A stretch of 64,000 nucleotides of DNA from Fibrobacteria bacterium (GTDB lineage: Bacteria > Fibrobacterota > Fibrobacteria > UBA11236): positions 32,034 through 96,033 of the forward strand of contig JAYTHY010000050.1 of the NCBI GenBank assembly GCA_043732185.1. The letters are read 5' to 3'. Positions within the stretch are counted from its first letter, which is position 1; the number at the start of each line of letters is the position of its first letter. Below the pieces are notes generated by a model. It ran no database searches and had not been told where the DNA came from. It worked only from the letters and a program-made list of their open reading frames with translations. The position numbers and the translations under genes were made by a program. This document shows, piece by piece, positions 1 through 64,000 of this stretch.

Positions 1-1
1 T

Positions 2-553
2 TCGAAGCGGAATCATGGCGCCGCCCTGTTTCCCTAGTATGATGGAAATGCGCAATGCAACTCTGCGAGTACTGGGTAAATCACTTTCAAAAAAAGCCTG
101 CTCCCATTTTTTGCCGACTTCAACGGTAAATCCCGTTCCAATTTCTCCGGTCCATTCATCCATGGGTTTATCGAAAGCCTGTCGATACAAGGACGCTGTG
201 CTGGAATTGACCCACAGAGCAGGCGGCCGTTTGGATTGCTGGATGGCCTTAGCGAGCACAGCCGTTGAGTCGATTCTAGAATTCAATATTTCGCTGCGGT
301 TGGTTGAATTAAAACGGCAATTTATGCTTCGACCGGCCAAGTTGACTAATACGTCCGCTCCATCAATTTCATTTATCCAGCTTCCAAGGTTTTTTCCATC
401 CCAGGTCACGAATCGTGTGCCATTTGATATTCGCGATGCACCTCGGCCTAATACCACAACTTCGTAGCCTACCTTTTGGAACTGTTCGCCCAAAAAGGTT
501 CCCAAGAATCCAGATCCACCGGCTAGAACAATTCGCTTTTTGTGTTGTAACAT
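2..553 (-). CDS. TIGR01777/YfcH-like NAD-dependent epimerase/oxidoreductase (runs off window start; not in ORF track)
   Basis: Manual translation from ATG at 553: MLQHKKRIVLAGGSGFLG...DVLVNLAGRSINCRF...ILNSRIDST...WVNSSTASLY...KKWEQ...RRVALRISIILG; Rossmann GxxGxxG plus family motifs, no stop before base 1. Confidence 0.9.
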   Translation of the reverse strand, partial: MLQHKKRIVLAGGSGFLGTFLGEQFQKVGYEVVVLGRGASRISNGTRFVTWDGKNLGSWINEIDGADVLVNLAGRSINCRFNSTNRSEILNSRIDSTAVLAKAIQQSKRPPALWVNSSTASLYRQAFDKPMDEWTGEIGTGFTVEVGKKWEQAFFESDLPSTRRVALRISIILGKQGGAMIPLR

Positions 554-668
554 GATGAACCCTGTTCAAATAATAACTTGACAGACCTTGGAGATCACGG
601 GATATTTTGAACATGCTCAAAATTGAACATCCTGGAAATGCCTCCAAGTAAATTCCCAGGAAAATAAA

Positions 669-1079
669 TTGCTCATATATGCACAAGTACTGATGGGCGC
701 TTCCATAGTTGTGGGCGGGATAGCTTCCGCAATGGCTTTGTTTGGGCGCTATCGGACGCTTCCAGGCTTCCTAACTGGCCCCACCATCTGCAAATTAGAA
801 GCGGGAGGATGTCAGGCGTTGTTTCGCACACGTAATGCGGCACTGCTAGGCATCCCTAATTCCGCTCTAGGTATTGCGTACTATGGCATGATGGCGGTGG
901 GACTGCGAATGCAATGGCCACTTTGGATTTTATGGATCGGATCTTGTCCAGCTCTTGTAATGTCGATCGTGTTAGCGTGGGTTCTTTTGCGTAACCGATT
1001 GGAATGCCGGATTTGTTGGACAAGCCATTGTTGCAACCTTGCAATATGGACAACGTTACTTTTCCAACTACATCTGTAG
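669..1079 (+). CDS. Vitamin K epoxide reductase (VKOR) family membrane protein
   Basis: Loop cysteines CKLEAGGC, LLGIPNSALG motif, TM helices, redox CXXC (CRIC). Confidence 0.85.
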   Translation: MLIYAQVLMGASIVVGGIASAMALFGRYRTLPGFLTGPTICKLEAGGCQALFRTRNAALLGIPNSALGIAYYGMMAVGLRMQWPLWILWIGSCPALVMSIVLAWVLLRNRLECRICWTSHCCNLAIWTTLLFQLHL

Positions 1080-1580
1080 GTCAATGGAATTGTCGATCAG
1101 CTCGCGTGGCCGGCTCATAGAAAAATTGACTCTTTGGATCAGATCAATTTTAAGTTGGGCCAACTCTTCCCATCGGCATACCACCGCATATCCGCTGTCA
1201 AAATTCCTCTGCATGCGATTGGGTAGCACGGGTTGATGGTCGCTCTGAGATGGATTATCAGGAAGGATGACGCCCAGTAGCCCCATGCCTAGATCCAAAG
1301 CGGCTTTGATTTCCCAGTCCACATATTTATCCAAGTGCGTGCCGGAACCACACAGCAGGACCATGCAAGCCACCTCTTCAAGTGGACCCTGAGAAAGGTT
1401 TGTGACAAAGGACTCTGCATCGCCAGAACCGATTTCCCTTTCCAAGGACTGATCCCTTTTCATCTCACTCAGCCAGGAAAAGAGTTTCTGAAAGGCTTCG
1501 AAAGCGGCCGCATCCCGGTAGTGATCGTAGCTGATATAAATCCTTCGTTTGCTTCTTTGAAACAGTGATTGTGAATCCAT
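1068..1580 (-). CDS. TIR-domain protein, ThsB/MTH538 (DUF1863)-like
   Basis: KRRIYISYDH, MVLLCGSGT, KYVDWEIKAAL, GLLGVILP, LPNRM motifs; start moved to ATG 1580. Confidence 0.8.
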   Translation of the reverse strand: MDSQSLFQRSKRRIYISYDHYRDAAAFEAFQKLFSWLSEMKRDQSLEREIGSGDAESFVTNLSQGPLEEVACMVLLCGSGTHLDKYVDWEIKAALDLGMGLLGVILPDNPSQSDHQPVLPNRMQRNFDSGYAVVCRWEELAQLKIDLIQRVNFSMSRPRELIDNSIDLQM

Positions 1581-1707
1581 GCCGATAATATCCGAAAAAA
1601 GCTTGTCCTTGTCCGGTCCGAATAACTTTGGGCCTCGCCTGATACGGATTCGCCCAAGAAATTGGAGTATAATTCGTCTATATTCGGTACATCGTACTCC
1701 CACCCTT

Positions 1708-2610
1708 GTGCATCTGGAGCCTATTAAAATCAACTTCAAGCTCAAACCGTTACTGGCGTTCACGCGCATTCCCGGGAACGCCTTTTCCTTTTGGATACGG
1801 CAGACCTTACGTTGGTCGCGAGGCACACCTACTCTTTTCCAGGAACCCAAGGATACTCTATTCGCCTATTTGAAAGTGGATCGAAAGGCCGCGGAAGCAC
1901 GAGAGTCCGATTTCCGGGAACGATATGGACTGGAACCTCTTGCCCAAATGTCGACTACGGCACTCTATCGAAAAAATCTTTATCTGTTGCATACTCTGGA
2001 AAATGCCACGGAAGGACTTGATTTTTCTCCCATGCTCGGTTCTGCGTGCAAAGCCTTGGATGTCGGCTCACAAGATTGGCATTATGTCTTTGGGCTGGAA
2101 AGGTGGTTAAAATTCTACCAGAGTTCGCGCGGAAGATCAGTTGCGCTGGATGGAATTGAATTGGACGGATATGGGATCTATTCCGATTTTCATTCCCGGA
2201 GGGATTACGCCCATGCGTATGCGGCCCAAACCGGTAATGCTAATGTCCGATACTGCATTGGCGATTTCTTGAAAATGCCTGTCGCCAGTTATGATTTCAT
2301 TTCCATCTTCTATCCCTTTGTAACCCGCTACCAACTGCTGCTCTGGGGACTTCCGCTGCGTTTCTACTCGCCTCCCAATTTTCTGTCCCAATCCGCGGCA
2401 CTATTACGTTCCGGTGGATGCTTGCTGGTCTTTTGTCATTCACAAGCTGAACAGGATGTATTTCTGGAATTGGGACGTAAATCTGGAAAGTTTACGCTCT
2501 TGCGCCATGGGCCGGTATTGAGCGATCTAGTCGATTTCCACCAAGACATCCGCGACCGGCGTTATTCCATTTGGCAGAAATCCAGCTTCAACGCAAATAG
2601 TTCAGTATAA
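1708..2610 (+). CDS. Class I SAM-dependent methyltransferase-like protein
   Basis: ALDVGSQDW motif I, GIELD, GDF, YDFISIFYPF, LLRSGGCL; start uncertain (ORF open from 1579, in-frame GTG at 1708). Confidence 0.65.
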   Translation: MHLEPIKINFKLKPLLAFTRIPGNAFSFWIRQTLRWSRGTPTLFQEPKDTLFAYLKVDRKAAEARESDFRERYGLEPLAQMSTTALYRKNLYLLHTLENATEGLDFSPMLGSACKALDVGSQDWHYVFGLERWLKFYQSSRGRSVALDGIELDGYGIYSDFHSRRDYAHAYAAQTGNANVRYCIGDFLKMPVASYDFISIFYPFVTRYQLLLWGLPLRFYSPPNFLSQSAALLRSGGCLLVFCHSQAEQDVFLELGRKSGKFTLLRHGPVLSDLVDFHQDIRDRRYSIWQKSSFNANSSV

Positions 2611-3052
2611 TTCCCTGGAGTCGCGTCTGTTCCTGTTTGGGCAGGTCACAGTAACTCTGAATTTTTCCGCGACAATTTTTCGAACCGCAAGCACACTCGA
2701 TTTGCCATCCGGCTTCATTGATGGACGTGCTGTAATCCCAGAAAAGTTCCTCGTCCTTTTGAATGTCCCGCAGCGAGAATAAAATCAGAGATCCGCCTGC
2801 AAAGCCGACATTGGGATCGCAACTGTGGTTGATGAAGTCGTCCATGCGCGGATGATCTGGATCTTCCGCCAGAAATGTGTCCGGGCCCACTTGCAAGGCC
2901 CGCATGCCCTCCACCACTTCATCCTTATGGCGAAGAATACCTCGACACTCAATAACCCGCGTTCCCTTGGATATAACCTCTCCAGCATAGATTCCACGGC
3001 CATGCGCCGGGGATTCACCGATGTAGAGGAGGGATTCTGCAGTGGCTTCCAT
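2588..3052 (-). CDS. SET-domain protein-lysine methyltransferase with post-SET Zn motif
   Basis: HGRGIYA, FINHSCDPN, EELFWDY, CACGSKNCRG. Confidence 0.93.
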   Translation of the reverse strand: MEATAESLLYIGESPAHGRGIYAGEVISKGTRVIECRGILRHKDEVVEGMRALQVGPDTFLAEDPDHPRMDDFINHSCDPNVGFAGGSLILFSLRDIQKDEELFWDYSTSINEAGWQIECACGSKNCRGKIQSYCDLPKQEQTRLQGIILNYLR

Positions 3053-3421
3053 GATGTGTCCTTTGGTTGGCGGAAAGAGAAATTAGCAATCCATATACTT
3101 GGATCAAGCCCAATTGAATCTAGCTTTCAAGACACCATAGAATTGGGTGAACATGGTCAAACCGGTTTCAGACACATCCTTCCAGAGTCCTATTTCAGCA
3201 CTTCGATTGCTCGGGCTAGTATTGGCCTGGATCCGTGTTGCCGCCATGGCGTAAGGCGGCTACCCTTTTTTGGAAACCAAAATATTGGGCGTTCCATTTC
3301 GAGCCAACCCTCATTTAACTGCCGGCAGGCGTCGGATCCATTCTCCAGCAGGGATTAGAGAAGCCCGGGAATCCATGTTTATTAATATTGCGCTGTAATG
3401 AATTAAAGGCAATTATAGGAT

Positions 3422-4996
3422 TCAGACAGGAATCAAAAATCCTTCCTCCACCAATTGCCTCACTATTTCCGCCGTCTCATTAGGAATTTCATCCACCTCC
3501 ATACCCAAATCGGCAGCCGCTTTTTCAACCGCATCCTGTAGCGTACGATAGCCGTCGCATGCGAGTATCAAGGAGGAGAACCAATCATCGATCTCTTCGA
3601 CATAAGCAAAGCCTTCCATAACTTGAATGAAAATTGCTTCCGCTTCCCCAGCCTCCGCAGCCTCCGCAGACACATGCCCGTCGGCCGGGAAGCCTTCTTG
3701 TGAAAACCGCATTTTTTCTGACATTCGGAAAACGGACACCATAAGGATTTGGTCCTCCTTGGCGTGACGAGCCAGAAAATCAAGCGCCTGCATTCTTTCC
3801 GAAACGATGTCACCGCAGGGTCCAGCAATTTTCCTGGGGCCATCAAATGCCCGATACCAGTTTTCAACTCCGGATCGTTTACGCATAGTTACCGTACCCG
3901 CGCCTATCGAGGCAATATTCTCCTGCCGATAATAGTCCAGCCACCGTTCCAGCCTGACCCCATCTTCAGTTGTTGCGCTAGCAAACGAATCCATATCTGT
4001 GTTCGTGTCTGTGTTCGCGTTCACATCCGCATCCACGCGACCCACGCGCATCCAATTTTTGGCATACAGTATCGGGTCCGTAGTCGAGGAGCGGATGACC
4101 CAGGTATCACAGCCGCTACCTATGAACCATTCCTCCAGCCCTTGTTGCCAATCCGTTCCTTCCTTTTCAACCCAGTTGCAAAGCATTTGAAGCGAGCCGC
4201 CTTCAACCAAATAGGCCGGTGCTTCTGCTGCAATGCGCTTGCAAAAAGCATCGGCCGGCATTCCGCCATTCAGATAAATCAGTCGATCCTCGGGTGAAAT
4301 CACGAATGGTGGATTGGAAATGATGAGATCGAATTGCTCTCCCTCCACCGGCTGAAACAGGTTTCCAGTGCGGGCTTCCACGTTTTCTATTCCATTGATC
4401 GCCGCATTAAATTCTACGAAGGCTGCGGCGCGAGGATTGAGATCGGTTGCGATGACCCGCTTATTGGTTTTGGAGGCCAGAAAAGCCAAGTAGCCGCACC
4501 CGGATCCAATATCCAGCGCAGCACCTCCATCAGCTCGTATGATCAAGCTCGCTAACATTCTAGCCGTATCGCTTGGGCCCATCACATGATCCGGCGCTTC
4601 CACCTTGTCCCCAATCCAGGAACGATCAAATGCAATCAGCAATCCATGGATGGGGGTGATCTTTATTGCAGCGAATAGACTGCCATGTCTTTCCTCCAGT
4701 AAGCCTCCCGCCAACAATCCATCCAGAGGTAAACCTGGGAAAGCCTTACCAATGGCCTCTGCGGGTACGGGAACCCCTATAACGAACAGACGAATCAGGG
4801 TGTTCTGGGCCGATACCATGGCAGTCCGTTCCAGCGCCTCCTCAGCGGAAAGATTCCGTAGGGCGGGAATACCTTTTACCCCCAAAGCGGCAATCAGCCC
4901 TGCTTCATTGAAGTGCGCATCTTTAAAGACTTGACCCACCTGCCTGGTTTCCTGTTTGGAAAAGGAAAAAGGTCGGTGCCTAGGATGTTGGGACAT
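3422..4996 (-). CDS. Class I SAM-dependent N-methyltransferase (HemK/MTS-like core) with C-terminal winged-helix/PqqD-like domain
   Basis: LDIGSGCG, TDLNPRA, FDLIISNPPF; C-terminal ACDGYRTLQDAV...VRQLVEEGFL; start at ATG 4996. Confidence 0.8.
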   Translation of the reverse strand: MSQHPRHRPFSFSKQETRQVGQVFKDAHFNEAGLIAALGVKGIPALRNLSAEEALERTAMVSAQNTLIRLFVIGVPVPAEAIGKAFPGLPLDGLLAGGLLEERHGSLFAAIKITPIHGLLIAFDRSWIGDKVEAPDHVMGPSDTARMLASLIIRADGGAALDIGSGCGYLAFLASKTNKRVIATDLNPRAAAFVEFNAAINGIENVEARTGNLFQPVEGEQFDLIISNPPFVISPEDRLIYLNGGMPADAFCKRIAAEAPAYLVEGGSLQMLCNWVEKEGTDWQQGLEEWFIGSGCDTWVIRSSTTDPILYAKNWMRVGRVDADVNANTDTNTDMDSFASATTEDGVRLERWLDYYRQENIASIGAGTVTMRKRSGVENWYRAFDGPRKIAGPCGDIVSERMQALDFLARHAKEDQILMVSVFRMSEKMRFSQEGFPADGHVSAEAAEAGEAEAIFIQVMEGFAYVEEIDDWFSSLILACDGYRTLQDAVEKAAADLGMEVDEIPNETAEIVRQLVEEGFLIPV

Positions 4997-5072
4997 GAAA
5001 AATCTCCGAATGGAATAGAAACAATTTAAATCCGCATGGATAGGATTTCCAGTTGCTTCATGGATCCCAACC

Positions 5073-5662
5073 TCACTGCGTCTGTAGCGCTTTCCTATTT
5101 GAAAGCAATTGACGGTAAAAGGCATAGCCTACTAAAACTGCCAGAATGGAAACGAGCACAAGACTGGAGCCTATGGTACCGAAGTTCAGTCCGCCTTTCT
5201 CGTGCGATTTGGTCAGGACATCGCCCATCGTCGCACCAAATGGCCGTGTCAAAACAAAGGCGATCCAAAAGAGCAATACATGGGATATTTTCGAATAGTA
5301 ATAGGCTAAAATCGTTAGTCCGATAAGCCCGCCGATTAGCATAGCACCGCCGAAAAAGCTCAGGCCGGAATCATCGAGCCGGTGGCATATCCAAGATGCA
5401 AGGTTCGATCCATATAGTCCGACATGGTTGTTCCTGCCGTGCTTGTAGAAAGAATGACGGCCCAGTACAAAATTGGATTGTACGATTTCACGGAAATCTG
5501 ACCAATTAAAGTGGCAAAGAAAAAACTGATCAGGATGATCGAACTTATGGCATACCCGACATTTAGTGTCATGGATAATAGATCGCCGGCCGTTTCTCCA
5601 AGCGTGGTCGCACAGATTTTCATTATCCAGAAGGCCAAAGTGATTTCGGGTAGTTTTCTCAT
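5073..5662 (-). pseudogene. COG4705 (DUF347-repeat) membrane protein, internally deleted and frameshifted
   Basis: N-part KLPEITLAFWIMKICATTLGETAGD...GYATGSMI and C-part DDSGLSFFGGA...FWIAFVLTRPFGATMGD lie in different frames joined at 5369-5375; the middle repeat is missing. Confidence 0.85.
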
Positions 5663-5684
5663 GTTCTGCCTAGGTAAAAAAGTC

Positions 5685-6953
5685 TTACTCCTTCCAAACC
5701 TTCCCTTTAGCATCGACGGATTTTCCGGAAGCATCAAATCGTGGTCCTCGGCCAGTGACTCGGTCGCTCACCTTTTCAGCCTCCATGGCATTCCTATCTT
5801 CCGCGGAATTGGAGTTCGAGACCGTCACTGGTTTTGGTTTAATCAGCAAACCGGAAATTTCCTGTGCATACCAGCGGTGCAGAAAGTCGTTAGGATGATT
5901 GACGTTATTGCCGGTCATATCCCTAAACAGTTTGAACTTGAGAAGTTCCTGATGCACTCCGGTCATGTCCACCATTTCCACTCCAAGGCCGACCAGCGTC
6001 TGCAACTTGGCCTTATAATTTGGTTGTTGGCCGGCGAAACCGGTTTCCGGATTGGCCAGGGTCGTGGCAATCAGGATGAATTCAACGGCAGGATTGCCCG
6101 CCTTTACATCCGCCATGATGGCTTTGATCCGAGTTAAAAAGAGGTCCGGAGCCACGTTCCCGGTTCCATCATTCATCCCGAAGGAAATAACCACCAGGTC
6201 GGGATTCTCAGCTGTTACCAAGGTATGGACATTGGCAGCGCCCCAAGCCGCATCTGTTCCTGCAACAGCCACATTTTTAAGGGTAATCACGGACGAATAA
6301 TTGGCCCGGAGATTTTCGGTTACCAGCCCGGCATAAGGAGGCATGTTGGGCGCGGCCCCCGTGTATGCACTGGCATTGTATCCCGCCGTGATGCTGTTTC
6401 CAATCAGAACAAATTTTAAAGGCTGGCCCTTGTTTAATTTTGCCAGCGTGTTGGGTAAGTTGGTTTCCGCGTAGGTTGGAACAGGTCCTTTCCACACATT
6501 GCGGAGGTGGGTATAAGTAACCGACAATTGGCGATCGTGGAAGAAATGACCTTCGGTCCAATAGACAAAGCCTCCACCAACTTTGGTCTGCGTTGCCCCT
6601 GCGGTTGTGGGATATAAAAAGTCCTTGGTCAGAAAAGCAGCTTTCGAACCGGCCATCAATTGCAATCGGCCGTTTGCGAAGGTCCAGTCCACACCCTGTT
6701 TGAAAATGGTATCCAGGCCGGCACTTTTAACGGATTGAATGACGAGGGGCGAAAACAACAGCTTCGCCTCGGGTAGTTTTCCCGCTGAATCAGAAACCAT
6801 CAAAACGGATTCATTGTATAGGGTATCCGAATCCCAAAAGGGAGTCAAATACTCTTTGACGGGATAAGGCGCTGCCGCTGTAGGAGACGCGGTTAGCAAC
6901 CATGCAAACGGAAATAAAAGGGATAGCCACAGTGATTGGAAAGAATTTTTCAT
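5685..6953 (-). CDS. Secreted SGNH/GDSL hydrolase (esterase)
   Basis: Signal peptide; block I IGNSITAG, block III FGMND, block V NVNHPND; short FDASGK tail. Confidence 0.85.
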   Translation of the reverse strand: MKNSFQSLWLSLLFPFAWLLTASPTAAAPYPVKEYLTPFWDSDTLYNESVLMVSDSAGKLPEAKLLFSPLVIQSVKSAGLDTIFKQGVDWTFANGRLQLMAGSKAAFLTKDFLYPTTAGATQTKVGGGFVYWTEGHFFHDRQLSVTYTHLRNVWKGPVPTYAETNLPNTLAKLNKGQPLKFVLIGNSITAGYNASAYTGAAPNMPPYAGLVTENLRANYSSVITLKNVAVAGTDAAWGAANVHTLVTAENPDLVVISFGMNDGTGNVAPDLFLTRIKAIMADVKAGNPAVEFILIATTLANPETGFAGQQPNYKAKLQTLVGLGVEMVDMTGVHQELLKFKLFRDMTGNNVNHPNDFLHRWYAQEISGLLIKPKPVTVSNSNSAEDRNAMEAEKVSDRVTGRGPRFDASGKSVDAKGKVWKE

Positions 6954-7157
6954 TGTAACCTAACTTTCAATGCGAGAGACAGCCATTTTTGCACTTTCGA
7001 ACTTCCAGAACGTAGAAAATTGACCCAAAAATGGGTTCATTGGCCTATTTGAAGCCATTCACGGGCCTGGAAGCCATTCGAATTATCAGAATTACACGCG
7101 CTCAAATAAAACCAAAATCGCTTTACGCACAATTGGATTTACGCCTATATTCGAATT

Positions 7158-8921
7158 ATGCAAAACCCAAAAATTGTCACTCGTCTTATATCTGTGATCA
7201 CGGTCCTTTCCACTTTTACACTTGCCCAAAAAGCCTGGGTGTCCCCGTCGGCTTTTGGAACCGCCGCATCGGAAACGTCCATCAATCCGAGTCTCGATCT
7301 GGTTGACCTTTTACCAGCAGGCATGACGCAAAATATCAGTGGCTGGGACTGGCTAACGGACGACAAAATTGTTTTCACCAATTGGGTTTGGAACTATACA
7401 GTAGAACCACTCGGCAATATCTGGGTGCTCTCAGGCATGAAGGCCCAAGACAAAGCAAAAATTACGGTAACTCGCTATTACCCCGGAAATCTACGAGAAC
7501 CCTTGGGCGTAAAGGTGGTGAATGGAGACGTGTATGCCGTAGTCAAATTCGGTTTGCTCAAATTTATAGATGCCGACAAAAATGGTATCGCAGAAGATAC
7601 GGTGCAAATCGCGCCTTTCCCATATAAGCCAGAACCCGATGACGGCTGGAATCAGTATTCCTTGGATCTGAAATATCGGGGAGGATTTTTCTACGTGGGA
7701 CTGCCTTCGGAAACGGTAGCCGGAGGCTATCCTCGTTATCCGGTTACACCAGGTAGAGGCACGGTCGCGAAAATTGACCCTATAAATAAAACCCTCGAGT
7801 TTATGGTCACAGGCCTACGCACCCCGGATGGACTCGGATGGGGTCCGGACTCCAACCTGTTTGTCACGGACAATCAAGGCGCCTGGCTACCAGCCAGCAA
7901 ACTTATTCATGTAACGGGCAAACGATTCTTTGGACTTCAATCCGTGGAGCTTGGCAATCCAGCCTTGATGGAATCTCCTCCTGCCATTTGGATGCCCCAC
8001 CAGGAAGCATCCAGCTCTCCGACCCAGCCCATGATGCTTGAAAAAGGTCCTTACATGGGGCAGTTTATCGTGGGGGATAACGTTTACGGCTTTCTCAACC
8101 GAATCGCCCTGGACAAGGTCAAGGGTGAATTCCAGGGCGCTTTATTCCATTTTACCGGCGGCTTGACCTGTGGCAACCATCGCCTGTTGCAGAACGCCAA
8201 TGGCGACGTGTATTTTGGTGGGCTGGGAAGCCCTATCAATTCATGGAATGAACACGGAAAAATGTTCGGCATCCAAGTGGCCCGTTTCAACAATAAGGCC
8301 AATTTCGAAGTCAAGGAAATCCTTTCCCGCGCCGATGGTTTTACCCTGCATTTCTCCGAAGCGGTAGGCGTTACCGCTGAAGACACCGCTAATTATCACC
8401 TGAGGCAATGGAGCTACAAACCCACCAAGGATTATGGTGGTCCAAAACTGAATAATGTGGCGTTAACCTTGGGAGCTATTTCCGTAGACCCAACTAGAAC
8501 CTACGTCCATATCAAGGTGAACGGCCTCACTGCTGGGCGAGTGGTTGATTTCCAGTTTCACAAAGACCTTTCCTCCCAAGCCGCCCGCCCAATTTGGACC
8601 GGAGAGGCCTGGTATACCTTGAACCAGATTTCCGATGTCACCGATTTCTTTCCAACTGCCATTGGTGCACGCACCGGTAAAGGTTCAGAGAACCACATCA
8701 AACTCTCGAAAAGCCTGGGCAGCTATAGACTGGAACTGCCCAGTGGGGGTTATACGAACCTGAGCATTATGCATCTCGACGGTAAAATAGCTTGGGAAAA
8801 ATCCTTGACGGGGGAAAGCGCCGTTTTCTTTTCCTCAGCACAAATCCGACCCGGAGTGTACATCGTCGTTCTGCGCAATCACTTGGGAGCTTCAGTCAGC
8901 AAACGCATCGCCGTTCCCTAA
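7158..8921 (+). CDS. Secreted beta-propeller (glucose/sorbosone dehydrogenase-like) protein with T9SS-like CTD
   Basis: Signal peptide; GLRTPDGLGW, VTDNQGAWLPASKL; C-terminal HLDGKIAW...GVYIVVL. Confidence 0.7.
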   Translation: MQNPKIVTRLISVITVLSTFTLAQKAWVSPSAFGTAASETSINPSLDLVDLLPAGMTQNISGWDWLTDDKIVFTNWVWNYTVEPLGNIWVLSGMKAQDKAKITVTRYYPGNLREPLGVKVVNGDVYAVVKFGLLKFIDADKNGIAEDTVQIAPFPYKPEPDDGWNQYSLDLKYRGGFFYVGLPSETVAGGYPRYPVTPGRGTVAKIDPINKTLEFMVTGLRTPDGLGWGPDSNLFVTDNQGAWLPASKLIHVTGKRFFGLQSVELGNPALMESPPAIWMPHQEASSSPTQPMMLEKGPYMGQFIVGDNVYGFLNRIALDKVKGEFQGALFHFTGGLTCGNHRLLQNANGDVYFGGLGSPINSWNEHGKMFGIQVARFNNKANFEVKEILSRADGFTLHFSEAVGVTAEDTANYHLRQWSYKPTKDYGGPKLNNVALTLGAISVDPTRTYVHIKVNGLTAGRVVDFQFHKDLSSQAARPIWTGEAWYTLNQISDVTDFFPTAIGARTGKGSENHIKLSKSLGSYRLELPSGGYTNLSIMHLDGKIAWEKSLTGESAVFFSSAQIRPGVYIVVLRNHLGASVSKRIAVP

Positions 8922-8991
8922 AGTGTAAGAGATCAACTGCCATTAGCTTTAATGTTCTAAAGTTTCATGATACCCCAGGAAAGGCCCTGCC

Positions 8992-10812
8992 ATGTTTGCA
9001 CAAAAATTCAAAGAATCCTTTTTAAAAAGCCATTCCTTCTACTTTAAATTGGGGTGCCTTTGCGGCATCTTATCCGGATTCTCGCTTGCAACCCAAGCCG
9101 CGGTAACGCTTACCATCAACAATCACGATGCCGCTGGAAACCAGTTCAGTCGCTTTGATGTGGACGGCAATTCCCTGGATGCCCATGACGGAGGGCTCTA
9201 CCTGTTTGGCGATACGTACTACCTGTATGGCACCAGTTATAGTTGTGGCTATCAATACACGATCAATTCCACTTTTTGTGGGTTCAAAGTGTACAGCACC
9301 CAGGATCTGGTCCACTGGACCGACAAGGGTTTTGCTGTGCCTCCCACTTCATGCCAATACTGTTTTCGTCCCCATGTTATGTACAATACCACAAGCAAAC
9401 TCTATGTGATGTGGTCGGATGCCGGAGGTGCGTATCACGTTTATACCAGCCCCACACCCACCGGACCGTTTACCCGTAAGCCGGACCCTAAACTGACGGT
9501 TGGAGGAGCGGTGGATGAAGCCACCTTCCAGGATGAGGATGGCACTGGCTGGCTTATCCACAACAGCGTACTGCCCCCGGCTATTTGTTGCGATATGGTG
9601 GTTGAAAAATTGACCGCAGACTATTTGAACACAACGGGAGAATTCGTAAAACTGGGGCTCGGTGATGTCGAAGGCTTCGCCGTATTTAAACGTGATGGTG
9701 TTTTTCATGCAGTCATGTCCGATCCTAGCTGCGCCTACTGTGGAGGCGGAACCGGCGAAATGACCGCCACCTCCATGCTAGGCCCATGGGCCGGTGCCTG
9801 GTACGATCCTAATGGACTGCATCAAAGCGGGAATAAAGAACCGCGCATGCGCGCCCGTATCGTCAATCCCAATAGTTGTGGAGGACAACCTCTGGTGACC
9901 ATGCCCGTGCCGCAGCCCAATGGATCCACAGCCTATTATTTCATCTCCGATCGATGGAACAATCGTGCTCCCAATGAATCGATGGCAAACTTTTTTATTG
10001 GACCCATGTCCTTCAATGCCCAAGGAGTACTCGACAGCATCAAATGCGTAAGTTCCTTTGAAGCCTCTTTAGCCGTGGGTACTTTAGGTTCCTATAAAGC
10101 GTCCGCCGACCTCGATCAAACCAGTGGCTTTGAAGGTTTTCGGCACCATTGCGATATCAATGGCAACACCCAGCGGCAACAAAGCTTTAAGCCTTCGCGC
10201 TCCGGTAAGCTGACGGCCGCGACGTTAACCACCTTCCGATCCGGTACACCCACCGCGCCGCTCACCATTGACCTTTTGGATGCCGGTGGTGCAGTGCTCC
10301 ATACCACAAGCCTACCGGTTTCCGCCATTCCTTGGGCGCCACATGTCATCACCATAAATCCCAACGTGTCCGTGGTAGCAGGACAGACTTATTTTCTGCG
10401 TATGCATTCCTCCACTCCTGCAGGCGCGGCCTGTTACGGAATGGAATACAATCAAGCCAATGTCTATTCGGGTGGAAACGAAAGTTACAGCACCAATAAC
10501 GGCACCACATTCACCCAAGAAGCTTTGCGAGACCTCAAATTCACCGTGGACATCCCGGGCGCCACCGCCATTCGAGGCAATCCTACCCGACAAAATGGGG
10601 TAAGTCCGTTCCCGTCCTTGCGAGGCATCCTCGTCCTGATGGAAGATTTCCAAACTGTGACCGCACCCACCGGCATGACCGGATTCACCCTATTCAATTT
10701 AGCGGGCCAAAAAGTTTGGGAAAGCGGACCGCTGCATTCCGGAGTCACATTTACGTTACCCCAGGGACTGAAAAAAGGAGCCTGGCATTACAGGTGGACT
10801 GCCGACCTTTAA
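8992..10812 (+). CDS. Secreted glycoside hydrolase family 43 with accessory beta-sandwich and T9SS-like CTD
   Basis: DAHDGG, YYLYGT, YSTQDLVHW, RPHVMYN, FQDEDGTG, VEGFAVFKRDG; tail LFNLAGQKVW. Confidence 0.85.
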   Translation: MFAQKFKESFLKSHSFYFKLGCLCGILSGFSLATQAAVTLTINNHDAAGNQFSRFDVDGNSLDAHDGGLYLFGDTYYLYGTSYSCGYQYTINSTFCGFKVYSTQDLVHWTDKGFAVPPTSCQYCFRPHVMYNTTSKLYVMWSDAGGAYHVYTSPTPTGPFTRKPDPKLTVGGAVDEATFQDEDGTGWLIHNSVLPPAICCDMVVEKLTADYLNTTGEFVKLGLGDVEGFAVFKRDGVFHAVMSDPSCAYCGGGTGEMTATSMLGPWAGAWYDPNGLHQSGNKEPRMRARIVNPNSCGGQPLVTMPVPQPNGSTAYYFISDRWNNRAPNESMANFFIGPMSFNAQGVLDSIKCVSSFEASLAVGTLGSYKASADLDQTSGFEGFRHHCDINGNTQRQQSFKPSRSGKLTAATLTTFRSGTPTAPLTIDLLDAGGAVLHTTSLPVSAIPWAPHVITINPNVSVVAGQTYFLRMHSSTPAGAACYGMEYNQANVYSGGNESYSTNNGTTFTQEALRDLKFTVDIPGATAIRGNPTRQNGVSPFPSLRGILVLMEDFQTVTAPTGMTGFTLFNLAGQKVWESGPLHSGVTFTLPQGLKKGAWHYRWTADL

Positions 10813-11798
10813 TCCCGGGCCTTGGCGCCCAACCTATCCAATCCCATCGCACCGATGATGATGACTCCGACCACTATGTTCTGCATATAATTGGGTATTC
10901 CCGCCATATTGCAACCATTGCGCAAAACGGCCATCAGCAAGGCTCCAACCAAGGAACCGGCAGCCCGGCCCTCTCCACCGCGTAAGGAGCCTCCGCCAAT
11001 AACTACTGCGGCTATGATATCAAGCTCCATCCCCTCAGCGGCGGTGGGGTCACCGAGCGTCAAATTGGCGAATTGCATAATGCCGGCCATGCCCGCAAAC
11101 GCACCCCCGACTGCATAGATCCAGATGCGACGCCTAACCACGGGAATGCCGCAAAGCCTGGCGGTGGCCTCGTTGGAGCCCAGGGCATAGGTATGCCGCC
11201 CGAATACCGTATACCGTAACACAACAGATACTGCCACGGTCAGAGCCAGTAGTAGCCATACTCCAGGAGCCAAAACCAACCAGCCCGGAGTGGGATCGAT
11301 ATCCATCAGGTAATTAATCCAGGAAGCCGGTGCCATAACGGTTTGTTCTTTTGCCAGCCATTTGGCTCCACCCCTGAATATCTGCATGGTTCCCAAAGTC
11401 ACGATAAAAGGGACAATCCGGAGGCGCGCGGATAGCAGCCCATTGCATACTCCACCCAAAGCCCCAAGGGCAATGGCGGATGCACCGGCTATCCAAGGTA
11501 ACCACTGGGGTAACGGAACTGGAAAGCTACCCAAGAGCCGGGCAATCAATACGGTGGACAAGGCAATCAGGGAACCCACACTCAAATCAATGCCGCCGCT
11601 AATGATGACGAATGTCATGCCCAAGGAACCAATGCCGACGATGACGCTTTGCGTGAGGATGGTCTTGAGATTGTAGACGCTATGGAAAGCCGCCGGTCCA
11701 AGTCCCATGAACAGCATGAATGTCAACCACAATCCCAGGTAAGGAGCCACCACCCGAAAATTCCCGCGCACGGGCCGCCTCTTCAAGGTTCCACTCAT
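10809..11798 (-). CDS. Sugar ABC transporter permease (RbsC-like)
   Basis: GGIDLSVGS, PFIVTLGTM, FGRHTYALGSNEATARLCGI, ELDIIAAVVIGG; ATG 11798 overlaps the ATPase stop. Confidence 0.93.
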   Translation of the reverse strand: MSGTLKRRPVRGNFRVVAPYLGLWLTFMLFMGLGPAAFHSVYNLKTILTQSVIVGIGSLGMTFVIISGGIDLSVGSLIALSTVLIARLLGSFPVPLPQWLPWIAGASAIALGALGGVCNGLLSARLRIVPFIVTLGTMQIFRGGAKWLAKEQTVMAPASWINYLMDIDPTPGWLVLAPGVWLLLALTVAVSVVLRYTVFGRHTYALGSNEATARLCGIPVVRRRIWIYAVGGAFAGMAGIMQFANLTLGDPTAAEGMELDIIAAVVIGGGSLRGGEGRAAGSLVGALLMAVLRNGCNMAGIPNYMQNIVVGVIIIGAMGLDRLGAKARD

Positions 11799-13336
11799 GG
11801 CTGGACTCCCTGCGTGGCGTAAGCCATCACAGACGCTTCCGTCCAATCGTTCACGGGCTGTATGCCACTGAGCTCCCCCCGATGCATGACCGCCAAGGAA
11901 TCACAAACTCCAAACAATTCCGGAAGGTAGGACCCAACCCATATCACGGCCTTGCCTCGTTCTGCCCAGGCGGAAATGAGACTGTAGATTTCCGCTTTGG
12001 AGGCTACGTCCACACCGCGGGTGGGTTCATCCAGAAGCCAGACTTCCGTTTCCCCCAATAGCAATCGGCTCAAAGCGACTTTTTGCTGATTGCCTCCGGA
12101 TAGAGTGCCCACCGGCTGGTCGACTTCATAAAACTTAACTTTCATCTGCTGACACAGCTGCGCGACCCGCTTTCCCTCCGCGCCAAACCGAATCAATCCC
12201 ATCCGGTTCGTTTGGGTGTGCAAATCGGCCAAGGTAACATTGGCCCTGATGGACAAGTCCATTGCCAGGCCTTCTTCCTTCCTATTCTCACTTAAGAATC
12301 CGAGGCCCAATGCCATAGCTCTTTTTGGATTTAAGGTGCCGGCTCTAAACCGTCCATTGTTGGCAAGAGTCAATGTTCCAGACGTCGCGGCATGCAGCCC
12401 AACCAAGCTCCTAAGGAATGTACTGCGACCCGATCCCACCAATCCGGCAATGCCTAGAATCTGACCGCCGTGAATGGACAAGGTTACGGAAGGCGCACCT
12501 GCATGCACTTGCCAGGCTTCCAAGTCCAAAACCACGCTCCCGGATTTCCGCGTGGAGGCAGGGTAAATCTCGTTGACGGGCCTCCCCACCATGGCCTGAA
12601 TGATTTCATCCACTGGTGTGGAACCGGGTAACCCAGCGGATACGGTCTCCCCATCGCGGAGGATTGTGATTCTATCCGCGATTTTGGCTACCTCGTCCAA
12701 AAAATGGCTGATGTAAACAACCGAAACCCGCTTGGCCTTGAGCTTGCCGATTACGGTGAAAAGTTTTTCGGAATCTCGGGCGGTTAGGGAACTGGTGGGC
12801 TCGTCCATGAGTATCAACCGGCTGTCCAAAAACAAAGCTCTGGCGATTTCGACGATTTGACGCTCCGCAACCCCCAGGTTACCTACCCGTTCCTGGGGAT
12901 CGATTTCACCGAAGCCCAGCCACTCCAAAGTTTCCCGAACTTTTTCGGATGGATCGAGTACAAAACCAAAACGGGAAATTTCACGTCCTAAAGTGATATT
13001 CTCGGCTACAGTCAAATGGTCTGCCAGGGCCAGCTCCTGATGCACCAGAGAAACACCTAAGTTACCGGCCTCTCGAGGTGAACGGGGATGGTACCCGACT
13101 CCCAGGAATTCCATGGAACCGGCATCCGGAGCCAGCGCACCTCCGAGGATGGCCACCAAGGTGCTTTTACCAGCGCCGTTTTCGCCAATCAGGGCATGGA
13201 CCTCGCCTTGGGAAATATCCAGATCGACCCCGCGCAAAGCCTGTGCAACACCGAAGGCCTTTCGAATTCCCCGCAATCGCAACAGAGGTAACATTGGCAA
13301 CTGAGGCAACGGCAACGGCAGCGGAATATCGGCCAA
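11795..13336 (-). CDS. Sugar ABC transporter ATP-binding protein (RbsA-like, two ABC domains)
   Basis: GENGAGKST, LMDEPT, LSGGNQQKV, LLDEPTRGVD. Confidence 0.95.
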   Translation of the reverse strand: MADIPLPLPLPQLPMLPLLRLRGIRKAFGVAQALRGVDLDISQGEVHALIGENGAGKSTLVAILGGALAPDAGSMEFLGVGYHPRSPREAGNLGVSLVHQELALADHLTVAENITLGREISRFGFVLDPSEKVRETLEWLGFGEIDPQERVGNLGVAERQIVEIARALFLDSRLILMDEPTSSLTARDSEKLFTVIGKLKAKRVSVVYISHFLDEVAKIADRITILRDGETVSAGLPGSTPVDEIIQAMVGRPVNEIYPASTRKSGSVVLDLEAWQVHAGAPSVTLSIHGGQILGIAGLVGSGRSTFLRSLVGLHAATSGTLTLANNGRFRAGTLNPKRAMALGLGFLSENRKEEGLAMDLSIRANVTLADLHTQTNRMGLIRFGAEGKRVAQLCQQMKVKFYEVDQPVGTLSGGNQQKVALSRLLLGETEVWLLDEPTRGVDVASKAEIYSLISAWAERGKAVIWVGSYLPELFGVCDSLAVMHRGELSGIQPVNDWTEASVMAYATQGVQP

Positions 13337-14389
13337 TCATTCCCCCAGCCATTTCTTAAGGTCGGCATGGAGCAAGGCCACCACGTCCGGCTCTTCCAGG
13401 TTGGTGGCGAGAATCAAGCGGGCCCCGGTATCCAGCCGGGCGTCTACCTTTTCCCCGCGCTTGGCAGCCAATGCGGTTTTAACGCCCAGGTAACCCATGC
13501 GAAACGGGTCCTGCACTACCAAGCCGGCTACTTCTCCGGCCTTTAGCGCTTGGAGCAGCGGCTCAGTGGCGTCAAAACCCAACAAATGCACTTTGCCAGC
13601 CCGGCCCGCCACCTGCAATGCGCGCAGCATGCCAAAGGTGGTGGGAGCATTAGGCGTAAACACGCCTTCCACATCCAGAAACTTGTTCAACAAATTCTGC
13701 GAAGTCTTGAGGGCGGACTCGGCTGTTACTCCGGCATATTGATTCGAGGACACCACTTCAACCTTCGGCGCGTACTCTTTGAGACCCTCCAGAAAACCGT
13801 TTTCACGATTGCTGTTGCTGGCAGAACCTTCCAAATATCGCATGACCATCACCTTGCCGGTGGGCTCCTTTGCTTTCCCGGAAGCGGGCCCGCCGCGCGC
13901 CTGTAAAAGATCCGCCATCTGCCGGGCTGCCAGTTTTCCTGCAGCAAAGTTGTCCGTGGCCACGAAGCTGGAAAAAGATTTGGACTTGAGATCGGAATCA
14001 ATAATGACGACGGGTATTCCGCGTTTCACAGCGGCTTCCACCGGACGGGCCAATGCCGTCTCATCTAAAGGGGCAATGACGATAGCATCCAATCCCCGGC
14101 TGGTGAAATTCTGCACCACTTCGATTTGGCCTTTGCGATCGTCTTCTTTGGCCGGGCCTTGCCAGATGATGTCGGCGCCTTCCTCTTGACCGGCCTTCAT
14201 GGCTCCGGCATGCACCGTTTTCCAGAATTCATGCGTCGTGCCTTTGGGAATGACGGCAACCACTGGCCGAGTAGGTTTTCCAGAACCTGCCGCCTGGACC
14301 GAGCCGAGTAAAAACGAAGATATGAGGAACAATGCGTTAAAAACCGACTTCTTGATCAAAAAAATCCCCCTGAGAATGTTTAAGGTCAT
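13337..14389 (-). CDS. Sugar ABC transporter periplasmic binding protein (RbsB-like)
   Basis: Signal peptide; IPKGTTHEFW, VATDN, GFD, VVQDPFRMGY. Confidence 0.93.
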   Translation of the reverse strand: MTLNILRGIFLIKKSVFNALFLISSFLLGSVQAAGSGKPTRPVVAVIPKGTTHEFWKTVHAGAMKAGQEEGADIIWQGPAKEDDRKGQIEVVQNFTSRGLDAIVIAPLDETALARPVEAAVKRGIPVVIIDSDLKSKSFSSFVATDNFAAGKLAARQMADLLQARGGPASGKAKEPTGKVMVMRYLEGSASNSNRENGFLEGLKEYAPKVEVVSSNQYAGVTAESALKTSQNLLNKFLDVEGVFTPNAPTTFGMLRALQVAGRAGKVHLLGFDATEPLLQALKAGEVAGLVVQDPFRMGYLGVKTALAAKRGEKVDARLDTGARLILATNLEEPDVVALLHADLKKWLGE

Positions 14390-14418
14390 GGCCTCATGGC
14401 CTCATAGCCTCATGGTCT
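14387..14418. repeat. Four-copy 8-bp tandem repeat (CATGGCCT consensus) over the binding-protein start
   Basis: CATGGCCT CATGGCCT CATAGCCT CATGGTCT read directly. Confidence 0.85.
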
Positions 14419-14569
14419 AGAGGCCGGGCGGGTACCACCAATGCCCTATAAAGTTACAAATTTAGGCCATAAATGTGGGTAACGGGAAGGTCACCCTAGC
14501 CTTCCAAAACCCAATTTTACCCGGGCCAATGCAGGGGGAAAATCGGCCGGTTGGAGTTAGTTTTAGGCA

Positions 14570-16447
14570 GTGGTAACTACAGGAGGCTTCTGGATGCCGG
14601 ATTTTCTGCCTAGCCTAGCACAATGTGCGTGTCGCGCTTATCGCCGATTTTACCGTTTGGCCTTTTTATGTTTCGTTTTTGGATTTGGATTTGGAATTGG
14701 TTCAAGCACTAGCATTGCTCAACCACAGCAGATTCGCATCACCAATCCTGAGGCTGATTCCGTTTTGTTGGGCACTTACAATCCGGCCCGTTATGGCACA
14801 TCGGTTATGCCAAAAGATATCGGCGGGATTCTCAAAAACATGGCGACGGAGATTTCTCGGGATTCTCTCGAATCCTACCTAAAGCAAGTCGTAACCTTTT
14901 ATAACCGGAATACGGGATCCGATACACTTTCCAACACACGCGGCATGGGCGCAGCAAGGCGTTGGGCATTCAAAAAATTTCAGGACTTCAGCGCCAAAAA
15001 CAATGGCAGGATGCTTGTCACCTATCTTCAATTCAATCAGGCTGTTTGTGGAATGAATCAGCATCGCAATGTATTAGCCGTGTTACCGGGTCAAGACACC
15101 AAGAATCACGCCTTGGTCGTTGTGGAAGCACATTTGGATACGCGCTGCGAGACCGGCTGCGACATTACCTGCAAATCCGAAGGGGCCGATGACAATGGGG
15201 CCGGTGTCGCACTAGTGCTGGAAGCAGCGCGGGTGCTGAGCAAATACCAATTCCAACACACTTTGGTTTTTATGCTGACCACGGGTGAAGAGCAAGGGCT
15301 TTACGGTGGTGCGGCCATGGCCAAATATTCTAAGGACCATGGCATCAGCATCCGCTCGGTACAGAACAATGATGTGGTTGGCGGTATCGTCTGTGGTCCC
15401 ACCTCTTCCCCACCCGGCTGTCAAATACCCAATAGCATCGACAGCAACCATGTGCGCATTTTTTCCGCCGCCATAAACTTTTCTATGAACAAGGCTCTGG
15501 GCCGCTTTATCAAAGGCCAATACGAGCAATGGATTAAACCCACTGCCAAGGTTCCCATGGAAATTGTCCTAATGGATCCCATCGACCGCACCGGGCGCGG
15601 AGGGGATCATCAGCCCTTCAGCGATTTGGGATATGCGGCCATAAGGTTCACGGAGTCTTTTGAATACGGCAATGGCAACAGCAATCCCGAACAAGGACGA
15701 CAGCACACTGTCTTGGATGTCATCGGCAGAGATACCAATGGAGATGGTGTGTTTGACAGCCTTTTTGTGGATTACAATTATCTGCATCGGAATACCCTCA
15801 TCAATGCCGTGGGGTTGGTGGGCGCAGCCTCGGGTCCGCAAGCACCTGAATTCGATACTGCCACAGCAGCAAAAGGATATATTAGCATCAGCCTAAAAAC
15901 GGCTACTTCCCTACCCGGCATTTATAAAGTGGCAGTGCGGACAAATTCCAATGATTTTGCCGTGGTGTATACTGTGAGTGACACGGCATCCTTTATTTTG
16001 CCAAGCACCAAAACGGGAACAACTTATTATTTAGCCGTCGCCTCGGTAGATGCAGCCGGTGCGCAAAGTCTCTATTCACAGGAAAAAGCCATACTGGCCA
16101 AGGTGGATGGTCCACCCGTTTCTATTTCCGCTTTCCACCCCCATGATACTCATGGGCATACTGCCTGGCGGCTCTCTCCGACAAGTATTTTTATGGATCA
16201 CATTTCCTGGACTATTTTAGGAGATTCGAAAAAATCCGCGCGTTCACTGGTACTGTGCATTGCCGATGCCAAGGGCCGAACTCTACGGAGTCAAACCTTC
16301 CCCTTCCAGGGTGTGGGACAGATTCTAGAAGTAACCTTGTATTCCAAGACTATTCCTCCAGGTACCTACCAAGTTACCCTGCAGGCTGACGGGAAGTACG
16401 TCTCTGCACAGACATTGAATATTCCCAATCAAATCAAAATCCGCTAA
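14570..16447 (+). CDS. Secreted M28 family metallopeptidase with FN3-like region and T9SS-like CTD
   Basis: EAHLDTR, GADDNGAG, GEEQGLYG, NNDVVG, GGDHQPF; tail ADAKGR...GTYQVTL; start may be ATG 14594 or later. Confidence 0.88.
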   Translation: MVTTGGFWMPDFLPSLAQCACRAYRRFYRLAFLCFVFGFGFGIGSSTSIAQPQQIRITNPEADSVLLGTYNPARYGTSVMPKDIGGILKNMATEISRDSLESYLKQVVTFYNRNTGSDTLSNTRGMGAARRWAFKKFQDFSAKNNGRMLVTYLQFNQAVCGMNQHRNVLAVLPGQDTKNHALVVVEAHLDTRCETGCDITCKSEGADDNGAGVALVLEAARVLSKYQFQHTLVFMLTTGEEQGLYGGAAMAKYSKDHGISIRSVQNNDVVGGIVCGPTSSPPGCQIPNSIDSNHVRIFSAAINFSMNKALGRFIKGQYEQWIKPTAKVPMEIVLMDPIDRTGRGGDHQPFSDLGYAAIRFTESFEYGNGNSNPEQGRQHTVLDVIGRDTNGDGVFDSLFVDYNYLHRNTLINAVGLVGAASGPQAPEFDTATAAKGYISISLKTATSLPGIYKVAVRTNSNDFAVVYTVSDTASFILPSTKTGTTYYLAVASVDAAGAQSLYSQEKAILAKVDGPPVSISAFHPHDTHGHTAWRLSPTSIFMDHISWTILGDSKKSARSLVLCIADAKGRTLRSQTFPFQGVGQILEVTLYSKTIPPGTYQVTLQADGKYVSAQTLNIPNQIKIR

Positions 16448-16553
16448 AACCCACGGCCCTTACCCCAAGTAAATAAAAATACCCGGATCCAAGGATCCGT
16501 GCTAGAATATTTTGCCCGCCTGGCTAGGCTCTGGCTAGGCTGTAAGGAGAAAT

Positions 16554-19085
16554 ATGCGAATTCATTCCGAAAATATTTTCAATCGATCTCCGTCTATTAT
16601 TGGTCTTAGTGTGGTCCTTGTAGTTTCCAACCTACTCGCAGTGCCACCCGTTAATTTCGCTCGAGGAGCCTTCGGTATTCTCAACTGCGGATCCCAAGAA
16701 GGATTGACGCAATTGCCTGATGCCTATTTTGATTACCTCCAACGCATGAATATGCAATGGGTTGACATTGGCGTTACCTTGCAGGTGGACAATTCCGTGG
16801 ACAGCACCGTCGAGCGGTTTTATTCAACGGACTATGTGAATTACGTGCCTACTTTCCCGGATGCCAGCATCATCAAAATGGTTCAGCAACTCCATGCCCA
16901 TGGCTATAAAGTGCTCATCAACCTTTCCTTGGACGAGCCTTGGCCGGAAGACGGTTCAGTCAACCCCGCCCTTGTGCCCGGCAAAGCCGCCTGGCGTTAT
17001 CAAATTGGCGATCCCGCCACGCCAGTCGGTTACACGCTGGCAGAATGGCCCTGGAACCCAGCCAACACCAATCACACGGCTTTTGTAAAATCCTTTTGGG
17101 CCAGCTACACGCGTGAGGTCGTCCATTACGCCACCCTTTGTGAACAGGAAGGCGTGGAAGTTTTACAAGTCGGCGCTGAAACCCAGGAACTGTTTCGAAC
17201 CCGTGCCATCGGAACAAAAACCAATCACTTTCGCACTCAAATCCAAGCCTTGATGGACTCGACTCGCGCCCATTACACCGGTAACGTCGGCTACTATATG
17301 CATGCCGGTACTTGGAAAAAGGCCTATCACAATGTGGACACTCTGTACCATGAACTCTGGGGCGATGTGGGATTCGATGTCATTGGAGGCAGTATTTACG
17401 GCTTGGTAACCCCCAAAACCACGGTGGCCACCAACACCTTGGCCTACATGAAGAGCCAATTCACCACTATTTTTAGCACTTATTTTGGACCGGTCGTTCG
17501 CAAATACCCAACTAAAACCGTGGCCATTCTCGAATGTGGTATTCCTGTGTGGAACAAAACATCGGTTTTTGCGGAACCGGATGGAAGCGTACTCATGAAT
17601 CGGGAAGATTTGAATTCAAATGGCGTGATAGATGCGGAAGAAGTGCAGACAAATATGTTCGACGCCTATTACAGCGTGATCGACAGCTTAGGTTATCCTC
17701 AGCCGGGATTCATTTTCGGTGATGAAGCCTCTACCGATGCCATTGCACATCTAGGTTCCGCCTACCCTGGATATGGAGTACGAAATCGCAATGCCGAACT
17801 CAGCTTGATGCGCCGTTTTCGAAACGTCACTTTTACATCCGGACAAAATACAGTGCCGCGACTGCTCGCCAAAAGTGATTCCAACTATGTCGCCATCATA
17901 GGCCAGGACTTCTCAACCAAACCATTTAGCGCCGTCGATGATGATACAACCAAAGGGGATATCGTGCGCTATCGGACCCTCTGGTCCAACTACCCCTGGT
18001 TCGGCGCCGCGCCCTCGCGCGGGACCGTCACCGGCATCCCCCAAGACGATGACGCCGGCTGGTGGCAGGCTAAACTGTTCGCCCAGGATATTTATGGAAA
18101 AGGCACTGCCGACACAGCTAGTTTCATACTGTGGGCCATCCACCCCCGTTCCACCGAGGTTACCTCGGTCCCGCCCACCACCATGGTTCCCGGCCAGGCC
18201 GTAAATTACCAGGTCAAGGTTGTGGACGGCAGTGGCGTTCAAATTACCACAGGACTTACTTATACATTGTTGGTCAACCCGTTTTTCCTTTCCGTGAGCA
18301 GTACCGGGAAGGTTACGGGAATGCCTACATTTGCTGTAGCGGGAACAACGCGGGCGGCAGAAGTGAAAATCACCAAAACCACAGCCCCCACGGCAGTGTA
18401 TTACGATTCCTGGCAAATCCGAGTGGAAAACACCAATGACCCACCCACCTGGGGAGGCGACGGCAAATTGCTGGATCCTAAAAATGGCCAAACCTATCCT
18501 ACCACCACACCCATCCTATTCCGCGTCGGATACAGCAATGATCTCAATGACGACACCCTCTCCTATGTCTACCGAATTTTTGGACCCGGATACGATACCA
18601 CTTTCATCCGTAAATCCGGTGTCATCAGCCGTAACGGCTCACAAAAATGGGATACCACCAATATTCGCTTTTCCTTGAATCTGGCGGGACGCTTGACGCC
18701 AGGACAGACTTACTCCTGGTATGTCAAGGTTACGGATAAAAAGGATACCTTGACCTCTGAGACCTGGACATTCAAGGCCCAAGACGGTGCCACGCCGGTT
18801 CAGAGTTTTTCGGGGTTGCCAACTCGATATTCCCTCGGCCAGGCAAAGTTCAATCCGTACAGTCGGACTTTCACAATTCCCTTCGCTTTGCCAAAAGGCA
18901 GCCAAGTCAGCTTGAAATTATTTGATGGACTCGGAAATCAAGCCGGTGTGCTTTCCAAAGGATATCGGAAAGCTGGATATTATGGCCTAAGCTTTGATGC
19001 CAGCCCCTATCGCGGTCAGCTCTATTTCTATAAGATGGAAGCGGGCGGATTTTCAGCAGTTCGGAAAATGGTCCTGATCAGGTAG
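16554..19085 (+). CDS. Secreted TIM-barrel glycoside hydrolase (GH113-like) with Ig-like domains and T9SS type A CTD
   Basis: Signal peptide; LQVGAE (acid/base) and ILECG (nucleophile) positions, DVIGGSIY; Ig-like GTVTGIP/GKVTGMP; CTD ending LYFYKMEAGGFSAVRKMVLIR; AAGGAG RBS. Confidence 0.7.
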   Translation: MRIHSENIFNRSPSIIGLSVVLVVSNLLAVPPVNFARGAFGILNCGSQEGLTQLPDAYFDYLQRMNMQWVDIGVTLQVDNSVDSTVERFYSTDYVNYVPTFPDASIIKMVQQLHAHGYKVLINLSLDEPWPEDGSVNPALVPGKAAWRYQIGDPATPVGYTLAEWPWNPANTNHTAFVKSFWASYTREVVHYATLCEQEGVEVLQVGAETQELFRTRAIGTKTNHFRTQIQALMDSTRAHYTGNVGYYMHAGTWKKAYHNVDTLYHELWGDVGFDVIGGSIYGLVTPKTTVATNTLAYMKSQFTTIFSTYFGPVVRKYPTKTVAILECGIPVWNKTSVFAEPDGSVLMNREDLNSNGVIDAEEVQTNMFDAYYSVIDSLGYPQPGFIFGDEASTDAIAHLGSAYPGYGVRNRNAELSLMRRFRNVTFTSGQNTVPRLLAKSDSNYVAIIGQDFSTKPFSAVDDDTTKGDIVRYRTLWSNYPWFGAAPSRGTVTGIPQDDDAGWWQAKLFAQDIYGKGTADTASFILWAIHPRSTEVTSVPPTTMVPGQAVNYQVKVVDGSGVQITTGLTYTLLVNPFFLSVSSTGKVTGMPTFAVAGTTRAAEVKITKTTAPTAVYYDSWQIRVENTNDPPTWGGDGKLLDPKNGQTYPTTTPILFRVGYSNDLNDDTLSYVYRIFGPGYDTTFIRKSGVISRNGSQKWDTTNIRFSLNLAGRLTPGQTYSWYVKVTDKKDTLTSETWTFKAQDGATPVQSFSGLPTRYSLGQAKFNPYSRTFTIPFALPKGSQVSLKLFDGLGNQAGVLSKGYRKAGYYGLSFDASPYRGQLYFYKMEAGGFSAVRKMVLIR

Positions 19086-19141
19086 GACCATCTAGGCGGC
19101 TTGAACCGAGTCGGGGGGTTCGGCCCATTTAGAGGCTCTCT

Positions 19142-19816
19142 TTACTTCGGAGCCATGCGGAAAATATGGTTCTCGGAACCCTGAACCATGAGGTACACGC
19201 CTTCCGGAAAATTGTGTGACGGGATTCGACCTTGCTGCGATTTACCTGTCCAGACTGGTTTTCCTATCACATTGTAAATGGTCGTGGGTACGGCCACCAA
19301 TTGCGTAAAAGGAGCCTGCCAGGAAAAAGGCTTTATCACATAGGTACCTGGACGACAGCCCGCGATAAAAGTTGTGTCCGTTTTAGGATGGAGATCTACA
19401 TACATGGAAGAAATGCGCATTTCCTCAACGGCTGGTAGCTTATAAAAAGAAACCAATGGGTCAATCCATGTGACCAAGGAAAAAGGTGTTTTGAGTATCG
19501 TGACCGTATCCGTCAATTTAAATCCATAATAAGCCTTTAGAGAATCGCCTGGTCTAAGATAATGTTTGGCGATGGAAAGCGTGTCGACTTTGATTTCCAC
19601 ATAAAGCAACGGCGTCGTACCCTTGTTGTAATAGGTAGTGTCCCCGGCATTATAAACATAGACTTGGACTTCTACCGTATCCCATTTGACGTTTTTCCCG
19701 CTAAGGAGTTTTGTGCCAAGGGGGGAAACGGCAAGCTTCAATGTGGCATAGGAAGATTCAAACAGTGCTGCGATAAAAGCGAATACCAAAATGGTTTTGG
19801 GAATGCGAAACTTCAT
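19142..19816 (-). CDS. Hypothetical secreted protein with T9SS-like CTD
   Basis: Signal peptide; IYNVIGKPVW...EGVYLMV tail. Confidence 0.65.
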   Translation of the reverse strand: MKFRIPKTILVFAFIAALFESSYATLKLAVSPLGTKLLSGKNVKWDTVEVQVYVYNAGDTTYYNKGTTPLLYVEIKVDTLSIAKHYLRPGDSLKAYYGFKLTDTVTILKTPFSLVTWIDPLVSFYKLPAVEEMRISSMYVDLHPKTDTTFIAGCRPGTYVIKPFSWQAPFTQLVAVPTTIYNVIGKPVWTGKSQQGRIPSHNFPEGVYLMVQGSENHIFRMAPK

Positions 19817-20292
19817 GGGGCCGCCTTGGGCAGATTGCCGCAGTTTTTACCGGTGTACAAAGTATCATGAATAGTTTTTCTGTGAAAATTGTAGGTCTTG
19901 GTAATAGCATTATTACCGGTACTTGCCACCGGTTCACCCGACACCCCTGCGGGATCGGCATAGCAAATAATCGAGAACGCCTTCTTCTCGATCAACATCG
20001 GAATGTCATAGGAATAGTTAACGCCGGAATTAAAAACTTGTAAAGAGTCTACGCCGCCGCGCGCCTTCAAAACGCCTTCAATACTGATATCAGCCGAAAC
20101 CCATGGCGCCTGCGGTTTGGTGGCTCCACCCTTAGGCGTAATGGTGAAAGACACGCTGACGGAATCCATTTCCAGATTGGAAACCGAGTCGATCATTTTT
20201 ACAACCAATCCAGATGGAACGACATCCACGGCCGCAAAGCCGGCGCCACTGAGTATGGCCCCGATGGCCACTACAATTATGAGCTTAATCAT
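19813..20292 (-). CDS. Hypothetical secreted protein
   Basis: Signal peptide MIKLIIVVAIGAILSGAGFA; G-rich RBS; stop overlaps next start (ATGA). Confidence 0.65.
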   Translation of the reverse strand: MIKLIIVVAIGAILSGAGFAAVDVVPSGLVVKMIDSVSNLEMDSVSVSFTITPKGGATKPQAPWVSADISIEGVLKARGGVDSLQVFNSGVNYSYDIPMLIEKKAFSIICYADPAGVSGEPVASTGNNAITKTYNFHRKTIHDTLYTGKNCGNLPKAAP

Positions 20293-20501
20293 GTTTCCCC
20301 CAATCATGAATGGAAACATAATAAAAACGGTTTGAATACCTACAAAATCCGGGCTGCCTGACCCCGAAGAAGCCTTAAATCCCGTGATTCGAGGCCGTTG
20401 GCAATGGCCGGAGAATGAGCAAGTGCACTGAAAAAAAAATGGTGGTACGCTTTATTTCATGAAAACTTTTTTTGAAAATCCCGTCACAATAGGCCCCTTA
20501 T

Positions 20502-22928
20502 ATGCCGCGGCGTAACCCGTTTCTTATTGGTGTATTCCTTATATCGTTCGCCGTATTATTGTTCCAGGTGGTGCAAACCCGTATTCTGTCGGTAATTGCC
20601 TGGTATTATCTGGCCTTTTTTGCAATCAGTGTCGCGATGCTTGGCATGACGGCGGGCGCCGTCTGGGTATATCTCAAGCGCGCTCAACTGTCTCCGGATA
20701 AGTTGTCTACGTTGCTAGCTGACACTTCTCTACTGACTGCCGTATCAATGCCCGCCTCGGTCATGGTACAATTTTGTTTAATAACCACCTTAGTTCCAGC
20801 AATTACTTCGCTTTTCGCATGGTCCTTGTTGATGACGGCGATGGCGTTACCTTATGTTTTTGCCGGCATCACCCTTAGCTTAGCCCTGACCCGAAGCCCT
20901 TTTCCCGTTAGCTTGGTTTACGGTGTCGATCTATTGGGCGCTGCACTTGGCTGCGCGGCAGTGATCGGTGTTTTGAACGTACTTGACGGACCTTCAGCGA
21001 TTCTCCTTGCTGGCTTGTTTGCGGGCATTGCTGCGTATACTTTTGCACTTGGTGCCACCGCATCCGAGAAAGCGCTCTTCGCACAACGCGGACGCTGGCG
21101 CCGCCCGCTGACGGTTAGCCTCTTTATGGCCATTTTGATTCCACTTAATGTAGCGAGTCCTTACGGCTTCAAGCCGGTGATGGTTAAGGACGCCTTCGAA
21201 TGGGGCTTTCACTCGCGTACAGAGCGTTGGAACTCTTATTCCCGCATCCTCGCGTACCCGCCGGTGATCGCACCACCGTATTTGTGGGGCCCTTCTCCCC
21301 TGCGCGACAGCACAATTTTTGTTCCACAAGCCTCGATGAATATCGACGGAGCCGCCGGCACCGCCATGCACCACTTTGACGGGACGAAGGGGTCCATCGA
21401 CTTCTTAAGGTATGATCTTGTCAATCTGGCTTATAACTTACCGGGTATCGAAAAGTCCGCCGTCATCGGGGTCGGTGGTGGCCGTGATTTGCTTGCCGCT
21501 CATTTGTTTGGCGTAAAGGATATAACCGGCGTAGAGTTGAACAGCATATTCATTGATTTGCATACCAAGGATCCTTTCTACGCGCCTTTCTCAAATTTAA
21601 TGGCGGTGCCCGGTTTGAAACTACATGTGGATGACGCTCGGTCTTGGTTCGCTGCGACCCATGAATCCTTCGATCTGATCCAGATGAGCATGATAGACAC
21701 TTGGGCGGCTACAGGCGCAGGCGCTTTTACCCTTAGCGAGAACGGTCTGTATACTTTGGAAGGATGGCGTGCTTTTCTGAGTCGGCTTACCGGCGATGGC
21801 ATCTTTACGGTAAGTCGATGGTATAGTGCCGGAAACATCAACGAGTCTGGCCGCATGATTTCCTTGGCAATGGCGGCACTGTTCGACCTCGGCGTCAAAG
21901 CTCCACGCCAGCACATATTCGTAGCGAGCGCTGACAAGATTGCCACACTTGTGTTGTCGAAGAGCCCGCTTACACCGGACAAACTGATCCTGCTTAAAAA
22001 CCAGACGGAGAAACTCGGTTTCAAAGTGCTCGTCACGCCGGATGCGGAACCGGAATCCGCCATTTTACAACAGATTGTTACTGCAACGGATATAGCGAGC
22101 ATCAACCAAGTTACCAGCAAGACATTTCTCGATCTAAGCGTCCCAACTGATAACAAGCCGTTTTTTTTCAACCAACTGCGCTTTAGAGATATTCCTCATT
22201 TTATTAAAATGAGGCAAAGCAACCAGTTGGGCAGCGGCGTACTCGGTGGCAATCTACGCGCCTCCATGGCATTGGTATTGATTCTTGTGATTGCGTTCAT
22301 GGCCGTAGTTTGCACAATCGTGCTGCCTCTTCGTGCAACGGCAAAATCAGCGTCACGTCGCCTTATAGCAATCGGAACAAGCTATTTCTCCCTAATCGGA
22401 GCAGGCTTTATGCTCACGGAAATTTCCTTGCTCCAATTTTTCAGCGTGTTCCTTGGTCACCCAATCTATGCGATGGGCGTATGCCTGTTCAGCCTGATTC
22501 TATCAAGCGGTCTGGGCAGTCTGGCTTCGGGTCGATTTCCACTCAACACCCCTCGCCGCATTACCTTATGGGGGGCGAGTGTCGGCGGGTACCTACTGCT
22601 GGCTCAATGGGGGCTGACTCACCTCTTTGAGCGGACGACGTCACAACCATTATCAGTGCGCATTTTAATTTCGCTGGCGATCGTGATTCCAGTCGGATTT
22701 CTGCTGGGATTCGCCTTTCCTACGGGGATGTCACTGGTAAAGAAATTGGACTCTGAACCAACACCCTGGTTTTGGGGCATCAATGGTGCGACCGGTGTGC
22801 TCGCCTCGGTTCTCGGCGTAATGGTGAGTATGGCATTTGGTATTAATGTAACGATGTTCCTGGCTGGGCTGTGTTACTTGCTGCTGGTGCCTACTGGACG
22901 ATTACTGCTTGCAGAGTCAGGACCTTAA
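20502..22928 (+). CDS. Membrane-embedded spermidine synthase-like (SpeE-like SAM domain flanked by TM bundles)
   Basis: N- and C-terminal TM arrays; WNSYSRI, VIGVGGGRD, GVELN, DDARS, ENGLYTLE, TDNKPFFF. Confidence 0.85.
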   Translation: MPRRNPFLIGVFLISFAVLLFQVVQTRILSVIAWYYLAFFAISVAMLGMTAGAVWVYLKRAQLSPDKLSTLLADTSLLTAVSMPASVMVQFCLITTLVPAITSLFAWSLLMTAMALPYVFAGITLSLALTRSPFPVSLVYGVDLLGAALGCAAVIGVLNVLDGPSAILLAGLFAGIAAYTFALGATASEKALFAQRGRWRRPLTVSLFMAILIPLNVASPYGFKPVMVKDAFEWGFHSRTERWNSYSRILAYPPVIAPPYLWGPSPLRDSTIFVPQASMNIDGAAGTAMHHFDGTKGSIDFLRYDLVNLAYNLPGIEKSAVIGVGGGRDLLAAHLFGVKDITGVELNSIFIDLHTKDPFYAPFSNLMAVPGLKLHVDDARSWFAATHESFDLIQMSMIDTWAATGAGAFTLSENGLYTLEGWRAFLSRLTGDGIFTVSRWYSAGNINESGRMISLAMAALFDLGVKAPRQHIFVASADKIATLVLSKSPLTPDKLILLKNQTEKLGFKVLVTPDAEPESAILQQIVTATDIASINQVTSKTFLDLSVPTDNKPFFFNQLRFRDIPHFIKMRQSNQLGSGVLGGNLRASMALVLILVIAFMAVVCTIVLPLRATAKSASRRLIAIGTSYFSLIGAGFMLTEISLLQFFSVFLGHPIYAMGVCLFSLILSSGLGSLASGRFPLNTPRRITLWGASVGGYLLLAQWGLTHLFERTTSQPLSVRILISLAIVIPVGFLLGFAFPTGMSLVKKLDSEPTPWFWGINGATGVLASVLGVMVSMAFGINVTMFLAGLCYLLLVPTGRLLLAESGP

Positions 22929-22940
22929 GCCACAACCAGC

Positions 22941-23399
22941 CTACTTCACTTCTCCGTGTAAAAAAGCCATTCCTTCCACGCAGCGGATATACTCTGTCAA
23001 AGCCTGCTTGTCATCCATCTGGCCAGAGGCCAAACCCACCTCCAAGATTTCCAACTTGGCGCTACAGATTTGGGCTTGAGCCACATTCTCGTCCAAATTG
23101 TGAGATTTCAAAAGCTGTAATGTCACAGTCGCGATCAAGGAAGAAACTGCCGCTGCGCCACAGAGAATTTGCCAGCTGGGAGAACTAAGTCCAAATATCC
23201 CGGACAGCCATGCCGTGAAAGATTTGCCGCCCAGAGCTGGGCCTGCAGTAAGCAATGCGGAAAGGCTGCCTGCAAAAATAGATGTGTTGACCAAATGCCG
23301 TTTTCGAGGCTTGGCTTTCGCCAGGTAGGTACTCACCTGAAGATTTTTGTCCTTGATGCGCGCATTTAAATCCAGAAGAACGCTGGCTTTATCTATCAT
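22941..23399 (-). CDS. Small two-TM protein, possibly SLATT-like
   Basis: Helix, two hydrophobic segments, then helical C-terminus; ATG 23399 chosen because the longer ORF overlaps the tRNA. Confidence 0.55.
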   Translation of the reverse strand: MIDKASVLLDLNARIKDKNLQVSTYLAKAKPRKRHLVNTSIFAGSLSALLTAGPALGGKSFTAWLSGIFGLSSPSWQILCGAAAVSSLIATVTLQLLKSHNLDENVAQAQICSAKLEILEVGLASGQMDDKQALTEYIRCVEGMAFLHGEVK

Positions 23400-23549
23400 A
23401 GGCGGCCACTTTCTTTTACTTCGTCCTGTGCAAAATAAAATTAAATCCGAAGTGTTGGAGCGAGTAAAGTAGGCCGTGGGCGATATGGTTTTTATAGCCG
23501 ACATGGCCATCACAAATACGATGATGTCTGATTGGAAATAGCGAAAAAG

Positions 23550-23626
23550 TGGGGTGGACGACGGGACTTGAACCCGCGGCCAGCGGAACCACAATCCGCT
23601 GCTCTACCAACTGAGCTACGACCACC
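23550..23626 (-). tRNA. tRNA-His (GTG)
   Basis: Cloverleaf with encoded G-1, D arm GCTC/GAGC, anticodon arm GCGGA-TTGTGGT-TCCGC, T loop TTCAAGT, discriminator C and CCA. Confidence 0.97.
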
Positions 23627-23658
23627 ACGAGATGGCCAAACTTAGAAAGGACGGGTAC

Positions 23659-23913
23659 TTATGCCAAGGCAGTTGCTTGAAGTGGCATTAGCGGGGACAT
23701 TTGCTTGTCCGCATTGTCGATTTCCGGACGGTTCATACTCGCCTCATTGCCATTAGCTTCCATTCCAAACGACGCCGGACGGGGAGGTGGGAGAAGTTTT
23801 ACGGTAAACTGGTTGTCATCAAACTTTCGGTTTTCGAAGTACATAAAGACAGAAAAGCCCAATAGAAACAGGGAAAATCCGGACAAATAGATGTATAAAA
23901 CGGAGGCCAGCAT
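23659..23913 (-). CDS. Small single-pass membrane hypothetical protein
   Basis: 84 aa from ATG 23913 with N-terminal TM helix and Pro-rich linker. Confidence 0.45.
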   Translation of the reverse strand: MLASVLYIYLSGFSLFLLGFSVFMYFENRKFDDNQFTVKLLPPPRPASFGMEANGNEASMNRPEIDNADKQMSPLMPLQATALA

Positions 23914-24147
23914 TTCGCTAGTATAGCACCTGGAATTTTTGCCTGTCCAGGGGTAAGGGGAAAATACCTGTCCCTTTCGGTACAACGATACCCGAATCAA
24001 CGGCTCGGATTCTGCAATAAACTTTGAGAATCCCAGGCCTTTTGGGAAAGTGTAGAGTATCTTTTGAGTCATTCTGGCGCTATGCAGAAACGGGAACATT
24101 GGCTTTCCGCTGCCTCCAAAATTGTCCAGAGAAGGGGTGAGGGGATT

Positions 24148-26196
24148 ATGCCTTCCAGCGTTTTTCGGCTACCTGCCGTTGTCAAGGTTGCGGTCTTTGT
24201 GGCCGCGTGCAGCGTCTGGTTACTGACCAGTTGCAATATTTTTTCGCCGCTCGCCGCGGACAGCCAAAAGGACTTGAACTACCACGGTTTGATTCTGCGA
24301 GGCAATCAGGCCATCAATGACAAAGACTATGCCGCAGCCGAGAGTTATTTTGCCGATGCCATGGCCATGAATCCAAAGGGTTCCGAGGCCTATTTGTACC
24401 GATCCAAGGCGCTGGTCAATAAGTACAAGATCGACTACAACTCCCTCAATGATGAATTCAAACTTCGACGGGGAAACGATCCGGATACAACCAAACGCAA
24501 GAAGGGCATACCCTTTATCGACTCCAACACCACTATAGAGGGTATCGATAGCATCTATTACCCCATCGCTCAGTCGGTTGAGGATCTGGAACATATCATC
24601 CGCAAAAAAAGTACGACCATCGCGTTGGAAGCGGGATTTTCCTTGACACCAGACGGGGATACTGCCAGCGATGGTGTTATATCCGAAGGCGTGGCTCGAT
24701 TGGACTTGGGCTTATTGGAAGCCGTCAAGGCCATGCTTGGACCTTTGGATTTGGACAATGACAACCATATCAGCAAAATTTGCGGCAAGAACATCTGCCC
24801 TAATTTGGATGCGACCTGCAAAGCTTCCACAGCGTATCTGAGTCATTGCAAAGAGGGTGAAAGATCTGAAATCATCCGGTTCGATAATTTCAAACTGCTG
24901 ACCAAAAATCTCGACATCAACAAGCTGAGTAGCGATGATGTGCGCGCTCGCCAGGTTTCTTCAAACCCTAACGACATCAATGCCTTTCTGGATAAAATGG
25001 CGGGTCCGGTAGCGGGTTCTAACTTTAATCTAGATTCCGTTACTGGAGCCATGGATCAGCACAATGAAGCGAAACTCAGTTCAAATTTGGCCGAGATAGT
25101 CGGCAACATCAAGGACCTGAGCTTCTTCTTAGCCTATATGCGGTATAACGATGGCATCGACAATGACTATGACGCTTCCTCCCTATCCGGCATAGGCCCA
25201 CCCATGATTTGGCATGACTATGACCGCGATGGCCATGTGCGCTGGGATTATGATGATGTCACGACTCTCGTGGGATACGAAACCGCTGCAAATCCAGAAG
25301 TACACAATTTTGGCCATCCGGTTCATCGCCGTTTGCATCCTGAGCTCTATGTAAAGTTTACCGACACGGATTGGACAAGGCGCGCTGTAGCCAAGGACAC
25401 TTCCAAGAATTCACGAAAAGCCAGGATGATCCAACACTGCCAGGATATCGTTGACGGGCTGGCTACCGCTCCTTCCTCTAAAATCGATGACATTTTCAAG
25501 CTGAAATTGAAAATGGAAACCTGTTCCACTACCACTACCATCCTAAAGCCTGGTATCAAGCCTCCTGCTCGCAGCGATTGGATTAGCGGCACTTATGGAA
25601 TCGATGAGGAGGAAGTGGATGATCGAGACAATGACTATGACGGCATACAAGATGAAGACGCACGCAATTCCAAGGGGATGGATGATGACGATGACGCCTT
25701 GCTCGATATGACTATGATCGGTAAGGTGCCTCAGCCAATGGTGTGGGCGGATGTGGCCGGACATATGAACGCCTGTCCGGATATCGACGTGACCAAACCG
25801 ATGCTGGATGCCCCGCTATCCCGGCAGTTTTGCATTGGCTCCCTGGAACACCGACTATACCTGGCTCAGCACGGCACAGGCTCCAACCCGCTACAATCCG
25901 CTAAAGACACCTTGAAGCTTTATTATTCGGAATTCATCGGAGAAGGGCCTAACAAAAACTGCTTGGAGGACTATGACAAGCTGGACTCGGCATTTAAGAC
26001 AAAAGTTGGCCTGGGTGCCCGCACGGAGTCTGCCACCAAGCAGATTGTGGATCTAGCCTGTCACTTTAAACATATTTGGATCCGTGTCCGTCCCGCCAAT
26101 TCAGAATGGACAGCGGGTGTATTGGGCATTGATGAAGAAGTAGCGGACGGAATCGATAATGATGGCGATGGCTGGATTGACGAGGATATAAAATGA
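24148..26196 (+). CDS. Large lipoprotein with N-terminal TPR and acidic Ca-binding-like D-x-D-x-D-G repeats
   Basis: Lipobox LTSC; TPR-like GNQAI...AESYFADAMAMNP...AYLYRS; DNDYDG/DNDGDG-x-x-DED repeats. Confidence 0.75.
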   Translation: MPSSVFRLPAVVKVAVFVAACSVWLLTSCNIFSPLAADSQKDLNYHGLILRGNQAINDKDYAAAESYFADAMAMNPKGSEAYLYRSKALVNKYKIDYNSLNDEFKLRRGNDPDTTKRKKGIPFIDSNTTIEGIDSIYYPIAQSVEDLEHIIRKKSTTIALEAGFSLTPDGDTASDGVISEGVARLDLGLLEAVKAMLGPLDLDNDNHISKICGKNICPNLDATCKASTAYLSHCKEGERSEIIRFDNFKLLTKNLDINKLSSDDVRARQVSSNPNDINAFLDKMAGPVAGSNFNLDSVTGAMDQHNEAKLSSNLAEIVGNIKDLSFFLAYMRYNDGIDNDYDASSLSGIGPPMIWHDYDRDGHVRWDYDDVTTLVGYETAANPEVHNFGHPVHRRLHPELYVKFTDTDWTRRAVAKDTSKNSRKARMIQHCQDIVDGLATAPSSKIDDIFKLKLKMETCSTTTTILKPGIKPPARSDWISGTYGIDEEEVDDRDNDYDGIQDEDARNSKGMDDDDDALLDMTMIGKVPQPMVWADVAGHMNACPDIDVTKPMLDAPLSRQFCIGSLEHRLYLAQHGTGSNPLQSAKDTLKLYYSEFIGEGPNKNCLEDYDKLDSAFKTKVGLGARTESATKQIVDLACHFKHIWIRVRPANSEWTAGVLGIDEEVADGIDNDGDGWIDEDIK

Positions 26197-27329
26197 GCAA
26201 CGTGAAATCTACTTTTTCCACTTCACGTCTTTTGCTGAGTGCCTTGCTAGCTGGCGCATCCCTTGCCGCAGCAGAAGCAGGTCCACAGTACCGCGATTTA
26301 CAATCACAAGCCATGGGCCGCACGGGTGTGGCTTCTTCCAAAGGTGTGGGCTCCTTGTTTCTCAACCCGGCAGCCCTGGGAGGCGAGAATAAACTCGGTG
26401 GTGGCTTTGTCGCGGATATTGGACTGAATTCCATTCTCTTGGACTATGCCGCTTGGGCTGCCAAGAATTACAAGTATTTAAATAGCACCGATTCCCTGTT
26501 GACTCGAATTGGCGAAGTGGACAACAAGTGGGCGCCCTTCTCACAGACCAGCATGCTGTACGGAAATTTTCAGGGGACTTCCGTTGCTGCGCTGATCGAC
26601 ACGCGCTATGATTTGACCATAGGCAAAGCGGTAGTAACACCTGTTCCCGGAGTGGGTGCGCTTTCGGATTTGATCGTAACCGTGGGGCGTGGATATCAGG
26701 CGCCGGAGGGCTATAATTTCGGATTCGCCCTTAAATATTACTATCGACTGGCATTACCCAGCCGCCTGGTTGGAACCACCGATGACGCCTTCTACAAAGT
26801 CAAACAAGCCTGGGAACAACCGGACCATGGCTGGACGGACAAGCTCAAAAAAATCGGTGTAGCCGGCGACATTGCCGATACCAAGCAAGCCTTTGGCGTA
26901 AATCTGGGAGCGGAAAAGGCTGTGGACGAGAATTGGACCGCGGGCATTTCCTTGCTGGATTTTCCCACTATTATGGACGCCAGCTTTGTTCGGCCCGATA
27001 TCAATCTTGGATTAACCTATCATCGTAATCTGGATCTGGTCGAGGACTTGGAAAACAAACTCATCGTCAATCTGGACTTCCAACGCTTTCTCCTGCCCGG
27101 CACGCCATGGTTCAAGCAGATCAAAACGGGTGTGGCCATTGAAGGCTATATGCACAAGCGACCGGTCAGCTATGTGGCAATGGGCTTTAACGATGGGTAC
27201 CCGACCTTCGGCCTTCGATTTGGGTATATCCTTTACTTCAGCTATGTATACGTAGCCGAAGAAATCGGCACCTATCCCGGACAGGAAAAGCTCAGCTTCC
27301 ATAAGCTTGCTCTGCAATTGGAACTCTAA
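26193..27329 (+). CDS. Outer-membrane beta-barrel, TraF_2/PorV/FadL-like superfamily
   Basis: Signal peptide; AMGRTGVA...SLFLNPAAL plug motif; alternating beta strands; GFNDGYPTFG; ATGA overlap with the lipoprotein. Confidence 0.7.
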   Translation: MSNVKSTFSTSRLLLSALLAGASLAAAEAGPQYRDLQSQAMGRTGVASSKGVGSLFLNPAALGGENKLGGGFVADIGLNSILLDYAAWAAKNYKYLNSTDSLLTRIGEVDNKWAPFSQTSMLYGNFQGTSVAALIDTRYDLTIGKAVVTPVPGVGALSDLIVTVGRGYQAPEGYNFGFALKYYYRLALPSRLVGTTDDAFYKVKQAWEQPDHGWTDKLKKIGVAGDIADTKQAFGVNLGAEKAVDENWTAGISLLDFPTIMDASFVRPDINLGLTYHRNLDLVEDLENKLIVNLDFQRFLLPGTPWFKQIKTGVAIEGYMHKRPVSYVAMGFNDGYPTFGLRFGYILYFSYVYVAEEIGTYPGQEKLSFHKLALQLEL

Positions 27330-27345
27330 GCCGGGAATTCAGGCG

Positions 27346-28215
27346 TTACCTGGACGTCGCCGCCAATTTATCCAAAATGGTGCCATGGGTCACGCCGTTG
27401 GAAGCGATAATTCCATGCGTCATCACAAGGTTGGGATCCCGAAAATTTAGTGGGTGACCCTTGAGGTCCGTAACCCGACCACCCGCCTCTTCCAGAATCA
27501 CTTGCGTAGCTCCTAAATCCCATAAGGCCATGGGGTTTTGTGGCGGGGAAACAAAGGCCGTGTACTCGCCCCTAGCAATTTCGTTGATTTTTAAAGAGCC
27601 GTTCATTCGATGGCAAGAGGGATTGCCCAGTCGTTTTAAGAGATCGAGCAATTCGGGCGTCTTCTGCCGTCCATGCGAAAGGATAAGATTCAGTTTGGTC
27701 AAAGGGGAAACTTTAACCTGCAAAACTTTCACAAGATCAGGTCGCGGTCCTGCAAAGGCCCGATAGGCGCCTTCGCCCTGCGCTGCAAAATAGAGTTCGC
27801 CCAGCTCCGGCTTATAGGTCATGCCAACCACCGGTTTTCCATCCAAAGCCAAGGCAAGCAGGATGCCATAATGCTGGCCGTTCAGTATATAACTCGAAGT
27901 GGAATCCAATGGGTCCAGAAGCCAGCAGCGCTTAGCGACCAGCCAGGGTGCGCTAGTTTTGGTTAGGGTGTAGGTTTCCTCGTTGAGAATGGCGTCATCG
28001 GGAAATTTTTTTTCGATTTCTGCATCTAGAAAAACAGCGCAGGCATGGTCGACTTGAGTGACAATGGAGTTGTCGGACTTATAGGCGATCTCCGGGCCCG
28101 TTTCCTTGCCTGCCAAAAGGATTTTTCCTGCCGCCAGAATGGTCGAATACATGAATTCCAATTCCGTGGCATAACGGGACGCTGCAAAAACCTTTAACAT
28201 ATTTGAATGATACAC
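27346..28215 (-). CDS. Inositol monophosphatase family / CysQ-like 3',5'-bisphosphate nucleotidase
   Basis: VTQVD, ILNEE, WLLDPLDST, WDLGA, EEAGG. Confidence 0.88.
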   Translation of the reverse strand: MYHSNMLKVFAASRYATELEFMYSTILAAGKILLAGKETGPEIAYKSDNSIVTQVDHACAVFLDAEIEKKFPDDAILNEETYTLTKTSAPWLVAKRCWLLDPLDSTSSYILNGQHYGILLALALDGKPVVGMTYKPELGELYFAAQGEGAYRAFAGPRPDLVKVLQVKVSPLTKLNLILSHGRQKTPELLDLLKRLGNPSCHRMNGSLKINEIARGEYTAFVSPPQNPMALWDLGATQVILEEAGGRVTDLKGHPLNFRDPNLVMTHGIIASNGVTHGTILDKLAATSR

Positions 28216-28285
28216 TTTCTAAAGTCGAAAGGGCCCTTTCTAGAGCTGAAAGGGTTTAAAGGGCCTAAAAGCCTATGTCTTTGAC

Positions 28286-29344
28286 CTATAATCGGCGGAT
28301 GAAACGGTGAAAACGTCCCAGAAAATCAAACTTTTCGTGGAAGGTGCCTGGCGAAGTGGCGAGAGGCTTTCCAGTCACAAGGGGTTGCGGATGCAATGCA
28401 GTTGGCACTGTTAACATCCCCTGATTTCTTAACCAGGCGGCACATAACCAGGGCCAGGAGGCTAGACCAGTGTCCAGCTTCGCATTACCAATGTAGCCAC
28501 CCATTCCAAATCCATGCGGCCCATGATCAAAGAGATTCAGCTGCGCGGGTACCTTGGCTTTAAGGCATGAGTCGTAATACATCTGGCTGTTGGCCACATT
28601 CACAACACCATCGTCCCTGCCATGCACTAAAAAGGCTGGGGAGGTTTTAGCCGTTACCTGCTTTTCATTGGAGAGAAGATTAATCAAAGCGGCACTGGGC
28701 GCATTTCCGAGCAGGTTGTCGCGCGATCCTACATGCGTAAAAGGATCGGTCATCGTGATGACGGGATAAATCAAAATGGAAAAGTCAGGGCGGCAGGAGT
28801 ACCTGTCGATGGGATCCACAGCACCCGGCGCTCCGGAATCAAAATGAGTCGCGGCCGTTGCTGCCAAATGGCCACCAGCGGAAAAACCCATGATGCCAAC
28901 CCGCTTGACATCGATTTTAAACCGTGTGGCATTGGCCCGCACCCATCTTAGCGCGCGCTGTGCATCATTCATTTCAATCGGATGATGATACTTGGGGCCC
29001 AATCGATATTTAAGCACAAAGGCGGAGACGCCCAAGGTATTCATCCAAACGGCTTCATCCACGCCCTCATAACTTGTAGCCAAAGACCAATAAGCACCAC
29101 CAGGACAAATCACTACTGCTGCGCCGTTAAGTTTGGCTCCAGAAGCAGGATAGACCAGGACGGAGGGTTTATCGCCGTCGGCAGTGCCCAAAGCGCCCGG
29201 CGCCCCCTGCGGCCAGAGCAATTCGGCTGTCTGGGCATTTAATCCTGATACGAACAGAGCTATACCCAGTGCCAGAACCTTGAAGGCCTTAAGGCTGAAT
29301 CCAACCATCGGACGCTTTACTTCTCGGTTTTTCAGAAATGGCAT
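28286..29344 (-). CDS. Secreted alpha/beta hydrolase (carbohydrate esterase-like)
   Basis: Signal peptide; CPGGAY, GFSAGG nucleophile, RPDFSILIYP, HGFG; short FDFLGR tail. Confidence 0.88.
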   Translation of the reverse strand: MPFLKNREVKRPMVGFSLKAFKVLALGIALFVSGLNAQTAELLWPQGAPGALGTADGDKPSVLVYPASGAKLNGAAVVICPGGAYWSLATSYEGVDEAVWMNTLGVSAFVLKYRLGPKYHHPIEMNDAQRALRWVRANATRFKIDVKRVGIMGFSAGGHLAATAATHFDSGAPGAVDPIDRYSCRPDFSILIYPVITMTDPFTHVGSRDNLLGNAPSAALINLLSNEKQVTAKTSPAFLVHGRDDGVVNVANSQMYYDSCLKAKVPAQLNLFDHGPHGFGMGGYIGNAKLDTGLASWPWLCAAWLRNQGMLTVPTALHPQPLVTGKPLATSPGTFHEKFDFLGRFHRFIRRL

Positions 29345-29457
29345 TTTAACCCCCTAGCCAAAAAATAGGACTAAAGACAGAAAAGGGAAGGTCAAAAATA
29401 GTGAATATGGTAGCCTTGAGGCGGAAGCATCCGCATTCCGTCCTGCTTGGCCTGCAT

Positions 29458-29832
29458 TCAGCCTCGCTGAATGAACTTTAAGGCACAAACAATGAGCGCG
29501 CCCAATGCAGCTAAAAACAAAAAAGCCTTTGCTACCATGGGCATTTTCTTTGGACCGTTCTCCTCATTGAGCCAGTTCGGGTTAGTTGGGGGCATTTCCT
29601 CCCCTATTTCGGCATCAGCGTCCGTATCATTTTCCTCGACAACATCAGGCACTGCGGGTGCGGTTTCCAAATTCGCCTCTAGGTCTTCCAATCCGCGCGA
29701 TTTGGCTTCCGACAATATCATTTTCACGGCTATTTCAGGCCCATCGCGGCGGCTCGCAGCGAGCATCATCAACAATTTCGCATCCGTAACGGTGGCTAAT
29801 TTGGCTTCAAATTCAATCTCCGTCATCGGCAA
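29458..29832 (-). CDS. Hypothetical acidic protein with C-terminal membrane anchor
   Basis: 124 aa ORF, acidic linker, terminal TM helix. Confidence 0.6.
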   Translation of the reverse strand: MPMTEIEFEAKLATVTDAKLLMMLAASRRDGPEIAVKMILSEAKSRGLEDLEANLETAPAVPDVVEENDTDADAEIGEEMPPTNPNWLNEENGPKKMPMVAKAFLFLAALGALIVCALKFIQRG

Positions 29833-30027
29833 TACCCTTTCGAAGAATCGATTTCCATTGGTTATAGTTTAGCAAACAACTCTAGTGTCGCGCAAAGACT
29901 TTAATTGCTGGTGCATCGACTTTTGGATTTCCAACATAAGGCCAAACACTTTTTAGCCTGCCGGGTTTTTGTTAGCTTCTATAAGTGGAATACCACTGTT
30001 TTCAATTCAAATCCAAAGGAGCAAGCC

Positions 30028-31083
30028 TTGGCCGCTAGCAAAAAATCTCTTGGTGTCCGTTTCATAAAAAATGTTTTTGCACTAATCGTCTCCACCGCCT
30101 TGCCTTCCATGGCTGCTGCTGCGGACTCTCCCCCCAAAGCAACCACCGCGGCCTTGCCGGCCGGACTGTACGCGGAGTTCTATACGAATAAAGGAAAAAT
30201 AACCACGGCTCTCGAATTCGAGAAAGTGCCCTTGACGGTGACCAATTTTGTGGGTCTGGCGGAAGGCACCAAAAAATCGAATAAACCAGCCGGTACGCGC
30301 TTCTATGATGGACTCTTGTTCCACCGTGTAATCGCCAATTTCATGATCCAAGGCGGTGACCCGGAAGGTACCGGAACCGGTGGACCGGGCTACCAATTTC
30401 AAGATGAGTTTGATGCCAGCTTGAAACATGACAAACCGGGTGTCTTATCCATGGCCAATGCCGGCCCCGGAACCAACGGTAGCCAGTTCTTCATCACCCA
30501 CGTACCCACTCCCCATCTCGACGGAAAGCACACTATTTTCGGCCATGTGGTAAGCGGTCAAGACGTTGTAAACGCCGTTGCCCAGAACGACCGTATGGAC
30601 AGTGTTCGCATTGTCCGAGTAGGCCCCAAGGCCAAGAAATTCAAGGCAGATGAAGCCAGTTTCCAAGCCCTGATTGGCAAAAGTGCATCAGCTTTGGCAG
30701 ATAAGAAAAAGAAAACCGAGGCTGAATTAAACGCATTGTTGAAAACCGCCAAAGCCACGCCCTCTGGCCTGAAATATATTGTGACACGTCCTGGCACCGG
30801 CCCCAAACCCAAGTCCGGCACTTCGATTCAGGTTCACTATGCAGGCCGTCTCACGGATGGTACGCCCTTCGACAACTCTTACACGCGAGGAGAGCCCATT
30901 GAATTCGCAGTCGGAACCGGCATGGTCATCCGCGGATGGGATGAGGCGTTATTGGATATGACTAAAGGCGAAAAACGCACTCTGATTATTCCGCCAAACC
31001 TAGCCTATGGCCCTGATGGACGCCCTCCTGCCATCCCTCAGAATGCAACACTTATTTTTGATGTTGAACTGGTGGGATTCTAA
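30028..31083 (+). CDS. Peptidyl-prolyl isomerase, cyclophilin-FKBP fusion, exported
   Basis: [38 protein letters not shown]...[25 protein letters not shown] before in-frame TTG 30028. Confidence 0.95.
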
Positions 31084-31096
31084 AGGAGTGGGTACT

Positions 31097-32560
31097 ATGC
31101 TGGTAATGGGAAAAATGCGCCAGGGGCTGACTTTCGCCGCGGTTTTAACTCTGGCTTTGCTCGCAACGGCCGCGCGAGCAGATACGCTGCGCGACCACCT
31201 CTCCGTATTTTTTGAATTCAATGCATTGGATTCGGTCATCAGCTTGGAACAAAAGTCCCCGACCACTTTGCAGGTAACCGTTGCGGATGGAGCGACGGGT
31301 GGAACGCGCAGTTTAAGTGAAGAAGTGGGGGCCAAACCCATGCAGAAGTTTCTGAATGAAGCCAATGATTTGGGTCTCAAGGTTCTGCCTTTTTTATCAG
31401 TAGCCGAGGTTAAAGCGGAAAAGTCTTCCATGCCCGCAGCACCTGCCACGTCTTCGGTATCGGAAAAAACAAAAAGTAAACGCTCGATAAGTTCCGAGCG
31501 CAAAAACCGGATGTGGTATATCGCCTACCAAAGCGCACTTTCTACCTATGTTTATGGTATTTCCATTCCCATTGCCTTGGACGCGAGTAGCGCCAAGGTT
31601 CAAATCGCCACACCCATGATCATCGCCCCCTTTGCATTTGGAACGCACTTTTGGTTCGCCAAAAACCGGCCGTTCGAGGACTCGCACCGTAAAGGAACTT
31701 TTTACCTGAGCTCGGCCGCACTGTATGCTTCCTACGCATTGCCTTTCTCACTCATGAACCTTGATGACAATCCTTTCCGGGTCGCCAGCTTCCTTTCCCT
31801 TGCCGCTTATCCCGCTGGAATTTATGGTGGCTATCTGCTTGGGGATAAATACGTGGACTTACCGGGCCGCATTGATACGGAGGAAAAGTTCGCCATCGGA
31901 TTTGGCACTATGGGTTTTTTCTCACCCTTTCTTTACTTCGAAAAACTTGCGGGCCATGAAAAACCAATTCTTCGTCTGGCTCTAGGACAATCCGTAGTCA
32001 TGGCCACACTTGGGCATTTTCTTGCCGACCACTATCGCACCGGTCAGAATATTCCGGACGGTGTCAATACTGGCATAATGGATCACACCTTCCTCGGCGC
32101 TGGACTCGGATTGGAAGTGGCTGCACTGGCGGATGCCGACATCGGTGCCGTGAGGCCCTGGATTGGCGCGGCTTTGCTGGGGGGCACATTTGGCTTTATG
32201 GAAGGATTGTTCTATTACCGGAACAGCTACGACAGCCAAGAACGTGGACTGTACAATACCTTGGGTGGTATGGGGGGGACTTTGCTTGGAGGCGGTCTCG
32301 CTTTCTTATTTTATGATGACCATGCCTCTGCCTACGCGCACAAAACCACTATAACCAGCCTGCTGGTGGCCGGTACGCTTGTGGGCTATATAGGCACTAA
32401 CTTTTTGACAATGGGAATGGAAGACCGCGGTGCATCCAATGGGCCGCCGTCCTGGACCGATCACTTAGCATTCAATCCAATTCCAGTGCCTGAAGCCCAA
32501 TTTCGAGATCGCGAACTGTACCTTCGCTATCATATTCCCGGTTTTAGCTACCGATTCTGA
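31097..32560 (+). CDS. Hypothetical exported Gly-rich membrane protein
   Basis: AAGGAG RBS; signal peptide; many GxxxG hydrophobic segments; ends FSYRF. Confidence 0.7.
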   Translation: MLVMGKMRQGLTFAAVLTLALLATAARADTLRDHLSVFFEFNALDSVISLEQKSPTTLQVTVADGATGGTRSLSEEVGAKPMQKFLNEANDLGLKVLPFLSVAEVKAEKSSMPAAPATSSVSEKTKSKRSISSERKNRMWYIAYQSALSTYVYGISIPIALDASSAKVQIATPMIIAPFAFGTHFWFAKNRPFEDSHRKGTFYLSSAALYASYALPFSLMNLDDNPFRVASFLSLAAYPAGIYGGYLLGDKYVDLPGRIDTEEKFAIGFGTMGFFSPFLYFEKLAGHEKPILRLALGQSVVMATLGHFLADHYRTGQNIPDGVNTGIMDHTFLGAGLGLEVAALADADIGAVRPWIGAALLGGTFGFMEGLFYYRNSYDSQERGLYNTLGGMGGTLLGGGLAFLFYDDHASAYAHKTTITSLLVAGTLVGYIGTNFLTMGMEDRGASNGPPSWTDHLAFNPIPVPEAQFRDRELYLRYHIPGFSYRF

Positions 32561-32649
32561 TCGGAAATCCTCCGTATCCCCCTGCCTGGTTGCGAAATCG
32601 ATCCTATTATAAGGATGTGGAACTGTAACTTTTCCAAAGGTCTTGCAGC

Positions 32650-33963
32650 ATGAATCTGGTCGAGGTCATTAAGCCGACTCCGGAGGTGATTCGCCTCTTT
32701 CAGGACCCCCATGTGCGGCCGGGAAATTTTGTACAAAGCCTGCTCAACTCACTAGGCCAGGAAAAGGCCAGCAACTTTACCAATGTAAATGCCTACCTGG
32801 AATCCTCTCTGGGAGACGCCTTTCAAACCTTGGAGGATTTGAACACTTTTCAGTTCGGATTAGAGGAGACAAAAAGTCGATTCATCAATCAGGAAATGCA
32901 AGAGGGGTACGATTACCTCAAATCTAAAGCACAGTTCTGCCAGATTGAACTCCATCGCGCCAAAATCAAACTGAACGACCTAAAAATTGCCCTGTGTCGA
33001 TTTATCATTCTATACGAATCCCCGAATAAAACTGCGGTTCGTCCATACCATTCCGTAGAGGAATGGATGGATGCCGCCGCGCTGGCGGAAATGCGTTTGA
33101 CCCGATCGCTATCCGATGGAGTCGATCGCAACCTCCAAAAACTCCTGGCACTTTTCATGACCTTCCGTTCCATAGTTTGTTCGTATGACGGGCCTTCCAT
33201 GTATATCCGTCAAATCGAAAATTCTTTCGCCTCCCTGGACGCGCTCTACGAAAAAGTCCAATTGGAAATAGAAGTTCTTAATGCCAAACGAACGCTGGTA
33301 GAAACCCGGCAGGAATTGTCCACGGCCAAAATAAACCTGTCCAGCCTGCAAGAAGAGTTCAAAGAAAAATGGGCTAAGGATCAAAAACTGGCCAAGTTGA
33401 TGTCCCTCCAAGAAAAATCTTCCTTTACTCAAGTGCTGACGCTCATCTCTGCCCTCCTAATGCTTATGGGTGGGCTGGGGTATTTCTTCATGTACCATCT
33501 TCAGCCTGGAGCAGCCAAGTCCGTCGATGCCTTATCCCAGCGCGCCTGCTTGGAAATAGCCAGAAAATTGGAGAAGTCGCCACGCTATCAAAGCCAAGTT
33601 TTAATCTTCAAGAAGTATGCGCAAAATATTTATTTCCGTGCCAATAGCCAGACTTGCGAAAAGCTACACCGATTGGACTCTGCACAAATTTTTTCTTTAG
33701 GAGAGTTGCTCAAGGCAGATTATTCGGCAGGCAATCAAACGGTTGCATCCTATAACGGCAATCGTGTGCTTCAAGTCAAAGGCGTCGGCCAAAACAAGTT
33801 GGTGGTTAAATTGGTAAATAGAACCACCGGGAATATCCCTTATAAAATGAAAGTTTTGGAAGAAGCCAATGCACTGCGCGCGACACTGGAATCGGACAAG
33901 CAGGGTTTGACGGATGACCTGCTTATTGTGGATTTGAATTCAAGACGGGCTTCAGCCGAGTAA
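32650..33963 (+). CDS. Hypothetical coiled-coil single-pass membrane protein
   Basis: 437 aa ORF, heptad-rich segment, one TM helix, C-terminal soluble domain. Confidence 0.7.
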   Translation: MNLVEVIKPTPEVIRLFQDPHVRPGNFVQSLLNSLGQEKASNFTNVNAYLESSLGDAFQTLEDLNTFQFGLEETKSRFINQEMQEGYDYLKSKAQFCQIELHRAKIKLNDLKIALCRFIILYESPNKTAVRPYHSVEEWMDAAALAEMRLTRSLSDGVDRNLQKLLALFMTFRSIVCSYDGPSMYIRQIENSFASLDALYEKVQLEIEVLNAKRTLVETRQELSTAKINLSSLQEEFKEKWAKDQKLAKLMSLQEKSSFTQVLTLISALLMLMGGLGYFFMYHLQPGAAKSVDALSQRACLEIARKLEKSPRYQSQVLIFKKYAQNIYFRANSQTCEKLHRLDSAQIFSLGELLKADYSAGNQTVASYNGNRVLQVKGVGQNKLVVKLVNRTTGNIPYKMKVLEEANALRATLESDKQGLTDDLLIVDLNSRRASAE

Positions 33964-34386
33964 AGGCTCCGGACCGAATACACTTTCCAAGGTGGCTGCC
34001 ACGGTTTTCAAGCTATAGGGTTTGGCGAGCAGTTTGGAAAATATCGACACGTCTCCGATATTAGAATCGGTTTCATTTTCATTTTTTTCTTGCGCCATCA
34101 TCCCACTGGATAAAATCCCTTTGATGGTAGGATCCAGGCGCTTTAAGGTCTCAAAAGTTTCCTTACCATTCATTCCATTCGGAACAATCCAATCGACAAT
34201 GACAGCATTAAAAGGGTTGCCTTGGTCCAAATGGGATTTAAACACCTTTACTGCTTCTTCACCGCTTTTAACTCCAACGCCTCGGTATCCCAAGAATTCC
34301 AGCATTTTCAGCAACATACTGAGTATCAGCTCTTGATCGTCCACCACCAAGATCCACTGCTTTGGGGCGCTCGCATGTTGATTCAT
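33952..34386 (-). CDS. Single-domain response regulator (REC)
   Basis: LVVDDQ, VIVDW phospho-Asp, LSSG, AKPY. Confidence 0.9.
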   Translation of the reverse strand: MNQHASAPKQWILVVDDQELILSMLLKMLEFLGYRGVGVKSGEEAVKVFKSHLDQGNPFNAVIVDWIVPNGMNGKETFETLKRLDPTIKGILSSGMMAQEKNENETDSNIGDVSIFSKLLAKPYSLKTVAATLESVFGPEPLLG

Positions 34387-34958
34387 TTTACCGCCTGAAA
34401 AACAGCCGTTTGCGCAAATGCGGAGGCCAAAAACAGCGTAAAAATGAATCCCGGCACCCGTATGCTAGCCCAAGCCCACTTGCCCCAATTTGCCGCTGCA
34501 TAGATAGTGATTAAGGAGTGCAGGATGAGCCAGGCGGGCAACTGATAGCTCAAAACTCTAAAGGTTTCCGACACCGTTTCCTTATCGAGGGCGGGATTGA
34601 TGGCAATTAGTTTATCGAGTCCTATGTATTTATTAGCCATATCCAAAAGCAAGGCTTTATGAAAGATATACCACGCTCCAAGCATGATAACCGCAATGAG
34701 AATATTGATCAGCGCCCCATGAATTTTGAAATAGAAATCGTCCTGCGTGCGCAAAGAAGCCGCTATAAAACCCACCATGATGAAAAAAGCCACCAAGCTC
34801 AAATAGTCGAAAGCGCCAAACTGAACCACACTATAAATCGCCTCACCGGCACCCAGGCTCAAAGCTCCCCAAAGGGCTTTTCGCTTGCTGGCATAGGTAT
34901 CCAGGACCAAAAAAGCGATTACAGGAAGGAAACCGAACCAGACGAGATTTGAATTCAT
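34383..34958 (-). CDS. YciB/IspZ-like inner-membrane protein
   Basis: FLPVIAF, QDDFYFKI, multiple TM helices; start could extend to 35024. Confidence 0.65.
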   Translation of the reverse strand: MNSNLVWFGFLPVIAFLVLDTYASKRKALWGALSLGAGEAIYSVVQFGAFDYLSLVAFFIMVGFIAASLRTQDDFYFKIHGALINILIAVIMLGAWYIFHKALLLDMANKYIGLDKLIAINPALDKETVSETFRVLSYQLPAWLILHSLITIYAAANWGKWAWASIRVPGFIFTLFLASAFAQTAVFQAVK

Positions 34959-35064
34959 GCTATGACTTTTTCCATTGCGACTGTTTCCGTTCTGACTATT
35001 TCCATAAAAACCTAAATATAGCAATCGCTGAAAGCGGGCCTATATTGTTACTTTCTCTTATAGT

Positions 35065-35919
35065 ATGAAAACCAAAAAAACCCCTTTAGTCTCCATTGCC
35101 GATGTCCAAAATTTTGCGGACACTAGGCGCATTGATATCAACAAAGTAGGTATAAAAGGTATCCGTCACCCGGTTCGCGTCAAGGACCGCTCAGGAGGCG
35201 AGCAACACACCATTGCCACCTTCAACATGTACGTGTATTTGCCTCACAATTTTAAAGGCACGCATATGTCCCGCTTTGTGGAAATCCTGAACAACCACAA
35301 TGGGGAAATCACAGTAGAATCCTTCCAAAAAATGCTGCCGGAAATGACCGAGAAATTGACTGCGGAATATGGCGATATTCAAATGAGCTTCCCTTACTTC
35401 GTCAATAAAGCAGCACCCATATCCGGCGTCAAAAGTCTGATGGATTATGATGTCACCTTTATTGGTGGGGTCTCCAAAAACAAAACCACCACCACTCTTA
35501 AAGTGGTTGTACCCGTAACCAGTTTGTGCCCTTGTTCCAAAAAGATTTCCGATTATGGCGCCCACAATCAGCGCTCGCATGTCACTGTACAAGTCAGTAT
35601 TGCTCCAGGGGCCCATTTTGTGTGGATCGAGGATATCATCGACTTGGTCGAATCGGTCGCATCTTGCGAGCTCTACGGTTTATTAAAACGTCCGGATGAA
35701 AAATACGTGACCGAGAGGGCGTACGACAACCCCAAATTCGTAGAAGATATGGTGCGAGACACGGCCCATTTGCTGAATATCGACAAACGCATTTCCCATT
35801 ACATTGTGGAATCGGAGAATTTCGAATCCATCCACAACCATTCGGCATACGCTATGATCGAAAAGGATAAAACCAAGAATCGAGCTAAGGTTAAGGAAAA
35901 ACCCCGATCGCGCAAATAG
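35065..35919 (+). CDS. folE2: GTP cyclohydrolase IB
   Basis: [46 protein letters not shown]. Confidence 0.97.
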
Positions 35920-36061
35920 TCGGTTTTGTGCCTTGCCGACGTAGGATCGTGCATTTTCTAAAAATTCCCTCGTTATAAATGTGATTTTTTGCATATCATA
36001 TGGATAGTGTAAAGGGGGGAAGTCTGGGTGGACCGACTGTCCATCAGACCAAGTTTGCCGT

Positions 36062-37843
36062 ATGAAATTAAAACCATTCCGTTCGACCTATTTCTCTTTA
36101 GCTTTTTTTTCTGCTATTGGAACAGGGCTCCTGACATCATCGGGCGCAGAAGACTACTCCACATGGTCTTTTACGGAAAACATCACGCTCAACACCTCCG
36201 CCACAGGGGCCGCTATCACCGAGAATGTGCAGGATTTTCCCGTTCTGGTCCGCCTGACTTCCAGTAATTTTATTTTTTCAGAGGCTAAGGGAAAAGGACA
36301 AGATCTCCGTTTTTCAAAACCTTCCGGACTTCATCTCAACTATGAAATAGAACGCTGGGATTCGGCAGGCGGGGCCGCGGAAATCTGGGTAAAGCTGGAT
36401 ACGGTATTCGGAAATACTACCGGCCAATCGGTTAAAATGCATTGGGGCCAAAGCAGTGCTGCGGATTCTTCCAAGAGTGGGATGGTTTTCGGTACCTCCA
36501 ATGGATTTTCCGGGGTATGGCATCTCAATGCCTCAGTGAATGACGCCACCCCAAATGCATACAACGGCACGGACAATGGATCCACCGATGGGTTGGCGTT
36601 AATCGGTCATGGGAGAAGGTTTAATGGCACAACCAATTTCATCACCTTCGGTAATGCTGCGGGATCCGCGCCCAACCTTACAGCCTCAATGTGGATCAAA
36701 ACCAATACTGCCGCTGCATACCAACAGCCGTTTGGAAAATTTCCCAACGACACCACAGCCAAAGGTTGGGGCTTCATGTGCCGTGTTTCCGCCGAAGACT
36801 CGGCCATTCATTTTCGAATCGGCAGTGAGGGCACTTACGGAGGCTGGCCCGATCCAGTACGCATGAATAAAATGTATAGTCCAGGACAATGGGATCATAT
36901 TGTAGGCACTTACGATTTTCAATCCCATACCGGAAGACTGTATCGCAATGGCGCGCTTAAAGTCTCGGCGGTCAATACTGATGGCCGGGGGGTAGACAAC
37001 CTCTCCATGCTGCTTACCTTTGGCCGGTACAGCGGGGGAACTTCCGAATATTTTAATGGCGATGCCGATGAACTCAGGGTTTCCAGTCTAGCCCGGTCGG
37101 CTGATTGGATAAAGTTGGAATATGAAAACCAAAAAGCCAATCAGAGTCTTATCACGCTTAAGCTATCCCCCCGCTGCCAAGCCAAATTCAGCGGCCCCCC
37201 AGCCACTACGGCAAATGAAGGGGCCCAGTTGACGCTTCTGGCTACGGCTGACTGTGCCAGTGCTTTTTCCTGGAGTGTTCTATCCGGCCCCGCGCCGGCT
37301 ATTTTGGATCCGGAAGTGCAGCGTTTATCTGTAATTGTTCCACGAGTAGTCGGTGACGTTAATTTTGTTTATCGCTTTACAGCCACATATCCAGACTCCT
37401 CACCGCATTGGGATGTTCGAGTGACCATAAAGGAAGCTATTCCCGAACCCGACTTTAATTTTCCAACCATCCTCACTTGGAACGGCCAGGACAGCTTGGC
37501 GTTTATTCCCGTGATTACCAATCTAAGCGCCATTAAAGCGAGTCGAGATTCTGTGTTAACCTGGACTTGGACGACTACCGATCTGCCTACCGATACCTCT
37601 TGGTTGGCCAATGGCTTGTTACTTAAAAGTGCATCAAGTGGAAAACTGGATATTGGACTTTGCTTAAACAATGGCGGAAAGGCCACGTGCAAAACAGCTT
37701 CCCTTACCGTGTCACCTACTACGGCTTTGTCCGAAAAAACCGAAAGAGATCCAAACGGAAAGCAGGGGACTCCCACTAATGGCCGTAATATTTTGGGCCG
37801 CTCCGGATTAAGAACCAGAATGCAGTATCACTACAAAGATTAA
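36062..37843 (+). CDS. Secreted DUF2341 + LamG/ConA-like protein
   Basis: FPVLVRL, GQDLRF, YEIERWD, EIWVK; GVWHLN, WDHIVGTYD, FNGDADELRVS, WIKLEYENQK; short RNILGR tail. Confidence 0.85.
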   Translation: MKLKPFRSTYFSLAFFSAIGTGLLTSSGAEDYSTWSFTENITLNTSATGAAITENVQDFPVLVRLTSSNFIFSEAKGKGQDLRFSKPSGLHLNYEIERWDSAGGAAEIWVKLDTVFGNTTGQSVKMHWGQSSAADSSKSGMVFGTSNGFSGVWHLNASVNDATPNAYNGTDNGSTDGLALIGHGRRFNGTTNFITFGNAAGSAPNLTASMWIKTNTAAAYQQPFGKFPNDTTAKGWGFMCRVSAEDSAIHFRIGSEGTYGGWPDPVRMNKMYSPGQWDHIVGTYDFQSHTGRLYRNGALKVSAVNTDGRGVDNLSMLLTFGRYSGGTSEYFNGDADELRVSSLARSADWIKLEYENQKANQSLITLKLSPRCQAKFSGPPATTANEGAQLTLLATADCASAFSWSVLSGPAPAILDPEVQRLSVIVPRVVGDVNFVYRFTATYPDSSPHWDVRVTIKEAIPEPDFNFPTILTWNGQDSLAFIPVITNLSAIKASRDSVLTWTWTTTDLPTDTSWLANGLLLKSASSGKLDIGLCLNNGGKATCKTASLTVSPTTALSEKTERDPNGKQGTPTNGRNILGRSGLRTRMQYHYKD

Positions 37844-38397
37844 TGGAACAGCTTTAAAAGCAAAGCGTCGCTTTCTTCAACCATTTTTTCTGGCGTTACC
37901 GGCCTGCCATCGCGTAGCCAACCCGTCATGAACCGCACCAGCGCGGCCGCAGCAGCCTCTGCCCGCAGAGCGTGCAGGGAACGATTTTCCTTAGCCCCGG
38001 AGGCAGGGTGGAGATGGACGATGCTGCGCGTAAGAATATCAATGAGAAACTGTGTCACCATTTGCCCACTTTGCAGTGTCAGAATGGATCGAGCCAAAGA
38101 TTCACTCTCAGCCAGGTGTTGATAAAAATCCAGAAATTCGATTCGAGTATCGCCATCCTCGAGAATCAATTTTTTAAGATGATCGTGACCCCAGAGCAGC
38201 AATTGCTCCTTGTTTTCATAATGCAAGTAGAAAGTCGAACGACCCACATTAGCCCTGTCAATAATGTCCTGAATGGATACATTGGCATATCCCTTTTCCA
38301 GGATTAGGGCAACGAGCGCATCGGAAAGAAGCCGTTTGGTTTTTTGTACTCGCCGGTCAAGCGGCTTCTTACTGGACTTTTTTCCGGAAGTGTTCAT
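37840..38397 (-). CDS. TetR/AcrR family transcriptional regulator
   Basis: DRRVQKTK, IQDIIDRANVGRSTFYLHYENK. Confidence 0.93.
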   Translation of the reverse strand: MNTSGKKSSKKPLDRRVQKTKRLLSDALVALILEKGYANVSIQDIIDRANVGRSTFYLHYENKEQLLLWGHDHLKKLILEDGDTRIEFLDFYQHLAESESLARSILTLQSGQMVTQFLIDILTRSIVHLHPASGAKENRSLHALRAEAAAAALVRFMTGWLRDGRPVTPEKMVEESDALLLKLFH

Positions 38398-38432
38398 TAA
38401 CAGACCTTTTGCAGGAAGTGTCGATGGCTCTT

Positions 38433-38458
38433 TCTTGAAGCTTGTGGTAATTTCAAGA
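38433..38458. promoter_or_regulatory. Inverted repeat in TetR/desaturase divergent gap, candidate operator
   Basis: TCTTGAA-N12-TTCAAGA directly before the desaturase ATG. Confidence 0.35.
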
Positions 38459-38460
38459 TC

Positions 38461-39369
38461 ATGAAAAATAATTTATCCAAAGCCATTTCCTATACCGCCT
38501 ACCCGTTATTGCTTGCTGCCACTCTAGTTACCATCTACCTGGTCGACAACAGACATTGGGACTTGAAACGCGCCATGCTAATCTACTCTCTAGGCCTTGT
38601 CTTTGTGTTGATTTCACTCGAACGCACATTTCCGATTTCCCGGCAATGGGGCATGTCCTTTTCCAGTTTCCTCCGGGACATTAAATACTTGTTCACTTCG
38701 AGCCTAACTATCGGCTTGGTGAGATGGAGTTTCGGCGTACTGGCTATCATTCTCAGTGAGCATCACCGTGGACCTCTTGCAGAGGTCTCCTTATGGATCA
38801 GTGTGGCGGTCTTTCTTGTTGTTTTCGAGTTCATCCACTATTGGTTTCACAGATTGAGCCACGAAGGCTCTGGAAAAATAGGCTCGTTTTTATGGAGTGC
38901 CCATGCTGCCCATCATATGCCAGATCGAGTGTATGTTGTCATGCATGCCGTATTCCATCCGGTCAACGCCTTTATATCGGCAATCATAATCCAGTCAACT
39001 TTTCTTATACTGGGACTCTCACCGCAAGCGGTATTCGCAGCGATGCTGATCCTCGACTTGCAGGCTATGGTCTCTCACTTCAATGTGGATATTCGAGCTG
39101 GACTGTTAAACTACGTGTTTTCCGGCACCGAACTCCATCGTTACCATCATAGCACCTCCATTTCAGAAGCCCAAAATTTCGGCGTTGTGCTTACCCTATG
39201 GGACCTTGTATTCGGCACATTCAAATACCAGCCCGGAAAATTACCAGCAAGGCTAGGTTTAGACGGGACGGGAGAATACCCCCATTCTCGAAATTTCTTG
39301 CAAGTCCTGGCCCTGCCATTTCAGCATCCTCAGTTTTTGAAAAAAACCATTGAACTGGAAGTTCAATAA
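38461..39369 (+). CDS. Sterol desaturase / fatty-acid hydroxylase family protein
   Basis: His boxes YWFHRLSH, HAAHH, SHFN, HRYHH, WDLVFGT. Confidence 0.92.
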   Translation: MKNNLSKAISYTAYPLLLAATLVTIYLVDNRHWDLKRAMLIYSLGLVFVLISLERTFPISRQWGMSFSSFLRDIKYLFTSSLTIGLVRWSFGVLAIILSEHHRGPLAEVSLWISVAVFLVVFEFIHYWFHRLSHEGSGKIGSFLWSAHAAHHMPDRVYVVMHAVFHPVNAFISAIIIQSTFLILGLSPQAVFAAMLILDLQAMVSHFNVDIRAGLLNYVFSGTELHRYHHSTSISEAQNFGVVLTLWDLVFGTFKYQPGKLPARLGLDGTGEYPHSRNFLQVLALPFQHPQFLKKTIELEVQ

Positions 39370-39561
39370 CATTGGAGCAACTTTCAAAAGGAGTCTCTGT
39401 AAATTACTTGGATTGGAATCAGAAGGAATTCCAATGTTCAATCGGTATGATTCCACTTGCTGGCACTCAGTTGACCAATTTGGGGTGAATGGAAAGCGCA
39501 TCAAAGACTTTTCGAGTACTGCGCTCTTTACGCCCTGACGAGCAAGCTGTAGAATAAGAGC

Positions 39562-40338
39562 ATGCAACCCCTGGTTCTGGCAGCATTGGTTACCGGCCTT
39601 TTACTATCCTGCCAATATCCGTGGAGCCCGGCGGAACGCGCCTGCGCGGATCACGCCAAATTGGATCTGCCCATCGATTTGCAGGTGTTTGCCCCCAAAG
39701 GCACCTTACGCCCTTTTGGCATCCATGGAGGAGCCAATCCGGAAGGCCATCCCGGGCTGGACTTTATTCTCAACGCCACTGATGCCGCCGGTGACCCTGA
39801 AGTGCTCGCTTCCTTTTCGGCAACCGTTCTCTCCATTACTCCCGAAACGGAATATCCCGGCAGCTCCTGCCTGGTCATGGACTCGGCCTGTGTAGAAGTG
39901 AATCTATGCCACGTGCGCCTGGACGCCAGCATCAAAGCAGGCACCCATGTTATCCGTGGACAAAAGTTGGGAACCGTTGGGCCGAAAATAACCGGAGGCC
40001 AATACAATCTTCATTTTGGCACTTATTCCGGTCCTGAAGCAGACCTAACTTGCCCGGATGCCTACCTGGATATCGAAACCATCCGCTGCGTCCTGGGCCT
40101 GTCGGTAGGGGATTCCATGCCCAAAAACTGTAGCCCCATGCAGAACACATCAACGATGCTGGGACGATCCGTTTTCCCAGAAACTTCGGCCAGGGATATG
40201 CTGGTCAAATGCGCGGACAGTTCCATCCAACTTTTTCACCTCCCTGCAGAAACCGGATTCTGTGCCTCTCGACTGTCCGCAGCGGATCGCTCCCGCATGA
40301 ATGCATGCTTGGGTTCGGCTTGCGCCGGCATCTGGTAA
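39562..40338 (+). CDS. Cys-rich lipoprotein with M23 peptidase-like domain
   Basis: Lipobox LLSC; HPGLDF, VIRGQKLGTVG, NLHFG. Confidence 0.7.
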   Translation: MQPLVLAALVTGLLLSCQYPWSPAERACADHAKLDLPIDLQVFAPKGTLRPFGIHGGANPEGHPGLDFILNATDAAGDPEVLASFSATVLSITPETEYPGSSCLVMDSACVEVNLCHVRLDASIKAGTHVIRGQKLGTVGPKITGGQYNLHFGTYSGPEADLTCPDAYLDIETIRCVLGLSVGDSMPKNCSPMQNTSTMLGRSVFPETSARDMLVKCADSSIQLFHLPAETGFCASRLSAADRSRMNACLGSACAGIW

Positions 40339-40447
40339 AATCCATTACCTCTAAGATTTCGCCCCCTTAGGGGCTGACTGCGTCAATAAATCAGAAAATG
40401 ACCCTTTTTTCTAAAATTCCCCAAGTCCATTTTCGTATGCTAGCATT

Positions 40448-41020
40448 ATGTTAAGGACTGGAGGGAATCGCGTTTTGCGCAGTGCGAATTCCAAATACAA
40501 ATTTTACCAGCACGGACGAGGCCTAAGCCTAGGTTGTTTTTTGTTGTTGCTTTCGGCCTTGCTATCCTCTGCCCAAAATTTAGGCCTGGGAACGGGCTCT
40601 CGGAACAGTTCTGAGCCCGATTCTTCCAGCCAGGTACCTACCCAACCCGTTCAAAAAAACGCTTCCACCTCAATGCGCCATGATGACACTTCGCCGCGTA
40701 AATCACAGCTAAACCGGCGTTTGGGTTTGCTGGGACGTAAAGATGGGCGGCTTGATCCCAAGATGTTTGAGGCACGGGGCCGCGAGCTTCAAGGTCAATA
40801 CTATGAAATTGAAGAAAGCGTTAAAAATCCCGCCCAATGGTCCACTACGCCGATTGAACTTGCTGCTGAAAAGCAAAAAATCCATTCTAAGCAATGGCTG
40901 TATTGGGTTGGAGCGGCCGGAGTGGTTGGCGTCTCTGCAGGTACGGCGGGATTTATCCTGATGGGACAAGCCCACCCTTCCATATCTCCACCAAAGATTA
41001 TTACTCTGGACGATAAATAA
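40448..41020 (+). CDS. Hypothetical exported protein with C-terminal hydrophobic segment
   Basis: Signal-like segment; KQWLYWVGAAGVVG; stop overlaps next start. Confidence 0.6.
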   Translation: MLRTGGNRVLRSANSKYKFYQHGRGLSLGCFLLLLSALLSSAQNLGLGTGSRNSSEPDSSSQVPTQPVQKNASTSMRHDDTSPRKSQLNRRLGLLGRKDGRLDPKMFEARGRELQGQYYEIEESVKNPAQWSTTPIELAAEKQKIHSKQWLYWVGAAGVVGVSAGTAGFILMGQAHPSISPPKIITLDDK

Positions 41021-42000
41021 TGACTCGCGGGCGACTGGTTTCCATTTTCACCACGGCCTGCTCTGCCTTGTTGTTCGTTGGTTGCCAGCTTGTCAATCCC
41101 CTCCCGCCTGAGAATATTCTTCGACTTTCGTTAAACGACAGTTTAAAACAATATGAAAACGTGATAATAAAAATCGTGGATATTAATGATACGAGCAAGG
41201 TTTTAGAAACTGTTTGGTCTGCACCAATATCAGACCCAACCAAGTTCCCAGACTATACATTGACAAAGGCAAACGGCAAGGATTTTATAGTTCGAGTGGA
41301 TGGCTACAAGGACGGTGACCAACTTTTTCTGGAAACGCTCATCTTTTACCAAGGCGGAAAAAAAACTGTGGTCCACAACGTCGTACCTCCATATAAACCA
41401 CGGAACCAACTAATATCGCTTTTGCCTTCCAAAGGGACGCTATCCCCAACATTCAATCGGGAGGCACTGCTTTATACGCTTTCCACTGCCGCCGGGATCT
41501 CCTCGGTAACATTAACTCCGACTCCAATCTTCAGGGGTGCACGGACAGCGATTTTCCTATTCCCGGATACTGTAACTGATTACTCTTTGCAACCCATCCC
41601 CGTTGGACTAACTAAGGACACAATACTGTTGCGAGTAACGGATAGCAGTCAGAGTGTAGCCTACACCCTGACGTACCGGATTGCCTTAAACCCCACTTTG
41701 CCGCCAAGTGCAAAATTGAAAAGCCTTGTCTGCAGCAGCGGGATATTAAAACCTTCTTTTAGCCCAGACATAGATTTCTACACCCTTGAACTTCCTACAA
41801 ATGTCCCCAGCGTCTCTTTTATTTTAAATTCCCAGGATCCTTCGATCATGATTATGAAATTTAAAGGGCAACCGCTCTTTGAAGGCGTCTTATCCTCTCC
41901 AACTTTTGTGGACGCAGGCCTTTCAACGGACGCATTCTTTGAAGTTTCCCTGCCGGGTGGCACGGTCAAAAATTACCAAATCATCATCAACCGCTTATAG
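41020..42000 (+). CDS. Lipoprotein with cadherin-like beta-sandwich domains
   Basis: Lipobox FVGC; two GTLSPTF/GILKPSF...YTL repeats. Confidence 0.75.
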   Translation: MTRGRLVSIFTTACSALLFVGCQLVNPLPPENILRLSLNDSLKQYENVIIKIVDINDTSKVLETVWSAPISDPTKFPDYTLTKANGKDFIVRVDGYKDGDQLFLETLIFYQGGKKTVVHNVVPPYKPRNQLISLLPSKGTLSPTFNREALLYTLSTAAGISSVTLTPTPIFRGARTAIFLFPDTVTDYSLQPIPVGLTKDTILLRVTDSSQSVAYTLTYRIALNPTLPPSAKLKSLVCSSGILKPSFSPDIDFYTLELPTNVPSVSFILNSQDPSIMIMKFKGQPLFEGVLSSPTFVDAGLSTDAFFEVSLPGGTVKNYQIIINRL

Positions 42001-43300
42001 CTTCGAATACCGCCACGCATTCCACATGCCGGGTGTGCGGAAACATATCTACCGGGGTAATCGAAACCAGCCGGAACGCATCAGCCAAGGCACGGGCGTC
42101 ACGAGCCAAAGTCGGGGGAAAACAGGACACATAAATGAGGCGCTTTAAACCCATGGCCATCAAGGCTTCGCGGACCTTGGCTTCCATGCCCTTGCGGGGC
42201 GGATCGGCAATGGCGATTTCAAAATGGCGCGGGTCCGCGTGGCTGCCTCCTCGCTCATGGCCTTCACGAATATCCGTCAAGGCCAAGGCCACATCTGCCG
42301 CAGCGAATTCCACATTGGTCACTCCATTCGCACTTGCGGCCAGGCGCGCCGCTTCTACCGAAGCTGTATTTTCTTCTATGCCGAGTACCTGACTTGCCCG
42401 GCGGGAAGCCCAAAGGGCGATGGATCCCAATCCCGAATACAAATCCAGCACAGTGGCCCCGGAAGGAATATTGTTCACAGCGAGATCATAGAGATGCGGT
42501 GTCTGGAAAGGATTGACTTGGAAAAAAGTGGAAATCCCAACCGTAAATGTGAAAGGTCCCAGAATTTCCTCCAGATGGGCGCGCCCCCACAGCACTTTCT
42601 CCTCTCCGCGCAGGACCACATTGGTGCGTTCCGTATTGATGCACTGGACAATGCCGACCAAGTTATTTTTCCCATGGGCGGGAAATGCCGCAGTGTTTTC
42701 GGTTGGTGGAACAAGGGAGGCCAGCCCGTTCTGCAGGCTTTCCACTAAATCGGGCAGATGGATCTGGTACTCGGTTCCCGGACCGTTGGTTACAAGTCCA
42801 AGGATGATTTCGCCGGTGCCGGAACCTTTGCGTAACAATAAATGACGCAGCCAACCTATACCGGAATCCTCCCGATATACTGGAATGCTATGCGTAATGG
42901 CCCATGCGCGCACCGTCCAGGCCGCTTGGGAAAGTCCAGCATCCTGGACCAGACATTCCTCCTGATCGACAACCAAGTGAGAACCAGCCGCATAACAGCC
43001 CATGGTGGCCAGAATGGAGGGCGCATTGGCAGCCATTCCCCTTCTCTTCATGTCTTTCCATTCCATTCCCCGGCTTTCCAGACCAAAAGGCAATTGCACT
43101 TTATGTCGATAGGAATAAATGTGTGGACTGGGCAGAATTTCAGCGATGGAAAGATTGGGCCAATCGGAAAAATGCCTACGCAATTCCTCCGTCTTGGCTA
43201 GGAGTTGTTCAGGATAATCCAGATCCAAAATCTGACACCCGCCACAAGCCGGGAAATGTTTACATACAGCTGCCATGTGCTCTTTCGTTAGGAACGGCAT
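41987..43300 (-). CDS. rlmD: 23S rRNA m5U methyltransferase (RlmD/RumA family, no TRAM domain)
   Basis: CKHFPACGGC, FFQVN, LDLYSGLG, DPPRKG, YVSC, DMFPHTRHVE. Confidence 0.9.
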   Translation of the reverse strand: MPFLTKEHMAAVCKHFPACGGCQILDLDYPEQLLAKTEELRRHFSDWPNLSIAEILPSPHIYSYRHKVQLPFGLESRGMEWKDMKRRGMAANAPSILATMGCYAAGSHLVVDQEECLVQDAGLSQAAWTVRAWAITHSIPVYREDSGIGWLRHLLLRKGSGTGEIILGLVTNGPGTEYQIHLPDLVESLQNGLASLVPPTENTAAFPAHGKNNLVGIVQCINTERTNVVLRGEEKVLWGRAHLEEILGPFTFTVGISTFFQVNPFQTPHLYDLAVNNIPSGATVLDLYSGLGSIALWASRRASQVLGIEENTASVEAARLAASANGVTNVEFAAADVALALTDIREGHERGGSHADPRHFEIAIADPPRKGMEAKVREALMAMGLKRLIYVSCFPPTLARDARALADAFRLVSITPVDMFPHTRHVECVAVFEAISG

Positions 43301-43350
43301 GAAAATGCAAAACCTGGACTAAAGGGGCAAGGATCATAAAGGGGTAAGGA

Positions 43351-45327
43351 TCAGGATAAACGCGCGGCGGAATCGAGAAGGGAACGGACCCGTGCCGCCA
43401 GTTTGGGCGGAGTGAAGGGTTTTTCCAGGAAGGCGTTGGAGGGTATGGCAATTCCGTGATCGGCTAAATACTCATGAGAATGACCGGAAATAAACAGCAT
43501 CCTCTGATCGGGTTTTAAGACTTGAATTTTTTCCCATAGCACATGGCCACCTTCACCGCGCAGCATGACATCCGTTACTATCAAGTCAATGGATTCCGGC
43601 ATCTCTTCCAGAATAGTAAAAGCTTCACTGACGGAGGCAGTTTCCTGCACAGTGTACCCGAATCGTTCCAATACGGTTCGCAACATATCCCGAAGACTGG
43701 AATCATCTTCCACAAGCAGAATCGTTTCCCGGTTTCCTTCTGTATTCCAGCCCCTTTGGGTGTCCACCACTTGCGGTGGTTTTTCCGGCCCCTCGGTGCC
43801 CACGCAAAGTGCAATAGCAATTCGACTGCCCTCGCCCAATGTACTTGTTACGGAAAGGCCGCCGCCCAGCTGGTTGACCCTACCATAAACGGTAGCCAGT
43901 CCAAGTCCGGTGCCGTATCCGCCCTGCTTAGTAGAGAAAAACGGCTCGAATAGATTTTCCAATGTTGCCCGAGTCATGCCTAGGCCTGTGTCTTCAACTG
44001 TTAAGGTCACACAGTTTCCGGCAACCGGTTTGAGATGCGAATACCTGCCTGCACTAGGCGAGGCTGGGTCTGTGGTCAGCGTGAGGAATCCACCTTGAGG
44101 CATGGCTTCCTTTGCATTGAGGCATAGATTCACCACCAGCTGCTCCAACTGATTGGGTTCAATTGGCACCCACACATTCGGCGCGCGTAACGCCCATCTC
44201 AATTCTATATCTTGTCCCAAAAGTTTTTCCAATAGCGGGGCCATGACCACTAGCGCGGCATCGAGGCATAACGCTTTTTTTCCAGCCGGTTCGGCGTGAC
44301 TGAAAGAGAGCAGGCGTCGCGTCATATCCGCCGCGGTTTGACCTGCGCGGCGAATGGCATTGAGTCCATGGTTGACTGGACCAGTTTCCGGAGTCAAGGT
44401 TAAGAGATGTTCGCTATAGCCATTGATGGAGGTCAAAAGATTGTTGAAATCATGGGCGACACCGCCTGCCAGCCTAGCCAACGCTTCCATTTTTCGAGTT
44501 TGATGCCATTGCTGCGCATCCTGGCGTTCTAGATCGCCAGTAGTCTCGTCCATCGCCGCCATGTACAAGGCTACGGCGGGTGCATTGTTCAACAGCGCGC
44601 CCTTTACAAAAACCCGGCATTTGCGAATCGCTCCATCGGGCCTGGAAATTTCAGCATCAAATCGCGCCTCAGGGATTTCCCTGGATCCATCCGCATCCAG
44701 TGCCTTTTCTAGCAAGACACGGGCATCGGTAGGAAAAAGATCGAGTACGGAAAGTCGCGTTAACTCATCCTCGGACCGACCCAGAGTCGTCAATGAATCA
44801 GGATTGGCCATCACCACTCGGCGACCTACAGCCAATAGAATGCCGATAGGTGCGGAATCAAAAAGGGCCCGGTAGCGACGGGTTTCGGCCCGATTTCTAA
44901 GCACAGATTGTCGCAACGCCACGGCTAAAACTTTTTCATCCAGCTCGTCTCTTTGTAAACAAGCCTGGGCCCCTTCGTTTATCATGGCTTCCGCAATATG
45001 GCCACTCGCGCTTTTTCCTAGGGTAACAATGGGGATACCTGGGAAGAGGGCACGGGCCAAACGGAATGCATCCAGGCCTTGGTCCTCGGGAGATATTGCG
45101 GCAGCGGAAGTCGTCAAATCGATAAGAATGAGATCACAGTTGTGTCCGGCGGAACGACTATCCGCCAACAGTCGAACGGCGGCAGTCAAACGGTCAGTGC
45201 GCAAGAATTTAAAATTGGGTTCCGCTGCTAACATGGCGGCTATCAAACCGTTGCGGCCTTCCACCAAGAGAATGGTTAAGGGTGTTTGGTTCGGCATCTG
45301 CACTCCTGGAGTCAGAGTCACTGGCAA
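43351..45327 (-). CDS. Hybrid sensor kinase REC-PAS-HisKA-HATPase-REC
   Basis: GVAHDFNNLL, NLCLNA, DTGLGM, FEPFFSTK, GLGL, C-terminal VEDD/TDV/EKPF. Confidence 0.93.
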   Translation of the reverse strand: MPVTLTPGVQMPNQTPLTILLVEGRNGLIAAMLAAEPNFKFLRTDRLTAAVRLLADSRSAGHNCDLILIDLTTSAAAISPEDQGLDAFRLARALFPGIPIVTLGKSASGHIAEAMINEGAQACLQRDELDEKVLAVALRQSVLRNRAETRRYRALFDSAPIGILLAVGRRVVMANPDSLTTLGRSEDELTRLSVLDLFPTDARVLLEKALDADGSREIPEARFDAEISRPDGAIRKCRVFVKGALLNNAPAVALYMAAMDETTGDLERQDAQQWHQTRKMEALARLAGGVAHDFNNLLTSINGYSEHLLTLTPETGPVNHGLNAIRRAGQTAADMTRRLLSFSHAEPAGKKALCLDAALVVMAPLLEKLLGQDIELRWALRAPNVWVPIEPNQLEQLVVNLCLNAKEAMPQGGFLTLTTDPASPSAGRYSHLKPVAGNCVTLTVEDTGLGMTRATLENLFEPFFSTKQGGYGTGLGLATVYGRVNQLGGGLSVTSTLGEGSRIAIALCVGTEGPEKPPQVVDTQRGWNTEGNRETILLVEDDSSLRDMLRTVLERFGYTVQETASVSEAFTILEEMPESIDLIVTDVMLRGEGGHVLWEKIQVLKPDQRMLFISGHSHEYLADHGIAIPSNAFLEKPFTPPKLAARVRSLLDSAARLS

Positions 45328-45393
45328 GGTTTATAGTGACCGCACCAGCAAACAATACCATGGCGCGCCAGGCCATGACAACGGAATCGAAAA

Positions 45394-47937
45394 TCAGGGC
45401 CAGGGGTGTTTGGGATACCTTCTTTTCAACTCTTTTTTGACTTCCGGGTAGATATTGATCCAAAAACTGGTCAAATCGGAGGTTTTCTGTACAGTGCGAT
45501 AATTTGGGGCCAGAATATCGTAAATCACCTCTACCCGGCCTTCAAGCACCGTGGTCTTGCCGTTCATCCCCACGAAATCGCCCAATCGGGCCGCCAATTC
45601 CGGCGGCGAATTCTCAAAATAAGTGAGTTTACCTTGGCGGACTCCCGGAAGTTTCATCGTGACCGGAGCCACGCGGTCCAAAAAAGCCGTCATGGCGGGA
45701 CCCAAGTACTCGCGTAAGGCCTGCGTGACGGAAACGGTTTGCAATTCGCGCACCGAGGAGCGGCCTTGGCACATTTCATGGTAGAGCAATCGCCAATCCT
45801 CATTATCCAATTTGGGTAGACCGTATTCGGGAAAAAACTTTTGAGTCAGGCGAATGCGCTGCACCCATTGTTTGGCCTCGTCATCAAATAGGGGAAGTTC
45901 GATTTCACCGGACATTAACTTCTCCACCAGCAATCGCTCCGATTCCTCTGGATCGAGAATTCCATCTTTAAGAGCTCTTGCCTCCAGTGTCAGGCCGCGA
46001 AATAAAAGTTGCTCCTCTTGAATCACTCGCCCCTTGGCGGCGTCCCAGCCCCCCACCCTTTTCCATTGACATTCCCCAGGAAACGTTGCTGTTACCCAAG
46101 ACGCTTCACAAGCGAGTAAGACGGGAATGCTGACTTGACGGTTTTGGTTGGCACCACCGGTTTCATACAATTCCAACGCCACTATCACGTTGACATCCGA
46201 ACGCAGCTGACCGGGCTCTACAACCCCTTTGCGGCCATCGGCAAGTTGGAAACTCTGTGTCTTCCCCTGTCGCACGGCGATTCGATCTTGGAAAGGAATC
46301 AGCCAACAAACCGTGGCGGTTTCCCGGCTTCCTGAAATAACTGAGCTTCGTCCCACTATGCGCAGCAGTTGTTTGTAGGCTTCGCGGGTTTCCCGATCAA
46401 AATGCCTGGCATCCGGGTCCGCGGCCAAATCTTCACCTTGCAGAAATAGATCCAGAGACGGGCCTTTGGCTTTGCGACCCTGTGATTCTAAAATGGCCAC
46501 CATTGCCGCTACAGTCGCACCTATTCCCGCCTGCCGCGCATCGATCATTACTTTGGCCAGCACAGGATGCGCGGGGAAACGAGCCAAGGCGCGCCCCGTT
46601 TCCGTAATGACTCCAGTGCCTGGTGCCACTGCGCCGATTCTATGCAAAGACCTGACCGCCTTGTCCCAAAGGGCAGGAGCCGGTGGCACCAGCCAAGCAA
46701 CCAGATGGTCTTCTTGAACCGCCTGGCTATTGCGGCCATCATAGGTTTCCTTGTACCGGGCAAGTAAGGCATGCAAGGAAAGCAGCATGGAAGTGGGTTC
46801 AACGCGCAGCACTTCCGGATCCAGTGCTACGGGCATGGCCCTCTCTTTATCCGTGCTCCAGAGACGTATACACTGACCCGGTGCCGTACGACCGGCGCGT
46901 CCAGATCTTTGGCGTGCGCTTTGCAAGCTGATGGAAGTCAAGTATAAGGTGTTCATATCCCGCTGCGTGCTATACGCGGCGAGGCGAGCCATCCCCGAAT
47001 CAATAACGGCCGTGACTCCTGGTATGGTTAGAGAGGTTTCCGCCACATTGGTGGAAACGATAACGCAAGTACCCTGTTGCGGGGCCTGCAAAGTGCGCTG
47101 CTGTGCCTCCATATCCATGGATCCGTGAAGTTCAACCAAGGCCATGCCATGTTGACGGCAAAGTGGATCCAATACTTCCAACGTTCTTTTAATCTCACCC
47201 TGGCCTGGCATAAAAATGAGCACCGAGCCCGTTAATCCTTGGCCTAACAGCCGTTTTAAAGCCCGCTGGGCTTGCATAGGCAAAGGCTCTTGGGACAAGG
47301 AAGGTTGATGGGAAATATCCACTGGAAAAGTTTCCGCCAGGACTTCAATGACTGGAGCTGGCGCTAGATAGTGACCAAGACCCGATAGATCCAGGGTCGC
47401 GGACATAACCACAAGTTTGAGATCCGGACGCGCCTCTTCGCGAATCCGCTTCAGCCAAGCCAAAGTGGCGTCTGCCTCCAAAGTGCGTTCATGGAATTCA
47501 TCGAGAAGGACCGCTCCTACCCCGGATAATATGGGATCGCCAAGCAACTGTTGAAAAAATACACCGTACGTTTGGTAAAGAATGCGTGTGGACTCTTTGG
47601 ATTTTCCTTCGAAGCGTACTTGATAGCCGACTGTTTCACCCACCGGTTCGCCCATTTCCTCTGCGACGCGCAAAGCCAAATTGCGGGCAGCGATACGCCG
47701 TGGTTGTAAGACCAGGATTTTACCGGGACAATCGAGTAGAAACCTTGGCACTTGGGTGGATTTACCTGTGCCGGGTGGCGCACATAGAATCAGCGCTCTT
47801 TTATTTTCCAAAGCGGCGAGAATCGCCTCACGATGGGCAAGTATAGGAAGGGGACGCCCTTGATTTATTGGCTTTATTGCATTTACAGCACTTACAGCCT
47901 TACCAGGCTTATCCGCTTGCATGGCCCGAAATGTCAA
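45394..47937 (-). CDS. hrpB: ATP-dependent RNA helicase HrpB
   Basis: APPGTGKST, DEFHER, MSAT, TNVAETSLTI, QRSGRAGR, C-terminal RYPKHPWP. Confidence 0.93.
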   Translation of the reverse strand: MTFRAMQADKPGKAVSAVNAIKPINQGRPLPILAHREAILAALENKRALILCAPPGTGKSTQVPRFLLDCPGKILVLQPRRIAARNLALRVAEEMGEPVGETVGYQVRFEGKSKESTRILYQTYGVFFQQLLGDPILSGVGAVLLDEFHERTLEADATLAWLKRIREEARPDLKLVVMSATLDLSGLGHYLAPAPVIEVLAETFPVDISHQPSLSQEPLPMQAQRALKRLLGQGLTGSVLIFMPGQGEIKRTLEVLDPLCRQHGMALVELHGSMDMEAQQRTLQAPQQGTCVIVSTNVAETSLTIPGVTAVIDSGMARLAAYSTQRDMNTLYLTSISLQSARQRSGRAGRTAPGQCIRLWSTDKERAMPVALDPEVLRVEPTSMLLSLHALLARYKETYDGRNSQAVQEDHLVAWLVPPAPALWDKAVRSLHRIGAVAPGTGVITETGRALARFPAHPVLAKVMIDARQAGIGATVAAMVAILESQGRKAKGPSLDLFLQGEDLAADPDARHFDRETREAYKQLLRIVGRSSVISGSRETATVCWLIPFQDRIAVRQGKTQSFQLADGRKGVVEPGQLRSDVNVIVALELYETGGANQNRQVSIPVLLACEASWVTATFPGECQWKRVGGWDAAKGRVIQEEQLLFRGLTLEARALKDGILDPEESERLLVEKLMSGEIELPLFDDEAKQWVQRIRLTQKFFPEYGLPKLDNEDWRLLYHEMCQGRSSVRELQTVSVTQALREYLGPAMTAFLDRVAPVTMKLPGVRQGKLTYFENSPPELAARLGDFVGMNGKTTVLEGRVEVIYDILAPNYRTVQKTSDLTSFWINIYPEVKKELKRRYPKHPWP

Positions 47938-48135
47938 AAATCAAAGCTAGTGTTGCAACCTATGCCCTAAGTCTGAACGCAACCAAGCAGATGCCTAGAA
48001 GTCGCAGAGGTGTGGATTTTTGGAATAAAAACCAAAGTCCATTGGGCAGGCTCGTGCAGAAGTTGTATCGGGCCGGTTATGTGTGGGATAATAATTCCCA
48101 GTTACAGGATTGAAGCAACTTACGGGAAATAAATC

Positions 48136-48912
48136 GTGGATATAACAACTATTCTTGGTCCGGTTATCGCTATTGGCATGGTTCTGCTCGGCCTGATTCT
48201 AGAAGGTGGCAATATCATGGCCCTGGTTCAACCTACAGCCTTTATTATTGTTGGTGGCGGTTGCATGGGGGCTGTGGTGGCCAGCTTCCCTTTGGAACAA
48301 TTGATGCAGGCGATCAAAGCTTTAAAGGTTGTTATCAGCCCCCCAAAATCCGACCATGAAAAAGTAATCGCCGAGTTGAGCGACCTCTGCCAATTCGCCC
48401 GCAAGAACGGCATCATGGCTCTGGAATCCAAAGCCAAGGCCCATCCCGACGGCTTTACGCGCAAAGGGCTCACTTTGGTAGTCGATGGAATTGATCCTGC
48501 CATGCTCCTAAGCATTATGGAAACCGAACTGGAATCTTTCGAAGAGCATTCCAAGATTCCCATTCCAGTATTTGAGGCCGTTGGCGGTTATGCTCCCACT
48601 CTCGGTATCATTGGGGCCGTACTTGGACTTATCCATGTGATGGAAAACTTGGACGATCCTTCCAAGTTGGGTGGCGGTATTGCCGTGGCGTTTGTGGCTA
48701 CCATTTATGGCTTGGCTATCGCGAATGTCATTGCCCTTCCCATTGCCAGCAAGTACAAGATGCGCGTGGTCAATATGGTCCATGAAAAGAACATGATCTT
48801 GCAAGGACTGGTCGCACTGCAAAACGGAGAGAACCCGCATTTCCTGGGCCAGCGACTCCGCGCCTTCTTGGCGGAAAGCAGTCACGCGCCCAAAGAAGGC
48901 GCAGCGCATTAA
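48136..48912 (+). CDS. motA: Flagellar stator protein MotA
   Basis: ARKNGIMALE, GYAPTLGIIGAVLGLI, AFVATIYG, GENP. Confidence 0.93.
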   Translation: MDITTILGPVIAIGMVLLGLILEGGNIMALVQPTAFIIVGGGCMGAVVASFPLEQLMQAIKALKVVISPPKSDHEKVIAELSDLCQFARKNGIMALESKAKAHPDGFTRKGLTLVVDGIDPAMLLSIMETELESFEEHSKIPIPVFEAVGGYAPTLGIIGAVLGLIHVMENLDDPSKLGGGIAVAFVATIYGLAIANVIALPIASKYKMRVVNMVHEKNMILQGLVALQNGENPHFLGQRLRAFLAESSHAPKEGAAH

Positions 48913-48937
48913 AGCGGGGCCGCCCCTTTAGGATCCA

Positions 48938-49726
48938 ATGGCGAGAAAACACAAACATCCGGAACACGTCAACCACGAACGGTGGTTGATATCCTATGCG
49001 GATTTTATCACACTGCTTTTTGCCACTTTCGTTGCCCTATACGCCTTAAGCAAATCCGACGCGAGCAAAGCTCAAGTAGTGGCTGAATCCATGCGCATTT
49101 CCTTTGGCGCCCAGGACGGTAAAATGATCCCGCAGGAAGCGTTCAATCCTCAGGCCGTCCCTTCCAGCCATCCCAAACCTATCCCTGGAGATACGAGTAT
49201 TCCCTCTCCACCTCAGCCCCGCAAAGAAGCGGGCAAAGAACAATTTGATGAAATAAAAAAGGAAGTGGAAGAATATTTGATGACCAAGGGAATGCTGAAC
49301 AAGGTTTCCGTAGATGTTCAAGAACGTGGTTTGGTCATGAGCCTTAAGGAAGCTGGGTTTTTCGAATCCGGAAAAACCGACATTCGGCAAGAGTCTTACC
49401 AGGTACTAGAGGAAATCGCTAAAAAGATCGCGAAATATCGAAATCCTGTGCGCGTGGAAGGCCATACCGATAATGTTCCCATCCATTCACGCACTTATCC
49501 CACCAATTGGGAGCTGTCTTCAACCCGTGCCACCAACATGGCGCGTTTGCTTACCGACAAATTCGGAGTCCCCCCAGGAAAAGTGTCCGCCACCGGATAC
49601 GGTGAGCATCGACCCACTTCCGAGAACGACACTCCCGCCGGACGAGCACGCAACCGACGTGTCGATTTGGTTTTGCTATCTTCGCAAGCGGAGAAATCAG
49701 AACCTGAATCCATTTCTGAACCGTAA
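48938..49726 (+). CDS. motB: Flagellar stator protein MotB
   Basis: RWLISYADFITLL, VEGHTD, NWELSSTRA, NRRVD. Confidence 0.93.
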   Translation: MARKHKHPEHVNHERWLISYADFITLLFATFVALYALSKSDASKAQVVAESMRISFGAQDGKMIPQEAFNPQAVPSSHPKPIPGDTSIPSPPQPRKEAGKEQFDEIKKEVEEYLMTKGMLNKVSVDVQERGLVMSLKEAGFFESGKTDIRQESYQVLEEIAKKIAKYRNPVRVEGHTDNVPIHSRTYPTNWELSSTRATNMARLLTDKFGVPPGKVSATGYGEHRPTSENDTPAGRARNRRVDLVLLSSQAEKSEPESISEP

Positions 49727-50687
49727 CTCACTGCCACCATTTTTCCTGTTCATCGCTGCCTGTTTCTGGGGCGTGGCTATTCCCGTTATGAAGGTGTTGG
49801 AAAGCGAACAGCATCTTCTCGCACCTGGAGTTGGGTCCATAACCGGATCCGTCGCCTCCTTAGTCGCCCGCTTTACTGGGGCGGCCCTTGTGGTGACACT
49901 TCTCGGAAGGGTATCCCTGTGGAGAATTTCCCGTAGGGAGTGGTTTAACGGTGGCGTTCTCGGACTCATTACAGCCGTCAGCATGGCCTTGCAATTGGAT
50001 GGCCTCAATTACACCAGCGCCTCCACGGCCGGCTTCCTAATCGCCATGTACTGTGTGTTCATTCCTCTTTTCACCTGGGTTTCCGGGCGCAGAAAGATGA
50101 CCCCTATTCTTGCGCTTTGTTGTCTAATGGTCATGGTGGGGATGGTGGTTTTGAGTGGTCTCCATATACAATCGTTTTCTTTAGGCCGCGGCGAATGGGA
50201 AAGTTTGCTTGCCGCCGTTCTTTTCGCCTGCCAAATTCTATGGGTAGATCGACTGTTGCCAGAAAACTATTATCCCTCTCATTTAACCTTTGTACTTTTT
50301 GCCACGGTCTCTATTATTTGCGTCATTAGCTTGGCCTTGCTGCCAGGAAGTTTACCAGTACTCGCCGTCCTCCACTCCTCAATCCGATCCGGAATTTTGA
50401 CTGCCCTTCTAACTGTTTTCGGAACCGCATTGCCATTTCTGATTATGAACCGATTTCAATCCAAAGTAGGCCCCGTAACCGCCGGGTTCATCTACTGCTT
50501 CGAACCAATCACAACTTCGATTGGAGCCTTGTTTCTTCCCAATCTCTTGGGCCGCGCCGGAACCCTTTACGGCAACGAATCCTTCTCCATGCGCCTGGCC
50601 ATTGGCGGTGGACTGGTGCTGGTCGCCAACCTTTTTTTGCTATTGGATCGTCCTCCACAGCCTAACGTGGACAGCACTGTAAAGTAG
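49704..50687 (+). CDS. DMT/EamA family transporter (start uncertain)
   Basis: FWG, ARF, GLNYTSASTAGFL, FEPI; about ten TM helices. Confidence 0.85.
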   Translation: MNPFLNRNSLPPFFLFIAACFWGVAIPVMKVLESEQHLLAPGVGSITGSVASLVARFTGAALVVTLLGRVSLWRISRREWFNGGVLGLITAVSMALQLDGLNYTSASTAGFLIAMYCVFIPLFTWVSGRRKMTPILALCCLMVMVGMVVLSGLHIQSFSLGRGEWESLLAAVLFACQILWVDRLLPENYYPSHLTFVLFATVSIICVISLALLPGSLPVLAVLHSSIRSGILTALLTVFGTALPFLIMNRFQSKVGPVTAGFIYCFEPITTSIGALFLPNLLGRAGTLYGNESFSMRLAIGGGLVLVANLFLLLDRPPQPNVDSTVK

Positions 50688-50694
50688 CTGGACA
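50668..50694. promoter_or_regulatory. Candidate enhancer-binding-protein upstream activator sites (copy 1)
   Basis: TGGACA half-site then TGTAAA-N5-TGGACA; ACGTGGAC shared with 54890-54897. Confidence 0.5.
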
Positions 50695-50743
50695 CGATAC
50701 CTTCCATTTCCAGCGTGATTTCACCTGATTTGCAGGAAAATCC

Positions 50744-50762
50744 ATTGGCCCGATTCTTGATT
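50744..50762 (+). promoter_or_regulatory. Candidate sigma54 -24/-12 promoter, variant -12 (copy 1)
   Basis: ATTGGCCCGATTCTTGATT with exact TGGC-N7-TTG spacing; near-identical copy at 55001. Confidence 0.65.
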
Positions 50763-50804
50763 TACCTGTTTGCGGGCATTCCAACCAAACAAAGGAGGTC
50801 AACA

Positions 50805-51500
50805 ATGTCCGTTTACAATAGACCGCTAAACTCCAAGCCCTTAGGTATACTTGCAGGCATAGGCTTGCTCCTTATCCTACCCGGGTATGCGAGGGCCGAC
50901 CACAATGAAACATCCTATGGCTCCGCCGAAATCACCCTGGGCTTTCCCAATGGGCAGGTTACGGTAGGCAAGACATGGGAAAATCATCCCCGGGAAGTCG
51001 TCGTCGAAGAAGTAACACACCGGTATCCTCAAGACGATCAACAAGATTGGGATAGGGAAAGCCGGGAAAGGGATCACGACCATGAGCGGGAACGCGACCG
51101 GAACCGGGACCGTGATTACGACGACGATGATGATGATGGCAACCAAATCATTATTGAAAAGCACGGCCATCACAATCGGCATAAGCAAGTTGTGATCATT
51201 GAACGATACCGGGAACCGGAGTATTGCGACAGGAGTGAGGAGGTTCGCAGGGTATATGTGCAGCCTCCATGCAACCGTCCTGAAGTAATCGTATACCGTC
51301 AGCCGGAGCGGATCATTTATGCTCCGCAGCGCTATGGTTGCGCGCCGAAGTCATCCGTGATCATCGTCCCTTCTAATCAAGGTTCCAACGAGTATCATGG
51401 GAACGGCAATTCCGGACCTCGGAATCTATTTCCGGAAAACTCGAATCGACCGATGCGCACCCGCGGAGTCCAACATCAGGTAGCCATGGTGGACCGATAG
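50805..51500 (+). CDS. Secreted low-complexity His/Arg/Asp-rich protein (paralog A)
   Basis: AAGGAGG RBS; signal peptide ending ARA; RD/RE dipeptide tract, poly-Asp, V/I-rich short motifs. Confidence 0.8.
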   Translation: MSVYNRPLNSKPLGILAGIGLLLILPGYARADHNETSYGSAEITLGFPNGQVTVGKTWENHPREVVVEEVTHRYPQDDQQDWDRESRERDHDHERERDRNRDRDYDDDDDDGNQIIIEKHGHHNRHKQVVIIERYREPEYCDRSEEVRRVYVQPPCNRPEVIVYRQPERIIYAPQRYGCAPKSSVIIVPSNQGSNEYHGNGNSGPRNLFPENSNRPMRTRGVQHQVAMVDR

Positions 51501-51516
51501 TTACTTGAAATTCCAG

Positions 51517-51549
51517 GGGGCGGACGCATCCGCGAAGGAGGACCGCCCC
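51517..51549 (+). other. GC-rich intergenic hairpin without U-tract
   Basis: GGGGCGG...CCGCCCC stem with inner TCC-GCGAA-GGA. Confidence 0.5.
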
Positions 51550-51624
51550 TATCTCAAAACATTTTCAAAAAAATCTAACTGAAAATCTCTAGAACAAAAG
51601 TTCGCACCAGGAAAGGATGAAGTC

Positions 51625-52851
51625 ATGAAGAAGTCAATGAGGAAATCAAAAAGTAAGAATGCGCAAAACCAGATTCTAATCCGAACCCTGGCGATGGCGG
51701 CGTTATTGAGCGGTTTAGTTTTTCCACTATTGACCCAAGCTCAGGATGGAAATGTCACAGGTGAAATTGTATCGCTGGGAAAGAAAACCGGCGTTGGAGC
51801 TCGAGCATTAGGTCTAGGAGAAGCATTCACGGCTGTGGCCGATGATTATACCGCCCTCTACTATAATCCCGCCGGCATGACCCAATTGGAGCATTCCGAA
51901 ATCGGACTCAATCTAAGTTACGGTCTCTTTCAGAATACCACTTCTTTTTCCGGGAACAGCCCTAGTGTGCGAACCCTGGAAGCCACCAAGCTGAACGCAT
52001 TGAGTATGGTGATGACCGATGGCGGACGCTGGGCTCTGGGCCTTGGCTATTACACGCCCACCTCCTTCAACGATCCTTTGAATTACTCCGCGCGCGGCAG
52101 CGAGTATGTGTACGATGCCTCGGGCCAAATGGATCATTATCGGATGGGATTGGCGTATAGTATTTCCAATGCCGTGAGCCTGGGCTTGGCGGTGGGAGCG
52201 ATAAGTGGACAGGAGCAGGTAGAAATCCAGGACGGGACTACCGTACGATACCTGGAAGAGTATACCGGTTACAATGTGGAGCCGTCCTTTTTATTCCACT
52301 TGTCAGAATTCTTCAGCGTGGGAGGTTCTGCCGTAGTAATGGAAAGACTGGAACTGGTCGATACCTATCAGGAAAAAGGTGGGCAGCCACTGGAAACCCT
52401 CTATGACATCCATCATCCTTTCCAAGCCAAACTCGGCTTTGCCATTCAAAGCGGGATGACGCAGTTTTCGGCGGATTGGCACGGCGACTTTTGGAGCAGT
52501 TATCAATATTCAAATGCCGGCGCAGCCTTTATGGCCCATGATGTCTATTACCCCAACCGGCATACCTTGAACCTGGGACTGGAACAACATATCTCCAAGC
52601 ATGGTCCAATTTTAAGAGTCGGGTACACCTGGGAAAACCAGGATGGCGTGAGGCCGCAGCCGAATACCAACGACCCGTACCGTTTAAGTGTGGGCATGGG
52701 TTTTGTCCCTTCCCACCGAGTCGGCCTGGATATCGCCTATCAATACGGGGCCAACACTGCGGTCCAGAATTCCCTGCCAGGCGGTCCCAGCGATTTGAAT
52801 ATTGCGGGAGAACAGCAGCAGGTGATGGCCTCCCTGCGGTTTCGCTGGTAG
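51625..52851 (+). CDS. OmpP1/FadL-family outer-membrane beta-barrel
   Basis: Signal peptide; GARALGLGEAFTAVADDYTALYYNPAG; terminal aromatic beta-signal LRFRW. Confidence 0.85.
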   Translation: MKKSMRKSKSKNAQNQILIRTLAMAALLSGLVFPLLTQAQDGNVTGEIVSLGKKTGVGARALGLGEAFTAVADDYTALYYNPAGMTQLEHSEIGLNLSYGLFQNTTSFSGNSPSVRTLEATKLNALSMVMTDGGRWALGLGYYTPTSFNDPLNYSARGSEYVYDASGQMDHYRMGLAYSISNAVSLGLAVGAISGQEQVEIQDGTTVRYLEEYTGYNVEPSFLFHLSEFFSVGGSAVVMERLELVDTYQEKGGQPLETLYDIHHPFQAKLGFAIQSGMTQFSADWHGDFWSSYQYSNAGAAFMAHDVYYPNRHTLNLGLEQHISKHGPILRVGYTWENQDGVRPQPNTNDPYRLSVGMGFVPSHRVGLDIAYQYGANTAVQNSLPGGPSDLNIAGEQQQVMASLRFRW

Positions 52852-52872
52852 GATTTAACGACATCTAAGCCC

Positions 52873-52935
52873 TTTCAAGAGTTTTCATGAATTTTCTTGA
52901 TCTTTCTTGATATTGCTTGAAACAGGAGTTAGACT
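52873..52935 (+). promoter_or_regulatory. Sigma70 promoter with 10-bp phased operator boxes for the TA operon
   Basis: TTGATA-N17-TAGACT-N6-ATG; TCAAGA/TCATGA/TCTTGA/TCTTGA/GCTTGA at 10-bp period. Confidence 0.6.
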
Positions 52936-52941
52936 AATACC

Positions 52942-53154
52942 ATGAAACCCGTTAAATTCGCTTCCCAGGTTGATGCCAAAGTACTGCGTGAGTTGCGCGC
53001 TTATGCCGAGCAAACCGATCGCAGCATTTCCAGCGTGGTTACCGAGGCCTTGGCTGAATATTTGGCCAAGGCACACATCCGCCCAGCTTTCCAGGCCTCT
53101 ATGGATGAAGTTTTGGTCGAACATGCTGAATTATTGAGCCGACTGGCCAAGTGA
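52942..53154 (+). CDS. Ribbon-helix-helix (CopG-like) antitoxin
   Basis: KFASQVD strand plus two helices; C-terminal ELLSRLAK typical of Doc-partner antitoxins; GTGA overlap. Confidence 0.85.
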   Translation: MKPVKFASQVDAKVLRELRAYAEQTDRSISSVVTEALAEYLAKAHIRPAFQASMDEVLVEHAELLSRLAK

Positions 53155-53528
53155 AACTGACAAAATTTCCGACTTTGGAGGAATGCTTGATGCTTCACCA
53201 GGCTTTGCTCAAACGCTTTGGGGGCCAATCTGGCATTCGCGATCAGGGCCTATTAGAAAGTGCCTTGGCGCGGCCACGTTCGGGATATTATACATCGCTT
53301 TCCGAGCAAGCGGCCGCGCTGATGCAAAGCCTGGCCCTCTATTCCAGTATTGTCGATGGCAATAAGCGGGTTGCTTTTGCGATGACGGCCATTTTTTTGA
53401 GAATGAATGGCTGGCGTTTTGTCCTGACTGCCGATGAAGGGGAGGCCTTTCTAATCGGTAGCGTCATTGAGGCTAAAGCCGATGTCAAAGAAATCGCAAT
53501 TTGGATTGAAGGCAAAATGAAGGAGTAG
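53151..53528 (+). CDS. doc: Doc/Fic family toxin with degenerate catalytic motif
   Basis: GIRDQGLLESALARP, DGNKRVAF; the His motif reads YSSIVDGNKR. Confidence 0.85.
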   Translation: MKLTKFPTLEECLMLHQALLKRFGGQSGIRDQGLLESALARPRSGYYTSLSEQAAALMQSLALYSSIVDGNKRVAFAMTAIFLRMNGWRFVLTADEGEAFLIGSVIEAKADVKEIAIWIEGKMKE

Positions 53529-53566
53529 AATGTGCAGCAGATTTTTCATCAAGGCTGCCATACTCG

Positions 53567-54805
53567 TTATGGGGATTTGATCTGACGACGGATAAATGCG
53601 CCAAGCAACGGAACGGCGAAAGAGTATCTTCCATGCCGGTTTTTGTAGATAAGCCCCGCTTCCGCCAAAGTGGCCAACAATTGGGTGATGTGACTGGCAC
53701 TGAATGGCTTTTTAAGTGACTTTCGTGAAGCCTGTTCTATCCCCTGTACAGAAAATTCCACGTCGGCATCTGGAAGCCGGGAGATTAGGATGAGTAGATC
53801 CCTTTGGCGATCCGTCACTTTTGACCAGCGGCCAGAGAAAAAGTCGCTATCAAGCTTCCGTAATATGGCGGGCATAAAAACGGGATGGTTGTGCGTCAAG
53901 GCTTCGGGGCTTTGGCGCAACACGTCAAACGCTTCACGGCCCAGAAATTGGATAAAATAAGGATAGCCACCTGATTCAAAGATAAGTTGGGTCATCAAAC
54001 TCGAATCGAAACGGACAGGGCTACCCTTTACCGCAATTGGTTTTGAAAATGCTTCTTTAGCGAAATTTTCTTCGAGACGATCGAGGAAAAGCACTCGGAA
54101 CATGCGTTCAGCAAAGGTTCTGGCGTCTACCAATTTTGGAAACAATGTTGGCAATCCTGAAAGCCAAAGCATGAATGGGATCCCTTTGCGCTGAATCGAT
54201 TGGAAGACGTCGAGTAACAAGGAAAGTGGATACTCCTCCTTGGCGGCATGATCGGATAAGATTTGGGCTTCATCATATGCGAATACGACGCCTTTAATTC
54301 CGTGGAGAGACACGGCCGACCATACCATTTCGAGCACGTATTTCAGCTTGTCGGCACTGAGTCCCGGCGTGCTTTCGTAGACTTCGACCAAAGTATTGTA
54401 ATCGAGTTGGACCGAGCGTACCGTTTTCTTGGCCGTAAAACCCAGACTGCGAACAGGTTCACCTTTCACAGAAAACAGGGATGCGATGGGTGCTAGATCT
54501 GCCAGCAAACGGGTGGCAATATTGTTTTCGCTCAGACTGGCCGCCTCCGACAAATCTGTACCCACCCAAAGCCAACCATGGTCGATTGCCAATGGTTTCA
54601 TTTTCTCCATCAGAACCGTTTTGCCCACACCGCGAAGACCCGTCACCACCAAGTTTTCCAGAATGATTTTTTGATCCAATAGCCGGGTGATTTCGGCAAC
54701 GGAGGTTTCACGTCCCGCCAGGAACGGAGGCATATGCCCCGCACCCGGGCGAAACGGGTTTTCGAAATCATCCGGAATGGCTGTTTTTAAATTAGAAACT
54801 TTCAT
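53567..54805 (-). CDS. P-loop ATPase (AAA_16-like) with C-terminal winged helix
   Basis: NPFRPGAG...LAGRE, GLRGVGKT, YDEAQ, SGGYPYFIQ, LAEAGLIY...GRYSF. Confidence 0.88.
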   Translation of the reverse strand: MKVSNLKTAIPDDFENPFRPGAGHMPPFLAGRETSVAEITRLLDQKIILENLVVTGLRGVGKTVLMEKMKPLAIDHGWLWVGTDLSEAASLSENNIATRLLADLAPIASLFSVKGEPVRSLGFTAKKTVRSVQLDYNTLVEVYESTPGLSADKLKYVLEMVWSAVSLHGIKGVVFAYDEAQILSDHAAKEEYPLSLLLDVFQSIQRKGIPFMLWLSGLPTLFPKLVDARTFAERMFRVLFLDRLEENFAKEAFSKPIAVKGSPVRFDSSLMTQLIFESGGYPYFIQFLGREAFDVLRQSPEALTHNHPVFMPAILRKLDSDFFSGRWSKVTDRQRDLLILISRLPDADVEFSVQGIEQASRKSLKKPFSASHITQLLATLAEAGLIYKNRHGRYSFAVPLLGAFIRRQIKSP

Positions 54806-54845
54806 TTATTATACTAAATTTATAATAAAGACTAAATAAAGTCAA
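54805..54845 (-). promoter_or_regulatory. Sigma70 promoter and palindromic operator of the ATPase gene
   Basis: Minus strand TTGACT-N17-TAAATT; perfect palindrome TTTATTATA-N7-TATAATAAA at 54805-54829. Confidence 0.55.
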
Positions 54846-54881
54846 TCAGCTAATAGCATCGTATGAATCACGCATCTACCC

Positions 54882-54930
54882 TGTCCACCACGTGGACCGA
54901 AAAACCCCTTGCCCGTCCACCAAATTACCA
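54882..54930. promoter_or_regulatory. Candidate enhancer-binding-protein upstream activator sites (copy 2)
   Basis: TGTCCA-N5-TGGACC and CGTCCA-N5-TTACCA, 32 bp apart. Confidence 0.55.
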
Positions 54931-55000
54931 GATGAATCCCTGCCCTACCTCTTTTCAAGTGATTTTTAGCCCTCACCTTCGCAGTTTCCCCCCTTTTTCA

Positions 55001-55019
55001 ATTGGCCCGATATTTGATT
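55001..55019 (+). promoter_or_regulatory. Candidate sigma54 -24/-12 promoter, variant -12 (copy 2)
   Basis: ATTGGCCCGATATTTGATT, 17/19 identical to 50744-50762. Confidence 0.65.
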
Positions 55020-55054
55020 AATGGATACTGCATCACCCTTTCAGGAGACCCAGT

Positions 55055-55435
55055 ATGCATCACTTCACAAAATCGACCGGATCCATTCGCAATACCCGCA
55101 CCCTCGGCTTTTTCCTCGCCGCCCTCTTGTGCCCGCTTAGCCTGAACTTGGCCCTGGCAAACGAACATCGTCGCCCAGTCCAAGTTACGGCAACATCCGG
55201 ACACGTGGAAGTGGTGCATCAAGTTCCCGGAGGCACCATTGTCGTCGGTGTGGACTTCGGCCGAACCGCCCACCGTGATCGGGATGTTACTATTATCCGC
55301 GAAATACCGCGCAACGAAGTCACGGTTGTTAAAACCGTCAGGCATGGTCGATGTGGGAAAAAGGTTACCGTGATCGAAACCTATGAAAGACATGACAAAC
55401 ATCGTCATCATCGGGACTCCTACGCCAGTCGGTGA
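55055..55435 (+). CDS. Small secreted His/Arg-rich protein (paralog B)
   Basis: AGGAG RBS; signal peptide ending ALA; shares G-x2-E-x5-P-x-G-x3-VG with paralog A. Confidence 0.75.
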   Translation: MHHFTKSTGSIRNTRTLGFFLAALLCPLSLNLALANEHRRPVQVTATSGHVEVVHQVPGGTIVVGVDFGRTAHRDRDVTIIREIPRNEVTVVKTVRHGRCGKKVTVIETYERHDKHRHHRDSYASR

Positions 55436-58074
55436 AAACCGGTTTGCGTACTCTCGGCCCCTCTCGAACCCCTGGCTCCGAATCGTCTGGACCAGGGGTT
55501 TTTGCTATGTTTTATTGCATACAGACCTTCATCCGACACTTCAGCGCATGGGCTCTCGCGAGTCTTGTTCTCTGCGTCTTGCCCGCCGCCGCCAAAGTTC
55601 CCATCCCCGATATCCGCGACAGCTATGGTGTTGCCTTGGCGGACTTCGACGGTGATGGACTGCTCGATGTGTATATGGTCGGTTTCCGCACACTGAACAG
55701 ATTGCTCATCAACAATGGTGACGGAACCTTTCGCGACAAAAGCATTTCCGCCGGTGTTGGCGGCAACTTGACGCCGCAAGGCATACGCAATTTGGAACTC
55801 GGTGCCAGCGCCGTGGACTTTGACAATGACGGGGCCGTGGATATCCTTATCTGCGGTTGGGGTGAAGCCTTGGATCTTTTAAAGAATCGTAAAGACGGGA
55901 CGTTCGTGTCCGTCTCCCGGCGCGTGGGACTGATGCGTAACACAGACGCCAATATGGGAGTGTGGGCCGACCTGGACCAGGATGGCTACCTCGACTTGTT
56001 GCTAACCAATGAACAGGGTCCTGTACGACTCTATCGGAACGATCATGGCATTCGCTTCGTACCCATTTCCCTCGACAGCGCAGGCATTGCCTCCGATTCT
56101 GGATCCCAGGGAGCGCTTTGGTCCGATCTCGATTTGGACGGGGACCAAGATTTGATTCTCACCGGATGGCATCATTCCCTACGGATTTACGAACAGGTCA
56201 GCCCCTTCAAATTCCGCGAAGTAAACTTGGGCCTAGACTTGCCAGCCGGAATGCGCTGCAATGCCGCATTGTCGGGAGATTTCGACAAAGACGGGGATGC
56301 GGATTTGTTGATCACGGTGCGGCAGGGGACCAATCTTCTGCTTGTGAACCAAGCCAATCCCACATTGACGGCGGATCAACCCAGTGCCTGGCGACCGGTC
56401 CCAAAACCCATTCATTTCCTGGAGAAGGCGCAGGTGCTGGGCTTAAAAGACACCCTGGACAGTTATGGCGGCGCATTTGGGGATTATGACGGGGATGGCG
56501 ATGTGGATCTGTTTCTCACCACGCGAAGTCATAATTACTATTACGAAAATCACAATGGCACATTCATTTCGCGCCCGCTTCGTGACGTCGAAATGGATGA
56601 TGAGGATTCCCGGTACAATACAGGATTCATGTTCGGGGATTTGACACCCGCTCCCGGCGACGAGCGTGTCATCATTTCCAGAGACAGCGCCTCCACCATT
56701 TTAGAAGGACCGAAGCCCGCCTGCCGAAGTTTGAAAATCGTGCTGCGTGGCGTTCACTCCAATCGAAACGGCATAGGCAGTCGCCTTGGAATTTGGGGGC
56801 TGGCTCCAGGACTCGCTGGGCCCAGTTCAGGACCCACTTCAGGCAGCTCTTCAAAGGACACGTGGCGGCAAACGCAAAGCTTTGAAATTCATGGTGGATC
56901 AGGATATCTCAGTTCCTACGTAGGGCCGCTCACGGTTTTTTTACCGGACTCACAAAAGGTAAAGAAACTGAGTGTGCGCTTTCCCAGTGGTAAAACGGTA
57001 ATCCGAACTATTGGCCCAAGCGATACCCTGATTGAAGTTTGGGAAGCTGGACCTGTCAGTGTCGCCTGGGAGCGTGGTGGTCGCGCCGTGTACAACGCGT
57101 TGCGCGATCCCATTTGGCGCCGGAAGATTCTCCTTATCCTGCTTGCGGTGACGGCGATTTTTGTTTTCCTCCGCGCCTTGGTCAAAGCCTTGGCGGGCAA
57201 TATTGCACGCAAGCAATACACGAAAGAATTGGTCGAAAAAAATCGGGAGCTCAACTCGCTGATCGAGGAAGTCAAGCATACCCAGCAGCAGCTTATTCAC
57301 AGCGAAAAATTGGCCGGCTTGGGCCAATTGGTAGCCGGTATCGCCCATGAGCTCAACAATCCCATCGGATTCATTTACGCCAATTTATTCCAGATTCGAA
57401 AATATCTGGACGGGCTGGAAAAAAGGCCCTTGGACGCCGAGTCAGTGGTCATGGTACATAAAATTGATCAAGCCTTACGGGAAAGTCAGGAAGGATCCAT
57501 CCGCATCCGCGACATCGTCCAAAACCTTCGAGGTCTTTCGCGCGCCGGCACTCCAGGTCCAGGAACCGGTCTCGGAAACGTCCTCCACAAACGGCCCTGC
57601 AATATCATCCAAATGCTGGACAAAAGTTTGCTCCTGGCGCAAACCGGTTTCAGCAAGAATATCCGGATCACCAAGGACTATCAGCCCATTCCGCTGATTG
57701 AAGCCGATGAAACCCAAATCCAACAAGTCTTCTTGAACTTGTTCGTGAATGCCGGCCAAGCCATGGGCGAAAAAGGCACGCTACATATCCACACTCACAT
57801 CCAGACCCACACCCACACAGAACAAGATAAAATCGTGATTTCCATCACCGATGAAGGTCCGGGCATCAGTCCGGAAAACCTCCCTCGCCTATTCGAACCC
57901 TTCTTCACAACCAAACCCGTGGGCCAGGGAATTGGCTTGGGGCTGCATATCTGCTATCAAATCCTCACTGCCCATCAAGGCAAAATCGAAGTACGCTCGC
58001 TTCCAGCCCCCGCTCACGGCGCCGAATTTCTAATCCAGTTGCCTTTGCCGCTTACCAAGGAGCCAACCCCCTGA
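55432..58074 (+). CDS. Sensor histidine kinase with extracytoplasmic FG-GAP propeller + ASPIC/UnbV domain
   Basis: Six D-x-D-x-D-G-x-x-D repeats plus a degenerate seventh; SNRNGIGS/GGSGYLS/VRFPSG; one TM; AHELNNP, N/G1/F/G2 boxes; alternative start ATG 55507. Confidence 0.9.
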   Translation: MKTGLRTLGPSRTPGSESSGPGVFAMFYCIQTFIRHFSAWALASLVLCVLPAAAKVPIPDIRDSYGVALADFDGDGLLDVYMVGFRTLNRLLINNGDGTFRDKSISAGVGGNLTPQGIRNLELGASAVDFDNDGAVDILICGWGEALDLLKNRKDGTFVSVSRRVGLMRNTDANMGVWADLDQDGYLDLLLTNEQGPVRLYRNDHGIRFVPISLDSAGIASDSGSQGALWSDLDLDGDQDLILTGWHHSLRIYEQVSPFKFREVNLGLDLPAGMRCNAALSGDFDKDGDADLLITVRQGTNLLLVNQANPTLTADQPSAWRPVPKPIHFLEKAQVLGLKDTLDSYGGAFGDYDGDGDVDLFLTTRSHNYYYENHNGTFISRPLRDVEMDDEDSRYNTGFMFGDLTPAPGDERVIISRDSASTILEGPKPACRSLKIVLRGVHSNRNGIGSRLGIWGLAPGLAGPSSGPTSGSSSKDTWRQTQSFEIHGGSGYLSSYVGPLTVFLPDSQKVKKLSVRFPSGKTVIRTIGPSDTLIEVWEAGPVSVAWERGGRAVYNALRDPIWRRKILLILLAVTAIFVFLRALVKALAGNIARKQYTKELVEKNRELNSLIEEVKHTQQQLIHSEKLAGLGQLVAGIAHELNNPIGFIYANLFQIRKYLDGLEKRPLDAESVVMVHKIDQALRESQEGSIRIRDIVQNLRGLSRAGTPGPGTGLGNVLHKRPCNIIQMLDKSLLLAQTGFSKNIRITKDYQPIPLIEADETQIQQVFLNLFVNAGQAMGEKGTLHIHTHIQTHTHTEQDKIVISITDEGPGISPENLPRLFEPFFTTKPVGQGIGLGLHICYQILTAHQGKIEVRSLPAPAHGAEFLIQLPLPLTKEPTP

Positions 58075-59543
58075 TGACTATGGAAACCCAAAAGCCGACT
58101 ATTCTAATTGTCGACGACGAACCCGCCATTGTGAGCAGCATCATCCGTTCCTTAGAAGACGAGTACAACTGTCTAGGCGCGGCCAATGCTTTGGAAGCGC
58201 GCCAGGTATTCGCCGCCAACCGAATCGTTTGCGTATTGAGTGATCAGCGCATGCCCGGCGAACCTGGATCGGAATTTTTGGCCTGGGTCAAGGAAACGTA
58301 TCCGGAAACGATCCGCATCCTGATCACGGGTTATTCGGATTTCGAATCGGTGGTGGCGGCAGTAAACAAAGGTCAGATCTATCATTTTCTCCACAAACCT
58401 TGGGAACCGATCCATTTGGAAATGGTCATCCGCCAGGCCGTGCAGATGCACGATTTGTCGGCGGAAAATCAACGTCTGCAATCCGAGCTTAAGGTGAGAA
58501 ACCAGCAATTGGAGCGTGAGAACATCCAGCTCAAGGCGGAAACCATTCAGTCCACGTCCGCCTTCAAGGATTTGATCGGCCTTAGCCCACCCATGCAGCG
58601 GCTTAAAACCAAACTCCAAGCTTTACTTCCGTCGCAGAGTACCGTGCTGGTTACGGGGGAATCGGGCACTGGAAAAGAACTGGTAGCCCGGGCGCTTCAT
58701 TTCGGTGGGGCCCGCAAGGATAAAGCCTTCGTGGCCCAGAACTGCGCCGCTTTGCCGGATTCCATTTTGGAGAGTGAACTTTTCGGCCATGTCAAAGGAG
58801 CCTTTACGCATGCGGTGGAAACGCGCATTGGCATCATCGAAAGCGCCCACGGCGGCACTTTGTTTTTGGATGAGGTCGGTGACATGACCTTATCCCTGCA
58901 GGCCAAGGTGTTGCGTTTTCTTCAGGAAGGCGTCATCACCCAAGTAGGCGGCCGAATCGAAAAGCGCGTAGACGTACGGGTTATCGCCGCTACCCACCGC
59001 GATTTGGAAGCCATGGTCGCGGACAAAAGTTTCCGTGAGGACCTGTATTACCGCTTGGCTGTAATCCCTGTGCGCACGCCCGCCTTGCGCGAACGTCGGG
59101 AAGACATTCCCGTATTGGCGGAACATTTTCTGCGCAAGAAAGCCGTCAAGCTTGGAAAAGCAGTGCCAATACTCGCCACTGAGACCTTGACCCTACTCGC
59201 TGCCCACAACTTTCCTGGCAATGTTCGGGAACTGGAAAACGCCCTGGAATACGCCCTCAATATGATCGGTAACAGCAACGTTATCCTACCGGAAGACTTG
59301 CCCGACCGTATTCAAGGGCTGGATAAAAAACCTATCCTCGCAACAGCCACAGACTCTCATGCAGCCGATGCGATTCCTCAGGACCTGCCTTTGGATGCGG
59401 CCATTATGGCCCTGGAAGTAGACTGGATAAACCGGGCCATGCTGGCCTCGGGAGGAAATATTTCCCATGCAGCCAAAGCATTGGGGTTGAGCCGACAAGG
59501 GCTTCACAACAAGCTGGCCAAGCACGGCATCAAGGGCGAGTAG
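58074..59543 (+). CDS. Sigma54-dependent response regulator (REC-AAA+-Fis HTH)
   Basis: [52 protein letters not shown]-terminal HTH. Confidence 0.95.
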
Positions 59544-59545
59544 GG

Positions 59546-61750
59546 TTGCAAAAAATGTTTCCTGTCCAACGGCGGTCACTTCATTTCTGTATTGCCCATA
59601 TCCTTTTGACCGGATTCTCTTTGGCAATGGCAACGACAATGGCAATAACAACGGCAACGGAAATGCCGGATACGGCCGCATTTCATTTGGAAATTTCACC
59701 TTCCGATTCCCTTTCTTCGAACAAAATAAATCTATTGCTCCATCCAAGCTTAGACTCTGCGCATTCGATTCTAGCCAGCCTCCCCGCCTATACGCGGGTG
59801 CGCACGACTCGATTCGGGAGCTGGGACGGGGACTCGGGTATGCTGGTTGGAAGTGAACTTGGCCGTTACCCCCAACTTTACCGCGTTGTGGGCCCGGGTG
59901 CCGTTCGCCAACAATTGACTTTCTTCACCAAACGCATGGCTGGCTTCTATCCCAATCCAAACCCTAGGCAAAAAAATCTGCTCTACATCGAGGATACGGG
60001 CGGCGATGAAGATTTTCACCTCGACTTGTTGAACTTGGCGACGGGAAAAAATCAAAACTTGGGCTGCCCTCCGGGCCGCGTGGAAGGTGTCTTTTGGAAC
60101 GACTCCGGTACGGCTTTCGTCTACGCGCACACCCCCAAGGGAACGGATCGCTGGGATATCCGCCTGGGCCGCGCCGATGGAAAAGACACCCTGCTTCTCT
60201 CTCTGCCCGGTACGTGGTCGCCGATGGATTTGAGCCCCGATGGCAAATACCTGCTGGTGCAGAAATACATTTCCGCTGCGGATGCGGAATTGCATGTGCT
60301 CTCCCTTTCTGACGGCAGTTTGAAGGGCAGTTTGACGCCAGTGCTTCCTCCCGGCCAGCGCGCCCTTTCCGGCAACGCACTTTTTGTGCCTTCTACACTT
60401 GGAAAAAATGGCACATGGGACGTTTGTTTTACTTCCGACTGGGAAGGCGAATTCGTGCGCCTCTACCGGGTCCAGCTCGGAAAAATGAATGTGCCCGCGC
60501 GTCAAGTCCCATTGAGTCAGGCACCCGCAAGTGGTGCACCTGTTCCACTTTCGCTCAATACCAACTGGGATGTGGAATGGGTTAGCGCCAGTCAGGACCG
60601 GAGTCTCCTGGTTTACGCCCTTAACGAAGAGGGGATAAGCAAATTGTATGCATTGCACCTGACCGCAAAACCTGCGGGCTCCCTTAAGCCCAACCTACTC
60701 CCCGGTATTCCCGAAGGCTTGATCGATGGCGTGCATTTCCGGCCTGATTCCAAGCCCTCCCGAGCATTCGCGTTTACTCTTGCAGGCCCAACCTTCCCCG
60801 GCGAAGTTTTCACGTATCGTATGGATGGGCGTGTATCGAAACGTTGGACAAAAAACGAATCCGCAGATTTGCCACCAGAGGCATTTAGTCGGCCTAAGTT
60901 GATCCATTTTCCCAGTTTCGACTCCGTCCTGATCCAAATACCGGCTTGGATGTATAGCCCCAACACCAAGTCCGCCCACGCACCTTTGCCCGTGCTTATC
61001 CTCATCCACGGAGGACCGGAATCCCAGGCCCGACCGGCATTCGACCCGTTTATCCAATATGCGGTGGGGCAATTGGGATTGACCGTGATTCAGCCCAATG
61101 TCCGCGGTTCGTCTGGCTATGGCAAAAGTTGGCAGCAAGCGGACGATGGGTTAAAACGCATGGCCAGTGTCCGGGATATCGGCGCCTTGCTGGACTGGAT
61201 AAAAACGCAACCGGATTTGGATTCGACTCGCATAGCCGTGGCAGGCCGGTCTTATGGCGGCTTCATGGCATTGAGCGCTCTGATTGAATACGGACCGCAG
61301 GGGAAAAACGCAGGGCAATTGCAGAGCCAAAACCAGGGGCGACTGCGCGGAGGGATAAGCACCGTGGGCATCACTCATTTCCCCTCCTTTTTGAAAAAAA
61401 CCAGCGGCTACCGACGCGACCTTCGCCGCGTTGAATACGGGGACGAGCGCATTCCCGCCATGGCAGAGTTCCTCGACAGCATTTCGCCGCTGACCCGTTT
61501 GAATAGGCTGCAAGCCCCGCTGCTCCTATGCCACGGCCGGAACGATCCCCGCGTGCCCTACCAAGAATCGGAAACCATCGCCGCTGCACTCAAAGCAAAA
61601 CAGGTCCCGGTCTGGTTCCTGACTTTTGAACAAGAAGGGCATGCCTTCCGGGATCAAGAAAACCAGCTCATCCACTACCGGGTGATGGCCGAGTTTTTGA
61701 CAAAAGTGCTCGACCTCAAACCCGGTTCTGCACTAAAATTTAGGCGCTGA
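59546..61750 (+). CDS. Exported S9 family (prolyl oligopeptidase/acylaminoacyl) peptidase
   Basis: Propeller region; IHGGPE, PNVRGSSGYG, GRSYGG, GRNDPRV, EGH triad. Confidence 0.92.
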   Translation: MQKMFPVQRRSLHFCIAHILLTGFSLAMATTMAITTATEMPDTAAFHLEISPSDSLSSNKINLLLHPSLDSAHSILASLPAYTRVRTTRFGSWDGDSGMLVGSELGRYPQLYRVVGPGAVRQQLTFFTKRMAGFYPNPNPRQKNLLYIEDTGGDEDFHLDLLNLATGKNQNLGCPPGRVEGVFWNDSGTAFVYAHTPKGTDRWDIRLGRADGKDTLLLSLPGTWSPMDLSPDGKYLLVQKYISAADAELHVLSLSDGSLKGSLTPVLPPGQRALSGNALFVPSTLGKNGTWDVCFTSDWEGEFVRLYRVQLGKMNVPARQVPLSQAPASGAPVPLSLNTNWDVEWVSASQDRSLLVYALNEEGISKLYALHLTAKPAGSLKPNLLPGIPEGLIDGVHFRPDSKPSRAFAFTLAGPTFPGEVFTYRMDGRVSKRWTKNESADLPPEAFSRPKLIHFPSFDSVLIQIPAWMYSPNTKSAHAPLPVLILIHGGPESQARPAFDPFIQYAVGQLGLTVIQPNVRGSSGYGKSWQQADDGLKRMASVRDIGALLDWIKTQPDLDSTRIAVAGRSYGGFMALSALIEYGPQGKNAGQLQSQNQGRLRGGISTVGITHFPSFLKKTSGYRRDLRRVEYGDERIPAMAEFLDSISPLTRLNRLQAPLLLCHGRNDPRVPYQESETIAAALKAKQVPVWFLTFEQEGHAFRDQENQLIHYRVMAEFLTKVLDLKPGSALKFRR

Positions 61751-61870
61751 AAATTCTATTATTTACCGCGTTCGGAAACCGGAGCTCGAGTCGTGGAACG
61801 GACGCTGCTCAACGGTCGCTGCTGAAGAGTTGTTACTAAAAGGTTTTCCTGGACGAGAAAGGCTTTCTGG

Positions 61871-62560
61871 ATGCACGCAATAAAAAAATATCTGGGTTCC
61901 TCGATAGGGAGGAAACAAGTGATGGGAAGCACCGGCATCGCACTCTATGGCTTCCTCCTCGCCCATCTGGTGGGCAACCTGGGCATCTTCAGCGGCGCGG
62001 AACATTACAATCAATACGGATATCTGCTCCTACATACTTTGGCCGAGCTCATTATTCCAGCGGAACTGGCCCTCATCGCCTGCATTCTCGTGCATATCGT
62101 ATTGGCCATTCAGCTCCGCCGCGAGAACAAAGCGGCCAGGCCCATCGCCTATGCCGTTACGCCCAACCACGGGAAAAAAACGTTGTCTTCCACCACCATG
62201 ATGGTAACGGGCAGCGCTATCCTCGTCTTTGTCATCGTCCATATCGCCCACTTCCGTTACGGCGCAGTTACCGGACACACCATGGTTACCTATGACGGCG
62301 TGGAAATGCGCGACCTCTACGGCACCTTGATGGACGCCTTTTCCAATTGGTGGTATGCTTTGGCGTACGTCGCCGTGTTCACCTTGGTGTTTTCACACTT
62401 AGCCCATGGCGTGCAGAGCAGCTTGCAATCCCTGGGCTTCAACCATCCCAAATACACTCCGGCCCTCAAATGGTTGGGCCGAGCCTACGCTCTGAGCATA
62501 TCAGGCGGTTTCAGCCTTTTGGCCATCTGGGCCTTTTTTCAATCTGGAGGGACGCATTAA
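61871..62560 (+). CDS. sdhC: Succinate dehydrogenase cytochrome b subunit
   Basis: [29 protein letters not shown]; directly upstream of the flavoprotein. Confidence 0.92.
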
Positions 62561-62561
62561 C

Positions 62562-64000
62562 ATGGCACTCGATTCCAAAATCCCTCCCGGACCGCTCGAA
62601 AAGAAATGGGACGAATACCGCGCCAATATGAAACTGGTCAATCCGGCCAACAAACGCAAGCATAAAATCATTGTAATCGGTACGGGATTGGCCGGCAGTT
62701 CCGCCGCCGCCACCTTGGCTGAAGCCGGTTATAATGTGCATGCTTTTACCTGGCAAGACAGTCCCAGGCGCGCCCATAGCATTGCCGCCCAGGGCGGAAT
62801 CAATGCCGCCAAGAATTATCCCAATGACGGCGACAGCGTCCATCGCCTTTTTTATGACACCATCAAAGGTGGTGACTTTAGAGCACGGGAAGCCAACGTG
62901 TACAGACTCGCCCAGGTTTCCGTCAACATCATCGACCAATGCGTGGCCCAAGGCGTGCCCTTTGCCCGCGATTACGGCGGCCTGCTGGAAAACCGTTCCT
63001 TTGGCGGCACGCAAGTTTCCCGTACCTTCTATGCCCGAGGTCAAACCGGCCAGCAGTTGTTGCTCGGCGCCTACCAAGGCATGATGCGACAAGTGGGACT
63101 GGGCAATATCGAACTCCATGTGCGCAAGGAGATGCTCGATATGGTGCTCGTCGACGGCGTAGCGCGGGGCGTCATCTTCCGCAATCTGGTCACGGGTGAA
63201 TTGGAACGGCACGAAGCCGACGCCGTCATCATGGCCACGGGCGGTTACAGCCGCGTATTCTATCTCTCCACCAACGCCATGGGCTGCAATGTCACCGCCA
63301 CCTGGCGCGCCCATAAACGCGGCGCCTATTTCGCAAACCCGTGCTTCACGCAAATCCATCCCACCTGCATTCCCGTTACCGGCGATCACCAAAGCAAACT
63401 CACTTTGATGTCGGAAAGCCTGCGCAATGATGGCCGCGTCTGGGTGCCGCGAAAAGCCGGAGACAAGCGCCCGCCGGAAACCATTCCGGAAGCAGAGCGA
63501 TTCTATTTCCTCGAAGAAAAATACCCCAGCTTCGGAAACCTGGTCCCCCGTGACGTAGCCTCCCGCAACGCCAAAGAAGCCTGCGACAAGGGCATGGGCG
63601 TGGGTGCCTCCGGAATGGCCGTGTACTTAGACTTCGCCGATGCCATCAAGCGCGTGGGCGAACCCAAAATCAGGGAAAAATACGGCAATCTTTTTGATAT
63701 GTATTTCCGCATCACGGATGAGAATCCGTACAAAACCCCAATGCGCATCTACCCCGCCGTCCACTATACCATGGGCGGACTTTGGGTGGACTACAATCTG
63801 ATGAGCACCATCCCGGGCCTCTTTGTGGCCGGCGAAGCGAACTTCTCCGATCACGGCGCAAACCGCCTCGGCGCGAGCGCGCTCATGCAGGGCCTCGCGG
63901 ATGGCTACTTCATCCTGCCCTCGACGATCGGCAACTACCTCGCGACCGTCGCGCCCGACAAACGCCCGACCGCCGACCACGCCGAATTCCGCGCCGCCGA
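62562..64000 (+). CDS. sdhA: Succinate dehydrogenase/fumarate reductase flavoprotein (runs off window end; not in ORF track)
   Basis: Manual translation [10 protein letters not shown]...VNPANKRK...IGTGLAG...[14 protein letters not shown]...QIHPT...HYTMGG...HGANRLGA. Confidence 0.96.

Follow-up and report, generated by a model that had tools for sequence, protein, structure and literature searches.

Two gene units in the window, the whole stretch of 64,000 nucleotides analysed here, were found to be best explained, with a probability of about 0.6, as parts of a sigma54-dependent two-component regulon that is under positive autoregulation and serves the production of exported envelope proteins. 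All outputs of this putative regulon except the kinase and the activator are exported envelope proteins. In uncultured Fibrobacterota, the regulon was found in a single clade only, that of families f1 and f3.

All genes listed in an earlier note on this DNA were confirmed by open reading frame calls and domain profiles (Table 1), and the tight coupling described there for unit 2, with a GTGA overlap, a TGATG overlap and a 2-bp gap, could be read in the sequence at all three junctions. The listed frame of protein A begins upstream of its ATG, at GTG 50715. Alternative starts exist for the kinase (ATG 55507; the database form has 855 residues) and for the S9 gene (ATG 59555), and the gaps in unit 2 remained at 71 bp or less whichever of these were used. 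The overlap between the B and kinase genes was found only in this species group, a gap of about 120 to 180 bp being present elsewhere. Between units 1 and 2 lies an insert that the earlier note did not mention, comprising an RHH-Doc toxin-antitoxin pair and an AAA_16 ATPase (52942-54805); it was absent in three relatives of the same genus.

Table 1. Genes and predicted regulatory sites of the two units (positions are those of the window; both window promoters belonged to the training set of the PWM)
Feature	Position	Strand	Remarks
Protein A	50805-51500	+	231 aa; ATG 50805 with AAAGGAGG ribosome-binding site and signal peptide
FadL-family outer-membrane beta-barrel	51625-52851	+	408 aa; signal peptide; PF03349
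Protein B	55055-55435	+	126 aa; paralog of A; signal peptide
Sensor histidine kinase	55432-58074	+	GTG start; FG-GAP_3 x6, HisKA, HATPase_c
NtrC-type sigma54 activator	58074-59543	+	REC, Sigma54_activat, HTH_8
Exported S9 serine peptidase	59546-61750	+	TTG start; PF00326, 1e-34
−24/−12-type promoter of unit 1	50745-50762	+	TTGGCCCGATTCTTGATT; PWM score 32.4; GG at 50747-50748, GA at 50759-50760; predicted start site ~50772
−24/−12-type promoter of unit 2	55002-55019	+	TTGGCCCGATATTTGATT; PWM score 32.6; predicted start site ~55029
Predicted upstream activator site of unit 2	54883-54920	.	GTCCA-CCACG-TGGAC 54883-54897 and half-site GTCCAC 54915-54920
Predicted degenerate upstream activator sites of unit 1	50608-50693	.	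four half-sites: GTGGAC 50608-50613, CTCCAC 50653-50658, GTGGAC 50667-50672, TGGAC 50689-50693

The promoter-like motif that both units had been said to share, TTGGCCCGAT(TC/AT)TTGATT, was present in exactly two copies in the window, compared to 0.01 expected, and none of 100 shuffles reached two. In the relatives, the form TTGG(C/T)C(C/A)CG-N4-TTG(A/T) was found upstream of all 21 A/B genes examined (11/11 A, 10/10 B) as well as upstream of three further A-type genes, and across 32 genomes of the family the pattern occurred 47 times, against four times for its reversed control. The resulting −24/−12 consensus, TTGGCCCG-N4-TTGAT, is unusual in that GA or GT takes the place of the usual GC: in the 21 promoters the −12 element read TTGA in 17 cases, TTGT in four and TTGC in none. 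The missing C of this element speaks against a dependence on sigma54, which is thus inferred; in its favour are the single copy of rpoN and the 18 strong sigma54 activators encoded in the genome, the three domains of the activator, and the presence of the same upstream site before canonical sigma54 promoters in relatives.

The upstream palindromes proposed for both units held for unit 2, where a perfect copy lies about 105 to 120 bp upstream of the promoter, whereas in unit 1 the site proved degenerate, with two mismatches in its best match and half-sites that fall inside the 3' end of the EamA gene. At orthologous A promoters the palindromes were perfect or had one mismatch. Of the 21 regions upstream of A/B genes, 12 contained a perfect GTCCA-N5-TGGAC and 19 a copy with at most one mismatch, compared to 1.2% and 3.3%, respectively, of 5000 control windows. 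Taken together with the promoter motif before every A/B gene examined, this conserved accompanying site makes it very likely that the activator drives both units, its own operon included, as had been suggested.

Further candidate members were detected by the same signals. A third promoter, located on a different contig of this genome (PWM 27.2, the next best site scoring 21.6), precedes a DUF2807 lipoprotein gene and is itself preceded, at a distance of 73 bp, by a perfect palindrome; both elements were kept in 7 of the 9 ortholog loci examined. In relatives, the palindrome also stands before canonical sigma54 promoters for a lipoprotein rich in Tyr, Arg and Gly, a second barrel and the S9 peptidase. 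In this lipoprotein-barrel operon it is followed by TGGTAC-N5-TTGC in three of four relatives and by CGGCAC-N5-TTGC in the fourth. Members of the A/B family were detected in 23 of the 296 genomes of the phylum, all from families f1 and f3. Related genomes that had the A family also had the full-length kinase, and vice versa (22 of 41). The linkage recurs across genera in the order A, barrel, (B), kinase, activator: A, barrel, kinase and activator were syntenic in six genera of f1 and in f3. The lack of such linkage, which by the earlier note would have refuted the circuit, was thus not observed.

Proteins A and B are both mostly disordered, rich in His, Arg and Val, and share one conserved beta-hairpin. 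Their paralogy, asserted in the earlier note, was not visible by BLASTP (E 0.08) and became clear in a profile-profile comparison of 11 A with 9 B orthologs (probability 97.3%, E 1.9e-11), by which they are true paralogs. Protein A consists of a signal peptide, the hairpin (residues 39-58), a body rich in His, Arg, Asp, Glu and Val with two conserved Cys, and a C-terminal tag, GPRNLFPE..RPMRTRGVQ; in the AF2 model it is disordered apart from the hairpin. Protein B, found in genus g1 only, carries the hairpin motif SGHVEVVHQVPGGTIVVG and PRxEVTV-type repeats and is without the tag. Protein A matched no Pfam or NCBIfam family, and we regard A and B as a new family of disordered secreted proteins that is paired with an outer-membrane barrel.

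The barrel matched PF03349 with 45.1 bits (6.2e-12, cut-off 29.7), and its AF2 model (pLDDT 83.6) has the FadL fold, with Foldseek TM values of 0.70-0.73 for FadL, 0.65 for BamG, 0.64 for TodX and 0.38 for a PorV-containing entry. Each FadL-fold barrel of the candidate regulon followed a disordered protein, either secreted or lipidated, in which a short motif is conserved; a motif shared by the Tyr-rich lipoprotein and the tag of A was without statistical significance (hhalign probability 3.4%, E 0.013). The tag was present in every A gene that precedes an orthologous barrel, and at locus L024 two extra secreted frames between A and the barrel share the ending RPSRERG(V/T)QR. The orthologous barrel was absent in G016, G018 and G021, and A, read in the first two of these, was without the tag. 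In G023, one tagged A-like copy is followed by a WXXGXW-repeat protein instead of the barrel. The tag thus appears to track the adjacent barrel, a covariation that comprises few independent losses in two genera.

In the kinase, two transmembrane segments enclose a periplasmic domain of about 506 residues, which is followed by HisKA and HATPase_c. The periplasmic sensor is composed of six FG-GAP Ca-loop repeats with conserved DxDxDG loops and a part resembling UnbV_ASPIC (21.7 bits, below the cut-off of 23.4), and its only solved relative was CRTAC1 (9etn, E 2.2e-9). The AAA+ loop of the activator reads GAFTHA, and GAFTHA or GSFTHA was found in 15 of 15 orthologs. Both proteins scored far below the NCBIfam cut-offs (kinase against ZraS, 128 bits, cut-off 479; activator against ZraR, 294, cut-off 760, and against GlrR, 301.6, cut-off 763). 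The S9 protein has an N-terminal propeller and a C-terminal alpha/beta hydrolase domain in which the GRSYGG serine, the Asp and the His are readable. It also matches the esterase-type families BD-FAE (2.9e-12) and DLH (2.5e-9), and its relatives with solved structures are amino-acyl/acylaminoacyl peptidases and oligopeptidases. Its gene always adjoins a gene of the candidate regulon; it also lay directly upstream of sdhC-sdhA in all eight genomes in which the position was read, so that part of this linkage may be plain ancestral synteny.

A search of open-access papers and bioRxiv agreed with the earlier statement that no described system has this set of parts. In ZraPSR and CpxP/CpxAR, a small periplasmic protein is induced by the regulator and in turn exerts feedback on the kinase of the system, and ZraR is a sigma54 activator binding an upstream palindrome. 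Here, in contrast, A and B had no CpxP/ZraP-type match and are predicted to be disordered, and the kinase and activator fall far short of ZraS and ZraR. Among sigma54 two-component systems, QseE/QseG/QseF (GlrK/GlrR) of Enterobacteriaceae, with an output in envelope homeostasis, likewise has an exported accessory protein in the same operon, reported to act on its kinase from the periplasmic side (PMC6075780). QseG, however, is a lipoprotein without sequence relation to A or B, the QseE sensor is small and helical instead of a propeller, and that system is without barrel and peptidase; homology to GlrK/GlrR was judged by NCBIfam scores only. For unit 1, the arrangement of a FadL-fold barrel after a secreted or lipidated disordered protein resembles the PorV-cargo and BamG-BamH pairs of Bacteroidota, the FadL-family barrel BamG being reported to bind the protein BamH (PMC12611786). 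The window barrel nevertheless scored far under the respective cut-offs (BamG 33.9 bits, cut-off 250; PorV_fam 45.8, cut-off 90), and A is without a T9SS C-terminal domain.

In the regulon we propose, the kinase would sense a periplasmic or surface cue through its CRTAC1-like Ca-loop propeller, and the NtrC-type activator would bind GTCCA-N5-TGGAC about 50 to 120 bp upstream of the unusual −24/−12 promoters and, with sigma54, fire three units in this genome. These would yield A and the barrel (unit 1), B, kinase, activator and S9 peptidase (unit 2) and the DUF2807 lipoprotein (third unit); firing of unit 2 by its own product would provide the positive feedback. In relatives, the activator would also control the Tyr-rich lipoprotein, the second FadL-type barrel and the S9 peptidase. 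A and B would act as disordered secreted accessory proteins. By analogy with PorV-cargo and BamG-BamH pairs and with RcsF, which is threaded through OmpA/C/F, the tag (R-N-L-F...RPxRxRG) may dock A to its cognate barrel or thread A through it. The hairpin, which is kept even where the orthologous barrel is missing, may contact a component common to all carriers, most likely the kinase sensor, as QseG, CpxP, ZraP and NlpE act on their kinases. The S9 peptidase may turn over the disordered proteins.

Other readings of the locus were considered. The earlier note had seen the layout as fitting either peptide signalling or a ZraPSR/CpxP-like loop; Pfam and NCBIfam searches revealed the defining parts of neither. 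A metal or cation stress loop of the ZraPSR type, in which His- and acid-rich periplasmic A and B would buffer Zn, Ni, Cu or Ca and exert feedback on the kinase while the Ca-loop propeller senses the ion, would account for the His content of A/B (family mean 6.3%, one ortholog 20%, against 2.1% in the long frames of the genome), for acidic runs such as DYDDDDDD, for the six conserved sensor loops and for the sub-cut-off resemblance to ZraS/ZraR. We consider it unlikely: it is the hairpin and the tag that are conserved and not the His and acidic positions, A and B match no family of the CpxP/ZraP type, and no efflux pump, P-type ATPase or metallochaperone gene was found downstream of the three promoters. 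Rather improbable, too, is the uptake of a hydrophobic substrate through a true FadL/TodX-type channel, with the S9-fold enzyme processing the imported compound as an esterase or peptidase, the kinase sensing the substrate and A/B being auxiliary. With the transporters FadL and TodX as its best matches in structure, the barrel may indeed take up small molecules; the window barrel keeps an NPA-like hatch motif (YNPAGM), the S9 protein has its esterase-type matches, and aromatic-degradation operons are known in which a sigma54 activator controls a FadL-type channel. No catabolic gene, however, was present in any unit, the ortholog consensus is NAA instead of NPA, and such uptake explains neither the tagged disordered protein that always precedes the barrel nor the extra tagged frames at L024.

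Little weight can be given to peptide signalling or quorum sensing, by which the S9 peptidase would cut A/B propeptides and a fragment would leave via the barrel and be sensed by the propeller kinase in a positive loop. Small secreted proteins are indeed encoded first in putatively self-activated operons, a peptidase is co-transcribed in one of them, and the short, strongly conserved hairpin could be the signal. That segment is, however, nearly invariant across genera, so that signals specific to strains are not indicated; in G026 and G022 the module with the A-type gene is without a neighbouring S9 gene; and none of the proteins that known peptide systems dedicate to processing or export was revealed by the domain search. 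Moreover, the solved S9 relatives belong to enzyme types that act on short peptides and not as maturation endoproteases, and FadL-family barrels are known for uptake or protein docking and are not known to serve export. A role in surface adhesion or matrix formation seems very improbable. Here A, B and the Tyr-rich lipoprotein would be adhesive or fibre-forming proteins placed by the barrels, with DUF2807, which Pfam describes as a putative adhesin head domain, as an adhesin-like beta-helix. The tandem PRRxVT(V/I)I strand-turn repeats of B orthologs and the composition of the lipoprotein paired with the second barrel would suit such a role, but the AF2 model of A contained no repeat fold, the B protein of the window has few and short repeats, and known fibre secretion or nucleator components were not seen in the domain search.

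Finally, the six FG-GAP_3 repeats with conserved Ca loops liken the sensor to CRTAC1/ASPIC-UnbV proteins, from which it differs by the fusion of the propeller domain to a histidine kinase. This fusion was found in about 40 ortholog clusters and in a second small group with an extra GAF domain, which made up 8 among the 120 matches listed.

The regulatory part of the locus is well supported by comparison with relatives: it appears to be an autoregulated two-component system whose activator would bind the palindrome GTCCA-N5-TGGAC and fire sigma54-type promoters, with a small regulon made up of exported proteins. Unit 1 consists of the gene for secreted protein A and that of a FadL-family barrel, and unit 2 of the genes for its paralog B, the kinase, the activator and an S9 peptidase. 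The overlapping or closely abutting gene junctions that an earlier note, made from the sequence alone, had described in unit 2 are present. Alternative starts lie at ATG 55507 for the kinase, whose database form has 855 aa, and at ATG 59555 for the S9 gene. In the Pfam scan, UnbV_ASPIC in the kinase remained just below the cut-off, at 21.7 bits. The EamA ORF as listed (window 49473-50687, 404 aa) shares about 250 nt with the end of motB; its true start probably lies well downstream, since alignments with relatives begin only at about residue 75-83. The degenerate unit 1 upstream sites fall within its 3' end.

Features of the locus, of the third promoter and of the corresponding loci in relatives (window coordinates unless a contig or locus is named)
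Feature	Position	Strand	Remarks
Upstream neighbours			hrpB, motA, motB, EamA transporter
A	50805-51500	+	231 aa; from ATG with good ribosome-binding site; signal peptide; no family (ORF listing, Pfam)
FadL-family barrel	51625-52851	+	PF03349 at 45.1 bits (cut-off 29.7)
RHH antitoxin	52942-53154	+	ORF listing, Pfam scan
Doc/Fic toxin	53151-53528	+	4-bp overlap with the RHH antitoxin
AAA_16/STAND-like ATPase	53567-54805	-	divergent to the toxin-antitoxin pair
B	55055-55435	+	126 aa; begins with a signal peptide; no family match
Histidine kinase	55432-58074	+	six FG-GAP_3 stretches (3.5e-33), HisKA, HATPase_c
NtrC-type activator	58074-59543	+	REC PF00072 4e-16, Sigma54_activat PF00158 4.3e-66, HTH_8 PF02954 1.7e-9
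S9 peptidase	59546-61750	+	PF00326 1e-34, PF02897 1.1e-6
Downstream neighbours			sdhC, sdhA
Third promoter	contig C56 ~13458-14422 (locus L057 823-1620)		GATTGGCCCAGAATTTGATTTA with perfect palindrome TGTCCACCCCGTGGACA 73 bp upstream; before DUF2807 lipoprotein gene
Second cassette of relatives	L017 17700-19692; L018 18400-19900; L021 13470-15488; L022 13290-17320		Tyr-rich lipoprotein, second FadL-type barrel (barrel2), S9 peptidase
Gene order, genus g1	L037, L041, L043		A, barrel, B, kinase, activator; contiguous in these loci, various inserts elsewhere
Gene order, genus g2	L025		hrpB, motA, motB, A, barrel, kinase, activator, S9, sdhC, sdhA; one promoter, without B
Gene order, genus g4	L023, L024, L100		A, barrel, kinase; activator ortholog (62-64% identity) elsewhere
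Gene order, genera g3 and g5	L022, L021		A, kinase, activator, then Tyr-rich lipoprotein, barrel2 (31-35% identity to first barrel)
Gene order, family f3	L099; L026		A at contig end (L099); barrel, kinase, activator at start of another contig (L026)

The promoter-like motif that the two units had been said to share, TTGGCCCGAT(TC/AT)TTGATT, has just two occurrences in the window, at 50745 and 55002; 0.01 are expected by chance, and none of 100 shuffles reached two. It is laid out like a -24/-12 promoter (TGGC-N7-TTG), with GA replacing the usual GC. The conservation in relatives that the earlier note required of the motif is there: it precedes all 11 A genes and all 10 B genes examined, and three further A-type genes as well. 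Among the 21 A/B promoters the spacing is constant and the -24 element reads TGGCCCG in 19, TGGCACG in one and TGGTCCG in one. At -12, 17 promoters have TTGA and four TTGT, and none has TTGC, so that the class-typical C is absent. Working sigma54 promoters with T at this position exist. Inspection by eye gave no fit of the shared motif to the Bacteroidetes-type sigma70 -7 motif.

The palindromes described upstream of both units were borne out for unit 2, which carries a perfect GTCCA-CCACG-TGGAC (54883-54897) plus a further half-site; unit 1 keeps half-sites only, its best full match having two mismatches. Upstream of the 21 A/B genes the palindrome is perfect in 12 regions and has at most one mismatch in 19, as against 1.2% and 3.3%, respectively, of 5000 random 200-nt windows drawn from ten of the same loci. 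A scan of the whole genome for the palindrome alone gave seven perfect sites, compared to 5-12 for rearranged controls, which is chance level; only palindrome and promoter together are thus informative. The promoter pattern TTGGCCCG-N4-TTGAT occurred 47 times in 32 genomes of the family, versus four for the reversed control, and matches not ahead of A, B or the DUF2807 lipoprotein gene fell mostly within coding regions. A match on contig C6 of the window's own genome, and similar ones in relatives, are coding sequence, for example ABC-transporter signature regions, and were discarded as promoters. One intergenic copy of the promoter motif, TTGGCCCGCTTCTTGATTAG, precedes a 145-aa stand-alone receiver-domain protein in a relative (L092; G013 contig C43, ~166927, minus strand), with no palindrome within 200 nt.

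Attribution of these promoters to the sigma54 class is based on GG at -24, TTG at -14 to -12, the presence of rpoN, the adjacent activator and the enriched palindrome. The genome (4.46 Mb, 139 contigs) has one copy of rpoN, 18 strong enhancer-binding proteins and 35 matches to canonical TGGYAY-N5-TTGCW, about twice a rough expectation. The activator has the complete NtrC-family domain set of REC, AAA+ sigma54-interaction domain and Fis-type HTH. Its loop reads GAFTHA and not GAFTGA; 14 of 15 orthologs have GAFTHA and one GSFTHA. PMC4641369 names the GAFTHA of D. vulgaris DVU2894 among the natural variants that are tolerated. In relatives, the operon of a Tyr-rich lipoprotein and barrel2 lies behind a canonical sigma54 promoter with GTCCA-N5-TGGAC palindromes, often in tandem, upstream of TGGTAC-N5-TTGC at three of four loci and of CGGCAC-N5-TTGC at the fourth. 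This occurrence before canonical TTGC promoters connects the palindrome with sigma54 promoters and favours a sigma54 reading of the TTGA variant as well. The GAFTHA-type loop coexists with the C-less -12 element in all 21 A/B promoters, and the palindrome serves canonical TTGC promoters too.

A weight matrix was built from the 21 A/B promoters, with both window sites (scores 32.6 and 32.4) in the training set. It detected one independent site in the same genome, on contig C56, with a score of 27.2, the next best being 21.6. The gene behind this third promoter encodes a protein with a lipoprotein signal and a DUF2807 domain (PF10988, 6.2e-31) and is attributed to the regulon as its third member. 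Orthologs are present in 20 of 41 relatives, and promoter and palindrome were kept at seven of the nine ortholog loci examined; they were not found at L062 and L065. DUF2807 has been merged with DUF4097 and DUF2154 into "Toastrack", a recurrent partner of envelope-stress systems (PMC11237479). That article regards the domain as mostly intracellular, whereas the protein encoded behind the third promoter has a lipoprotein signal.

The recurring linkage that the earlier note had asked of kinase homologs exists: the order A, barrel, kinase, activator recurs across genera. The Doc toxin-antitoxin and ATPase insert between barrel and B (window 52942-54805) is wholly or partly shared by the close relatives L036, L005 and L006 and is absent from L037, L041 and L043, where A, barrel, B and kinase are contiguous. 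A full-length kinase ortholog was detected in 22 of the 41 relatives searched, and a profile of 11 A orthologs found A in the same 22 genomes; G011, an unpublished genome included in the tallies and on which no conclusion rests, has only a C-terminal kinase fragment. Across the phylum the A/B profile matched 23 of 296 genomes, namely the window's genome and 21 of the 31 others of family f1, and the single genome of f3, with none of 151 in f5 and none of 46 in f13.

That A and B are paralogs, as proposed, was established by profile-profile comparison (probability 97.3%, E 1.9e-11), which supersedes the BLASTP result for A against B (E 0.08). In both, a conserved hairpin (HAEITLGFPxGQVTVGxTW in A, SGHVEVVHQ(V/I)PGGxxxVG in B) comes after the signal peptide and precedes a variable body with 6.3% His, 11.8% Arg and 12.2% Val, versus 2.1%, 5.2% and 6.5% in the long ORFs of the genome. 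A additionally shows two conserved Cys residues and, at its C-terminus, a tag reading GPRNLFPExxGRPxRxRGVQ. An AlphaFold2 model of A from 44 sequences had a mean pLDDT of 53, the hairpin (residues 39-58, pLDDT 71-75) and a helix being the only parts predicted. A word-indexed search with A returned 76 clusters, all unnamed or "hypothetical" and none with a Pfam domain; an exhaustive search of 1.84 billion representatives with a profile gave 67 matches, among which three long Ig-repeat proteins were judged to show hairpin-like similarity inside Ig domains and not to be relatives. The best hit of a protein atlas look-up for A (score 0.83, recognition 1604) was under useful levels.

The predicted FadL-like barrel was confirmed by its Pfam match and by a FadL-like fold in the model (pLDDT 83.6). 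Foldseek against the PDB placed FadL first (TM 0.70-0.73), followed by BamG (0.65), TodX (0.64) and a PorV-containing T9SS entry (0.38); scores stayed far below the NCBIfam cut-offs for PorV_fam (45.8 vs 90), BamG (33.9 vs 250) and PorQ (19.9 vs 220). An NPA-like motif is present in the window barrel and NAA in the ortholog consensus. Orthologs comprise about 77 clusters, beyond which identity falls to 25%. A possible role of A as T9SS cargo was dropped, given the absence of a sorting-domain match in Pfam and a barrel closer to FadL than to PorV.

Tag and barrel vary together. The tag is present in every A whose gene is followed by the orthologous barrel. In L024 (12187-13100, minus strand), A and barrel are separated by two extra small secreted ORFs (163 and 137 aa); their bodies are unrelated to A and they have the same SSRPSRERG(V/T)QR ending. 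Genomes G015 and G022 have only the first barrel type and tagged A proteins; G016, G018 and G021 have only barrel2 (34-35% identity), and in the A of G016 (L022) and G018 (L021) the tag is missing or a remnant. The losses behind this covariation are few and phylogenetically clustered. One exception is a second A-like gene of G023 (L098 4651-7180, minus strand), which has the promoter motif and whose product carries RSAPQRGVQH as a variant of the tag; it is followed not by a barrel but by a 626-aa Trp/Tyr/His-rich WXXGXW-repeat protein (PF12779, 6.4e-6). The hairpin is retained in the A of both kinds of genome, so its partner should be common to all, with the kinase as the obvious candidate. 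Co-folding of periplasmic kinase residues 53-558 (38-row alignment) with A residues 32-76 scored 0.00, which makes no call either way.

The second cassette of relatives is absent from the window's genome. Its barrel2 is 31-35% identical to the first barrel, and the preceding Tyr-rich lipoproteins show SGCYTQLYT..., a YKSxKR(L/V)FS...KG(K/R)R motif and a C-terminal KGRRR. In an hhalign comparison with the A family the sole aligned segment was the RxLF motif of the tag, which was not significant (probability 3.4%, E 0.013).

The last gene of unit 2 has a Peptidase_S9 domain with an N-terminal propeller, as expected for the S9 family, and GRSYGG, NDPRV and EGHAF in its translation, from which the Ser-Asp-His triad was assigned by eye and not by alignment. 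The nearest solved relatives are aminoacyl peptidases, acylaminoacyl peptidases and prolyl oligopeptidase. In all eight genomes where it was located (window 59546-64000; L052-L056, L025), the gene lies directly upstream of sdhC-sdhA. It directly follows the activator in the window, G015 and G023, and barrel2 in G009, G010, G012, G013 and G016; as it adjoins one or the other, co-transcription with a gene of the regulon is plausible in every arrangement. In G026 the activator is followed by sdhC without an S9 gene between, and in G022 by hrpB. Part of the linkage of the S9 gene probably reflects shared ancestry of gene order.

For A, B, the barrel and the peptidase, and for what the system senses, we infer roles, and we favour an envelope- or surface-monitoring circuit. 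A would be held by a FadL-type barrel via its C-terminal tag, and its hairpin may communicate with the kinase; this reading draws on the phyletic patterns of tag with barrel and hairpin with kinase and on the precedent of protein-holding FadL barrels, for which BamG-BamH has been described as an example. We give lower odds to the metal-stress and peptide-signal readings, both raised in the earlier note, and to hydrophobic uptake and adhesion. Control of the locus by metal stress could be entertained in view of the His content of A and B; against ZraPSR, the kinase scored 128.1 (ZraS cut-off 479) and the activator 294.4 (ZraR cut-off 760), and A and B matched no Pfam or NCBIfam model, including ZraP/CpxP-type families. 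Peptide signalling would fit a locus with small secreted proteins and a peptidase, and Pfam showed neither a domain for propeptide processing or export nor a cognate polytopic receptor kinase. Gram-positive agr/com systems use such a receptor, whereas the kinase here has a large soluble periplasmic sensor. Uptake of hydrophobic compounds would suit a barrel whose closest fold is FadL.

A more specific form of envelope monitoring, to which we assign a probability of a little less than one in five, is a device, so far undescribed, for signalling from the outer to the inner membrane in the FCB group, in which barrel-held, disordered A acts on the propeller kinase to control a sigma54 envelope regulon with a sensor-resetting peptidase. 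A would be held in or threaded through its dedicated barrel and would report on the condition of the outer membrane or the cell surface, its hairpin signalling to the CRTAC1-like propeller, and a tagged disordered protein with a FadL barrel would be a reusable module, represented by A with the first barrel and by the Tyr-rich lipoprotein with barrel2. Such a device would share its logic with Rcs, built from unrelated parts. In its regulatory logic the system follows textbook lines, combining two-component control, a sigma54 activator paired with an upstream palindrome, and an autoregulatory loop. The uncharacterised parts are a secreted disordered family without Pfam or NCBIfam model, a CRTAC1-like propeller serving as kinase sensor, and the recurrent combination of a FadL-family barrel with a disordered protein that bears a motif tag. 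If this pairing amounts to docking or threading, FadL barrels that hold proteins, known to date from the BAM and T9SS of Bacteroidota, would extend to Fibrobacterota signalling. The compact regulon, with three promoters in the genome, each with a clear operator (the unit 1 site being degenerate), makes the system tractable in heterologous reporters though the organism is uncultured.

The periplasmic domain of the kinase is strongly conserved, its six DxDxDG-type loops included, and its sole relative of solved structure is CRTAC1 (E 2.2e-9). In open-access papers and bioRxiv we found no description of such a sensor kinase and none of sigma54 regulation in Fibrobacter. Among the best 120 of 6499 matches to the sensor domain, about 40 were orthologs from Fibrobacter-type MAGs, eight were kinases whose length is about 1016-1062 aa, a GAF domain being added in most and one being labelled Calditrichaeota, and the remainder were non-kinase FG-GAP/ASPIC proteins. 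The eight kinases (P0121, P0125, P0128, P0130, P0140, P0142, P0148 and P0155) make up a separate small group of FG-GAP and ASPIC sensor kinases, with 31-37% identity in the sensor.
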